DNA from: Eledone cirrhosa
Lineage: Eukaryota
Assembly: GCA_964016885.1 (NCBI GenBank)
Contig: OZ024742.1
Span: 269,700,001 to 269,764,000 of the forward strand
DNA length: 64,000 nt
Direction of reading: 5' to 3'
In this document: one piece after another, positions 1-64,000 of the stretch
Numbering within the stretch: the first letter of the stretch is position 1
Layout of the letters: each line of letters begins with the position of its first letter
Made by a program: the position numbers and the translations under genes
Notes under the pieces: model-generated
The model's database searches: none
What the model was told of the DNA's origin: nothing
What the model saw: the letters and a program-made list of their open reading frames with translations, nothing else

Positions 1-344
1 GTTCTATGGTGCAACACAAATATACACAAATTTGCATACCTTTTGATGTCTATATATATAAACGTGCCGACACACACACATACATAAACGCACACATGCA
101 TTGCACACTGATGGGCACATACATATTTGTACACAAGTATTCCAATACGGCAAGGCCTAATAGATTCCCCTTGCAGTACTTACAATCTGGATACTCACAC
201 ACACCTTGGTATTATGCCAATACTATATATCATTTCACACCTTTTATTATTAAGGTTTTTGATGTTCTATTGAGAGAATCGTTTTTACTGAAAATATCGA
301 ATAATGTACACCATTTTACCAGTTTAACAAAAATACTGGTCTAC

Positions 345-606
345 CCACACACACACACACACACATTCTCACACACACACACACACATTCTCACACACAC
401 ACACACACATATATACACACACACATACACACGCGTACATTAACATACACAGAGACATATACACACACAGATACACACACACACACACACACACTTCTCC
501 GTATGAGACAAGAGTCTGAAAAATATCTTTTAACATGTTAAAATATCCCCCACACACGTACAGACACATTCCTACTGACCATCCCTCTACCACGAATTGC
601 TCTGCT

Positions 607-657
<51 letters not shown>

Positions 658-770
658 TCTTAATAGGCATTTGAACTGTCAAGAGGCTGCGGTTCGCACA
701 CACATCGCTGCTGGCCATTATCACAACAACGAGCCTCTTTACTACTACTACACACACACACACACACATA
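345..770. repeat. Interrupted (CA)n microsatellite cluster
   Basis: Several CA runs; overlapping ORFs are CV/HT artefacts. Confidence 0.9.
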
Positions 771-789
771 TTTGTTTTGAAAGACTTAT

Positions 790-1174
790 TTTTCAGTGAC
801 TTCTCAATCAGCCGACACAAACCTACATTTGGCGCAAAATCAATGTTTAACATTCAGATGACCTCTATCGACCAATCAAAATTGTTTTGACCACAAGAAT
901 TTTTGCAACACAAATTGGCGCGAAACTTATTTTAATACCTCTGGAGCCACTTTTTTCACACAAAAACAGGAAGAATTTCCAAAACTAATCAGATTAGAGC
1001 AAACATCACGGACGCTCTATCTCAAAATTGTTTTTGAAAAGCATTAGAAATGCGCAACCGGTAAAACTTAAAACCAAAATTGAATACTAACCAATAATAT
1101 TACTAATTTTCACTTATTCCTATTTAAACTATTTTTCACTGTGAACAATTTGTCAGCATTTACTTTTCCGTTTA

Positions 1175-1178
<4 letters not shown>
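790..1178 (+). mobile_element. PLE pLTR-like fragment ending in (TA)n
   Basis: 985-1178 recurs inverted at 41424-41618 with the same end (tttaccaa + TA); shares blocks (tggcgcgaaa, gagccactttt) with the pLTR at 50800-50900; contains an HHR-like motif. Confidence 0.6.
1030..1067 (+). ncRNA. Hammerhead-like motif, variant core (UUGAAAA ... GCAA)
   Basis: gttt TTGAAAA gcat tagaa atgc GCAA CCGG TA aaac: stems I and II pair, palindromic stem III; A13C makes activity doubtful. Confidence 0.55.
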
Positions 1179-1244
<66 letters not shown>

Positions 1245-1260
1245 TATATATATGTATATG

Positions 1261-1301
<41 letters not shown>

Positions 1302-1337
1302 GTATATGTATATATTTATATATATTTATATATCTAT

Positions 1338-1485
1338 GACATTAAACTACATCCAGTGGCAAGGCTCCAGTTCGGGAGTTCAGGAGATGTGGGGAATGTG
1401 GAGTTACCCCTTAGTTGTCATGACTCCCAGGTCTGCCCTGGCCCGGGGTGGTAGTACCTGTTAGGGCTCCATTTATGGGTTAAGT
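1338..1485. repeat. Interspersed repeat fragment resembling a common octopod repeat
   Basis: GC-richer block (ggggaatgtggagttacccc...gtggtagtacctgttaggg) recalled as an octopus repeat; single copy here. Confidence 0.4.
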
Positions 1486-1541
1486 AACTACCTTATTCGA
1501 GTGGCGCCGGTAAGGTATTGTCAGCCATTGAAAAGAAAAGA

Positions 1542-1612
<71 letters not shown>

Positions 1613-1644
1613 ATATGTATATATATGTATATGTATATATATAT

Positions 1645-2858
1645 AAACGGAAAAAATGAAACGAAATTTCATATCCCACTCTTAGTACGGCTGTTACTTA
1701 AATATAAGCATGTATACATACATATATCTATACAGACGTACAGTAGCATGTATATATATATATACATACATGCACACGTATATATATGTACGTATGGATT
1801 CACCGAACATTTATTATAATGCTCGGTGTGTTTGTAAACAAACAACCCGCATTAAGCCGTAGTGTCCAGCAACCATCGTTGCTCGTTTGTTCAACACTGA
1901 CAAATGAACGTTGTACTAGTTTAAGCTTATTAGCTATCGTCAGCAACGTATACGTTCCTGTCATATTGTTGAACCTATATACTTACCTTATGCATATTAA
2001 CGGCTGAGTAGCCCAATTTGCATATCGCGTGGGTTAATCGGCCGGGTGCATCGAAAACGATAAACGTAAAAGATGAAACGAAATTTCATTTCCCACTCTT
2101 AGTACGGCTGTTATTAAAATATAAGTATGTACACATACATACACATATGAATACAGACGTACAGTAGTATGTATATATACATACATGCACACATATATAT
2201 ATATATATGTACGTATGGATTCACCGAAAATTTATTATAATGCTCGGTGTGTTTGTAAACAAACATCCCGTATTAAGCCGTAGTGTCTAGCAACCATCGT
2301 TGTTCGTTTGTTCAATACTGACGAAGGAACGCTGTACTAGTTTTAAGCTTATTAGCTATCGTCAGCAACATATACCTTCCTGCCAGATTGTTGAACGTAT
2401 ATACTTACCTTATGCATATTAACGGCTGAGTAGCCCAATTTGCGTATCGAGTAGGTTAATCGGCTGGGTGCACCGAAAACGATAAACGTAAAAGATGAAA
2501 CGAAATTTCATTTCCCACTCTTAGTACGGCTGTTACTTAAATATAACTATGTACACATACATACATATATCTATACAGACGTACAGTAGTATGTATATAT
2601 ATATACATACATGCACACATATATATATATGTACGTAAGGGTTCACCGAAAATTTATTATAATGCTCGGTGTGTCTGTAAACACTACGGCTGGACACTAC
2701 GGTTTAATACGGGATGTTTGTTTACAAACACACCGAGCATTATAATAAATTTTCGGTGAATCCATACGTACATATATATATATATGTGTGCATGTATGTA
2801 TATATATATATAAATACTACTGTACCTCTGTATACATATATGTATGTATGTGTACATA

Positions 2859-2862
<4 letters not shown>
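1645..2862 (-). mobile_element. Retrozyme-like array, ~420 bp unit (family B'), head-to-head arms
   Basis: About 2.5 tandem units then an inverted arm from ~2684; flanked by (TA)n; minus-strand HHR motifs at 1908-1949 and 2329-2371 have lost G12. Confidence 0.8.
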
Positions 2863-2952
<90 letters not shown>

Positions 2953-3280
2953 TATGTGTGTGTGTGTGTGTGTGTATAATTGGAGATTTAGTAAAATCGA
3001 ATCTCTAGCGGTTTGCAAGCAAATTCAGCCTACTTATATGAAATGATGAATTAGCAAAGCACTCGACAAGTTACGTCCTTCGAGTAATAACATACGTTTA
3101 AATAGCTTGACAAACCGAACATTGTGGTAGGCAAAATCTAACAGACAATAAAATATCAAAGTAACGATAGAACTAACAGGTTGAGAAAAATACACCTGGA
3201 CAAATCAAAGGACTATACATTTAAAGTGTTTCTTTGTATCCGAAATCAAATATCAGACTTACGTGACTGGCAAGCTCTGA

Positions 3281-3361
<81 letters not shown>

Positions 3362-3365
<4 letters not shown>

Positions 3366-4402
3366 AATATAGACATAGAATATTCGAAAATATTCTGTAT
3401 GTTTATAATAAACATTTTGAAGACCTAATCGCTATAGAATAGAATACGTCACGTATTACAATTATTATTTATTCCAATTTCTAATTTCTGCCGGACCGGC
3501 AACCGCTCTTTCAAACCAGTTCCTGTACACAGCTAAGTATTCTATAAGTCTCTAGCTGTGTCATTCTCGATAAAAGCACTGGATATGTAGTCCTGAAGAT
3601 TTCTAACAAGAATGAAACGCGTAGATTACTTCCCTTGCTTTTATCGAGAATCTAATTGTAATACGTGACGTATTCTATTCTATAGCGATTAGGTCTTCAA
3701 CATGTTTATTATAAACATAAAGAATATTTTCGAATATTCTATGTCTATATTCACATATATATCGCTATTTCAGAGCATTTATTCCAATTTCTAATTTCTG
3801 CCGGACCGGCAACCGCTCTTTCAAACCAGTTCCTGTACACAGCTAAGTATTCTATAAGTCTCTAGCTGTGTCATTCTCGATAAAAGCACTGGATAAGTAG
3901 TCCTGAAGATTTATAACAAGAATGAAACGCGTAGATTACTTCCCTTGCTTTTATCGAGAATCTAATTGTAATACGTGACGTATTCTATTCTATAGCGATT
4001 AGGTCTTCAAAATGTTTATTATAAACATACAGAATATTTTCGAATATTCTATGTCTATATTCACATATATATCGCTATTTCAGAGCATTTATTCCAATTT
4101 CTAATTTCTGCCGGACCGGCAACCGCTCTTTCAAACCAGTTCCTGTACACAGCTAAGTATTCTATAAGTCTCTAGCTGTGTCATTCTCGATAAAAGCACT
4201 GGATATGTAGTCCTGAAGATTTCTAACAAGAATGAAACGCGTAGATTACTTCCCTTGCTTTTATCGAGAATCTAATTGTAATACGTGACGTATTCTATTC
4301 TATAGCGATTAGGTCTTCAAAATGTTTATTATAAACATACAGAATATTTTCGAATATTCAATGTCTATATTCACATATATATCGCTATTTCAGAGCATTT
4401 AT

Positions 4403-4407
<5 letters not shown>
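3362..4407 (+). mobile_element. Retrozyme array A1: 310 bp unit x3 plus a short inverted arm
   Basis: Unit marker attccaa at 3471/3781/4091/4401; inverted arm 3362-3465; HHRs at 3587, 3897, 4207; TA flanks. Confidence 0.9.
3587..3629 (+). ncRNA. Type I hammerhead ribozyme (representative of the 310 bp family)
   Basis: gtagtc CTGAAGA t ttct aaca agaa t GAAA CGCG TA gattac; stem I extends via ttctcgataaaagca/tgcttttatcgagaa. Confidence 0.85.
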
Positions 4408-10680
<6,273 letters not shown>

Positions 10681-10905
10681 ACAATATATTTAGAAACACA
10701 CAGATACATGCGGACACACACATATACATGAATGCATCCACATCCAACTGTGAGTTAATGGTGCCAACCTTACCGATGTTGCTCAATGAATGACTGGGAC
10801 AGACCAATCCGGTTGAATTAGACTGAACCAGTATATATATGTATGTATATATATATGTATATATATACGTATATATATATATATATTCATATATATATAT
10901 ATATA

Positions 10906-12024
10906 TACAATATTAAATAAATGGAAACTATATTTATAAAACCATATTTATTTCATTATATATATTTCGGGGATATCATATTAACAATATGCTATGCCTT
11001 CCTCAGACAAAATACAATATAAACAGTTTTATAGATAAATAGATTCGACATACCGTTATAACACCGACTTCCATTTGAAGAGGTTTAAGCTGGCAGTGAA
11101 AAAATTTTACACAGAGAGAAAGAAAGAGAGAAAAAAAAAGAGAGAAAAAAGAAAGAAAGACAGAAAACGAAGAAAAGGAAGAAAAAGAAGAAATGCATGG
11201 AACAAAATAGAGAGATGGAAAGATAGATAAAGCGAAGAACTTCATGTAAAGAAACAGAAAGAGATATATATATATATAGAGAGAGAGAGGAAATAGAGAT
11301 AGATACATATATATATAGAAAATTAGGTAGTGGGAGGTCATTTTGAGTAAATGTATCAATGATACATTTATTTATTTATTTATTTATTTAGCTCAAGTAT
11401 TAATGTAAGGGAGATATATATAGAGAGAAAAATATATAGAGAGGAAAAAATAGCGAGAGAAAAAAATTTAAAAATAGCCAGATATATTCGAGGCGTAAAA
11501 ACCCTATGTTTTAATGTATTAGTATTTATAAAACTTACACTATATTGTAAATATCAGTATTCCTGAATGAGACAAGTATCCATAGTGTGTGAAAATTAAT
11601 TATCTTATGTTTAGTTTTAAAAAAATTCATATGTTTATGTGACAGCTACAAACATCCATGCGAATCCATATGATTCACTCTGCAAACTCTAAATTCACGG
11701 AAAACATTCTCAATGTGGTATAAAAATTTGAGCATACATATATGTGTATTATTATTCCTGTCTTTACTCTACAAGATTATCTATCAAGCAGAAATAGAGA
11801 GCAGATTTCAATATACTAATAAAAAATATATATCAGAAACAAAACTAAAAAAATAAAAAGATAACAATAATAATAATAAGTAAAAATAAGTAATAATAAA
11901 ATAGAAAACTAAAAAAATATTACGAAAGAATATTACATAATAAAAATATTACATATTAAAAATATTACGTATTAAAAAATATTACGTATTAAAAATTTAC
12001 ATATTAAAGATATTAAAAAAAAAA

Positions 12025-12064
<40 letters not shown>

Positions 12065-13832
12065 TTTAAAATACTACAATAATAAAAAATAAAAATAAAA
12101 ATAAAGCACGAAGATCAACCCTTCAAAGTTAATTGACAATATATTGCCAAGTTCATTACAAGACAAAGCCAAAAATTATCTATCAAATCACATCTAGCAA
12201 AGATCATTTCAAAAAGTTTATGATGTCCAAATTGGTCTACATATGTTCTTATATTTAATATAGAAGTTTATCTAGTGTAAGGTTTATTCAAAAAATTTGG
12301 AGCATCAGCTTTTAGGGTAGCTTAATTTTTCATGAGGAATGTTTAAATAAAAATTAAAAAAAAGGAATAAAAAGAAGGAATCAAAAATTTAGGAATCAAA
12401 AATTTATCGGCTAGTTTCCCATATAAATATAAATCAAACTAAATATACTACATTTTAAATTTAAATTTATATTTAAACGTTGAGTTTAATCTATGTTTGC
12501 AACAACTGAATAAATTTGTCCGTAGGTTAAGGGAATTTTTAGATTTTAGTATAAAGAATATCTCCTCTGCGCAGAGGTCACATGTCTCAGAGGATGAATT
12601 AAAAGGAATCCCTCTTGAGACTATATTCCAAGCCGTCGAATATCTAACGTTATCTAGCTTAAGTTGCCAGAGTACGCCTGATAGTGCCGTTGAAGATTTT
12701 TTACTTGGATCTGTGAAAGAATTCTTGTGGTTATTATAGCGAAGTTTAAATTCCGTCGATGTGGAACCGACGTAGTTAAAAGAATTAGAGTCAGTATTAA
12801 CATTACAATTGTATACTATATTTTTAACTAAGCAGTTGTTATTTAACGGACATTTAGATCTATCTCTACAGTTACATTTGTTAACTTGTATATTATTTAT
12901 GCTATTATCACTAGGTTTTAAGTTCCTATTATTTATTCTATTAATATTTTGTGCTAAATTTTTGGTGGATGAGTAGGTTAATTTAATTGTATGTCTATTG
13001 AAAATTGAGTGATACCTATGTGTTCTAGGGAAGCGATTATCAAGAGCTTTGAAAAATAATTTAGCGATGTGGGTTTTAATGTTTAGTGAGAAAGGGGGGG
13101 CAAACCAAATTATGTTCCTAGTTCTATTTCTTTTTTGGCCTTTGGAATTATTGTAATGCTTTCTATTATAGTTGTTAATGTTGTTGCCGTAATTAAAAAA
13201 GTTGTTACTTTGTTTAGTTTGTCTATCATTATCTATGTACACAATCTTATCAGCATACTTGAGCTAAATAAATAAATAAATAAATAAATGTATCATTGAT
13301 ACATTTACTCAAAATGACCTCCCACTACCTAATTTTCTATATATATATGTATCTATCTCTATTTCCTCTCTCTCTATATATATATATCTCTTTCTGTTTC
13401 TTTACATGAAGTTCTTCGCTTTATCTATCTTTCCATCTCTCTATTTTGTTCCATGCATTTCTTCTTTTTCTTCCTTTTCTTCGTTTTCTGTCTTTCTTTC
13501 TTTTTTCTCTCTTTTTTTTCTCTCTTTCTTTCTCTCTGTGTAAAATTTTTTTACTGCGAGCTTAAACCTCTTCAAATGGAAGTCGGTGTTATAACGGTAT
13601 GTCGAATCTATTTATCTATAAAACTGTTTATATTGTATTTTGTCTGAGGAAGGCATAGCATATTGTTAATATGATATCCCCGAAATATATATAATGAAAT
13701 AAATATGGTTTTATAAATATAGTTTCCATTTATTTAATATTGTAAATATACTCCAAATATTTGTCGAGTGCTTTTATATCAGTTATAAATATTTACTAGT
13801 TGTAACCCAACAATTTTAAATATAACTTTCCA
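10906..13832 (-). mobile_element. 5'-truncated Penelope-like element (Hydra-clade-like) with inverted pLTR
   Basis: 10908-11400 is the reverse complement of 13255-13743; right arm has an extra ~90 nt tail; GIY-YIG ORF inside; TA flanks; HHR-like CTGAGGA...GAAATATATA at ~13640-13700. Confidence 0.85.
12448..13242 (-). pseudogene. C-terminal part of a PLE ORF: linker, CxCx5Cx5C and GIY-YIG endonuclease
   Basis: WFAPPFS, CNCRDRSKCPLNNNCL, IVYNC...YVGST..FKLRYNNH, CDLCAEE; frame open but truncated at the inversion junction. Confidence 0.88.
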
Positions 13833-13861
13833 TATATATATATACATATTTATAAATATAT

Positions 13862-13921
<60 letters not shown>

Positions 13922-13926
<5 letters not shown>

Positions 13927-16531
13927 AGTATGCATGTATACGTACATACATATATGTATACAGACGTACAGTAGCATGCACATATATATATATATATACA
14001 TATATACATACATATGCATACAGGTACACATACATATATGCACGTATCAGTTTAGCGGCGCTTATTATAACGTCGCTTTGTTCGTTTGTAAACAAACTGA
14101 ACAGCCTGAATTTATGCCATACGGTGTTAAGGCAACCACGTCACCTTTTTGTTCAACACTGACACAGGAACGATGTACTAGTTTCAAGCTTGTTAGCTAT
14201 CATCAGCACCGTTTACCCATCTGCCAGATAGTTGAACGTTCGAAAGTATATACTTTCCTTATGAAAATTAACGGCTGAGCAGCCTAATTTGCATATTGAG
14301 TGAGTTAAATCGGTCAGGCATACCGAAAACGATAAATTGAAACAAAATGAAAACGAAATTTCATTTCTCACTCTTAGTATGGCACTTACTTAAATGTAAG
14401 TATGCATGTATACGTACATACATATATGTATACAGACGTACAGTAGCATGCACATATATATATATATATACATATATACATACATATGCATACAGGTACA
14501 CATACATATATGCACGTATCAGTTTAGCGGCGCTTATTATAACGTCGCTTTGTTCGTATGTAAACAAACTGAACAGCCTGAATTTATGCCATACGGTGTT
14601 AAGGCAACCACGTCACCTTTTTGTTCAACACTGACACAGGAACGATGTACTAGTTTCAAGCTTGTTAGCTATCATCAGCACCGTTTACCCATCTGCCAGC
14701 CGTTAATTTTCATAAGGAAAGTATATACTTTCGAACGTTCAACTATCTGGCAGATGGGTAAACGGTGCTGATGATAGCTAACAAGTTTGAAACTAGTACA
14801 TCGTTCCTGTGTCAGTGTTGAACAAAAAGGTGACGTGGTTGCCTTAACACCGTATGGCATAAATTCAGGCTGTTCAGTTTGTTTACAAACGAACAAAGCG
14901 ACGTTATAATAAGCGCCGCTAAACTGATACGTGCATATATGTATGTGTACCTGTATGCATATGTATGTATATATGTATATATATATATATATATGTGCAT
15001 GCTACTGTACGTCTGTATACATATATGTATGTACGTATACATGCATACTTACATTTAAGTAAGTGCCATGCTAAGAGTGAGAAATGAAATTTCGTTTTCA
15101 TTTTGTTTCAATTTATCGTTTTCGGTATGCCTGACCGATTTAACTCACTCAATATGCAAATTAGGCTGCTCAGCCGTTAATTTTCATAAGGAAAGTATAT
15201 ACTTTCGAACGTTCAACTATCTGGCAGATGGGTAAACGGTGCTGATGATAGCTAACAAGCTTGAAACTAGTACATCGTTCCTGTGTCAGTGTTGAACAAA
15301 AAGGTGACGTGGTTGCCTTAACACCGTATGGCATAAATTCAGGCTGTTCAGTTTGTTTACAAACGAACAAAGCGACGTTATAATAAGCGCCGCTAAACTG
15401 ATACGTGCATATATGTATGTGTACCTGTATGCATATGTATGTATATATGTATATATATATATATATGTGCATGCTACTGTACGTCTGTATACATATATGT
15501 ATGTACGTATACATGCATACTTACATTTAAGTAAGTGCCATACTAAGAGTGAGAAATGAAATTTCGTTTTCATTTTGTTTCAATTTATCGTTTTCGGTAT
15601 GCCTGACCGATTTAACTCACTCAATATGCAAATTAGGCTGCTCAGCCGTTAATTTTCATAAGGAAAGTATATACTTTCGAACGTTCAACTATCTGGCAGA
15701 TGGGTAAACGGTGCTGATGATAGCTAACAAGCTTGAAACTAGTACATCGTTCCTGTGTCAGTGTTGAACAAAAAGGTGACGTGGTTGCCTTAACACCGTA
15801 TGGCATAAATTCAGGCTGTTCAGTTTGTTTACAAACGAACAAAGCGACGTTATAATAAGCGCCGCTAAACTGATACGTGCATATATGTATGTGTCCCTGT
15901 ATGCATATGTATGTATATATGTATATATATATATATATGTGCATGCTACTGTACGTCTGTATACATATATGTATGTACGTATACATGCATATTTACATTT
16001 AAGTAAGTGCCATACTAAGAGTGAGAAATGAAATTTCGTTTTCATTTTGTTTCAATTTATCGTTTTCGGTATGCCTGACCGATTTAACTCACTCAATATG
16101 CAAATTAGGCTGCTCAGCCGTTAATTTTCATAAGGAAAGTATATACTTTCGAACGTTCAACTATCTGGAAGATGGGTAAACGGTACTGATGATAGCTAAC
16201 AAGCTTGAAACTAGTACATCGTTCCTGTGTCAGTGTTGAACAAAAGGGTGACGTGGTTGCCTTAACACCGTATGGCATAAATTCAGGCTGTTCAGTTTGT
16301 TTACAAACGAACAAAGCGACGTTATAATAAGCGCCGCTAAACTGATACGTGCATATATGTATGTGTACCTGTATGCATATGTATGTATATATGTATATAT
16401 ATATATATATATGTGCATGCTACTGTACGTCTGTATACATATATGTATGTACGTATACATGCATACTTACATTTAAGTAAGTGCCATACTAAGAGTGAGA
16501 AATGAAATTTCGTTTTCATTTTGTTTCAATT

Positions 16532-16533
<2 letters not shown>
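13922..16533. mobile_element. Retrozyme array B: 472 bp unit, head-to-head arms
   Basis: ~1.6 minus units (HHRs 14169-14213, 14641-14685), junction CAG at 14697-14699, ~3.9 plus units (HHRs 14761, 15235, 15707, 16179); TA flanks. Confidence 0.9.
15235..15279 (+). ncRNA. Type I hammerhead ribozyme (representative of the 472 bp family)
   Basis: aacggtg CTGATGA t agct aaca agct t GAAA CTAG TA catcgtt; stem I extends via gttcaac..ctggca/tgtcag..gttgaac. Confidence 0.88.
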
Positions 16534-16588
<55 letters not shown>

Positions 16589-16599
16589 ATATATAAATA

Positions 16600-16678
<79 letters not shown>

Positions 16679-16753
16679 CTGTGTGTGTATATATATATAT
16701 ATATATATGTGCGTGTGTGTGTATATATATATATGTGCGTGCGCGTGTGTGTG

Positions 16754-16807
<54 letters not shown>

Positions 16808-17512
16808 ATTTTCGGCATCTACTACGACTCTATTATTAACAACACTGATATGAATACCTAATAATCATCTGTTATACATTTCATCACTGACTAATGATAG
16901 AGGTTCTCCTAACTATACTCAGTACGCCTGGGTCTGTCCACCCTTGTTTGGTTCTTGGAAACAAATATATTTCTCTTTTCTTCGATATACCGAAATAATT
17001 GGAACGGTTCAAAGAGCCCTGGGGGGACTGGGAATTCTTCATTTCAGTTGATATTGAACGCCAAACAATTCCCCTTAAATAGTATAGGGCAAGGCTATTT
17101 CATAACCCATAGGAATTTAACATCGATTAACGCAAAGATCCCAAGGCTATATAGTGATTTAATCTAGTTTAATTTAATTTTATTTTATTACAAATTTGCG
17201 TTTCCGCTTTGCACCAATCATTAGAATAATTAGAAACGTGAAAATTATAAACATAGCTGGTGTTTCTAATTTGTAATTGCCTGAGACACGTTATTTCACC
17301 GGCCAACAGTACGGACAGTACTGATTACTTATGGGAAGCATGGGCCTGTTGAAATGTGCTGGAGTACTTGGAAATAATAGATATATCCCTTTTTCGACAT
17401 GATATTTTATTCGGAAAGGCTGATAGGTCTCAGAACCTGCCCTGACTATGAGGCCACTATCTTACACTCAGACAAACTCTTTTCTTCGCATTACAAACAC
17501 ACTGATATGACT

Positions 17513-17543
<31 letters not shown>

Positions 17544-17711
17544 CCAGGGACTGTAACTTGGATGTACTGTAGGTTCACCAGGGTGAGCACTCGATGTTTA
17601 GGTTCACTTCAGTTTCGAGGTGTAGAGCTAGACAGAGTGTATTATAGTGAAAATATAACAAGGAATAACCAATCGTCCTTGTTATATGTCCACTATATCT
17701 ATCTATCTACA

Positions 17712-17846
<135 letters not shown>

Positions 17847-17896
17847 TATAATATATATATATATATAATATATATATATATATATTATATATATAT

Positions 17897-18053
<157 letters not shown>

Positions 18054-18298
18054 TAATAACAGAACACACTCACTGTTTGGTTGGTTTTCGATTCTGTATC
18101 TTTTATATAAGTTAATTCATTCGCTTCTCAATGTTTACCATTGACTGACCAACGGTCAAATATACAGATATAATATAGACACAAACATATATATATTGTC
18201 TAACAAAGTTCTTTCGTTGCACATTTGCAACATCGTCAGTGGTGCTATCACATTCCTCCTGTTGTATTGTATATTTAGGCCATCTTTATTTAACCTGT

Positions 18299-18329
<31 letters not shown>

Positions 18330-18670
18330 TTGTTGTCTTCTTCTCTGACTTAAGAGAAATATAAATAAATAAACAGATTAAATAAAGATGGCGTAAATAT
18401 ACAATACAACAGGAGGAACGTAATAGCACTACTGACGATGTTGCAGTTGTGCAACGAAAGAACTTTGTTAGACTATATATATGTGTTTGTGTCTATATTA
18501 TATCTGTATTTTTGAACGTTGGTTAGTCAAGGGTAAACATTGAGGACCGGATGAATTAACTGATATGAAAGATACAGAAGCGAAAACCAACCAAACAGTG
18601 AGTGTGTTCTGTTATTAATTCTGTCAATATTATTACAACAATATGACATTCCCCAAATATAACAATATAT
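18054..18670 (+). mobile_element. Diverged foldback pLTR-like insertion
   Basis: 18054-18310 is inverted at 18360-18618, plus a ~50 nt tail; HHR-like CTGACGA t gttgca..tgcaac GAAA at ~18432. Confidence 0.7.
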
Positions 18671-18671
18671 A

Positions 18672-19207
18672 TGTAGCGACGTGATTAGTCGGTCTGGTCA
18701 CTACTTCTGATCGGATCTGAGAATAGCCCTTAAAAGGACTGTTATCGCATACGGTCTGATCGGATGTGAGTATAGCTCTTAAAAGGACTGTTGTCACATA
18801 CGGTCTGATCGGATCTGAGGATAGCCCTTAAAAGGAATGTTGTCACATACTGTAAGGATGAACAGAAGAAAGCACAAGTTAAAAGGACGAGCACGGCGAG
18901 AGATGTAGTTTCGGTCAGCTATTTATTTTCATACATGAAGCGACGATATAGAGGTACAAAGCGTTGTGTGAGTGACAAGTGTGGCAGAGGAGAGGAACAA
19001 CGATACGCGAGCTGACTCTGCTAAAGTTGACTGGCGAAATTGTTTGGAATCACTCTATTTATACAAAAATAATCGTTTGATGTTTAGCCGCTGCGTAGGC
19101 GTTTTATTTTGGTGGCTTTATGGGTTGTTTGTTTCACGGTGAGGTAGCTAGCTAAGCAGATAGATGGAGCTGTTTATTTCACATATTTTATTTCCGGTGG
19201 CTGTACA
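18672..19207 (-). repeat. 3' LTR (3 internal 49 bp repeats)
   Basis: tgtagcgacgtg...ggctgtaca; purine-rich PPT-like tract adjacent on the minus strand (19208-19222). Confidence 0.88.
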
Positions 19208-20329
19208 TTAGACCCCTGCCAGATCTTTTGTACAACAAAAGAGTGAAATATAGTATAGAAATGAGCCAGTGGTGCATTTGTTATGGCATAGCCCAAGGAG
19301 TGTCCAGCACGTTGTGAAATTTGGTGATCATCGAGTTTAGGACAGAGTCGATGTAGAGATGATATGGTAAGAGGTGTGTGTCGGGAAGAGAAAAGAAAAC
19401 AAAAACTATCAAATGACTTTCACCAGATGTATGCAGGCGTGATGAATGAGCCTGTTGCAATTTCGGTTGAGCTGCCTGTGAATTGCGTGACAAAGAGTCT
19501 AACAGGGCAGTGAAAATAACCGTAATGTTTGAACTGAATAGCCGTAAGCATGTTGCCTAAAAGTAACACTTTGCTCCAAAGCATATGACTTGAGAGAATG
19601 CATGTGGTAAAAAAATAACGAGACATTCTCGAGCTATTGAGTGAATGTTTACGTGAAAAAAGAAGGCCAGTGTTTTGAGGATGCGATTTGTGAAACGCGT
19701 GGTCAAAGAGAAAACATTTGGTAGTGTAAGAGTTAGAGGGACAAAAATATCTATTGCTCAGTGTATGAACCAAAGGTGAAACAAACGTGGTGTGTAGTGT
19801 GCATGAAAAATAGAATTTGTACTCGCCTTGTATGTATATAAAAATTATGGCAATTACACAATTAATATTGCAGAACAAGAAAAATTAAGATTTTTGCAAA
19901 AGACAAGAAAAAAAAATGCTATACACAATGCTATACGCAATTTTTGTTTTTAAATAGTGTTTGTAATAGATAATATTCATAATAAATAATGTTCTTCGTG
20001 ACATGAACACATCGTCACTAAAAATTGCAATTGTTCAAGCAGAAAGTTCATTGTATTTGAAACTGGAATGTTTTTCAAGAAGAATGATTAAGAAACTCAC
20101 TTGTGGTTAACGGTAATTCACATCTTGTTCCAACTTGGCGGGCCAATGGACACGTCGTCCACTTCTCGTGACTGGAGATGAAACAGATGGCTTGCTGGTA
20201 CAGCAATCTGTTGGAGTTTCTGGTGTAGAGACTGTAACAGTATCCATGATGGCTTTTTTTAATCTGTCCACGCTGAGAGAATTTTGTTTACCATCTACAT
20301 CGGGAATAAGATATTTCGGATATTTTTTT

Positions 20330-21400
20330 AGAACATAAGGGCCAGAATATGGAGGTTAAAGATGAGCTGAGATGGTGTCGTTTCGAACGAAAACGTGTGT
20401 CCAATCTTTAATGTCTGAAGGTACATGTGTGGCCGTGTTCTGTTGACGGGTGCTTGCAGGAACAAGTTGAGACATATATTGTCGAAGACGGTGTACGTAT
20501 GATCCTGGGTCTGGAACCTCCTGAGGAGAGATGGGAGAAACCATCTGACCAGGTAGAACCAGGGTGGTGCCGTGCACTAATTCTGCAGGTGTGTGTCCGA
20601 ATTACTCCTTAACGGTGGATCGAATTCCCATAACGATGAGTGGCAAGTATTCAAACCAGTGGGTCTTCTCTGGATATGCTGTTTATTGCAGCTTTCAATT
20701 GGCAATGGGATCTTTCCACGAGACCATTATGTTGCCGGTGATAAGAAGTCTTGCGGATGTGTTTACATCCTAACAGGCGAGTCAGTTTCCTGAAGAGGTG
20801 GGAGACAAACTGGCGTCTTCTGCCCTTTGTTATCTTCACTGGGGCGCCATAACGTGATCCCCAGTGTAAAATCAAAGTTTTAGCTACTGCTTCCGCTGAG
20901 ATATCACTTATGCGAAAAGCCTCAGGCCGTCGGGAAAAACGATCTATGCTGGTGAGCAAGTGTATGCAGTTCTGTGATGGTGGTAGAGGTCCGACGTTGT
21001 CGATATGCACATGATGAAAACGTGCTTCAGGTTGCACGAATGTGCCGAGTGGAGTTTTGATGTGTCTGTTTGACTTTGCTAGGCAATGCAGCTCCTGGAC
21101 CAGTCGCGCACGTCCTTGTTAATGTTAGTCCACACAAAACGAGCAGAGATGAGTTTCGGTGTAGCCCGGATTGGCGGGTGAGACAAGCAGTGTAGAGCAG
21201 AAAAAACTTGTCGACGATGCATCTGTGGTATGTACGCTCGTTCATGACCGGCAGAAAGGTCGCACCAAATTTTTCCCGGAGAAGAAGGAATGGGAACTTG
21301 CTGAAACTTGAGGGATGGTGAATTTCGGAGCTTGATAAACGCTTCATCTGTCTCTTGGTCAGCTGCGATGTGTTGAAGGTCGATGCCTGAATGTACATGT
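20330..21400 (-). pseudogene. Gypsy integrase (frameshifted)
   Basis: RFHHVHIDNVGPLPPSQ, IDRFSRRPEA, HWGSRYGAP, NGLVERSHCQLK, WTHVFVRND. Confidence 0.85.
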
Positions 21401-21551
21401 ATTGCGTTCAGCTGGATTCGGGACAGGGCGTCGGCTGCTACATTCTCTGATTCCTTGATATGCCGAATATCAGTTGATTATTGGGAGACAAAATCCAGGT
21501 GGCGGCGTTCTCTCGGTGAATGTCGATCAGGTTTGGGACGGAACGCATAAA

Positions 21552-23140
21552 CTAGTGGTTTATGGTCGTGTAGATCGCGAAATCCGATCCTTCGAGCATG
21601 TGACGAAAATGTTTTACCGAAAGATAGGTTGCCAAGAGTTCGCGGCCAAACGTATTGTATTTGATTTCTGCAGGTTGCAACAGCTTAGAAAAGAAGGATA
21701 AGGGTTGCCAAACGCCGTCGACATATTGTTGTAAAACGCCTCCAACCGCCGTGTCTGATGCGTCCATTAGCAGCGAAAGAGGAGCGCAAGTTCTGAGGAA
21801 AACGAACATGGAAGCGTTTGCCAACATTTCCTTCAGGCGGTTAAAAGATATTAATTCTTCCTCGTTCAGAGTGACGTCTTCGTATTTCCGAGTCCGGTTG
21901 CGAAGAAGGTCCGTGAAGTATTTGGCTGCGTCAGCACAATGAGGGATGAAACGCCTATAAAAATTCACCAAACCGAGGAATTCCCGCAGTTTCCGAAGTG
22001 ATGTAGGTGCTGGAAAATTGCGGATAGCTACTACTTTCTCAGGAAGGGGACGAATGCCGTCTTTATCCATGATGTGCCCGAGAAAGGACAGTGAAGGAAC
22101 GCCGAGAAGGCACTTGCTGGGGTTGATGATATTACCGTACTCGGCCAAACGTTGGAAAAGAAGATCTAAGTGCTTCTCGTGTTCTTGCTCGGAAGTACTT
22201 GCTACTAGCACGTCGTCGATATACGCGTATACAAAGGGTTGATCGCGTAACGCGGTGTCAATAAACCGCTGACAAGTTTGTGCAGCGTTGCGCAGACCGA
22301 ACGGCATTCGCAGGAATTCAAATAAACCGAACGGTGTTTTGATTGCGGTCTTCGGAATATCTGCAGGCTCCATAGGTATCTGGTTATATGCTCGTACCAT
22401 AACTATGTTGGAAAACATGCGTACGCCTTGCAGAGAGGCAGAAAAGTCGTGAAAGTGAGGTACAGAGTAATTATCGGGTACTGTGAAATTGTTGAGTGCA
22501 CGATAAACTCCACATGGTCGCCAATCATTCTCTGTTTTCTTAGGAACAAGGTGTAGTGGTGCAGACCAGTTGCTGGAGGAAGGGCGAATAATTCCGAGGT
22601 CCAGCATGCGTTGAAACTGCTGTTTGGCGATTATCAATCTGTCTGGAGGCAGTCTACTTGGTTGGGCAGCTGTGGGTGGTCCTCTTGTCTCGATGTGATG
22701 TGTGACACTATGTTTAATAGGTCCATCCTTAAATACCGGGCGAGTGATGTCTGCGTATTTCTGGAGAATGCAGTTGTAACGCGAAGGCTCTGACTGACAA
22801 ATTACAGGGCTCACTGTGGATTGCGTGGTAAATATACCTCTCACAGTGAGGTTTGTGGTGGTGTCAATAAGCCTCCGGTTCTTCATGTCCACCAGAAAGT
22901 AGAAGCGGTGGAGAAAATCGGCTCCTAAGATAGGGGTCGGCAGGTCTGCCACGACGAACACCCAATGAAAACGGCGCCTCAGGCCTAAATTCAAGGTCAG
23001 TGATTTCTCTCCGAAAGTCGGAATTGACGATTGGTTCACTGCCTGCAGAAAGGACGGTGTTGGATGTATTTTGTCCGAGACTAGTGGAACAGGAATAAAA
23101 CTAACCTTGGCTCCTGTATCGACGAGGTAACGGATGCCTG
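21552..23140 (-). pseudogene. pol: Gypsy pol: protease, reverse transcriptase, RNase H
   Basis: [10 protein letters not shown] near 23120; [19 protein letters not shown]; [18 protein letters not shown]; RT motif A decayed ([10 protein letters not shown]). Confidence 0.92.
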
Positions 23141-23493
23141 TCGCTTGGTCGTTGATAAAAAAACAGACGATCTTTCTTCTCAGTACCAGGGGTGAACGTC
23201 GTCGCTAGGCCCTGGGTGGTATTCTGGAAAGAGTACGAGACCTTGCACTTAGATGCCTGTGCGCCGAATTCTGCGTGATACCAGCAGAGGTGGCCAGACA
23301 CACGATTTTGACTGGGACTTCTGGATCTTCGACTGTCAAAAGGCCTGGATCGTCTGTTGCTGCGTCGCCGGTGTGTTTGAAAGGTCAGGTACACTACTTG
23401 ATTTGAGAGGGCTTTAATTTGACCAGCTCGCTCTCTGATCATATCCCGCAGCTCTGATATCTCGGCCTCTGTCGTTGGTTGTGACATGTCCAT
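23101..23493 (-). pseudogene. gag: Gag C-terminal remnant with CHCC-type knuckle
   Basis: RSRSPS...LCWYHAEFGAQASKC; most of gag is missing between the PBS and this fragment. Confidence 0.75.
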
Positions 23494-23519
23494 GTTGGTA
23501 TCTTGTTAGGCTGCTGTCT

Positions 23520-23551
23520 GGTTGCGTGTTCGGATCACGTCGAGGTCACCA
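23520..23551 (-). promoter_or_regulatory. Primer-binding site complementary to tRNA-Trp 3' end (extended)
   Basis: Plus strand ggttgcgtgttcggatcacgtcgaggtcacca matches the metazoan tRNA-Trp 3' end including CCA, 2 nt from the LTR. Confidence 0.85.
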
Positions 23552-23553
23552 AT

Positions 23554-24129
23554 TGTAGCGACGTGGTTAGTTGGTGTGGTCACTACTTCTGATCGGATCC
23601 AAGAATAGCCCTTAAAAGGACTGTTATCGCATACGGTCTGATCGGTCTGAGGATAGCCCTTAAAAGGACTGTTGTCACATACGGTCTGATCGGATCTGAG
23701 GATAGCCCTTAAAAGGACTGTTGTCACATACGGTCTGATCGGATCTGAGGATAGCCCTTAAAAGGACTGTTGTCACATACGGTAAGGATGAACAGACGAA
23801 AGCACAAGTTGAAAGGATGAGCAATGCGAGAGATGTAGTTTCGCCTAGCTATTTATTTTCATACACAAAACGACGATACAGAGGTACAAGGTGTGTGTGC
23901 GTGGCAAGCGTAGCAGAGGAGAGGCACAACGGTATTCGAGTTGACTCTGCTAAAGTCGACTGGCGAGAGTATCTGGAATCACTATTTATACAAAAATAAT
24001 CGCTTGATGTTTAGCCGCTGTGTAGGCGTTTTATTTTGGTGGCTTTAAGGTTGTTTGTTTCACGGAGGGGTAGCTAGCTCAGCAGATAGATGGAGTTGTT
24101 TATTTCACAGATGTTTATCCGGTGGCTTT

Positions 24130-24132
<3 letters not shown>
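23554..24132 (-). repeat. 5' LTR (4 internal 49 bp repeats)
   Basis: Homologous to 18672-19207; TG...CA termini. Confidence 0.88.
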
Positions 24133-24170
<38 letters not shown>

Positions 24171-24603
24171 GTATAAAAGAGAAAACACAGGTAAGCATTA
24201 AGAGAAGGATTTTATCCAGGTATTTACGACAGTTTCATTGGTAAGTGCAACCTTATATTGCTATACTGCAAATAGCAGCCACTCAATTATAATTGTTGTT
24301 CACAGTCCAAATTTTCAATATAGTATTTTGAAAATTTGGACTGTGAACAACAATTATAATTGAGTGGCTGCTATTTGCTGTATAGCAATATAAGGTTGCA
24401 CTTACCAATGAAACGGTCGTAAATACCTGGATAAAATCCTTCTCGTAATGCTTACCTGTGTTTTCTCTTTTATACTTTATACTCCAACATTGAACGGAAT
24501 TCTTACAAACTTGTGGAGTTACCCCTAACCATACGTTGAAACCATCCATGAAACTGGCTTTCTTAACCAAAAACTGGATCACAATAAGCAATGTTTTGCT
24601 TCT

Positions 24604-24609
<6 letters not shown>
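24171..24609 (+). mobile_element. Foldback pLTR fragment with tail
   Basis: Near-perfect hairpin 24171-24475 centred ~24322, ~135 nt tail, TA flanks; GAAACGGTC half-HHR. Confidence 0.75.
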
Positions 24610-24641
<32 letters not shown>

Positions 24642-24645
<4 letters not shown>

Positions 24646-24993
24646 AAAAAGGGATGAAATCGAAAATGCAACTGAAGTCTTATTTTTTAAAAAAATATAT
24701 ATATTTATTTGGTTCCTTTACCGGTTTCGCAGTTCTTCTGCTTTTCAAAAGGTGAGTTGAGATGGAGGGTCTGTGGTTTTTCTCACAGATGTGGGAAAAA
24801 CCACAGACCCTCCATCTCAACTCACCTTTTGAAAAGCAGAAGAACTGCGAAACCGGTAAAGGAACCAAATAAATATATATATTTTTAAAAAAAATAAGAC
24901 TTCAGTTGCATTTTCGATTTCATCCCTTTTTCTTTATACTTCCACTCGTGTAGGACACCTCGGTTATTTATCATTTTGTAAAAAAAACCTCAC

Positions 24994-25000
<7 letters not shown>
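24642..25000 (+). mobile_element. Foldback pLTR fragment with tail and HHR
   Basis: Hairpin 24642-24935 centred ~24788 plus tail; same family as 50674-51128. Confidence 0.8.
24825..24862 (+). ncRNA. Type I hammerhead with U3-A8 core
   Basis: cctt TTGAAAA gcag aagaa ctgc GAAA CCGG TA aagg; mirror copy 24715-24752 (-); identical copy 50953-50990. Confidence 0.8.
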
Positions 25001-25025
<25 letters not shown>

Positions 25026-25032
25026 CATAGAT

Positions 25033-25155
25033 TGTGTTATAAACTGAAAATAGTCTTTTACAATTAGATAGCTCAAAGAAGGGATTGTTTCCGAGTCGTG
25101 TAAAATAATTGGATATATGACAGGGATGAACACAGATATAAGTAGACACGTGTTC
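25033..25155 (-). repeat. Dispersed pLTR-end-like repeat
   Basis: Homologous to 34693-34815; both abut (TA)n. Confidence 0.55.
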
Positions 25156-25896
25156 CAATTGCAAATGACCAAGTTAGTTAAGTTGAAAAAATACTAATCG
25201 AAAACGTTTGCACCAACGTTTTATCCTTCTCCTAATTATTAAATTAAGTTTTGAATTTAAAATTTTAATACCTAATTTTTAACCTTTAATTTAAATTTAG
25301 TTCTTTCAATATCTTAAAATTTGAGTTTGAACTTTAATTTCTTAATATTTTTTTTTTTAACAATTTTTTTAAAATGTTAATCACAAATTTCCTTTTATGT
25401 TCTGAATTCTCAAATTTTCTCTATATGGTTATTACTCTAATTCACCCCCATCCATTATATATTTTTATAGAAACTTTATAAACCTTCAAGCTCTTCAGCT
25501 AGTCAGCAGTTTCGTGTATATAGTGAAAACTTGGACGGGAACAAAAGCAGAGAGGCAGACAAATAAAGGTTTATTAGGTTCATGCTCTTAAGAGTATATA
25601 TATATGTGTGTGTGTGTTATTTATTCTATAGAAATATTTCCCGGTTTACTTATCTTCTGATTTTGTTCCATATTTGTATTTTTTCCTATCACCTATTCTA
25701 TCTTCTGTGAAGAACAAAATCCGAAAGTTAAGAGTGTCTTCTATCATATCGAGCATCTCATTTTAATATATCGCGGCATCGTAACCATATTGTTCACCCG
25801 TGGTTTTGATCTTTCACTTATATATTGTCAATTGCGGATATGCAGAATATTGTTAAGTTGCATATTTGTACAAATAGTGATAATAATAATAATAAT

Positions 25897-26068
25897 AATT
25901 GTTTCTACTTTTGGCACAAGGCCATCAATTAATACAGTGTATTACTGGTACTTTATTTTATCGACCCCATAAGGATGAAAGGCAAAGTTAACCTCGCTGG
26001 GATTTGAACTTAGACCATAAAGTGCCGTAACTCTTTGCTGCAAAGCATGGCGTCAGACCCTCTACCGA
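25897..26068 (-). mobile_element. tRNA-derived SINE
   Basis: Homologous to 37087-37275 and 58086-58276. Confidence 0.8.
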
Positions 26069-26874
26069 AAATTAATTTTCACATACATGTTCATTCGGAG
26101 AAGTGAGTTCAATTCTCTGTCCATCCTTCTCTGCTTTTATCTTGGTTGTGAATGGTAGTAGGAGAGGTTAGAAGAAGGAGGGGAGAGGTGAAGACGAAAG
26201 AGGAGGTGGCGGCGGGGATAGTTGTGTTGGCACACTGCTGTGAGAGACCCTTTGAGGAGTGGGTACAAGTTTCAGCTGGGATTGGTTTAAAGGCCTGTCG
26301 ACCTTAGAGTCGACTGGGGGGGGGGGGTTGCTTCTAAAAGTATCTATCTTGGTATTCTTTCTTTGAAGAAATCATCAACATTGACCTAGATTTTTGTCAC
26401 AAAGAAGATTAAGAGTTATTGAAATACTAATTCCATCCCTAGCACAAATTTCAGATTTAGGAGGATTTATACTATTTATAATACTTGTTTATATATATAT
26501 ACAAAGAGAGAGAAAGAGTTGTGTGTGTGTCTGCGATGCTGAGACAGAGGAGACCATAAATCATAGTAGAACATATGTTGTTTATTTATTAATAACAAAA
26601 TGAAAAATACTGTTCTTTAGTTACACACACATACACTCATATCCACACTCACATCGCTCACAAACATATTAATTTTTTAAGTAGGCTGTTTTGTTGTTGG
26701 AACGAACGGAACCCACTTCCTCGGAATCGACGAAGGCCCAACAGCGATACAACATATATATATATATATATATTTCATTTTGACGCTATATTCACTTATA
26801 TATTATGGAATACTGTTGGCTTCTTGCTCACAACAATTTCTATACTTTTCATTTATATATATATATATATATAT

Positions 26875-27440
26875 ATTAAGATAAGCAGAACAAGTAAAAT
26901 TCAACCAATTTTTCAAAATAAAGTAAAAAATATAATATAAATATTTACCTCTTCTAATGGCCCTTACTGATCAGTTTCGCTTTGTTAAACCCCAGAATCC
27001 AATGGATATCTGATGGAAAACCAAAGCTCATCAGAGAAGCATTTTCCTTTCCTAGGGCTAAACGACCCAGGAACGATAAAATATATGACCTCCTGCCAGC
27101 TAATACAGGTCTGAAAGGTCGTAAAAGTGACCCGTATGTAAACCGGACCGAAGTAAAAGTGGGAAAACCACAGACTTGCTGTCTATAATTACTACTAAAA
27201 AAAAATAGCAGCTAAATAGAACAACAGATTTGTTCTCTACATAACGGAGGATAATGAATGAAGTTAATATGTCCAAAGATATTAAGTACCCCTAGAAATA
27301 TATAGGTTGTCTATGATTCAAGGTTGTTCAATGGTATTAATTTGATATACCAGAACTTTAATATTAAGATAAGCAAAACAAGTAAAATTCAACCAATTTT
27401 TCAAAATAAATTAAAAAATATAATATAAATATTTACCTTT
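26875..27440 (-). mobile_element. Retrozyme-like element, ~490 bp unit (family C), 1.15 copies
   Basis: 26877-26950 repeated at 27365-27440; minus-strand HHR CTGATGA gctttg...caaagc GAAA CTGATCAG TA at ~26959-27040. Confidence 0.7.
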
Positions 27441-28729
27441 TATATATATATATATGTATGTATGTGTGTGTGTGTATGTGAGTGTGTGTGTGTGTGTGTG
27501 TCTGTGTGTGTGTATAAAGTTAACATTGGACCTACATTGATGGTGATGACGAGCGTTCAAAAGAAATTAACATGTAAGAGGCTTCATATTTCACTTGGGC
27601 CCTACTTGATTTTCAAGTTGATGAAGCGTGACATTGTGTGCAACATGACTGACTCTCTGAGATACAGGTAAACATCTTTCATTTCCAGTGGAATGAACTG
27701 GAACAATGTTAATTGCTGTGTTAAAGGTCTAAACACGCCACCGTGATCTGAAATCACAACTTTTCTACTGCGAGGTTGCCCCATTACCCAATACGAGTAC
27801 AACGTAAAACATATCAGATTTGCAAGCGCACATACATTACTGCACACACAATCACACGTACACATATTTGTGTTTATCCATGCATAACTACATATTATTA
27901 ATTGCATTTACCCAGTTCCCCTCTCGCAGACGATTAACAAATAAGCACCTATTTCCCATTTTACTTAAATACTTGCTGTTTAGTTCACATAAACTCATCT
28001 TGATCTTCACAACTAAATAAAAATAACGTTAGATGCTAAACAGACACACAAACTAAGTTTTATACGAATAATAAGCGAAAGTGCTCGGGATAGATGAATC
28101 ATGTTACCGGAAGTTCGACCATAAACATACATATTACTTTTCAGTAACTCATGCCAGTAATATTAGCAGTTTGTTTAATTTCCCCAATAAATGCTGAAAC
28201 GTGATGCCGGCTTATTAATGAAATATCAGTTGGTTTTCAAAATGCTTAGGATCCTATTATTCTCCCCAAAAAAAGAATCTGTCTTTAATTTCCTGTCAAC
28301 GTCAATTTTCACTGTTGTTATTTTATGTTAAGAAACAAGTATATTTGCAACCCGTTGTCTGATATTTTATTGTTGACGCTTTTTCATGAGGCATTTTCTT
28401 TAATACGAGTTAATTTCTGTTTAGCTGTCGATGATCAATTCCTGTTTATTCACGCTTGGAAAAAGTGGGTGGTTCAGCAAGGTTTTTTAATTCCTTTCTA
28501 AATGAAATGCCTATGGCTTCAGACAGATTAAGATTGAAGCCATTAAAATATTTAATTGTATTCCACAAACATACTTTTATATGCTATATTTTCCACACTC
28601 ATATCAGCATACAAACCAAACACACACGGCCATATGTACATTTGTATATATGTATACACACACATACACACACACACACACATATATATATATGTATATA
28701 TATACACACATATATATAATGTATATAAT

Positions 28730-29147
28730 ACGTTTTTTAATTTGTTTTGCGACAGTTCTTATCTGAAAACGGGTGTTGAGTTATATATTGTTATACTTTG
28801 GGAGGGTCATGCTGCCAATAAAAACACATCCACCTATTGGTTTTCACTTCAATTTATCATACGTTCCAGGTTGGCTGGTTGGTTTGATAACCGGGGGTTT
28901 CTTTTTATATTGTCAAATCTCTTTCGTCACACATTGTGTTACCTCCTCAGTGACTAGGTTTTTATTTTGTGTCTCTCTCCTTTCTTTTGTCCTACACCAT
29001 CTTGTTTTTGTGTGTTGTGTATAAACAACCTTGTATACAAAAAAACCTTCTGGTTTTCGAATCCAATCAACCGGAAACTTATAATAAATTGAAGTGAAAA
29101 CCAATAGGTGCGGGTGTTTTTATTGACAACATGATCCTCCCAAAGTA
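28730..29147 (-). mobile_element. Old foldback insertion with tail
   Basis: 28795-28910 is a diverged inverted repeat of 29030-29146; tail on the left; TA/CA flanks. Confidence 0.6.
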
Positions 29148-30239
29148 CACACACACACATATATATATAACGTATGTATATATATATATATATATATATA
29201 TACATACATACAAGTTTATTAATGGAAAAAGTATACTTCTTTCATCGAAATAACATATGTTTTCTCTTTGAATGAGATTTGACCTCCAATCTCCAATTAT
29301 TCGAAATGTTGGTAAAATTAATTTCTTATAATCATGTCAATCTTTGAATTTAGTTAAATAACAATATCGTAATGATTCATTCTCCTCTGAGAGAAAAAAA
29401 TAGCGTGTCGTGAATTTTGTCATTGAAATATGGAGATTACCTTTATTTGAGTACAGAGTTTATCTCGACAGACCAATTTTTTTATGTGTCTTGTATTTTT
29501 CCCGTTGCACGTATGCTTTAGAAACATATAGACAAATATAATCCACTTTTACTTCTTGTAAAGAGAGACAATTCATGGAATTCATATTTTTCTCTAAAAA
29601 TAACATTTAGATAAGTGGATAGCATAGCATACACGCAGAAATGCATATACCATGTTGGTATGTTATTGTTCTCCTAAATGTATTCATATATGCATTTACC
29701 TAAGCATATTCACAGGGTCATTTGCCCATAATGTGTGGGAACACACGGAGAGACGTACTAGCTTTCAAGGACCTACATGCAATACTATTTGCATTCACCT
29801 ATGCCAAAGAGTCCAATTATAAAGTTCAAGTGAAATTACTATATGTGCATTTCCGAGTATGAATACCCGTTTAATTAAAAAGTAGATTGAAAGTATACAA
29901 TCAATGCTAAGAATAGAAAATGAAAGAATACGTTAGGGGGGATGTGCATGGTATATAAGGACCCCTAAGTGGGATCGTATAACTTATTGAAGAACAAATA
30001 ATCGAGGTGATGTGGACAATACGTTTCTGAATCATTTCTAGTATTCATAGTGTTAGGCTTCAACACTGTGCTATTATACGTTTCAGATAGATATAAACGA
30101 CGACAGGCCTTATGTCCATTGTATGGGACAGGTCTATCTAGAATTCACCAATATATGTTATATGTAGTTTTAGACTTGACTACTTTAGCTATATACTGTG
30201 TGAAGGAAGAAGTGTGCTTAAGCTCATTATTTATAAACA

Positions 30240-30500
30240 AAACTTTGCCTTTCATCCTTACGGGGTCGATAAAATAAAGTACCAGTAATGCACTGGGTAA
30301 TTGCTGGCCTTGTGCCTAAACTAGAAACAATTATTTATAAACAACGGGGTGGATTGGCATAAAGTTATGGCCATTTACAGTCTAAGTTCAAATCTTATCG
30401 AGGTTAACTTTCGCTTTCATCCTTACGGGGTCGATACAATAAAGTACCAGCAATACACTGTGATAATTGCTGGCCTTGGGCCAAAAGTAGAAACAATTAC
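30240..30500 (+). mobile_element. Two tandem SINE copies (partial and internally deleted)
   Basis: ctttcatccttacggggtcgat...aaagtaccag core present twice. Confidence 0.75.
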
Positions 30501-30559
30501 TTTTAAACAAGTTCAAGTCGGAATAATGGCGTTTTTTAATGGTGCCTCGATTTATGTAC

Positions 30560-31680
30560 TACTAGAGGACTAGGATTTTACAGTACATTTGTATAGTACA
30601 TTATTATCTAGGCATACTCCACCAAAAGGACATTTATGAGGATCCCAACAGCTACAGCTTATATTACATAAAGGTGTTTACACTGGCTCCCTAGGCCTAT
30701 TCAGTGTACTTACATTCGAAACATTTGGTATGTTATTTGAGTTGGTATTTGGTGGATTGCGTTGTAATGAATTATTGATGCTAGTAGATTATATAAGTTT
30801 GGAAAGTTCCTGATGGTTGTTAAATGATATATAATCTGTGTTAGCGGTGGTAAAAAAAAGAAAACATAATTATATTCTATTTTATTAATAAATGGTATTT
30901 GTGGTCAGGTGGGAAATTACTATCTAGAATATTGAAGATTATTTTAGGTATATTAGACGCTACAGTCAGGTTATGTGTATGGTCTATGTCGTCTGTATGT
31001 GTTAGTTTTTTTTAGTGGATCCAACATTTTTCTTATTCTGGGGAATTTCTGTTAGGTGTTTGTTCGTTATTTTGTTAAGTTTGCTCCTATCAATGTTGCG
31101 ACTAAGTGGTTTTACTGTATATTTAAGATTTTTACTTCTATGTATGTGAAACTTAGTGTTAAGTGTGGGAAGCAAACCAGTATATTTATTTTATTTATCG
31201 AGAATATATTAGTTGTTTTGTTTTATTATTGGGTATAGGTTCATGGTATTTTATTGAGTTAGTAATATTAGTGGGTTTATTGATATTCCCATAATTGGAA
31301 ATCTTATTAAAATTATTAAGATTTCTAGAGTGTGTGACGATATACGTATTAATAAGAAATCATGTAGAACCCCTATGAGGGTTTTATGTAACCTTATTTC
31401 TATATCCTGATCTATATAGTGTATCATTATGATAACAGACTATGGTAATATATATGTTTTTTGTAGCTGATAGTGTCAAGATTCTATGTTATATGCTTGT
31501 AAATTGAGCAATACAGACCATTGATATACATTTGATATACATTCGCCTGGCTTACGGTAGTGTCGGTAAAGTCGTGTAGCTTCTTCAAAAGTAGCACCCA
31601 TAAAATTCCCCATCTTACGGTTAGACTGAATAGTTATGGTGAGTCTATAATTCCTGACGAAACTATGCATTCTTTTTTAT
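30560..31680 (-). pseudogene. Possible highly decayed retroelement (PLE-like) coding remnant
   Basis: Strand-biased composition like the other PLE bodies; only weak motif traces. Confidence 0.25.
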
Positions 31681-31707
31681 TCAGGTTTTCTGTCCTATGG
31701 TCATTAT

Positions 31708-31892
31708 AATTGGCAGTATCGGTAGAGCGTCGAACAACATGCTTTGCAGCGTAGTTAAGGCCCTTTACGGTTTGAGTTCAAATCCCGCCGAGGTTAACTT
31801 TGCCTTTCATCCTTACAGGGTCGATAAAGTAAAGTACCAGTAATGCACTGGTATAATTGCTGCCCTTGTGCCCAAAGTAGAAGCAGATTATT
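31708..31892 (+). mobile_element. tRNA-derived SINE
   Basis: A box tggcagtatcgg, B box gttcaaatc, shared core. Confidence 0.82.
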
Positions 31893-32268
31893 TACAGTAA
31901 ATAATTGGACATCATCTCTCAATCGAAATATTTGCAAGATAATAGATTTAGTTTTTTAAAAAAGAAGCATAACTTTTCAATTAATACACTTGTTTATATT
32001 TGGTCTGCATTCATATGTATAACCATTCTTCCACGCTATTATTTTCTATTTTTCTAAACCTTATATATTATATAAATGCATTGACCTATTCCTTTTATTT
32101 AAAAAAAAAAGCTGCTAATACAAACTAAATTTCAATTCTCTACTTTCCTTTAGGAATTGTTGATATATGATATATTTCTAGTTATATATATATATATATA
32201 TACATATATATATTTATATATATATATAAATGCATACACACACACACCCCCGCACGCCCCCCCCCCCT

Positions 32269-32329
<61 letters not shown>

Positions 32330-32997
32330 CATTATGGTAAAAGTATATATACAAAGCTCTAATTAATGTGAAAATTATATGATAGTATATAATAACCACG
32401 TTAAGAATTTGCTCAATGTGTCTAATTATTGGTTTGGAGAAGTAGAATTTTTAGGGAGAAAGAGTTGGAAAGGCAGAGATAAAAAGAGAGCAAATGTAAT
32501 CAAATATATGCATGGAAAAATAAGAATTCAAAGCATTTCCAATTCTTTAATTGATTTAAGAGAGTTGTAGATCATATTATTCTAATAATTTTAGGTGGAA
32601 ATTCGTATAATAAAAGTCTATGCACACACAATTATATAGAGATACGGCTTGTAATTATTTTCTTCGGATGAATAAAACAAAACACATTAAATTGAAGCAC
32701 AATATATCTGAAATCCAATTCCAACCTGAGACAGGAAGGGGACGTCTCAAGTGTATCCATTGTCATAGTGAGTGGCTAATAACGTGATAATTAACGTTTC
32801 GTGAATTTGACGAAGCTAATATTGCTAGCAAATGATTCACACTTATGTACCAAGGAAACTAACTCCTAAAATTATATATTATCATAGTATTATATTAAAA
32901 CAATTAATCCAAAATCAAACATGCACATAAATAGGTATATATACAGAGATACACGTTTATATATATGAATATGGATATACTTATATTCGTATAGACT

Positions 32998-34458
<1,461 letters not shown>

Positions 34459-34637
34459 TGATTGGAAATTTTACCTTTCCTTCGGATTTTAATTTTGACA
34501 CTAATACTCCGTTTTACATCATCTACCTGTTCCCTTGAATGGAATTGGAGATATACTAAAGCGCGGAGAACTTAATATTGCTAATAAAAATTCATTGGAC
34601 CGTTTTGCACAACCAATAATACACCTTACTATATAAC

Positions 34638-34695
<58 letters not shown>

Positions 34696-34942
34696 TTAGA
34701 AACTCAAAATAGTCTCTTACAATTGCATAGCTCTAAGAAAAAAGCTTTTCCGAGCCGTGTAATATAATTGAATATACAAGAGAGATGAAGACTAATATAA
34801 ACATACATGTGTCCGACTCTCTACCGATACTGCCAATCCACCGCCCTCTATTAATAAAAATAATAACACCTAGACAGTTATAGAAACTGTTCCTTAATTT
34901 ACTACTTTAAATTAAGTCTGGTAAACCATATTGGTGTTGTTC

Positions 34943-34989
<47 letters not shown>

Positions 34990-35977
34990 ATAAGAAACGG
35001 AGAATCAGTGGTGCGACGAATTAAGAGTAAGAGCATCAAGTGCTCAAACGGCCTACCGCATACGGACGTTTTAAGCATCCCACACCAAATATATATATAC
35101 TAGCTGAGGTACCCAGCTTCGCCAAGATTACGGCAGAAGAGAAAGCGTCTGTATTGAATGCATTGTCTTGTTTACAGTGTGTGTGTGTGTGAGTGTTCGT
35201 GTGTGTGTGTGTATATATATATATATGTGTGTGGGTGTGTGTATATATATGAATGTGTGTGTGTGTCTGTATTCGTGTGCGTGTGCGTGTGTGTATGTTT
35301 GTGTGTGTAAATCACCGTTGGAATCGGAGACAGGCCGCGAAACACGATCATCACTGACAACGAACTCGCAGAGTGAATCCCTTATGGTTGATTCCCAACC
35401 TGCTAGAAATAGCAATCAGGTAGGTTAGCATACGTGTATGTTTTCCTTCTTCTTTGGTTTTATAAATTTAGTATCAATAAACATTCCTGGATATACTCTT
35501 ATCTCAATCCTGTACATAATTTCCGATTGTCACTTTTCGTATTTGTCGTGTGATGCGCGAAGGAACCAACCAACAAATATCTCTCTTTATATCTCTTTTA
35601 TTTGTTCATTTAAATATTTTTCATTTAATTATGTCGTACAATATACATCAACAATCATTATCTAATGTTTAAAACATGATTACTTGCGATATATGCACCA
35701 TATCAATGAAAAACAATATGAGAATTGAATACCATACTAAAGCGTCAGGAAGCTTCCTAAGAACCTTAAGATAGAACTGTTAATAAATACATTTGGCTTG
35801 GGTAAACTTTAAGATGTTCTTTCAGTGTAGGTTTCTTTCGCAGCCAGTACGTTAAAGAAAATTGTTAGTTACAACAATAAATGTTGAACAGGGAACACAT
35901 TTTTTAACAAATTTTACAATCATTTTTACAACCATAATGAAAATGCCAAGTAACAGAAAATACATAAATTACATTGC

Positions 35978-36180
35978 TAGAGCCTCAGATATACAATATT
36001 TTTTTTTGGCCCCCGAGAGCAAAGACAAAGAGTTTGTTTGGCGAGCTGACCATAGAGCATCCTACATACAATTGACCATGGTTTTCCTAGATGAAGGCCA
36101 GCCATTTTTAGGGTTTGACCGAGCTTTGTTGATGGTAATCGCGAAGCTTAGTCTCTCTGTTGCTCTAGTAACATTTTTTC
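35978..36180 (-). pseudogene. Helitron Pif1-helicase C-terminal remnant
   Basis: Frameshifted RLSFAITINKA...HGQLYVGCS..V...KNIVY. Confidence 0.75.
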
Positions 36181-36839
36181 TTCTGGAAAATCTGATCTTG
36201 CGGCCAGGCTAAGACATTTTGGGTGGCATCTCGGCTGTAACAATGACGATAAGCCGTCTGCGCTTTCGTGAAAAAAATACGTTTGTTTATATTTTGTTTT
36301 TGTGTAATTCAAAAATATCTGTACACGAATGTATAATCATATATATCGTTGTGGGTCGCAATTTTTTCTGTCACCTTACTGATATCTCTTTCTCTCTCCT
36401 CCTTCTCTCTCCCTTACCTCATGCTTTCTTCCAGTGCCGCTGCTGGTTACACACTCTCGGCTGGCTTCTACCTCACACTTTCACTCACACACTCTCTGCT
36501 ACTCCTCTTCTCTCACTTCCTCCCGTCTGACCTGCGTGAAATTCTTTACTCTATCACTTTTCGCGTGGCTCGGACGCGTCTGGTTCTTCTCGACATTTGA
36601 TTTGTCGGACTTAAGCCCACAAGATTCATTGACTTGTCTCTCTTTTCCTCTCTTTACTTAGCATTACTACCATGTTGTTTGTTACTTTCCTCTGTCCCGA
36701 TAACTTAATTTAGTTATCGCTCGCACTGATTTTAGGTATATAGTCTTTAATGCGAAGAAATACCAATGATAATCAGCAGACAACTGATGATGGACATTCC
36801 TGTTTCTCGGTCTATTTTCTTTTATATATATATTTATAT

Positions 36840-37032
36840 ATATAATACAATATGTAAAGAAGATAACACACCAGAGAGAGAGAGAGAGAGGTGTTTGACT
36901 GATGGCGCACCATCTCTCTCTCTGGTCTGTTATCTTCTCTACATATAATATTATAAAGGGCTCGGCATCCCTTCTCCTTTGAGCACATTAATGACAGGGA
37001 ATGGCGAGAGTCTATGGCTCCGTCAATTTATA

Positions 37033-37035
<3 letters not shown>
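36840..37035 (+). mobile_element. Short foldback plus tail
   Basis: Hairpin 36840-36955, ~80 nt tail, TA flanks. Confidence 0.6.
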
Positions 37036-37086
<51 letters not shown>

Positions 37087-37275
37087 TAATTGTTTCTACT
37101 TTAGGCACAAGGCCAACAATTACCCAGTGCATTACTGGTACTTTATTTTATCGACCCCGTAAGGATGAAAGGCAAAGTCAACCTCGGCGGGATTTGAACT
37201 CAGATCGTAAAGGGACGTAACTATGCTGGAAAGCATGGCGTCCGACCCTCTACCGATACTGCCAATCCACCGCCT
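37087..37275 (-). mobile_element. tRNA-derived SINE, near full length
   Basis: Minus ggcggtggattggcagtatcggtagag...gagttcaaatcccgcc with A and B boxes. Confidence 0.85.
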
Positions 37276-37835
37276 TATATATATTAAAATAATAGATTAA
37301 AGTTTAAGCAAAGAATCGTGATCTTCTGAAACTAAAACAATCAATCTGTGAATGCAGAAGTAAATATTTCGAAAAAGGTTGCAACCGAAAGAAAACAGGA
37401 AGATGATACTTTGGTTCGTGAAGACGTAGGGACGTTCTATAATCGGAAGTGTTGACATTTGAAAATTTGAAAGAAGTCAATATTTAAATAATGTCTTTAA
37501 TCTTTTTAACAAAATTCAGTAGATAAAAATACCCTCACTTCCTTACTTGGAAAAAGTTACATCTATGATGCAAATTTGGTGCCGCTTGGTCCAGCCGCTT
37601 GGCGGAAAGTTTGTTACTTACTTACGGTCGTCAGCTTTATAGTATATATATAGCCGTCGAAAAGGCTTGAGCTCTGCCGTCGCGGTCATACTTTTTCCTA
37701 TATGTATATATATATATACCTCCCTTGACCTGCTGCAAAATCAAAACAAGATATTTTTGCGAGCAATGAACCTTGATGTGGATTTAACCCCAAAAACTCT
37801 TTCCGAGCAATATAAGGAACACTTGTGATTATTTA

Positions 37836-37875
37836 TGCCCTTGAGAAGCCCAACTGGGCGAAACGTACGTAGGCA
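37836..37875 (+). ncRNA. Type I hammerhead with U3-A8 core in a solo pLTR-like segment (37720-38092)
   Basis: tgcc c TTGAGAA gccc aact gggc GAAA CGTACG TA ggca. Confidence 0.75.
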
Positions 37876-38088
37876 ATATTTTAAATAAACATGTTTTAAC
37901 GGTATATTCTCCGATTTTTTACTTTCCCACGTGCTTACGCTCTGCTAACTCTCTAGCCCACTAAATATTAACACTTCGAATATTTAATACTGCCGGCATT
38001 AGTATCGAGCACCTTTGGCATACGCTACTTGGCAAATAACTATATGTATCACCTATCCCCCCTTTGTTTCTCTTTCTCGATACGTAAA

Positions 38089-38131
<43 letters not shown>

Positions 38132-38149
38132 AACCACGTACACCCTGCT

Positions 38150-38382
38150 GCCGCCGGAAGTTATAGAAGTCGGATTCTTATAGATTTCCAGTAATAATCA
38201 GGGGATGATTATACAGAGCGATTGCCGGTCAAGCAAATTTTAGTAAGTGACATAGTCACTAATTTAAAACTGATAGTGTATGGTTTTCTAAATGTTTTTA
38301 ATTAAACATACGGTATATTGCCAAATATACTTTACATACATTCACGTATACATCACTATTTCAGAGAACCAATCCTAATTCC
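38150..38382. mobile_element. Head-to-head fragment of retrozyme family A'
   Basis: Minus piece to ~38240 then plus piece; homologous to 40830-41373 and 52601-52994. Confidence 0.6.
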
Positions 38383-38384
38383 TA

Positions 38385-39456
38385 AACAGTATCTGGAACG
38401 TTTCCTCCAAGCATAAAATGAACGGACGCCCTCCTCTCGGTTAACATTTTGCTTTGGAAAGTATGCTCCAACTTAGCTGATAGGTAATATTGTTGTCTTC
38501 AAGGTCCCAAATATGGCCAGAAAGTGCTGTCACCTGTGGCCTGGTGGGGTTTCTAAATGTATGCTGGTGTTGCTAATATCTGGCCTTAAATTCGCAGGAG
38601 GTTAATCTGATGTAGGCCTTGTTGGAGTTTTCCGTGGTCACGTTGCACTTGTAGACCAGGTTTTGTTCTATGCATCTATTGTTCAGATGGTACGATGATC
38701 TGTCCGGACAGTTACACCTCCTAATTTGCTCACAACAAAAATTGTTGTTGTTTGTTCTGTTACAGAGAAGTTATTTGATGTTAGATGAAGCAATGTCTTG
38801 TGCAAAGTTGGGTGTAGTGCTGTAGGAAAGTTTAACAGAGTTACTGTTCATAATATTGTGGTAGCAGTGTTAGGGTGGGAAGTGTTTATCGAGATATCTG
38901 AAGAGATCTTCCCAATTGGGGTGGCAACCTCGGCATTGTGGGGAGGGTTTAACCACATATCGTGGCGTGAGCGGCGGTGTCGCCTGTTGGATCCGCTTGA
39001 ACGACGTGGATAATATGAAACATCCTCCCGGAAGCCGCTTCTGTTGATGTCCTGGTGGTAATATGGCGCGTATTCTTTGAAGAACTGCTTTTTTGCGGAC
39101 AAGCGAGATATGAGGAGTGAGATATTTTTTACTAAGTTGTTGGTCATTTTCCTAGGATAGAACCAACACTATATCCACTGCGGTCGATATAGTGTAGGTG
39201 CTTATTAGGTTACCTATATGAGTAGGACAAATTATTTTCCAGGTTAAATGTAACATCCAGAAAATTGACGCGGGTAAGGGAAGTCTCTAGGGGGATTTTG
39301 AAATCTAAATCCAAGAAGAATTTAATGAGGTGTTTACGGACTTGGTCCTTGTTACCGGGGTTGCCCCCTGTGAGTGTAAGAAATCCGTGGTCTCGGCATA
39401 CACCACTGCCGATCGCAGGATACTTTTCAATGAGTTTATGGAATATGTATAGTCAG

Positions 39457-39457
<1 letters not shown>
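38385..39457 (-). pseudogene. Decayed PLE RT C-terminus plus GIY-YIG (Hydra-clade-like)
   Basis: FLDVTFNL, KNISLLISRLS, WLNPPHN, TVKLSYST, NLVYKCNV, FKARY traces in mixed frames. Confidence 0.75.
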
Positions 39458-39500
<43 letters not shown>

Positions 39501-39713
39501 TTAATAAGGAAAGACAAAGTTATGATGATAAAGTCCTTCATTGATAAGGCCGTGCTACATATTTCTAGGACGACATTGGTTACGCAATTCGGCGTAGAAG
39601 CCACTGTCATGTTCTCATCAGACAGCGTCTTACTTGATAAAGTAACAATCAAGGAGGTAATCCAAAATTAAAGTCACAAAAAAAGCGATGTCCATGAATC
39701 GAATGCCAGTTCG

Positions 39714-39844
<131 letters not shown>

Positions 39845-39956
39845 AGGATATTGAAATTATATTCCACGCTAGGAAGACAGTTCTTTGAAAATTCCACTTG
39901 GGTAAAGAGACCTCCAGACTCTCCTTTCGACGTGAGTATGGGTTCGACAGACTCAG

Positions 39957-41423
<1,467 letters not shown>

Positions 41424-41427
<4 letters not shown>

Positions 41428-41613
41428 TAAACGGAAAAGAAAATGCTGACAAATTGTTCCCAGTGAAAAATAGTTTAAATAGGAATAAGTAAAAATTAAT
41501 AATAAGTATTGGTTAGTATTCAGTTTTAGTTTTAAGTGTTCACCGGTTGCGCATTTCTAATGCTTTTCAAAAATAATTTTGAGTTAGAGCGCCTGTGATG
41601 TTTTTTTCTCTAA

Positions 41614-41618
<5 letters not shown>
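41424..41618 (-). mobile_element. pLTR-like fragment, same family as 985-1178
   Basis: Diverged reverse-complement match; TA flanks. Confidence 0.7.
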
Positions 41619-41650
<32 letters not shown>

Positions 41651-41653
<3 letters not shown>

Positions 41654-42290
41654 GAGCCGAACAAGTAAACATTAAACAATCTATATGCTTTACATAATAA
41701 TTGTTGTTCAATGGTACTAATTGGAGATACTAGAACTATAAAAATGAGCGGAACAAGTAAAGATTAAACAATCTTTCAAATACATGATAATACGATTTAA
41801 ATGTTCACGTGTTCTAATGCTGTTACCGACGGTTTCGCTTATCAAAAGATCGGAAATTCAGAGAATTTATAATGGAAAGAATCAGCTCTTCAGGCAGCTA
41901 TTTCCATTCTATAGGTCATAAAGCTTCACAGTTTGTAAATATATCGCGTCCTGTCCGATGTATGAGGTCAAGCCGTTAAAGTGACCCACACATAAACAGG
42001 CCGTTAGTAAAACCGCAAATATTATAAACTCGACTATTATCATGCTACTAAAAGAATATCATCACGATATAACATTTTGTTCTGTACATAGAAGGAGAAT
42101 ACATATAAGATGATATACATATTCAAACAGGTACTAAGTACCTACGGAAATAGATGTGGTGTCTATATAATTGTTGTTCAATGGTGCTAATTTGAGATAC
42201 CAGAACTATATAAATGAGCGGGACAAGTAAACCTTAAACAATCTTTTAAATAAATTAAAATACGACTTAAATATTCACCTGTTCTAATGC
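41651..42290 (-). mobile_element. Retrozyme-like element, 470 bp unit (family C relative)
   Basis: aatgagcgg at 41743 and 42213; minus HHR CTGAAGA gct...agc GAAA CCGTCGG TA acagc at ~41819-41898; similar to 26875-27440. Confidence 0.65.
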
Positions 42291-42301
42291 TATTTTATAT
42301 C

Positions 42302-42365
<64 letters not shown>

Positions 42366-42430
42366 TATATAGATATATATACATATATATCCATATATAT
42401 ATCCATATATATATATACATATATATACAT

Positions 42431-42542
<112 letters not shown>

Positions 42543-43910
42543 GTATTAGTGTGTGTGCATCTGTGTGTGTGGCTGTGAGTGTTATTGTGTATGTGTGCCT
42601 CTTGAAAGAAAGATGATAAAATGTGTAGTTATCTCAGGTAGTTTTACGAAAGAAAAGGATTATAGCTTATATGAACTGGTAAGAGTAATTTAATCATGAA
42701 GTTATTTTCCCATATGGTGGATATACTGTTTTTATTTGAAGAGCCTTATCGATTATCTCATTTGATTCTTAAGATGTGCATGGGTCCTTTATTAGAGCTA
42801 TCAATTTACATGCGATGGTTGTGTATAAGGAACATTTAATAAGGAAATGTACCCATATCATGTTGTACACGTGGATATAAAGGCAGCAGCAGATTTTTCC
42901 TCTTTGTTTGTTTTTTTCATATTTCTCGAAAATGTATAAATATATATTAACGTGCATTCGAGTCGTGATAAATAAGCATGAGAGTCGTGATAAAAATAAT
43001 TCTGTATTTCACCTCAATATTTTAAATCAAAATCACAAAATTCTAATTATATTTTAGGGGAATGTTGATGCATGGGGAATGTTGGGAAATGTTGATCCCA
43101 GTCAAATAGAAAGATTGTATATGCACTGGCAATCACTTATTAGATGAAAATATGAAATGCCTACGGATCTGATTCTGGGGAGGAGAAATTTTTAGGAACT
43201 TACATCACAAGTTTCATAAAAATGTTGAGCCTGATGATGACACATTTTACTACATTAGTGTTTCATTTCTTTCATAACATATTTGTATTTAACAAATCTA
43301 TTAAAAAACCGATATATACAATTCGGAATCTATAGTCTACAATTCCAATACATATCATTGCTTTTCAATTTGTATTTGAAGGAATTGTTGATTTTGCTGC
43401 AAAATTTTACAACGAAATGTAGAAAAGCATCGTATTGAATAAATTAAATATTCCAGTAATTCGAATCGGTCCATTCACACACACACACACACACATACAC
43501 ACACACAGACATACACATACGCACACACTCACACACAGACACACGCACACACACACAGGCATACAAACACACAAACACACAGACACACGCACAGTCACAC
43601 ACACACACACATATATATATGTTGTGTAACGAGAGAGACTCCAAGTCTTCATTGATACTTCACTCCGGGAGATGGTCGCTCTGATATATAGCCTAAAACA
43701 TCATTTGCATCCAATTATGTAGACCAGTTCTTTTGGGGTTAATATATTCGATGATCAGTGAGTGGGATTGGCCCTGTGCATGATTTTAAATTTTCCTCAC
43801 TATAGGTAAGTCCCCAGCAGGACTAATCAGCCACACCCGTGATGTTAATGCTTAAGTATCAAATCACGGCATTACTCGAAATCAAGTTACAGCCATCATA
43901 ACTGATCAGG

Positions 43911-45604
43911 TTAAAATACTCCATCTCTGATATCCTACACTAACAAACAAACACGCACAACACACAACCTCACTAAATCTCAACTCAACACTCTCTCCAA
44001 CCTGAAATCGAAGAACCTCATCTACCTCCGCTCCCACAAGGGAAAATAATCACCACAGAGGCCTATAACATCCTGGCCCTCCAACACCTTGACGATGACA
44101 ACCTCTACTCCAAAGTCACAGGAATTACTCCCACGCAGATCGAAGAGTACATCAACGATGCCTGGACCAACATCTGTGATCGGAGACGCTCAGATACAAC
44201 CTCCTCACGAGGAACAGCAGACTACCCGCCTTCTACCACCTTGTGGAAACACACAAACAGGGACCCAACCTGAAGATCAGCCCCATCGTATCGAGCGTCG
44301 AACGACTGCTCTACAAAATATCATGGCTCCTACCCAGAATACTCAAACCCTAACATATATGCTCCTACCCAGAATACTCAAACCCTAACATATATGCCTT
44401 CAGCATTGCTGTGGTCGCTCTATACACCTCGGTCCCGGTGCTCCCGGCCGTTGATATACTGTTGGAATGCGTCCAATCTACCGACCTACACTGCTTCGGG
44501 CTCACTGCCACTGACATCCACCAACTCCTATCCGTCGTCGTTGACAACACATACTTCGGTTTTCTCGACCAAACATACCGGCAGACCACTGGCCTGCCCA
44601 TGGGATCAAGCCTGCCGGGCGTGCTAGCGATCTCATACATGGACAAGGCACTCAACACCTGCCACTCCAACGCCGTCGCCATTTTTCTCAAGGTACGTGG
44701 ATCACATCCTCATCCTCAAAACTTCCCGGTAGATGGCGAACGGAATTCTTGAGACGTTCAACAACACGGACGAGAACATTGATTTCAGTGTTGAACACAC
44801 CAGCGACGACAGGTCACTTGCCCTCCTCGACTTCCGAACAAACATCACGGAGCAGGAAGGGATCCACACCAACTTCTACTGGAAGGCAGCCTGCAGAGAC
44901 TTGTTCGTCCACTACAAGTCTGCCCTCCCTAAAGGCGCTAAAAGAGGGTACATCACGAACGAGATCACGCGAATTAAAAACAGGTGCAGTATTCCTGTGA
45001 GAGGGGTCACTTACACCAAGCGATTCCTCAAAGTGTTGGAGACGAACGGGTACCCTGCCACGCTCACAAACAGAGTAAGAGACACCAGACGCAAGAGGCT
45101 GAGAAACACTCAAGGCAAGTGGTTCCTTAAAATACCACACCTGGGCGAGAATACTACCAACATTATCCCCAGGGTTATACGGAGAGAGGGACTCAACATC
45201 CACCTGGCCTACTTGGACCCTCCCTGCGGCGATGCCTCTCCAGGTAACCCGTGAAATCGACTGACGCGTGTTCCCTCGTGAACTGTCAGAGACGCCATAC
45301 GAACTGTTGCTTACGCACATACGTCGTATAAAGGGTGGAATGTGACAAATACAACGACTACTATATCGGTAGCACAATCCGGCCGCTACATATCCGGATC
45401 AAGGAGTACATCAACACCAGGGCCTCGTCTTTCCGGAAACACATCACCAAATGTGGAAACAAAGACGGAAGGCCCATTGTCACAGTGTTAGCGACAGAAC
45501 TCAACGTCGGCACGCTGCGAATCAAGGAAGCACTTTGGATAAAACGCCTATGGCCACAAATAAATAACCTATCCGAGAGAAGTGAGATGAGGTGGTTGAT
45601 GTAA
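43911..45604 (+). pseudogene. PLE RT plus GIY-YIG, truncated upstream copy
   Basis: VALYTSVP, GLPMGSSL, RYVDH, YYIGSTIRPLHIRIKE, LRIKEALWIK. Confidence 0.88.
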
Positions 45605-46295
45605 ACTAACGAGGCACCAACACACGCACACACTCACACACAGTGACATTAGAACGGTTGTTTTTGTGTGTGAAGCACCGCCACCATCCACCGACCTAAA
45701 AAAAAGAGACCCGGCAGAATACTACTACCAGACGACTATACGACACTGCCAGTACCAAAAAGCCAAAACAGATAAATAGTACGATGGACAGAAAGCTAAC
45801 GCCATCCCACTCCCACAATTAAAAGAACTACTTCGACCTCTGCTTGACCACACGGCTTCCGCGCGTACGCACACTCTGCAGAATATCTCAATTATTCACG
45901 AAGAGTGAACAGCAGAGGACACGTTCCATTCCTCTCCGACAGATAACCCCCCCCCCCCCCCCGCAGAAAAAAACCCAATTTGATGGATGCGAATCCGAAA
46001 TATAGGGACAATTAAATCTCTCCCAAGGTAACTCTATCTCCTGTTACTATTTTTAGTTTTTACGCTCTTTCCTACGTTCCTCTACACACTATACATCTCA
46101 TTCTAGATTCCCTTAAATCTCGAGTTATTTTTATTTTTACGCTCTTTCCTACGTTCCTCTACACACTATACATCTCATTCTACATTCCCTTACATCTCTC
46201 TCTTCACCACCGGATCCTGTTACTCGGAGAATTACCCATCTGCATTGTTGAGGCTTCCAAAACGACCAAAAGATAATAAATCTTATTATTTCACA

Positions 46296-48915
46296 ATGCT
46301 TCAAGCAAACATCAATACTCTCTTATCCTTACACCTGAGCCATGAATTGTTTGCATCCATAAGGGAACTCTTTAGACTGTCGGAGAAATGGGCCAGTGTT
46401 GGCTGTCAAATTATTTTCCTGAAACGCTGCCTAAAAAACGATGTCATTCCCACCACCATCAGAAATATTCGCCTACCAGGATGCCTACGTACACCGGCTT
46501 TTCAAAACACTGCTAGCCACATACACCACTCGTGTATCAAACAGATCCTACGACATTTCAACCGCGAATTACACATCCATAAGCGGACACTCTCAGAGCG
46601 GAAACATCCACTAACAATAACACCCGGCGACTTGCTCCTTAAAATCACAAAAGCAATCAACCAGTGCTACCACTCCAGAGTCCAACACGAAAAGAAACGG
46701 CTCATACGGAAATATAAGTGGATCTTACTTAAACTCCGCAACGAGAACACCGACACTAACAAACAGACAGACCAGAACCATGTGACAAACAGTAACGTAA
46801 CAACCGCCGCCGCCACATCCACCAACACCGAGCCACACCTCAACGATGCAACGTACCTGGTCACCGACCTAACCGGAACCCTCACGAACGATGAGCTCGA
46901 ACTCCTACGACTCGGACCCAAGTTCATCGTCTCACAACGACTCGACGATAGACTCAAACTCGACATCGAAGTCAACTTCTATCGAGCCGCCTACCAACTT
47001 AAATGTGTGACCGCCATCAACAGCACCACGGAAAATAACAGCGCCCACACAACCCGCCCCAAGTTCCCCATCTACCACCTCGACAACCCACTCCACACCC
47101 CACTCATCAACCACGAACTCGAAACTAAACTCAACAGATTAAAACACTCCATCTCTGATATACTACACAAACACACACACCGCACAACACACAACCTCAC
47201 TAAATCTCAACTCACCACTCTCTCCAACCTGAAATCGAAGAACCTCATCTACCTCCCCTGCGACAAGGGAAAGACATTCTGCGTTATCAGCAGAGAGGCC
47301 TACAACACACTGGCGCTCCAACACCTTGGCGATGACAACCTCTACTCCAAAGTCACAGGAATCACTCCCGCGGAGATCAAGGAGATCATCAACACCACCT
47401 GGACCAACATCTGCGACCGGCGGAAGCTCCCGAAGAAGCTCAGTACAACCTCCCCACGAGGAACAGCAGACTACCCACCTTCTACCACCTTGTGAAAACA
47501 GACAAACATGACCCGACCTGAAGATCAGCCCCATCCTATCGATCATGGAAGGAACGTTCTACAAAATAGCATGGCACCTAGGCAGAATACTCAAACCTAT
47601 ACTAGACATCTTGCCGGGCCACGTAAATAGCTCCGAGGAGTGGTTGGACCACCTGCATCAAATGGATATCGACACCAGAAAGCCTAACATATATACCTTC
47701 AGCCTTGATGTGGTCGCTCTTTACACCTCGGTTCCAGCGCTCCCGGCCGTTGATATACTAATGGAACGCGTCCAATCTACCGACCTACACTTCTTCGCGC
47801 TCACCACCACTGACATCCACCAACTCCTATCTGTCGTCGTTGACAACACATACTTCGGTTTTCTCGACAGTACATACCGCAGACCTCGGGGCTACCCATG
47901 CGCACAAGCCTGTCGGGTGTGCTAGCGATCTCATACATGGACAGCCTCGAGCGCAAGGCACTCAACACCTGCCAACCCAACGCCGTCGCCATTTTTCTCA
48001 AGGTACGAGGATGACATCCTCATCCTCACATCTTTTCAGGAGATGGCGAACGGAATTTTTGAGACGTTCGACAACACGGACGAGGACATTAATTTCAGTG
48101 TTGAACATCCCAGCGACGACGGGTCACTGGCCCTCCGCGACTTCAGAATCAACATCACGGTGCAGGAAAGGATCCACTCGAACTTCTACCGCAAGGCAGC
48201 CTGCAGGGACTTGTTTGTGCACTACAAGTCTGTCCTCCCTAACAGCGCTAAAAAAGGGTACATCACCAACGAGATCACGCGAATTAAAAACAGATGCAGC
48301 GATCCCCTTAGTGGTGTCACCTACACCAAGCGATTCCTCAAAGTAATGGAGACGAACGGGTACCCTGCCTCGCTCACAAACAGAGTAGCAGACACCAGAC
48401 GCAAGAGGCTGAGAAACAGCCAATGCAAGTGCTTCCTTAAAATACCACACCTGGGCGAGAATACCACCAACGCTATCTCCAGGACTATACGCAGAGAGGG
48501 CCTCAACATCCACCTGGCCCACCCGGGCCCCTCCCTGCGGAGATGCCGCTCCAGGAAACCCGGGCAATCGACTGAAGCGTGTTCCTTCGTAAACTGTCCG
48601 ATGCGCCATACGAAATGTTGCTTAAACACCTATGTGGTATACAGGGTGGAATGTGACAGGGGCAACGACTACTATATCGGTAGAACAATCCGGGCGCTAC
48701 GTATCCGGATCAAGGAGCGCATCAACACCAGGGCCTCGTCTTTCCGGAAACACATCATCAAAGGCGGAAACATAGACGGAAGGCCCATTTTCACAGTGCT
48801 AGCGACAGAACTCAACGTCGGCACGCTACGAATCAAGGAAACACTTTGGATCAAACGCCTAGGACCACAAACAAATAACGGATCCGAGAGAAGCGAGATG
48901 AGGAGGTTGGTGTAA
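46296..48915 (+). pseudogene. PLE full-length ORF (RT plus GIY-YIG), frameshifted
   Basis: FLKRCLKNDVIP, LLRLGPKF, CDKG, FSLDVVALYTSVP, RYEDDIL, VVYRVEC...YYIGRT. Confidence 0.9.
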
Positions 48916-49550
48916 ACTAACGCGGTACCAACACACGCACACACTCACACACAGTGACATTAGAACGGTTGTTTTTGTGTGTGTAACACCGCCACCATCC
49001 TCCGACCTAAAAAAAAGAGACCGGCAGAATACTACTACCAGACGACTATACTACACTGCCAGTACCGAAAAGCCAACATAGATAAATAGTACAATTGACT
49101 GACAGCTAACGCCATCCCATTCCCACAATTAAAATAATTATTTCGACCTCTGCTTGACCACACCGATTCCGCGCGCACCCGCGCTCTGCAGATTACCTCA
49201 ATTAGTCATTAAGAGCGAACAGCAGATGACACGTTCCATTCTTCTCCGACAGATAATCTTCACCCCGGAAAACTCCCAGTTGATGGATGCGAATCCGAAA
49301 TATACGGACAATTAAATCTTTCCCAACGTAACTCTATCTAGTGTTATTATTTTTAGTTTTTACGATCTTTCCTACGTTCCTCTACACACTATACATCTCA
49401 TTCTACATTCCCTTACATCTCTCACTTCACCACTGGATCCTGTTATCAGGAGAATTACCCATCTGCATTGTTGAGGCTTACAAAACGACCAAAAGATGAT
49501 AAATCTTATTATTCCACAAAGCTTCAAGCAAAATTCAATACTCTCTTATA

Positions 49551-49587
<37 letters not shown>

Positions 49588-49589
49588 GA

Positions 49590-50168
49590 TTAAACGAAAT
49601 TTCATTTCTCACTCTTAGTACGGCTGATACCTAAATATAAGCATGTATACGTACATACATATATGTGTACAGGCGCACAGTAGTATGTATATATATGTAT
49701 ACATACATGCACACATATATATATATGTACGTATGGGTTTACCGAACATTTATTATAATGCTCGGATTGTTTGTAAACAAACAGCCCGAAGTATGCCGTA
49801 CAGTGCTCGGCAACCATCGTCACCCCTTTGTTCAACTCTGACACAGGAACGATTTACTAGTTTCAAGCTTATTAGCTATCGTCAGCATCGTATACCTTCC
49901 TGTCAGATGATTGAACGTCTGTAAGTATATTAACGGCTGAGCAGACTAATTTGCATATCGAGTGAGTTAATGGGCCGGGCATACCGAAAACGATAAGTGA
50001 AAAAGAATGAAACGAAATTTCATTTCTCACTCTTAGTACGGCTGATACCTAATATAAGTATGTATATGTACATACACATATGTGTACAGACGCAGAGTAG
50101 TATGTATATATATATATATATACATATTTGCACACACACATATATATATATACGTATGTATATACATA

Positions 50169-50171
<3 letters not shown>
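49590..50171 (-). mobile_element. Retrozyme family B' (418 bp unit), 1.3 copies with a tiny inverted arm
   Basis: Intact minus core CTGACGA tagct aata agctt GAAA CTAG TA at ~49849-49891; inverted stub ends catactta as in other family B arrays. Confidence 0.78.
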
Positions 50172-50231
<60 letters not shown>

Positions 50232-50234
<3 letters not shown>

Positions 50235-50631
50235 CAAAGAGATATTTAATTTGTTGGTTATTCAACACATTAATTCATAACAGGTTCGAATCACTCTACA
50301 ATTTTCTGGTGTATAATATCAATTGTATTAATAAATGGAAACTATATTTATAAAATCATATTTATTTTAATATATATATTTGGTACGCGCCCATCAGATC
50401 AAATAAAAAAAATGTTTTATAAATGTTGACATAGCCAAGAAACCAGACCTTATCAGTTCAGGTTCAGTTTGGATAGAGAAACTGAAGGTCTTGTTTCTTG
50501 GGTATCTCAACATTTATAAAACAAATGTTGTATTTCATCTAATGGAGCGTACCAAAACGTTGGTACCGTTGAAATATATATAATAAAATAAATATGATTT
50601 TATAAATATATTTTCTCTTTATTAATATCAT

Positions 50632-50634
<3 letters not shown>
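50232..50634 (-). mobile_element. Diverged foldback pLTR related to the pLTR at 13640-13743
   Basis: Inverted arms around ~50470; shared gaaatatatataat..aaatatg.ttttataaatata. Confidence 0.6.
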
Positions 50635-50673
<39 letters not shown>

Positions 50674-50677
<4 letters not shown>

Positions 50678-51128
50678 AAAGAGATGAAATCGAAAATGCA
50701 ACTGGAGTCTTATTTTTTTTTTAAATATATATATTTATTTGGTTCCTTTACAACAACAACCCCCACCCCCCCCTCTTATTTGAAGAACTAATGTAACGCG
50801 AACTGGCGCGAAATTTATTATAATTATTGACAAACCAATCAAATTACTTCTCGAAAAACCTGGCATTTCGAGCCACTTTTTCCATATAAAACAAGTAACA
50901 TTCAGAGACCAACCAGATGTGAGAAAAATCACAGACCCTCCATCTCAACTCACCTTTTGAAAAGCAGAAGAACTGCGAAACCGGTAAAGGAACCAAATAA
51001 ATATATATATTTTAAAAAAAAATAAGACTCCAGTTGCATTTTCGATTTCATCTCTTTTTCTTTATACTTTCACTCGTGTAGGACACCTCGGTTATTTTTC
51101 ATTTTGTAAAAAAACCCTCACTTTCTAA
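50674..51128 (+). mobile_element. pLTR with short inverted arm; HHR at 50953-50990
   Basis: Same family and same two arm ends as 24642-25000 but a different junction. Confidence 0.8.
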
Positions 51129-51203
51129 TATATATATATATATATATATATGTGTATATATTGTTATGCTTTGGAGCGTCATGTTGCTAAACAAATTCAG
51201 AAA

Positions 51204-51297
<94 letters not shown>

Positions 51298-51678
51298 TAT
51301 ATATACGATTAATTGGAAAGATTTGAAGCGATGAGTGTATATGAATATTCGTAAAATTTGAGTATTCTCAGCACGAAAGTTACCCTTTACTAACTGTATA
51401 CTATCTAATAGTAACATATTTTGGGTGCTTAAGATATGAGCACAAATCGAAAGGAGAGAGTAAGAGAGAGAGATAGAGAGAAACATAGAGATAGAGAGAA
51501 AGAGGATGAGAATTGAGGGTGTTAGAGAGAGAGAGAGGGAAGAAGACGAGAGAAGGAAATGTGAACTAAAAGGTTGGAGAGATGGATAGAAATATGGAGG
51601 GAATAGATTAACAAGAACAAAGTACTTATCGTTATTTGGATCGTCACCTCCCCTATCAATAATCAATATATATAATTA

Positions 51679-52304
51679 CTAGATAACCCGTGTCCCGTTG
51701 GGTCACGTTCTCTTCAAAATATTTTTCTTAAAATCATGTTCACTTAAAAATAATTTCACTAAATAATTAAAATAATTTCACTAAATAATTAAAATATAGA
51801 CAGACATGTATATAATGTGAAGTGAAACTGGAACGCCCATATATATACGTGTGGGTATGTATATATATATATATAAATGTGTGTGCTTGTATATATGTAT
51901 ATGTAATATATATATGATCTATATACTCTGGGCATAGACACACACACACACATATATATGTATACACACACACACACACACATATATATACTGTATACAA
52001 CAACACCACCACCAGCTCTATTTCTTCCACTCCCCTTCTCTGTCTCCTCTCCCTCTCCTTTCTCTTTCAATCTACTGTCTCACAACCACTATCTCTTTCT
52101 CTCCATCCTTTCTCTCACTGTTCATGAAGGTACATACACAACCCCATATCTCAGGAACACGAACTCGATTTACGTGAAATTGTTTTATTCCAGTTGTATT
52201 CCCATTTCAGGGGCAACTTCCTTTCAAAATATGTTCCCATTATGCGCCCATTTGGCTGTATTACATTACAAACAAGCAATCATAGACTTTTAGTAATATA
52301 TAGA
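51679..52304 (-). mobile_element. Non-autonomous Helitron
   Basis: Minus 5' A|TCTATATATTACT; 3' hairpin cgtgaccc aac gggacacg then CTAG|T. Confidence 0.8.
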
Positions 52305-52556
52305 TATATATATAACAAGGAGGGTGTGGTAAAATACCATGTGGACATATAACGCACCAGGGTACTCAATACTAAGGGTGTAGAGTGGGTAATAGGAAAA
52401 GAGTAAGGAGCCGACGTCTGGGCTCCGGCCTTTTCGCCATCTAAATCGGAACTAAGCCAACATTATAGGTTTGATTCTCATGTTATACTGGTGGCTCAGT
52501 TACTATCTAGATGTCGAAACGGCTTGAGCTCAGTCGTCGAGGTACTAACTCTTTTC

Positions 52557-52600
<44 letters not shown>

Positions 52601-52603
<3 letters not shown>

Positions 52604-52992
52604 ATGTATGGTAGTATATTTGGCAATATAATGTATGTTTAATTAAAGACATTTTGAAGACCTTGCGCTATTATTTTAAAGTAGTGATATGACACTTACT
52701 GCTTTTTTCAGTAAAGGAAGGGGGATGAGCTGACAGATCTGGTTCTCACTGTTGGTGTTCATCAAAGCCTAGCATTCGCCGATCTTCGCCGAAAATTATA
52801 TAGGCTGGATTCTTATAGAATTCAAGTAATAATGAGGAACTGATTATACAGAGCGATTGCCGGTCCAGCAAAAATCGAAAATTAGGATTGGTGCTCTGGA
52901 ATAGCGATGTATACATGAATGTATGTATAGTGTATTTGGCAATATAGTGTATGTTTAATTAAAAACATTTTGAAGACCTTGCGGTATTATTT

Positions 52993-52994
<2 letters not shown>
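52601..52994 (-). mobile_element. Retrozyme family A' (~315 bp), 1.2 copies
   Basis: Minus HHR-like TTGATGA acac..gtga GAAC CAGATCTG TC agct at 52728-52769 (degenerate). Confidence 0.65.
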
Positions 52995-53028
<34 letters not shown>

Positions 53029-53055
53029 CACATATACACACATATATATATATAT

Positions 53056-53121
<66 letters not shown>

Positions 53122-53805
53122 GGATTTAAATGGATACAGTTCAGTTAAAAGGAATTTATTGACACGTGTTTCAATAACAGTTACATAACCTGAAAACAGC
53201 TGCTATCTACAAAGTATTAATTATGCAGACATTCAATATTTCAGTGTTATTATCAACTGTCATTTCATCAGAATAATTTTATTGAGAACCTGTTTGGTTT
53301 TTATAGAGAATATTAAGAGGGAGGGGTGAAGAATAGTTAAGGGAGTGGATAGAGAATTTTTTTGATAGCAGTGCGAATTTATGGTAGCAGTGAGTAATTA
53401 GATTCCCATCTGTTGTTTTGACATTTTTATAGAATACATTAATTGGCGTTGGTTATTTTTCTAAATCTATAGAAGTATTAGAGATAGTAAAGATATGCAT
53501 GGTTGGTTTTGTGTTTGCACTTAATTAACATACAGACTTAAATTTTTCTTTCAAGTGTACGTATCCGTTCGCCCACACATTCACACACAAACATATATGC
53601 ACACCTCTACAAAATACATACACTCACATACACGTACTTACATGCTCATACCTACATACATATATACCTGCACATATATATATATACATATATATACATA
53701 TATATATGTACATTCATACGCATTCATGTATATACATTTTCATACTCAACTTATCTTCATATACACACGTATAGGCACACACATATATACATACATACTC
53801 CTGTC

Positions 53806-53837
<32 letters not shown>

Positions 53838-54114
53838 AAACTTTAATACATGAATACACATACATCTAACTATACACATCAAACATATATATATATTTAC
53901 TTATTTATATACATTTTCACATATATATATATACATATGGTCGCTTTTAGACACATTCATTATAGCATATTCTCACCTATTCTCATCAGCATATCCTTCC
54001 ATTATTAGTGTGGTAATTTAAGGTTATTAATATACATATATATGTTGAGAAGAGATTGTTTTTATATTTTTCTAACTAGATTGAGGTTTATATAGTTGGG
54101 GGGATGTCCCTCTT

Positions 54115-56429
54115 TTATGTAATATTCAGCTTGTAGTGGGAAAAAAGGGTTTTAGTTCGGTGACGGCAGAATAATGTTCGTTCAATTCTGTTATTAAGCA
54201 ATTTCTTCTTGTGTGTGATTATGTAATAAATCTCAAGATTACACAATTTGCTGAAATTTTGGCTCCTGGAAAAGCTTTGGGTTTTAGCTAATTTCTCCCA
54301 TTTTAGGGTAAACTTTTGATCGCTATCCCTGAGCGTCCAAGCTTTTCTGCTAAAATTGTTACATTTCTTTGGCTCTGGTGTTTTATGGAGTAAGAATGCC
54401 TATATAATCGAGATTTACACGATGTTGCCATTGATCCCACGTAATACCACTCGTTGCCTCCAGATTCAATGGTACACTTATAGATGATATTTTTTTCCAG
54501 GCAGTTATTGCCGAGGGGGCAATTGTCAGGATAGGTGCAGTTACAGTTGTGTACGTTGGTTTTGTAGTTAGGTTTACTCTGGAGTAGTATTGCGAATAAC
54601 TTAGGTGTGGTTTATTTATGTTCTGTAGTGTATTGTCTACTGTTTTTTTGTGTTCTTTGTACTTAAGTTTTTAATGTTTTCGTTTAACCTTCTAGTATTG
54701 ATCTTTTTTATGTGTTATTCGAGGTTTAACGCTGTAGAGTATGACAGTCTTATAGTGGTAGGGTTTAGGATTGTGTGGTATTTGTGTGATGTAGGAATAT
54801 GTCTCTTAACTATTTTAAAGAAGAGTACTGGTAGATTTGTACTAATGGAACTATTGTATTCAGGGTTATACCATAAGTACTCTTTGCATCGCTTTCTATT
54901 AGTTTTGTTTGTTGGTTTACTGGTGTGTATACTATGGTAGTAAGTGTGGTTTGGTGTTGTGTTATTATATCTACCTATGTGGGATTTATTTTGGGTGTTT
55001 TGATTGTTTTCATATACTCTATTTTGTTGAGGTAGCCTGCTTTACTAAGGGCGTTATCGTAGTACTCGGCGTGTTCCTTAAATACTTGTTTGTTAGAAGA
55101 TAGACCCGAGATTCTAAGGGAAATATTTTTAGGGATAGATTTAATTATAGAGATGGGGTAGTTAGACCCAACATTTACGTACTTGAGATTTTCATTCAAC
55201 TTATGAAACGGTTTAATCAGACCAGAGTTTAAATTGAGTGTGACATCCAGGAAGTTAACTACTTTAAGGTTGTATTCATATGTTATAGTTAGTCCTATTT
55301 CAAGTAGTAGTTTTCTTATATCTTTGCGTAGTTTTTCTAGTTTTTGGTTAGTTAGGTTTTTAACTAGGAGGAGAACATCGCGCGGTATATTCCACCGTGG
55401 AGATAACTGAATTTTTCCTGGAGTCTAAAGGCGATCAATAACCCCACAATATCAGTTATTTCCGCCGAATCGTTAGAGCCCATTGTTATGTCACAGTTAG
55501 AGGGTCTATTTTTACGAACCCAGTAACTGTTCTCAAATTTGACTATAGTTTTCCTAGCTTCTTAATTTCTTCGTTTGTAAGGTCAGAGTTATCCTTAGCA
55601 AACTTAATGGCTCTATTCAGAGTTTCAGGTGATATCGATGAGTAATATTCGTCGATATCAAACTGGATAAACTTAGATTTATTTTTATTGCTAATGCTAT
55701 TAAACCATCTTATTGCTTCTTGGGTCTTCCCCCAGAGTTTAATGTTAACCTTAGCCTTAATTTGGGGGATGATTCTATCTAAGTTATATTTGCTTATTTT
55801 ACCTATATCTGATTTAGAGGGGCAGATTAATCTAATTTTAGGGTCATTATCAAAGTTTACCTTATGGTCCTTAAGATTGAAGGTGGGTACCGCCGGTAAG
55901 AGTGGTCCTGTCCTATCTTCGATTCCGAGATTTGTCACGATTTCGCATGCCTCATCATTGATGTGCTTAAGTGTTACTTCACTCGTTTTTCTTTATTTGT
56001 ATGTAATTCTTTTCGAATGAAGGTGTTGTATGTCGTGTAGTCCATAGTAAACATGTTAGATGTTTTGTCCGCTTTTACTACAATTCCTTTGGTGTTTTTA
56101 AGGTCATCCAGTAGTTTTTTAATATCTTTCTGCAGTTTGTTGTTGGTGTTACGTCCTTTGAATTTAATTTTAAGGATTAAGTCCATAAGGTCCTGCTCAA
56201 ATGCATCTAATAGTGGGTTAGTGGGTGGGTTTTTACACGTTTTAAAACACAATTTGTTGTTTACACCACTTTCTGATGGTGAGTTCATACGGCTTCTATC
56301 ATAGTGGAGCGTTTTCCACCTGACACGTCGAATGAATTCATTTGTTTTTTGTATCATACTCAATAAGTATTCCTTTCTACCTTGGGTTGGTATGTTTTTG
56401 AGTGACATATCCAGGTAGTGCTTTTCCAT
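54115..56429 (-). pseudogene. PLE ORF: RT, CxCx5Cx5C linker, GIY-YIG (frameshifted)
   Basis: SLKNIP, KADKTSN, LKDHKVNF..PKIRLICPSKS, FIQFDIDEYYSSI, TMGSNDSAEI, CNCTYPDNCPLGNNCL, IIYKC...YYVGS. Confidence 0.9.
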
Positions 56430-56549
56430 TGTTGTGGTTACGTTTGCTGTGTGTGTTGCTCAACTTTACAGGAGGTAAATATATAGTATTTTCCGTAGTG
56501 TTGTCCCTCTTAATATTCTCTATAAAAACCAAACAGGTTCTCAATAAAA

Positions 56550-56670
56550 TTATTCTGATGAAATGACAGTTGATAATAACACTGAAATATTGAATGTCTG
56601 CATAATTAATACTTTGTAGATAGAAGCTGTTTTCAGGTTATGTAACTGTTATTGAAACACGTGTCAATAA
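56550..56670 (+). ncRNA. pLTR type I hammerhead with enlarged loop II
   Basis: ttatt CTGATGA aatgacagtt [~72 nt] aactgttatt GAAA CACGTG TC aataa; mirror copy 53156-53276 (-). Confidence 0.82.
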
Positions 56671-56814
56671 ATTCCTTTTAACTGAACTGTATCCATTTAA
56701 ATCCTTCTATTTTCTCCGGATTACTTTTGAAACTACAACTGGAACAGTCGAGCAAACTCTACGTGAGGTGTCCATCTACTGTGTGTAATATTCATATTAC
56801 AACACTACGGAAAA

Positions 56815-56859
<45 letters not shown>

Positions 56860-56862
<3 letters not shown>

Positions 56863-57727
56863 TACCGAGAATCGTATTTAAGCTCAGGAATTAACGAAAA
56901 ACAACTTCCGAGATGTGTGGCAAGCGCTCGATGATTCATATGAATCAGAGCTGCAACATACGTTAAGGGCCAAATACACTGAGATGGTGGTTAAACTAAT
57001 CATCCGCACAGCCAAAAAAAAACGACCAAGTAATTCGGGTGAAACAATAAAAATATATGTGATTGAAAATTTACCCAGACCCCTGGACGGTTTGTAAAAT
57101 CTAGTATTTGGGTTCCTGCGACTCCATAAATCAAATAATGTCCGCTTACATAAAGAATGTTAGGCCTCTGGTAAGATGATTGAACAAGGAAGCCGTATTA
57201 TCAACGGGTTTTTGCTCAAATGCTATACATAAGTGTGACTATTACTGACCCCACGTGGAGTTCAGCAAGGGAGCCAACACTTATATTAGGCGAATGAATT
57301 CAGTGTATAATATTGCGAGAATGCAAAATATCACAAATCGAATAAAGCTCTCGACAGAATGGTTAAATATAACAAAGCTATTCAACAGTCAATAGAATCA
57401 ACTAAAAAAATCAATAAAATTAACTGGTCAATAGCTAGACTCTGGAGATTAATACAAATATCAATTAGCGAGAATCGTATTTCAGCTCAGGAATTAACGA
57501 AAAACAACTTCCGAGACGTGTGGCAAGCGCTCGATGGTCCATATGAATCAGAGCTACAACATACGTTAAGGGCCAAACACACTGAGATGGTGGTTAAACT
57601 AATCATCCGCACAGCCAAAAAAAACGACAAAGTAATTCGGGTCAAACAATAAAAATATATGTGATTGAAAATTTACCCGGACCCCTGGACGGTTAGTAAC
57701 ATCCAATATTTGGGTTCCTGCGACTCT
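56860..57727. repeat. ~603 bp tandem repeat, 1.4 copies, between TA runs
   Basis: 56861-57125 repeated at 57464-57727; no HHR recognised. Confidence 0.8.
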
Positions 57728-57788
57728 ATATATATATATTAAAATACAAATATTAATAGAATAGATGTTCTTTTGATCAATTACATTT

Positions 57789-57836
57789 TATTATACATAT
57801 TTCGGATGTACAACAGTACGTCCTCATCAGACAACA
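57789..57836 (-). ncRNA. Hammerhead-like motif in a pLTR end
   Basis: tgttgt CTGATGA ggacgtac tgtt gtacatcc GAAA TATG TA taata; stem I register uncertain. Confidence 0.6.
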
Positions 57837-58085
57837 TATAATGATACATAGAGCCAAAAGCTTACTTAAACACAAAAACGTGAGCCGTCCATATATTCGA
57901 CGCACAGGAACAGATTTATGTTGCAATTCCGTTCACCCGTACGAGTATAGGAAAGTTGCAGCCGGCTGTTATTATTCAAGCGTTAAATAAGGAGGTCTTC
58001 TTGCATATGTATTTGGTTTTCATATTCATTTTAATATTATCTTATTATGTTTTGTTGTTGCTTTTTATTATATTTTGACACCGAG

Positions 58086-58276
58086 GGCGGTGAATTGGCA
58101 GTATCAGTAGAGGGTCGGACGTCATGCTTTGACGCATAGAGTTACGTCCCTTGCTATTCTGATTTCAAATCCCGCCGAGGTTAACTTTACCTTTCATCCT
58201 TACGAGGTCGATAAAATAAAGAACCAGTAATGCACTGGGAAATTTGCTGGCCTTGTGCCAAAAGTAGAAACAATTA
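58086..58276 (+). mobile_element. tRNA-derived SINE
   Basis: ggcggtgaattggcagtatcagtagag head and shared core. Confidence 0.82.
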
Positions 58277-59352
58277 TATTTTGACATCGGTTAATAGAGG
58301 GAGAGGGGAGGGATTAAGAGCAAGTGACTCAGATCGACAACAAAGTGACACAAGAGACGAATACGATTAAGTGAATATAAAATAATCAAAACCTATCAGC
58401 CCAATTTGTTTCCTAGATTACAATTAAAATTTCTTAGTAAACGAACAAATGTAACATCATGTAGAACATTATTAACACAACTACTACTGTATACTACATT
58501 GTACACAGCAGGCGTGAGAGTGACGGTAAAACGAATAACAATAGCAGTATTACATCAACAATTGTCTCTAAATTTGCAAATGGCCAGCAATTTGAAGTAA
58601 AGGAGAAAGTTGATTAAACTGAGACCAGTGCATGAATGGTATTTTATTTTTGTCGACTTCAGAATGATGAAAGGCAAATACTAATATAGTTTTGCAAGGT
58701 TTCTCTAACAATTGGTGGCTAGGTGAAGCATTAATTGACATCAGATCCGTACCTGATATCAGCGGATCAATATATCGCGTAGGATTCTGGCAGTACCAAT
58801 GAAGGTAGAAATTTGGGCGCTGTCAATTAAGTCAGGGACCGCATTGTTTTTTAATGGAAAACGTTAGGCGTTTAGTTACCGTGCCTAGCGCCCCACAGAC
58901 GATTGGTCCAAATTCTATCTCTCCATGTTGCTCAGTTCTAATAACGCCTTCAATGTCTGCAAACGTATTCATTTTTTCATTTTGTTTTCAGCCACATTTT
59001 GGGCTTAAGGGACCTCAATACCAATTAAAGGACATTTAAAGTTTGTTATTGTTCTCACAACAATATCAGTGTTTTTGAATTGGACATTGTGATGTGTTGA
59101 TCTCGAAGTCCCAAAATAACTCAACACCCACTCGAGAGATAGGATTCAAGCGGAGTATATTCATACCACAGACATTGCGTTTCGGTGTTGTATTGTTTGC
59201 ACAACTCCCAATGAACTATTTTTGCTAAAAGATCATGCCGGATATAGTACCATCATTTTGCTAATTCCCCACATCCACTAGCAATATTGTCCAACGATGT
59301 CAGATTTTGCCTAAGTGAATCTGGGTGCCTGTACTTCAGCGGCAGTAATAAA

Positions 59353-59384
<32 letters not shown>

Positions 59385-59397
59385 CAACAATAATGCT

Positions 59398-61480
59398 TTC
59401 TTTATTAACCACAAGGGTTGACAGAAAGTATAACATTAAGGAGAGGAGAGGACAATGCTCGACGGTACAAATGGGCATTTCTGCGTGAAAATAACAAAAT
59501 CAGAGGATGTAAAAAAGAAACAAAAGAAATGAAAAATTCCCCAATAGTGGGGAAAATTTCGAGGGTCGCTGGAGGAGAAAGCCCGCCACTCGGGCCCATT
59601 GAACGGCTTTCGTCCCCTCGTGTCTGAGAGCACGCACCCTAGCTCTAACAAAGCACCCTTCGTGCTTTGCATTGAAGAATTGGTCAAGGGCCAATTTCGC
59701 CGCAAGTACGTCGGTCGCGATGCCTTTACTAAGTGCCTCGTCTAATTTTCTAACTAGTTCTCCCTCTACTCTATTTTTCTTGATTGCTAAAGCTTTAATA
59801 AATCTAATGGACACTATTCTAATCGCTGTTTTAAAAGCAAGCCACCATTTGCTGTTGATGATGGGCCCCATCAACGCCCGCTTAACTAGTCCGCTAATCC
59901 GGTCGCTGTTAATGACGCTTTTAGCTTCCAGTAGCCGGGTCCCTGTCTATGAAGCCTATCTAAGTCAACCTCATAGATCACAAATTTGTGGACCGTGTAG
60001 TCGACTATTTTGAAGTGTGGACAGCCTAAGCTTAACCTATCTATTTCCCTACAAAATACCCTATCTAGATATGATCTGGATGACCCTATGCGATTTGTCC
60101 AAGTCCACATTGGCACATTCGGGAAAATCAGACGGTACCTGTCAGACAGTTGAAACCGTCTGATCGGGTTTTCGAGGCTTTTACACAATCCTCCCCTATC
60201 CGCTAATCCCACAGAGTCCCAGCGTACATCTAAGATCCCGTTCCAGTCACCCACTAACACTAAAGAGCGGGACGTTCCAAGAAAGGTCTCCAGACGTCCG
60301 AATTAATCAGGCCGCCCTGCTACTGTCGGGGCATAGACGGCCACTAGACTGAATGCTTTCCCGTCTCCACTGGTCATGTCTAGCACTAACAAATTACCTT
60401 CTGGGTCCAGGAAGATGGCCCGTATGGCGAGATCCAAACCTCTCCGAAAAAAGCACAGCGACACCTCCCCCCCCCCCATCATCGGGGACGGCTGGGAGAT
60501 GCTTACACATCGTAACCGCCGAAGATCGGTGCGAAGGCCCGTGCTTCGGAGATTCAGGTCTCGCTGATGGCCACCACATCTATGTTTAGTGACCTGAGGT
60601 CGTTGAGAAGGTCGCCCTGCCTCCATGACGACCCAAGGCCACGCGCATTTATGCTGCCTATTCTGAGTGAGGTCATGTTGAAAAGGAGTGGAAAAAGATG
60701 GGAAAGACCACTTACCTCACTTCTCGTAGAGGAAGAATGGTTCTTCCATCCTTCTCACTGCCTGTGGCCTCCTCCGGAAAGATGTCCTTATAAATCCTCC
60801 TGGAAAGTGTTTATGGGAAGTCTCCGATGCCTTTGGGGAATTTCAATTTTAGTGTCGTGTACGTTTTCTGCGTGATGCGAGTCATTTGTATCTGTGGAAG
60901 TGGTGTGAATTTTTGGGGTATTGTGCAGTCTTATTCTGTGATGCTGTGTTGTGTAGGATGTAGTGTAATAATTGGTTGTTGTTCAAATTTAATGTTGTGT
61001 AGTGTGTATCGTTTTGGTTGTTTTGTTTTGTTTGCGTTTGTTGTGGGTTTGGTTTTGTTTCGCTTTTTGTTTATTTTTGTGGTGTTGGTGATGGTGGTGT
61101 TGGGGTTAATGATGGTGATGGTGTTGGTTTTTGTGGTGATGCGGCTGGGGATGCTGGTGTGGATGGTGCATAGCTGTCTTTACGTTTTTGTTTATTTTCT
61201 TATTTGTTTACCCCTGCATTTTGTTTTTGTAGAGCGAATGAAGAGGAGTTTTTCTTTTTGGGGTTCTTTTTTTTTCTTTTTTTTCTGATACGTTTTACCA
61301 CTCCTCCTATCTCCAGTTGCGATAGGTGAGGGAGTGGAAAAATCCTCCACATGCCTTGGTTTTGGTGGTGGATGGTGGAGGCGCTGGGGCTATTTCTGGC
61401 GCGGTGGGTGGTGGTGGTGTTGGTTTTGCTACTGTTGCCGGCGTCGTACTGCTACAGTTGCTACTGGTACCGTCCTACAC
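59398..61480 (-). mobile_element. Tx1/L1-like LINE, internally deleted (ORF1 end, APE endonuclease, 3' UTR)
   Basis: SINARGL, AVYAP, VGDWN, SYLDRVF, YWKL; jumps at ~59580 to a 3' UTR with AATAAA next to an (AAT)n tract. Confidence 0.8.
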
Positions 61481-61481
61481 G

Positions 61482-64000
61482 TCACAGCAGCTGTTCGACA
61501 TAAACCCACAAGTCAGCAATGCTCGAACACTGGACGAGTGCGTGCAGGACGGTTTCGTCGCCCTGCGCGCATCTCGGACATGCCCGGCTGACGGCACCTC
61601 CATACCTGTAGAGTTTATCCCGAACTGGCAAATCTCCTCGGTAACACTGCCAGGCCAGGGATTTCTGGAAGTTGTCCATAGGCCCCGGCCCGAAAGTCCT
61701 TCCGAAGAGATTGGCTAGTTTATTTTCGTCGACGCCTAGAGTTTCTCCATGTACGTCGTCGCTCTTCCACTCCACTAATCCTCTATAGAGCGCCAAGGTG
61801 GAGTTTCCACCTGTCACATTGCCCGATTGGTCGAGGGCTGTGAGCGCCTGAAGAAATTCCAGTCTCCAAGCCCTCCCTCTCGGTCTTCGCTTGACCCAGG
61901 ACTGAAGCTCCGTCAAGGAGACGAGCTGGGGAAATATGTGTCTAGCAAATAGCGACCACACCTGATCACGGTCGAGGAAGAGGTGGAGATGTCGTAGACT
62001 GAGCGCGTGTTTGCGCATCATCAGCCACGCCCTCCACGTACCGGGTGTTGACAGCAGATGGACCGCGTGACCATCGGAGCGCCACAAAAAGCGAAAGAGC
62101 AAACGCTCCAGCGCAGTCAGGCGGGGCTTAGAATAAGGTACAACGGTCAGGCGGTAGTAGTTGACGGACGCGATGCACGCGTTAGCCACGTCCGCTCGAT
62201 CTTTCAAGATAGTTTCCTCTCCGCCCATTTCTGGGCGAGAGAAGCCGCCCTGTTCGTCACCTCGACCCAGTTTTTCTCCGTCCGTCCAGTGGCCGACGAC
62301 GCTGTTTGACGGCATGTACCTGCCTCTCTAGCTGCCGAGCTGCAGGCACACTGACTTTTTCTGGTTGATCATTGCTTCTGTCACCGCTTCGTATTCTCTT
62401 AGTGTAGTGCCGATCGCCTCGATGTGTTTGGCGTTCGACACCACTATGGTGACATCGGCCGCATATGCTGACACGGATCTTCCGCATCCTAGTTCGCGCG
62501 GGACCCCTCTCAACGTCTCCAGTTTATGCAGTACTGGCTCGAGAGTCAATACGTACAAGAGTGACGAGAGGGGGACATCCTTGGCGGACCAAGCGCATGA
62601 TGTTGAACGGTTCCGAAAGGTGACCGTTCACTCTCACCACAGAGCAGATGTCGCTGTGCATGGCAGCGATCCAGCCTCTGAAGACGGGCCCAAAGCCAGC
62701 CGCCCTCAGGACTGCCGCTGGGTAACGATGGTCGACACTATCGAAAGCTTTCGACTGATCTAAATTGATCAAGGACCCACCCGTGCCAGGTTCCCTAGCT
62801 ACCCTCTCTACGATGTATCGCATGATATGGAGGTTGTCGTGGAAGGATCTGTCGGGAATGGCGCATGTCTGCGCCTCTCCCACCAGACCACCAACGACAA
62901 GCGCCAACCTCTTTGCTAGCACATTGGCCAAAATCTTGAACTCTTTTATTTAGCAGAGTTATGGGCCTGAAATTATCTATGTTATCCCCCTTTTTTCGGA
63001 TCCTTTCTCAGTAGCACCACAGCTCCTTGGCTCACAGAGCGGGGAATTCTCCCGTTCTGTTGCCAGTTGCAGTAGACGTCCGCCAAGAGGCCTCCGAACA
63101 AGTTTGGCATCTGTACGTAAAGATCATAGGGCAGACCATCCAAACCAGGCGATTTACCCCTTGTGCAGCCAGTCACTGTCTCCCGAAATTCAGCGGCTGT
63201 TTTCAGCTTTTCGCAACACTCCGCCTCACTGGCCGAGAGCTGCGACAGTCCGTCGATGTAGACACTAAAGTCCATCCCTCGATCTGGCCCGCCGCTGCAC
63301 GCGAACAGCTGTGCGAAGTGTCGCTGAAAAGCTTCACACATTTGCCCGGGTCGAGTAGCATACACCCGTCGTGGTCCACCAAAGACCGGATTGTGGCTTT
63401 GTTGCCAAGACTAGCCTCTGCCACTCGGGCTCATTGAACGGCTTTCGTTCCCTCGTGTCTGAGAGTAAGCACCCTAGCTCTAACAACGCAGACTTCGTGC
63501 TTTGCATTGAAGAATTGGTCAAGGGCCAATTTCGCCGCAAGCACGTCGGTCGCGATGCCTTTGCTAAGGGCCTCGTCTAATTTTTTAACTAGTTCTCCCT
63601 CTGCTCTATTTTTCTCTATTGCTAAAGCCTTACTAAACCTAATGAACACTATTCTAATCGCTCTTTTCAGAGCAAACCACCAATTGTTGTTGACGATATC
63701 CCCAGTCAACTAGCTTAACTAGTTCGCTAATCCGGTCCCTGAAGGCCTTGCGCGCTGGTAAGAAAGCGTTTAGATTCCAGTAGACGTGTCCTCGTCTATG
63801 TTGCCTATCTAAGTCAAGCACACAGATTACGAATTTGTGGTCCATGTAGCTGACTGTCCTGAATTGTGGACAGCCTATGCTAGACCCATCTATTTCCCTC
63901 CAAAATACTCTATCTAGATATGATCTGGATGACCCTATTCGATTTGTCGAAGTCCACATTGGCACATTCGGGAAATCCAATTGGTACCTGTCAGACAGTT
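61482..64000 (-). pseudogene. Tx1/L1-like LINE ORF2 (APE end, RT, zf-RVT), runs off window
   Basis: KSPGLDGLP, LDQSKAFDSVDH, VRQGCP, SAYAADVT, CPRC...ETVLHALVQC; frameshifted. Confidence 0.88.

Follow-up and report, generated by a model that had tools for sequence, protein, structure and literature searches.

Two families of short non-coding tandem arrays in the genome of Eledone cirrhosa end at two fixed internal positions of the repeat unit, one in each of two inverted arms. We consider it probable that these ends are sites at which the reverse transcriptase (RT) of a Penelope-like element (PLE) starts in trans on a non-coding retrozyme RNA, which was probably a monomeric circle. The fixed ends are real, and they are mostly explained by known PLE biology. 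Earlier proposals have addressed how animal retrozymes insert and whether they are copied from a circular RNA, but neither point has been demonstrated. The arrays were studied in the window (the whole 64,000-nt stretch of DNA analysed, positions 269,700,001 to 269,764,000 of contig OZ024742.1) and across the host genome, which is AT-rich, 3.0 Gb long and abundant in microsatellites.

Retrozyme arrays and their outer ends

The tandem units are low in GC and measure 310 nt in family A, 321 nt in A′ and 472 nt in family B. No ORF of at least 150 aa was found inside the arrays, and A and B lack the RT and GIY-YIG ORF of an autonomous PLE. As read from the sequence, A and B units each carry a type I hammerhead core with a palindromic stem III, and the hammerhead of A′ is decayed. 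The best Rfam match of the A1-type hammerhead unit was HH9 (E 0.041, 19 bits, with a gathering score of 52), and no window hammerhead matched at the gathering threshold. So far as sequence criteria reach, A and B fit non-LTR retrozymes, and their RNAs may self-cleave and form circles. In the accessible parts of the literature, metazoan non-LTR retrozyme units are given as 150–450 bp (PMC7229834, bioRxiv 10.64898/2026.07.22.740005, PMC4209133), which the 472-nt B unit slightly exceeds. Positions in units are counted from the predicted hammerhead cut, which in the last unit of insertion A1 falls after 4243; the two end sites are referred to as X and Y. The insertions of the window are as follows.

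1643..2683, minus strand: insertion B′, arm ending at X
2689..2862, plus strand: insertion B′, arm ending at Y
3355..3464, minus strand: insertion A1, arm ending at Y in (TA)n
3467..4408, plus strand: insertion A1, other arm, with 3.0 units (310 nt each) and an X end (attccaat) in (TA)n
4207..4249, plus strand: type I hammerhead in the last unit of insertion A1 (stem I gtagtc/gattac, CTGA-GA, GAAA, palindromic stem III)
4407..5332, no strand: (TA)n target tract common to A1 and A2
5331..7244, minus strand: insertion A2, arm of 6.2 units (1,914 nt, the shorter arm), ending at X
7244..9335, plus strand: insertion A2, other arm, with 6.7 units and a Y end (tatgtctata)
13919..14697, minus strand: insertion B1 (472-nt unit), arm ending at Y (catacttacat)
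14693..16534, plus strand: insertion B1, 3.9 units, ending at X (+316)
33278..33461, minus strand: insertion B2, arm ending at Y
33458..34458, plus strand: insertion B2, other arm, truncated at +28, without a TA tract
40791..41373, plus strand: insertion A′ (321-nt unit, decayed hammerhead)
49587..50172, no strand: insertion B″, with a minus arm whose X-side end is degenerate (49587) and a short plus arm with Y at ~50172
52601..52992, minus strand: A″, single arm ending at Y

Insertions are built of two arms, and the ribozyme-sense 3′-end of each arm faces outward into (TA)n. In family A, X lies at +165 and Y at about +125 to +139. The original prediction was correct in placing family A ends at attccaa(t) (4407/4408 and 5331–5333, 164–165 nt past the cut), the A′ end at the homologous site 41373, and B/B′ ends at catactta(c/t)at (~13920, 33280, 2862 and 50172). 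The plus arm of A′ (40837–41373) stops at X, and a very short inverted arm stops near Y. The other B-type arms were said to end ~60 nt further on; this is so for B1 (16531–16534, +316) and B′ (1643–1646), but the end at 34458 is truncated and that at 49587 degenerate. The prediction also gave family A one end site: X is indeed fixed, but the second site, Y, had been left out. Between X and the ribozyme A and B are distantly related, and their alignment brings the two X sites together (score 91 vs 60 ± 9).

To the sides of A1 and A2 the (TA)n tracts (4407–5332 and 9332–10689) are 0.9–1.4 kb long. They contain repeated TTCATA interruptions (21 in one tract; 12 plus 3 reversed in the other) that resemble the Y-site junction; these may reflect either ordinary slippage or reiterative copying at Y.

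For family A we assembled a sample of 38 stretches around the best 150 of 218 matches (40 of 63 candidates scored). These were picked by similarity, independently of their ends, and together with the two window copies gave 28 complete insertions. Every one of the 28 has one X end and one Y end. X falls at +165 in 21 cases and at 159–172 in the others, while Y falls at 127–139, its true start being blurred by an AT run at 132–139; thus all 56 outer ends lie within 159–172 or 127–139. A 15-nt interval holds 28 ends, compared with 7.3 expected, a value reached in none of 2000 simulations. Ten more complete family A insertions also paired X with Y, so that 38/38 among those examined show the PLE footprint of an inverted 5′-truncated copy with a one-ended tail. 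Of the 28 insertions, 15 have X on the longer arm and 13 have Y there, and in A2 the X arm is the shorter, which contradicts the suggestion that long arms end at X and short arms at Y. Arm lengths are uncorrelated (rho 0.19, P 0.33), and TA tracts following X and Y do not differ in length (P 0.68).

The pairing can also be seen on a larger scale. A genome-wide pattern search revealed 1,013 exact junctions of family A X with (TA)n, so that at least this number of X ends is dispersed across the genome, and no (TA)n junction within 12 nt of the predicted cut. A Y pattern with a similarly variable gap does match (858 on the forward strand; reverse counts are inflated by overlaps). The genome-wide tally thus bore out the expectation of ends at fixed sites, none of them at the cut. 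In the first 96 Mb of one contig, 33 X and 54 Y ends formed 29 adjacent outward XY pairs, with no XX and no YY pairs; this set partly overlaps the 28-insertion set. Partners of the 4 X and 25 Y ends left unpaired there possibly miss the exact pattern.

In family B (20 stretches), ends lie at +316 and at +251 to +257, and most complete copies have X and Y; a few arms stop in an internal TA run, and the arms of one apparent XX copy differ in haplotype and age, one being young and the other old. A′ copies end at the homologous sites, with one XX insertion (L122/L129) among 30 loci. One family A locus (L061, 1746–3685), whose arms leave the family at +292, within hammerhead stem II, and end there in TA-rich DNA, was omitted from the pairing count; one of its arms runs into N. 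Single-armed or unfinished loci (L042, L044, L052, L057, L058, L067, L083, L150, L153 and L155) were also omitted. Where the outer end of one of these ten loci could be resolved, it stops at X or Y (9/9); at L057 one arm is cut by the contig start and the other ends near Y without TA. L083 (811–2812) is a single-armed family A copy that lies in a family B array, within its internal TA run. A single family A insertion outside a microsatellite (L038) is flanked by a target duplication of 8–12 bp.

Penelope-like elements and a candidate start-site fold

A PLE is present in the window itself.

43900..49549, plus strand: decayed autonomous PLE, partial tandem, with a GIY-YIG match

Near 49280 it carries a hammerhead-like motif, and at 49549 it has an X end of its own in (TA)n; relatives of this element with long open frames encode RT and GIY-YIG. 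A young PLE family of the same genome (L175–L204) has intact ORFs of 887 aa, copies that are ~99% identical, and insertions in (TA)n. These young PLEs have two end sites ~44 nt apart, and X and Y are paired in 7/7 two-armed copies (30 loci). The retrozymes therefore show the exact footprint of young, intact PLEs residing in the same genome. We conclude that the retrozyme ends are likely the PLE tail footprint, and we infer from the analogy that they would be the RT start sites of a PLE enzyme. The hammerhead-like core of the young PLEs begins with TTGATG, as compared to CTGATG, and some of their insertions have two full-length arms. A protein named from Octopus bimaculoides matches a PLE protein of this genome at 54%.

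Internal initiation was already known, since the tail of a PLE of Anolis (Poseidon; Frangieh et al. 2024) has been shown in vitro to span two internal RT start sites (PMC11167929). In that system both target strands are cut and extended, ~55–60 nt 3′ of the start are required, and the main substrate is unprocessed linear RNA, with the hammerhead being dispensable (PMC11167929). The retrozymes resemble Poseidon in having two adjacent end sites downstream of the hammerhead cut, not at the cut, and an AT-rich target, and would share with it the extension of both strands and the need for sequence 3′ of the start. There are differences as well (PMC11167929). Poseidon RNA is protein-coding and linear in vitro, whereas the retrozyme units are non-coding and their arms multi-copy; Poseidon starts ~85–92 nt past the cut, the retrozymes 125–316 nt; and no difference between strands was seen in the sites used by Poseidon, whereas retrozyme sites are paired, one per arm.

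For EN+ PLEs, the available portions of two papers (PMC8557442, PMC3846280) describe a tail, a 30–40 bp extension often at one end only, and mention multicopy non-autonomous Chlamys elements. As far as those portions go, the likeness extends to the inverted 5′-truncated copy, the preference for (TA)n and the palindromes at the inverted junction, and target duplications of 8–10 bp (PMC3846280, in its accessible part) compare with the 8–12 bp at L038. Unlike EN+ PLEs as described there, the retrozymes have no ORF, a tail of ~60 nt in family B, and up to 19 + 11 units. No autonomous partner resembling A or B was found among the top-scored candidates of PLE searches. Alignment of A and B with the PLE family of the window did not stand out from shuffled sequences (P 0.87 and 0.13, respectively), and in a comparison of the young PLE family with A and B sequence only nested copies matched.

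A predicted fold surrounds X in both families.

4082..4129, plus strand: predicted start-site fold of a complete A unit, with outer helix AGAGC/GCTCT and a 22-nt unpaired linker containing X
16019..16094, plus strand: predicted start-site fold of a B unit, with outer helix GAGTGAG/CTCACTC, an inserted hairpin and a 22-nt linker containing X

A hairpin is predicted 10 nt 3′ of X in A, and a small one 5 nt 3′ of X in B. We described this arrangement as an outer helix of 5–7 bp, X in the linker, and a small hairpin 5–10 nt 3′ of X. At X the descriptor fits families A, A′, B, B′, D and C as well as two PLE families, with 0–5.3% of shuffles reaching the score; it was devised after inspection of A, B and one PLE, so that only C is fully held out (P 0.03). 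As the descriptor places it, the linker of both A and B is 22 nt long and that of PLEs 25 nt. Other positions score as high (10/455 in B and 26/304 in A′), and the fold stretch of PLEs is coding. Pairing in the outer helix reaches 90% across 17 B-type copies, and three related copies carry a single A-U to G-C swap; A-type copies have one-sided changes only. RNAalifold found no useful structure in a B alignment without the 5′ strand of the outer helix. The position of the fold agrees with the published need for ~55–60 nt 3′ of the start. We regard this helix-linker-hairpin, as modelled, as a candidate RT-recruiting element.

The template, joining of the arms and alternative readings

The original prediction placed the cDNA start at an internal position away from the ribozyme-made end, which the ends support, except that there are two such sites, one per arm. 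It also took fixed ends to fit a circular or multimeric template. Fixed internal ends do not by themselves imply a circle, since in vitro a PLE initiates internally on RNA that is linear and uncleaved. The idea of a circular or multimeric template nevertheless stands, as sequence runs on across the cut: among 275 cut-site crossings, 2 have deletions, and in 36 others the differences are confined to haplotype changes found throughout the array, apart from an extra substitution in one of them.

Variation within the arrays bears on the choice between circle and multimer. Of 82 non-singleton variants, 77 are common to both arms, none is arm-specific and 5 are partial. The majority sequences of the two arms are identical in 20/21 insertions, as compared to 26/553 between-insertion pairs, and 18 haplotypes are found among the 28 family A insertions. 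In a 9-locus subfamily carrying a 2-nt deletion, five loci have an extra substitution in every covering unit; there are four different substitutions, and both arms are affected in all three two-armed loci. Recurrent single-unit variants at 120, 244 and 28 were excluded because they equal the query unit and are thus favoured by similarity ranking. The array-wide one-step variants of the 9-locus subfamily point to passage through one monomer, and haplotype fixation favours a monomer circle with both RTs on it. Equal arms are also expected from two RNAs of one source locus, and assembly polishing or conversion could contribute to array homogeneity.

Two insertions are mosaic. At L048 (1436–4701) a variant alternates between units, with a period of 2, in both arms and out of phase; L149 (1409–8287) has a period-7 pattern in one arm and a variant in one unit per arm. 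These mosaics point to multimeric templates or to later local duplication and conversion, and the periodic variants may record dimeric or larger templates. Three units are locally duplicated at L037.

The arms have scattered inner ends, of which 2 of 66 fall no more than 10 nt from the cut, compared with 4.3 expected (Rayleigh P 0.09), with neither a pile-up at the cut nor an avoided region. Of 40 inner junctions, 18 have extra bases. The remaining 22 joins overlap by ≥3 nt in 10 cases (6.5% under the null) and by ≥5 nt in 6 (0.9%), an excess of microhomology that is expected if two cDNA ends anneal.

Priming at two sites by the PLE could have operated on a long linear, uncleaved multimeric transcript, the hammerhead being of minor importance in copying. 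This reading has the anole PLE in its favour, for which unprocessed RNA is the main substrate (PMC11167929), as well as the poor cleavage, as monomers, of hammerheads with a short palindromic stem III, noted in the accessible parts of PMC4209133 and PMC7229834. The L048 pattern is consistent with a single linear template on which X lies one unit downstream of Y, L149 is also mosaic, and seamless crossings of the cut together with scattered inner ends suit a linear multimer equally. A fresh mutation on such a template would, however, occupy one unit, whereas 5/9 subfamily loci have the one-step variant in all; only 5/82 non-singleton variants are partial; and the 9 loci that share the L048 deletion include no array with the L048 pattern that could have been its source. 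We therefore consider a linear multimer unlikely.

The identity of the arms might alternatively arise if one RT-made arm folded back its 3′-end and was copied as the second arm, with the endonuclease trimming the ends. Self-priming has been proposed in PMC3846280 and EN-mediated tail resolution in PMC8557442, both known to us in part; the reading accounts for identical arms and for the shared variant of L149, and inner junctions at L045, L048 and L054 are palindromic. Since the longer arm may be at either site (15 vs 13) and lengths are uncorrelated, such a copy would have to choose the opposite site every time, having already run through many units. The variant orders in the two arms of L048 are not copies of each other, and both sites serve as RT starts on both strands in vitro (PMC11167929), which makes the fold-back quite improbable. 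We give hardly any credence to ends set by (TA)n homology or TA-tract recombination, with arrays growing locally like satellites. Family A Y does overlap the longest AT run of the unit, some B arms stop in an internal TA run, the duplication at L037 is local, and local amplification has been suggested (bioRxiv 10.64898/2026.07.22.740005). Yet X shares merely 2–3 nt with (TA)n, family B Y lies 57–63 nt away from its 17-nt TA run, and the target duplication of L038 lies outside a microsatellite. Inverted single-haplotype arms with few singletons at dispersed loci are not the outcome of unequal crossover, and the end, genome-wide junction and target-duplication results largely refute this reading.

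Under the preferred reading of PLE initiation at X and Y on a circle, arrays would be transcribed, and hammerhead cleavage and ligation would yield a circle of 310 nt (A) or 472 nt (B). The PLE protein would bind the predicted helix-linker-hairpin at X and nick both strands of the (TA)n target. One 3′-OH would prime at X and the other at Y, 26–40 nt (A) or ~60 nt (B) upstream, with 1–9 nt of possible pairing with the target; the footprint of this step is observed, while the enzymology is assumed by analogy. Both cDNAs would make 0.1 to 19 turns of the template, then stop at the scattered sites and join head to head via microhomology or a few extra bases, as the observed inner junctions suggest. 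Tentatively, and at somewhat less than an even chance, a PLE dimer may load onto one monomeric circle through a conserved helix-linker-hairpin, its two RT sites starting at X and Y, each from one end of a single DNA break, and copying the circle by rolling circle; unrelated ribozyme circles would capture the enzyme by mimicking this fold and not by sequence similarity.

Relation to earlier work and other repeats of the window

Several elements of this scheme are in print: the circle hypothesis for retrozymes (accessible parts of PMC4209133 and PMC7229834), their PLE origin (bioRxiv 10.64898/2026.07.22.740005), two-site internal initiation (PMC11167929) and, in the portions available, the one-sided PLE tail (PMC8557442, PMC3846280). 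The retrozyme papers, in their accessible parts, make no mention of insertions with two inverted arms, of ends that are fixed and paired, of a haplotype common to both arms, or of a fold at the start site. The wider literature searched, with supplements in part, likewise contained no report of paired X/Y ends, arm haplotype sharing or a shared fold in retrozymes. A 310-nt RNA, an 887-aa candidate enzyme, two predicted starts and a candidate fold make the scheme testable by the published in vitro assay. The rule of one site per arm constrains how the two active sites of the predicted PLE dimer are used.

Three runs labelled as other organisms each contain one 340-nt contig (310 + 30) that matches window positions 7350–7969. 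This is the shape a cyclic unit takes in an assembly graph, with which tandem DNA and circular RNA fit alike.

Elsewhere in the window, at least five further short repeats contain hammerhead-like cores; two of these repeats occur as inverted pairs.

18055–18620: hammerhead-like repeat (family C)
28794–29147: hammerhead-like repeat
40300–40677: hammerhead-like repeat
53118–53322 with 56504–56708: hammerhead-like repeat
57800–57830: hammerhead-like repeat

Family C likewise has two ends, ~50 nt apart. An LTR retrotransposon occupies 18706–24130 on the minus strand, with matches to protease, RT, RNase H and integrase, and its LTRs contain a 49-nt tandem repeat. A 494-bp inverted repeat with 96.6% identity (10907–11400 and 13255–13743) flanks a 271-aa stop-free frame without a Pfam match. 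Finally, a direct repeat of ~580 bp (59585–60151 and 63420–64000) flanks a frame with a zf-RVT match; this is probably a tandem or nested non-LTR retrotransposon.

What the first reader, a model, noticed from the sequence alone, without database searches (positions are those of the whole stretch)
53117..56819. Candidate autonomous partner: Hydra-type PLE whose tail stops at an internal TATATA
Seen: the tail ...acaacactacggaaaatactata merges with the TA flank (56819). The same sequence on the minus arm (from 56503) continues tatatatttacc... to the ATG at 56429. So the sequence after the pLTR is the 5' UTR (circular or tandem topology), and the insertion ends where the RNA itself reads UAUAUA. 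Inference: RNA-target pairing helps direct (TA)n insertion. This copy is frameshifted, so an active master would be elsewhere.
Basis: partly seen in the sequence, partly recalled or inferred. Interest (0 to 1): 0.7.

Follow-up and report, generated by a model that had tools for sequence, protein, structure and literature searches.

The report
Two-tailed Hydra-type Penelope retrotransposon insertion
This is a broken copy of a recently spreading Penelope-type jumping gene whose mirror-image insertions ended once at a short site and once at a long site in every pair we could call, which likely means one RNA is copied twice, once from each side of a cut in a TA repeat.

Summary
Window 53119-56819 is a frameshifted Hydra-clade Penelope-like element (Hydra protein motifs, TA targets). 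Near-identical intact 773-aa copies exist elsewhere in the genome. The right arm ends at the internal TATATAT (site B). The left arm ends 110 nt earlier at a 3-nt TAT (site A). Exact-pattern counts give 1540 A-tails and 1397 B-tails. On contig C1, 47 of 47 outward-facing pairs are A+B. The arms share rare variants (50 of 51), and in many pairs neither arm can be a copy of the other. The one-each rule also holds in a second Hydra family (8 of 8) and in the 310-bp ribozyme arrays (17 of 17 resolved). Best model (0.6): one RNA is primed at two fixed internal sites from the two sides of a break. Pairing with TA does not choose the site: most B-tails offer 5 nt, and the long internal TA run is almost unused. 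Partnership with the window's ribozyme arrays is unsupported. A one-sided tail is already in the literature, and this scan noted the long/short rule before on other DNA of this genome.

The parts
52993..53118 (.). Left (TA)n target tract
53116..53119 (-). Site A: end of the long arm (...CCTTC-TAT, 3-nt overlap with the TA tract; read-through continues TTTCTCC)
53116..53322 (-). 3' pseudo-LTR of the long arm, 206 of 207 nt identical to the inverted arm
53226..53271 (-). Hammerhead-like core (CTGATGA...GAAA); stem I mispaired by eye; no Rfam hit
53323..54114 (-). 3' UTR with an internal TA/TG-rich tract (about 53576-53940; (TA)13 at 53812-53837) that is part of the element and rarely an end
54115..56429 (-). 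Broken RT + C-terminal GIY-YIG ORF (intact relatives 773 aa) with RWK, DKT, CxCx5C, CxxC..E, N..CxH and no CCHH
56430..56503 (-). 5' UTR of the long arm, with the read-through form of site B (TATATAT at 56485-56479), predicted to sit in a hairpin loop
56504..56710 (+). Inverted arm: pseudo-LTR, joined head to head to the long arm with a 1-nt overlap; hammerhead-like core at 56555-56600
56711..56817 (+). The tail: sequence between sites A and B (110 nt), present on this arm only
56817..56824 (+). Site B: end of the short arm (...AAATAC-TATATAT, 7-nt overlap here, 5 nt in the commoner variant)
56818..56859 (.). Right (TA)21 target tract

Best explanation
This is a decayed insertion of a Hydra-clade Penelope-like retrotransposon, made of two head-to-head arms that end at two different fixed sites (A and B, 110 nt apart) and likely made when one element RNA was reverse-transcribed twice, once from each DNA end of a cut in a (TA)n repeat. 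Shown: two discrete ends, the one-each rule, variants shared by the two arms, TA targets, short overlaps at the inversion joint. Inferred: the GIY-YIG domain cuts both strands of (TA)n. The RT, possibly as a dimer, starts one DNA end at site A and the other at site B. The B-primed copy displaces the A-primed copy where they overlap, and the two cDNA 3' ends are joined through a few matching bases. The sites are likely chosen by the protein or by RNA shape; the 3-5 TA bases would at most steady the primer. One-armed copies would result when only one end is primed.
For: Family 1: 99 A and 100 B tails on C1 1-177.7 Mb form 47 outward pairs within 12 kb. All 47 are A+B (46 independent; one is a local duplicate), against about 50% expected if sites were independent, p about 1e-14. 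Of 40 refetched 'unpaired' tails, 17 were also A+B, 20 single-tailed (14 A, 6 B), 2 were B plus an arm ending elsewhere, 1 unmapped; none was A+A or B+B. One template: in 32 pairs with overlapping arms, minor alleles are on both arms in 50 of 51 cases (shuffled mean 5.5%, maximum 45%). Two primings: arms do not overlap at all in several pairs (e.g. L231, L268). Among 20 refetched pairs the A arm reaches further 5' in 9 and the B arm in 9 (1 tie, 1 unresolved; my count). 28 of 38 inversion joints show a 1-10 nt BLAST overlap (no chance control). Generality: second Hydra family, sites about 70 nt apart, 8 of 8 positional pairs one-each; 11 of 20 fetched downstream tails had the opposite upstream tail and none a second downstream tail. 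310-bp arrays: 17 of 20 resolved, all 17 one-each. In vitro, Poseidon protein cuts and extends both strands, starts at two internal RNA sites that match the genomic tail, and is predicted to be a dimer (PMC11167929).
Against: No biochemistry here. The Poseidon study saw no difference in start site between top and bottom strands in vitro, and found that ribozyme cleavage is not needed. Shared variants could also come from gene conversion between arms or from two RNAs of one source locus. Local folds are no stronger than shuffles (z -0.64 to 1.49), so the RNA signal for the two sites is not identified. No shared motif across families was seen beyond TA. Which site is primed first is not shown; one-armed B copies exist (6 of 20 refetched B tails).
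Confidence: 0.6

Rival explanations
1. RNA-target base pairing at UAUAUA chooses the start site and directs insertion into (TA)n.
For: Site B is one of only two TA runs of 5 nt or more in the 420 nt around the ends (2.4% of positions). One end of the 310-bp unit lies at or just upstream of an 8-nt TA run. All six sites in three families touch at least 2 nt of TA.
Against: Site A has 3 nt (17% of the region lies in such runs) and is as common as B. The longest internal TA run is nearly unused. In family 2, 12 of 24 distinct tails do not use the TATA on offer. The downstream 310-bp site has 2 nt. Poseidon starts at sites not homologous to the target. Pairing alone cannot give a one-each rule.
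Confidence: 0.15
2. Both ends are primed at one site (B) and the tail is removed from one arm by endonuclease cutting or repair ('EN-mediated resolution', PMC8557442).
For: It gives one tail per insertion directly, and it is the published guess.
Against: It needs a precise cut at A in exactly one arm and rejoining to (TA)n. One-armed A copies outnumber one-armed B copies (14 vs 6). Poseidon uses both sites as RT starts in vitro.
Confidence: 0.12
3. Two RNAs from one source locus, held by an asymmetric protein dimer, each primed at a different site.
For: It fits the one-each rule and long overlapping arms without strand displacement (arms overlap by over 1 kb in L185, L189).
Against: Many intact source copies exist, so mixed arms would be expected unless assembly is strictly in cis; 50 of 51 minor alleles are shared.
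Confidence: 0.1
4. One cDNA folds back and self-primes to make the inverted arm (related to the self-priming model of PMC3846280).
For: A few joints are near-perfect fold-backs (L248, L270), and the arms are near identical.
Against: Non-overlapping arms, and pairs like the window's in which the short arm holds tail sequence absent from the long arm.
Confidence: 0.03

Closest known systems
Hydra clade of C-terminal EN+ Penelope-like elements (Craig et al. 2021, PMC8557442; sections 11 and 15, passages, supplement parts 1, 2, 52 seen)
   Same: Single RT + C-terminal GIY-YIG ORF; RWK, DKT, CxCx5C linker, CxxC and CxH around E and N, no CCHH; (TA)n targets. A Hydra family from Octopus bimaculoides is listed there.
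   Different: Unit of 3.5-3.6 kb (they say generally under 3 kb) because of a microsatellite-rich 3' UTR. Hammerhead degenerate rather than canonical. Its ribozyme context differs by eye from the listed Hydra-1_Obim.
Typical PLE inverted insertion with a one-sided 30-40-bp tail (PMC8557442 Fig. 2 legend; PMC3846280 passages)
   Same: 5'-truncated inverted arm joined head to head; tail on one end only.
   Different: The tail is 110-113 nt. The asymmetry is strict here (47 of 47) rather than 'often' or 'optional', and both arms trace to one source.
Poseidon PAc of Anolis in vitro (Frangieh et al. 2024, PMC11167929; parts 1-2 of 4 read)
   Same: Two internal RT start sites bounding the tail; both DNA strands cut and extended; predicted loop location.
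   Different: Different clade. They saw no strand asymmetry of start site in vitro and no homology to the target; here each insertion uses each site once and the sites overlap 3-7 nt of TA.
L1 twin priming (recalled, not from a call)
   Same: Two target ends prime on one RNA; inverted arms joined by microhomology.
   Different: In L1 the second primer lands at a variable internal site and the arms do not overlap. Here both sites are fixed and the arms usually overlap.

Membership tests
Hydra clade PLE | Single ORF, RT with C-terminal GIY-YIG endonuclease | tested here: met
   773-aa ORF in L148 with IIY..YVG, R, E, N at the C-terminus, read by eye. Pfam gave no significant hit on the window's fragments.
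Hydra clade PLE | RWK motif; DKG changed to DKT | tested here: met
   RRVRWK and ADKTS in the window's own frame and in L148
Hydra clade PLE | CxCx5C linker; CxxC and CxH around conserved E and N; no CCHH | tested here: met
   CNCTYPDNC, CKLCNLE, CRH; absence of CCHH judged by eye
Hydra clade PLE | Insertion into (TA)n | tested here: met
   Both window flanks; TA also at 9 of 14 5'-truncated ends of one-armed A copies (my count), so the tracts pre-exist
Hydra clade PLE | Canonical hammerhead ribozyme | tested here: inconclusive
   The core and a stem III are present in the commonest variant, but stem I is mispaired by eye; no Rfam hit. Rfam also missed the window's well-formed 310/472-bp hammerheads, so the blank is weak.
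Hydra clade PLE | Short (generally under 3 kb) | tested here: not met
   Unit 3471-3578 nt. The paper gives this as a tendency, not a rule.
Hydra clade PLE | RT groups with named Hydra references, apart from Neptune/Poseidon | tested here: inconclusive
   Quick tree of 54 rows: the family nests among unnamed DKT/RWK/CxCx5C homologs and two other families of this genome, far from a CCHH-type group (SH-aLRT 100). No named Hydra, Neptune or Poseidon references were in the tree; the 'Neptune-like' label is mine. Only 34 of 120 listed homologs and 16 of 61 outgroup hits were used.
Hydra clade PLE | No insertion-in-fingers domain | not tested
   Not examined
Autonomous partner of the window's 310/472/422-bp hammerhead arrays | Shared pLTR or 3' sequence | tested here: not met
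   No match better than E about 1 outside low-complexity sequence; the two other Hydra families show only bystander matches
Autonomous partner of the window's 310/472/422-bp hammerhead arrays | Same insertion footprint | tested here: met
   310-bp arrays end once at each of two sites in 17 of 17 resolved cases. This points to PLE machinery, not to this family.

The most novel reading that the evidence does not exclude
Inverted PLE insertions are made by an obligatory, asymmetric double priming: one RNA carries two fixed start sites, and each end of the cut target takes exactly one. This would join the 'optional' tail, the inverted pLTR and the two in vitro start sites into one rule shared by autonomous Hydra families and non-coding ribozyme arrays.
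Probability: 0.55. Interest if true: 0.7.

Novelty: new member of a known kind. Interest (0 to 1): 0.47.

Why it matters
How Penelope-like elements make their inverted structures and one-sided tails is called open in the literature (PMC8557442, section 15). A recently active Hydra family with thousands of copies turns a qualitative remark into a strict, counted rule and ties both arms to one source. It gives exact RNA sites and intact proteins for a direct test. The element itself is an ordinary member of a described clade.

Tried and rejected
1) Telomerase-like repeat addition at site A. 82 A-tails carry extra CT units; in 30 inspected they run 1-35 units and the resolved opposite ends lack CT/AG. 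But 44 of 172 unrelated TA-tract borders ending in C also carry (CT)2+ (a few long family tails fall in that class), so host slippage suffices. Not supported. 2) RNA 5' end fixed by ribozyme cleavage or a start site: 282 distinct arm 5' ends show no sharp hotspot (largest 5 at one base). 3) Stable hairpins at the sites: both fall in predicted loops, but folding is no better than shuffles. 4) Partner of the ribozyme arrays: no similarity. 5) PDB profile search: 0 hits. Pfam on fragments: none significant. Rfam: only microsatellite-driven miRNA noise. 7) Named reference sequences in the Craig supplement were seen but not used in a tree. 8) In one search the end-picker miscalled L256 as single-tailed; its B hit is in the listing and it is A+B. 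9) Literature searches found the qualitative one-sided tail but no paper counting a strict one-each rule. Subscription papers and the bioRxiv supplement were not visible.

Full report
Anatomy. The insertion spans 53119-56817 between two TA tracts. On the minus strand it has a 5' UTR (56503-56430), a broken ORF (56429-54115), a 3' UTR with an internal TA/TG-rich tract, and a pLTR ending at 53116-53119. On the plus strand, 56504-56824 is a second arm pointing the other way: 207 nt of pLTR (206 identical), then 110 nt that run on into the first 25-29 nt of the 5' UTR. So both outer ends are 3' ends. The left one stops at TTC-TAT (site A).

Identity. A search with a long ORF from a related copy returned 73 scored matches, about 40 of them with a stop-free 785-codon frame (my count). 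14 of 25 loci (L146-L170) hold a complete 773-aa ORF, median divergence 0.39%, so the family spread recently. The window copy is 95.9% identical, with 7 frameshifts and at least one stop. The protein has the Hydra features of Craig et al. (section 11): RWK, DKT, CxCx5C, CxxC..E, N..CxH, no CCHH. A quick tree places it among such homologs and far from a CCHH-type PLE group, but without named references. The hammerhead core is present but stem I is mispaired by eye. The unit is longer than usual for Hydra. The host is likely a cephalopod (inference from homolog names).

Tail ends. The first search was biased towards B, so I used queries upstream of the ends. Of 30 loci, 15 end at A, 10 at B, 4 are interrupted by one shared insert, 1 ends elsewhere. 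Of another 30, 20 end at A, 6 at B, 4 elsewhere, 2 of them inside the internal TA tract. Both sets include the window itself and a few local duplicates. Exact patterns give 1540 A-tails and 1397 B-tails, controls 0.

The one-each rule. Among the listed tails on C1 up to 177.7 Mb (99 A, 100 B), 47 outward-facing pairs lie within 12 kb and all 47 are A+B. Of the 105 unpaired tails I refetched 40: 17 were A+B with a variant partner, 20 single-tailed, 2 had an arm ending elsewhere, 1 was unmapped, and none was A+A or B+B. A second Hydra family (705 aa) has two sites about 70 nt apart and 8 of 8 pairs are one-each. The 310-bp ribozyme arrays do the same in 17 of 17 resolved cases out of 20. So do both 310-bp arrays in the window (3355/4408 and 5331/9348, where two rows are in reverse-strand coordinates).

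One source, two primings. In 32 pairs whose arms overlap, the arms differ at 24 of 9927 positions (0.24%, against a median 0.5% between insertions) and share 50 of 51 minor alleles. Yet some pairs have arms that do not overlap, and either arm may be the longer, so one arm is not simply a fold-back copy of the other. Joints mostly show 1-10 nt overlaps (28 of 38; BLAST overlaps, no control). Gene conversion between arms is not excluded.

Pairing with the target. Site B is a TA run above chance, but it is 5 nt in 91 of 100 listed tails and site A is 3 nt. The far longer internal run is almost never an end. In family 2 half of the distinct tails ignore the TATA on offer. Pairing may steady the primer; it does not explain the site choice or the one-each rule. 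TA preference more likely comes from the endonuclease and its linker (proposed in PMC8557442; untested here).

Partner claim. The 310-, 472- and 422-bp arrays share no sequence with this family or with the two other Hydra families found. Their footprint points to PLE machinery, but which family moves them is open.

What is known. [quoted passage not shown] Two internal RT starts bounding the tail are shown for Poseidon, without strand asymmetry in vitro (PMC11167929). Animal retrozymes are argued to be non-autonomous PLE derivatives (10.64898/2026.07.22.740005; part 1 of 5 read). Seven paper searches found no count of a strict rule. Unreviewed notes of this scan report the same long/short pairing on other DNA of this genome. 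I reached my reading before seeing them, and they are not independent support.

Verdict. A new family of a known clade, with a real and strict insertion rule that sharpens a known oddity and makes an open mechanism testable. Hydra membership about 0.9; two-site priming on one RNA 0.6; pairing as the director 0.15. Interest 0.47.

Noticed in passing
window 3355-4408 and 5331-9348: Two inverted arrays of a 310-bp hammerhead unit in TA tracts, each ending once at each of two unit sites; 975 exact downstream-site tails genome-wide.
   Followed up: yes
window about 14016-16534, 33458-34640, 49550-49950, 1643-2683: 472-bp and related 422-bp hammerhead units in TA tracts; ends seen at unit position 356 and at 234-294.
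   Followed up: partly
L271-L299 (e.g. L277:1486-3600) and L300: Two further Hydra-type families (about 705 and 700 aa). The first has two hammerhead cores per unit, and 9 of its 24 distinct downstream tails carry CA not in the read-through sequence.
   Followed up: partly
L128:279-3800 (minus): A CCHH-type C-terminal-endonuclease PLE inserted in a TA run inside a family-1 ORF, giving a chance 962-codon fused frame.
   Followed up: partly
L341-L370: About 5% of site-A tails have (CT)1-35 between tail and (TA)n; host slippage is enough to explain it.
   Followed up: yes
L034, L039, L044, L045: The same short repeat interrupts the pLTR at one position in four copies, just 3' of the hammerhead core: a subfamily that spread with the insert, or a hotspot.
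   Followed up: no
G000 matches (e.g. C1:437200456-437213154): A 784-codon subfamily occurs in tandems of up to four units about 3530 nt apart.
   Followed up: no
window 56860-57720: Direct duplication of about 600 nt right of the insertion (56860-57120 resembles 57452-57700).
   Followed up: no
window about 58600-61200 (minus): Looks by eye like a decayed LINE-type element.
   Followed up: no
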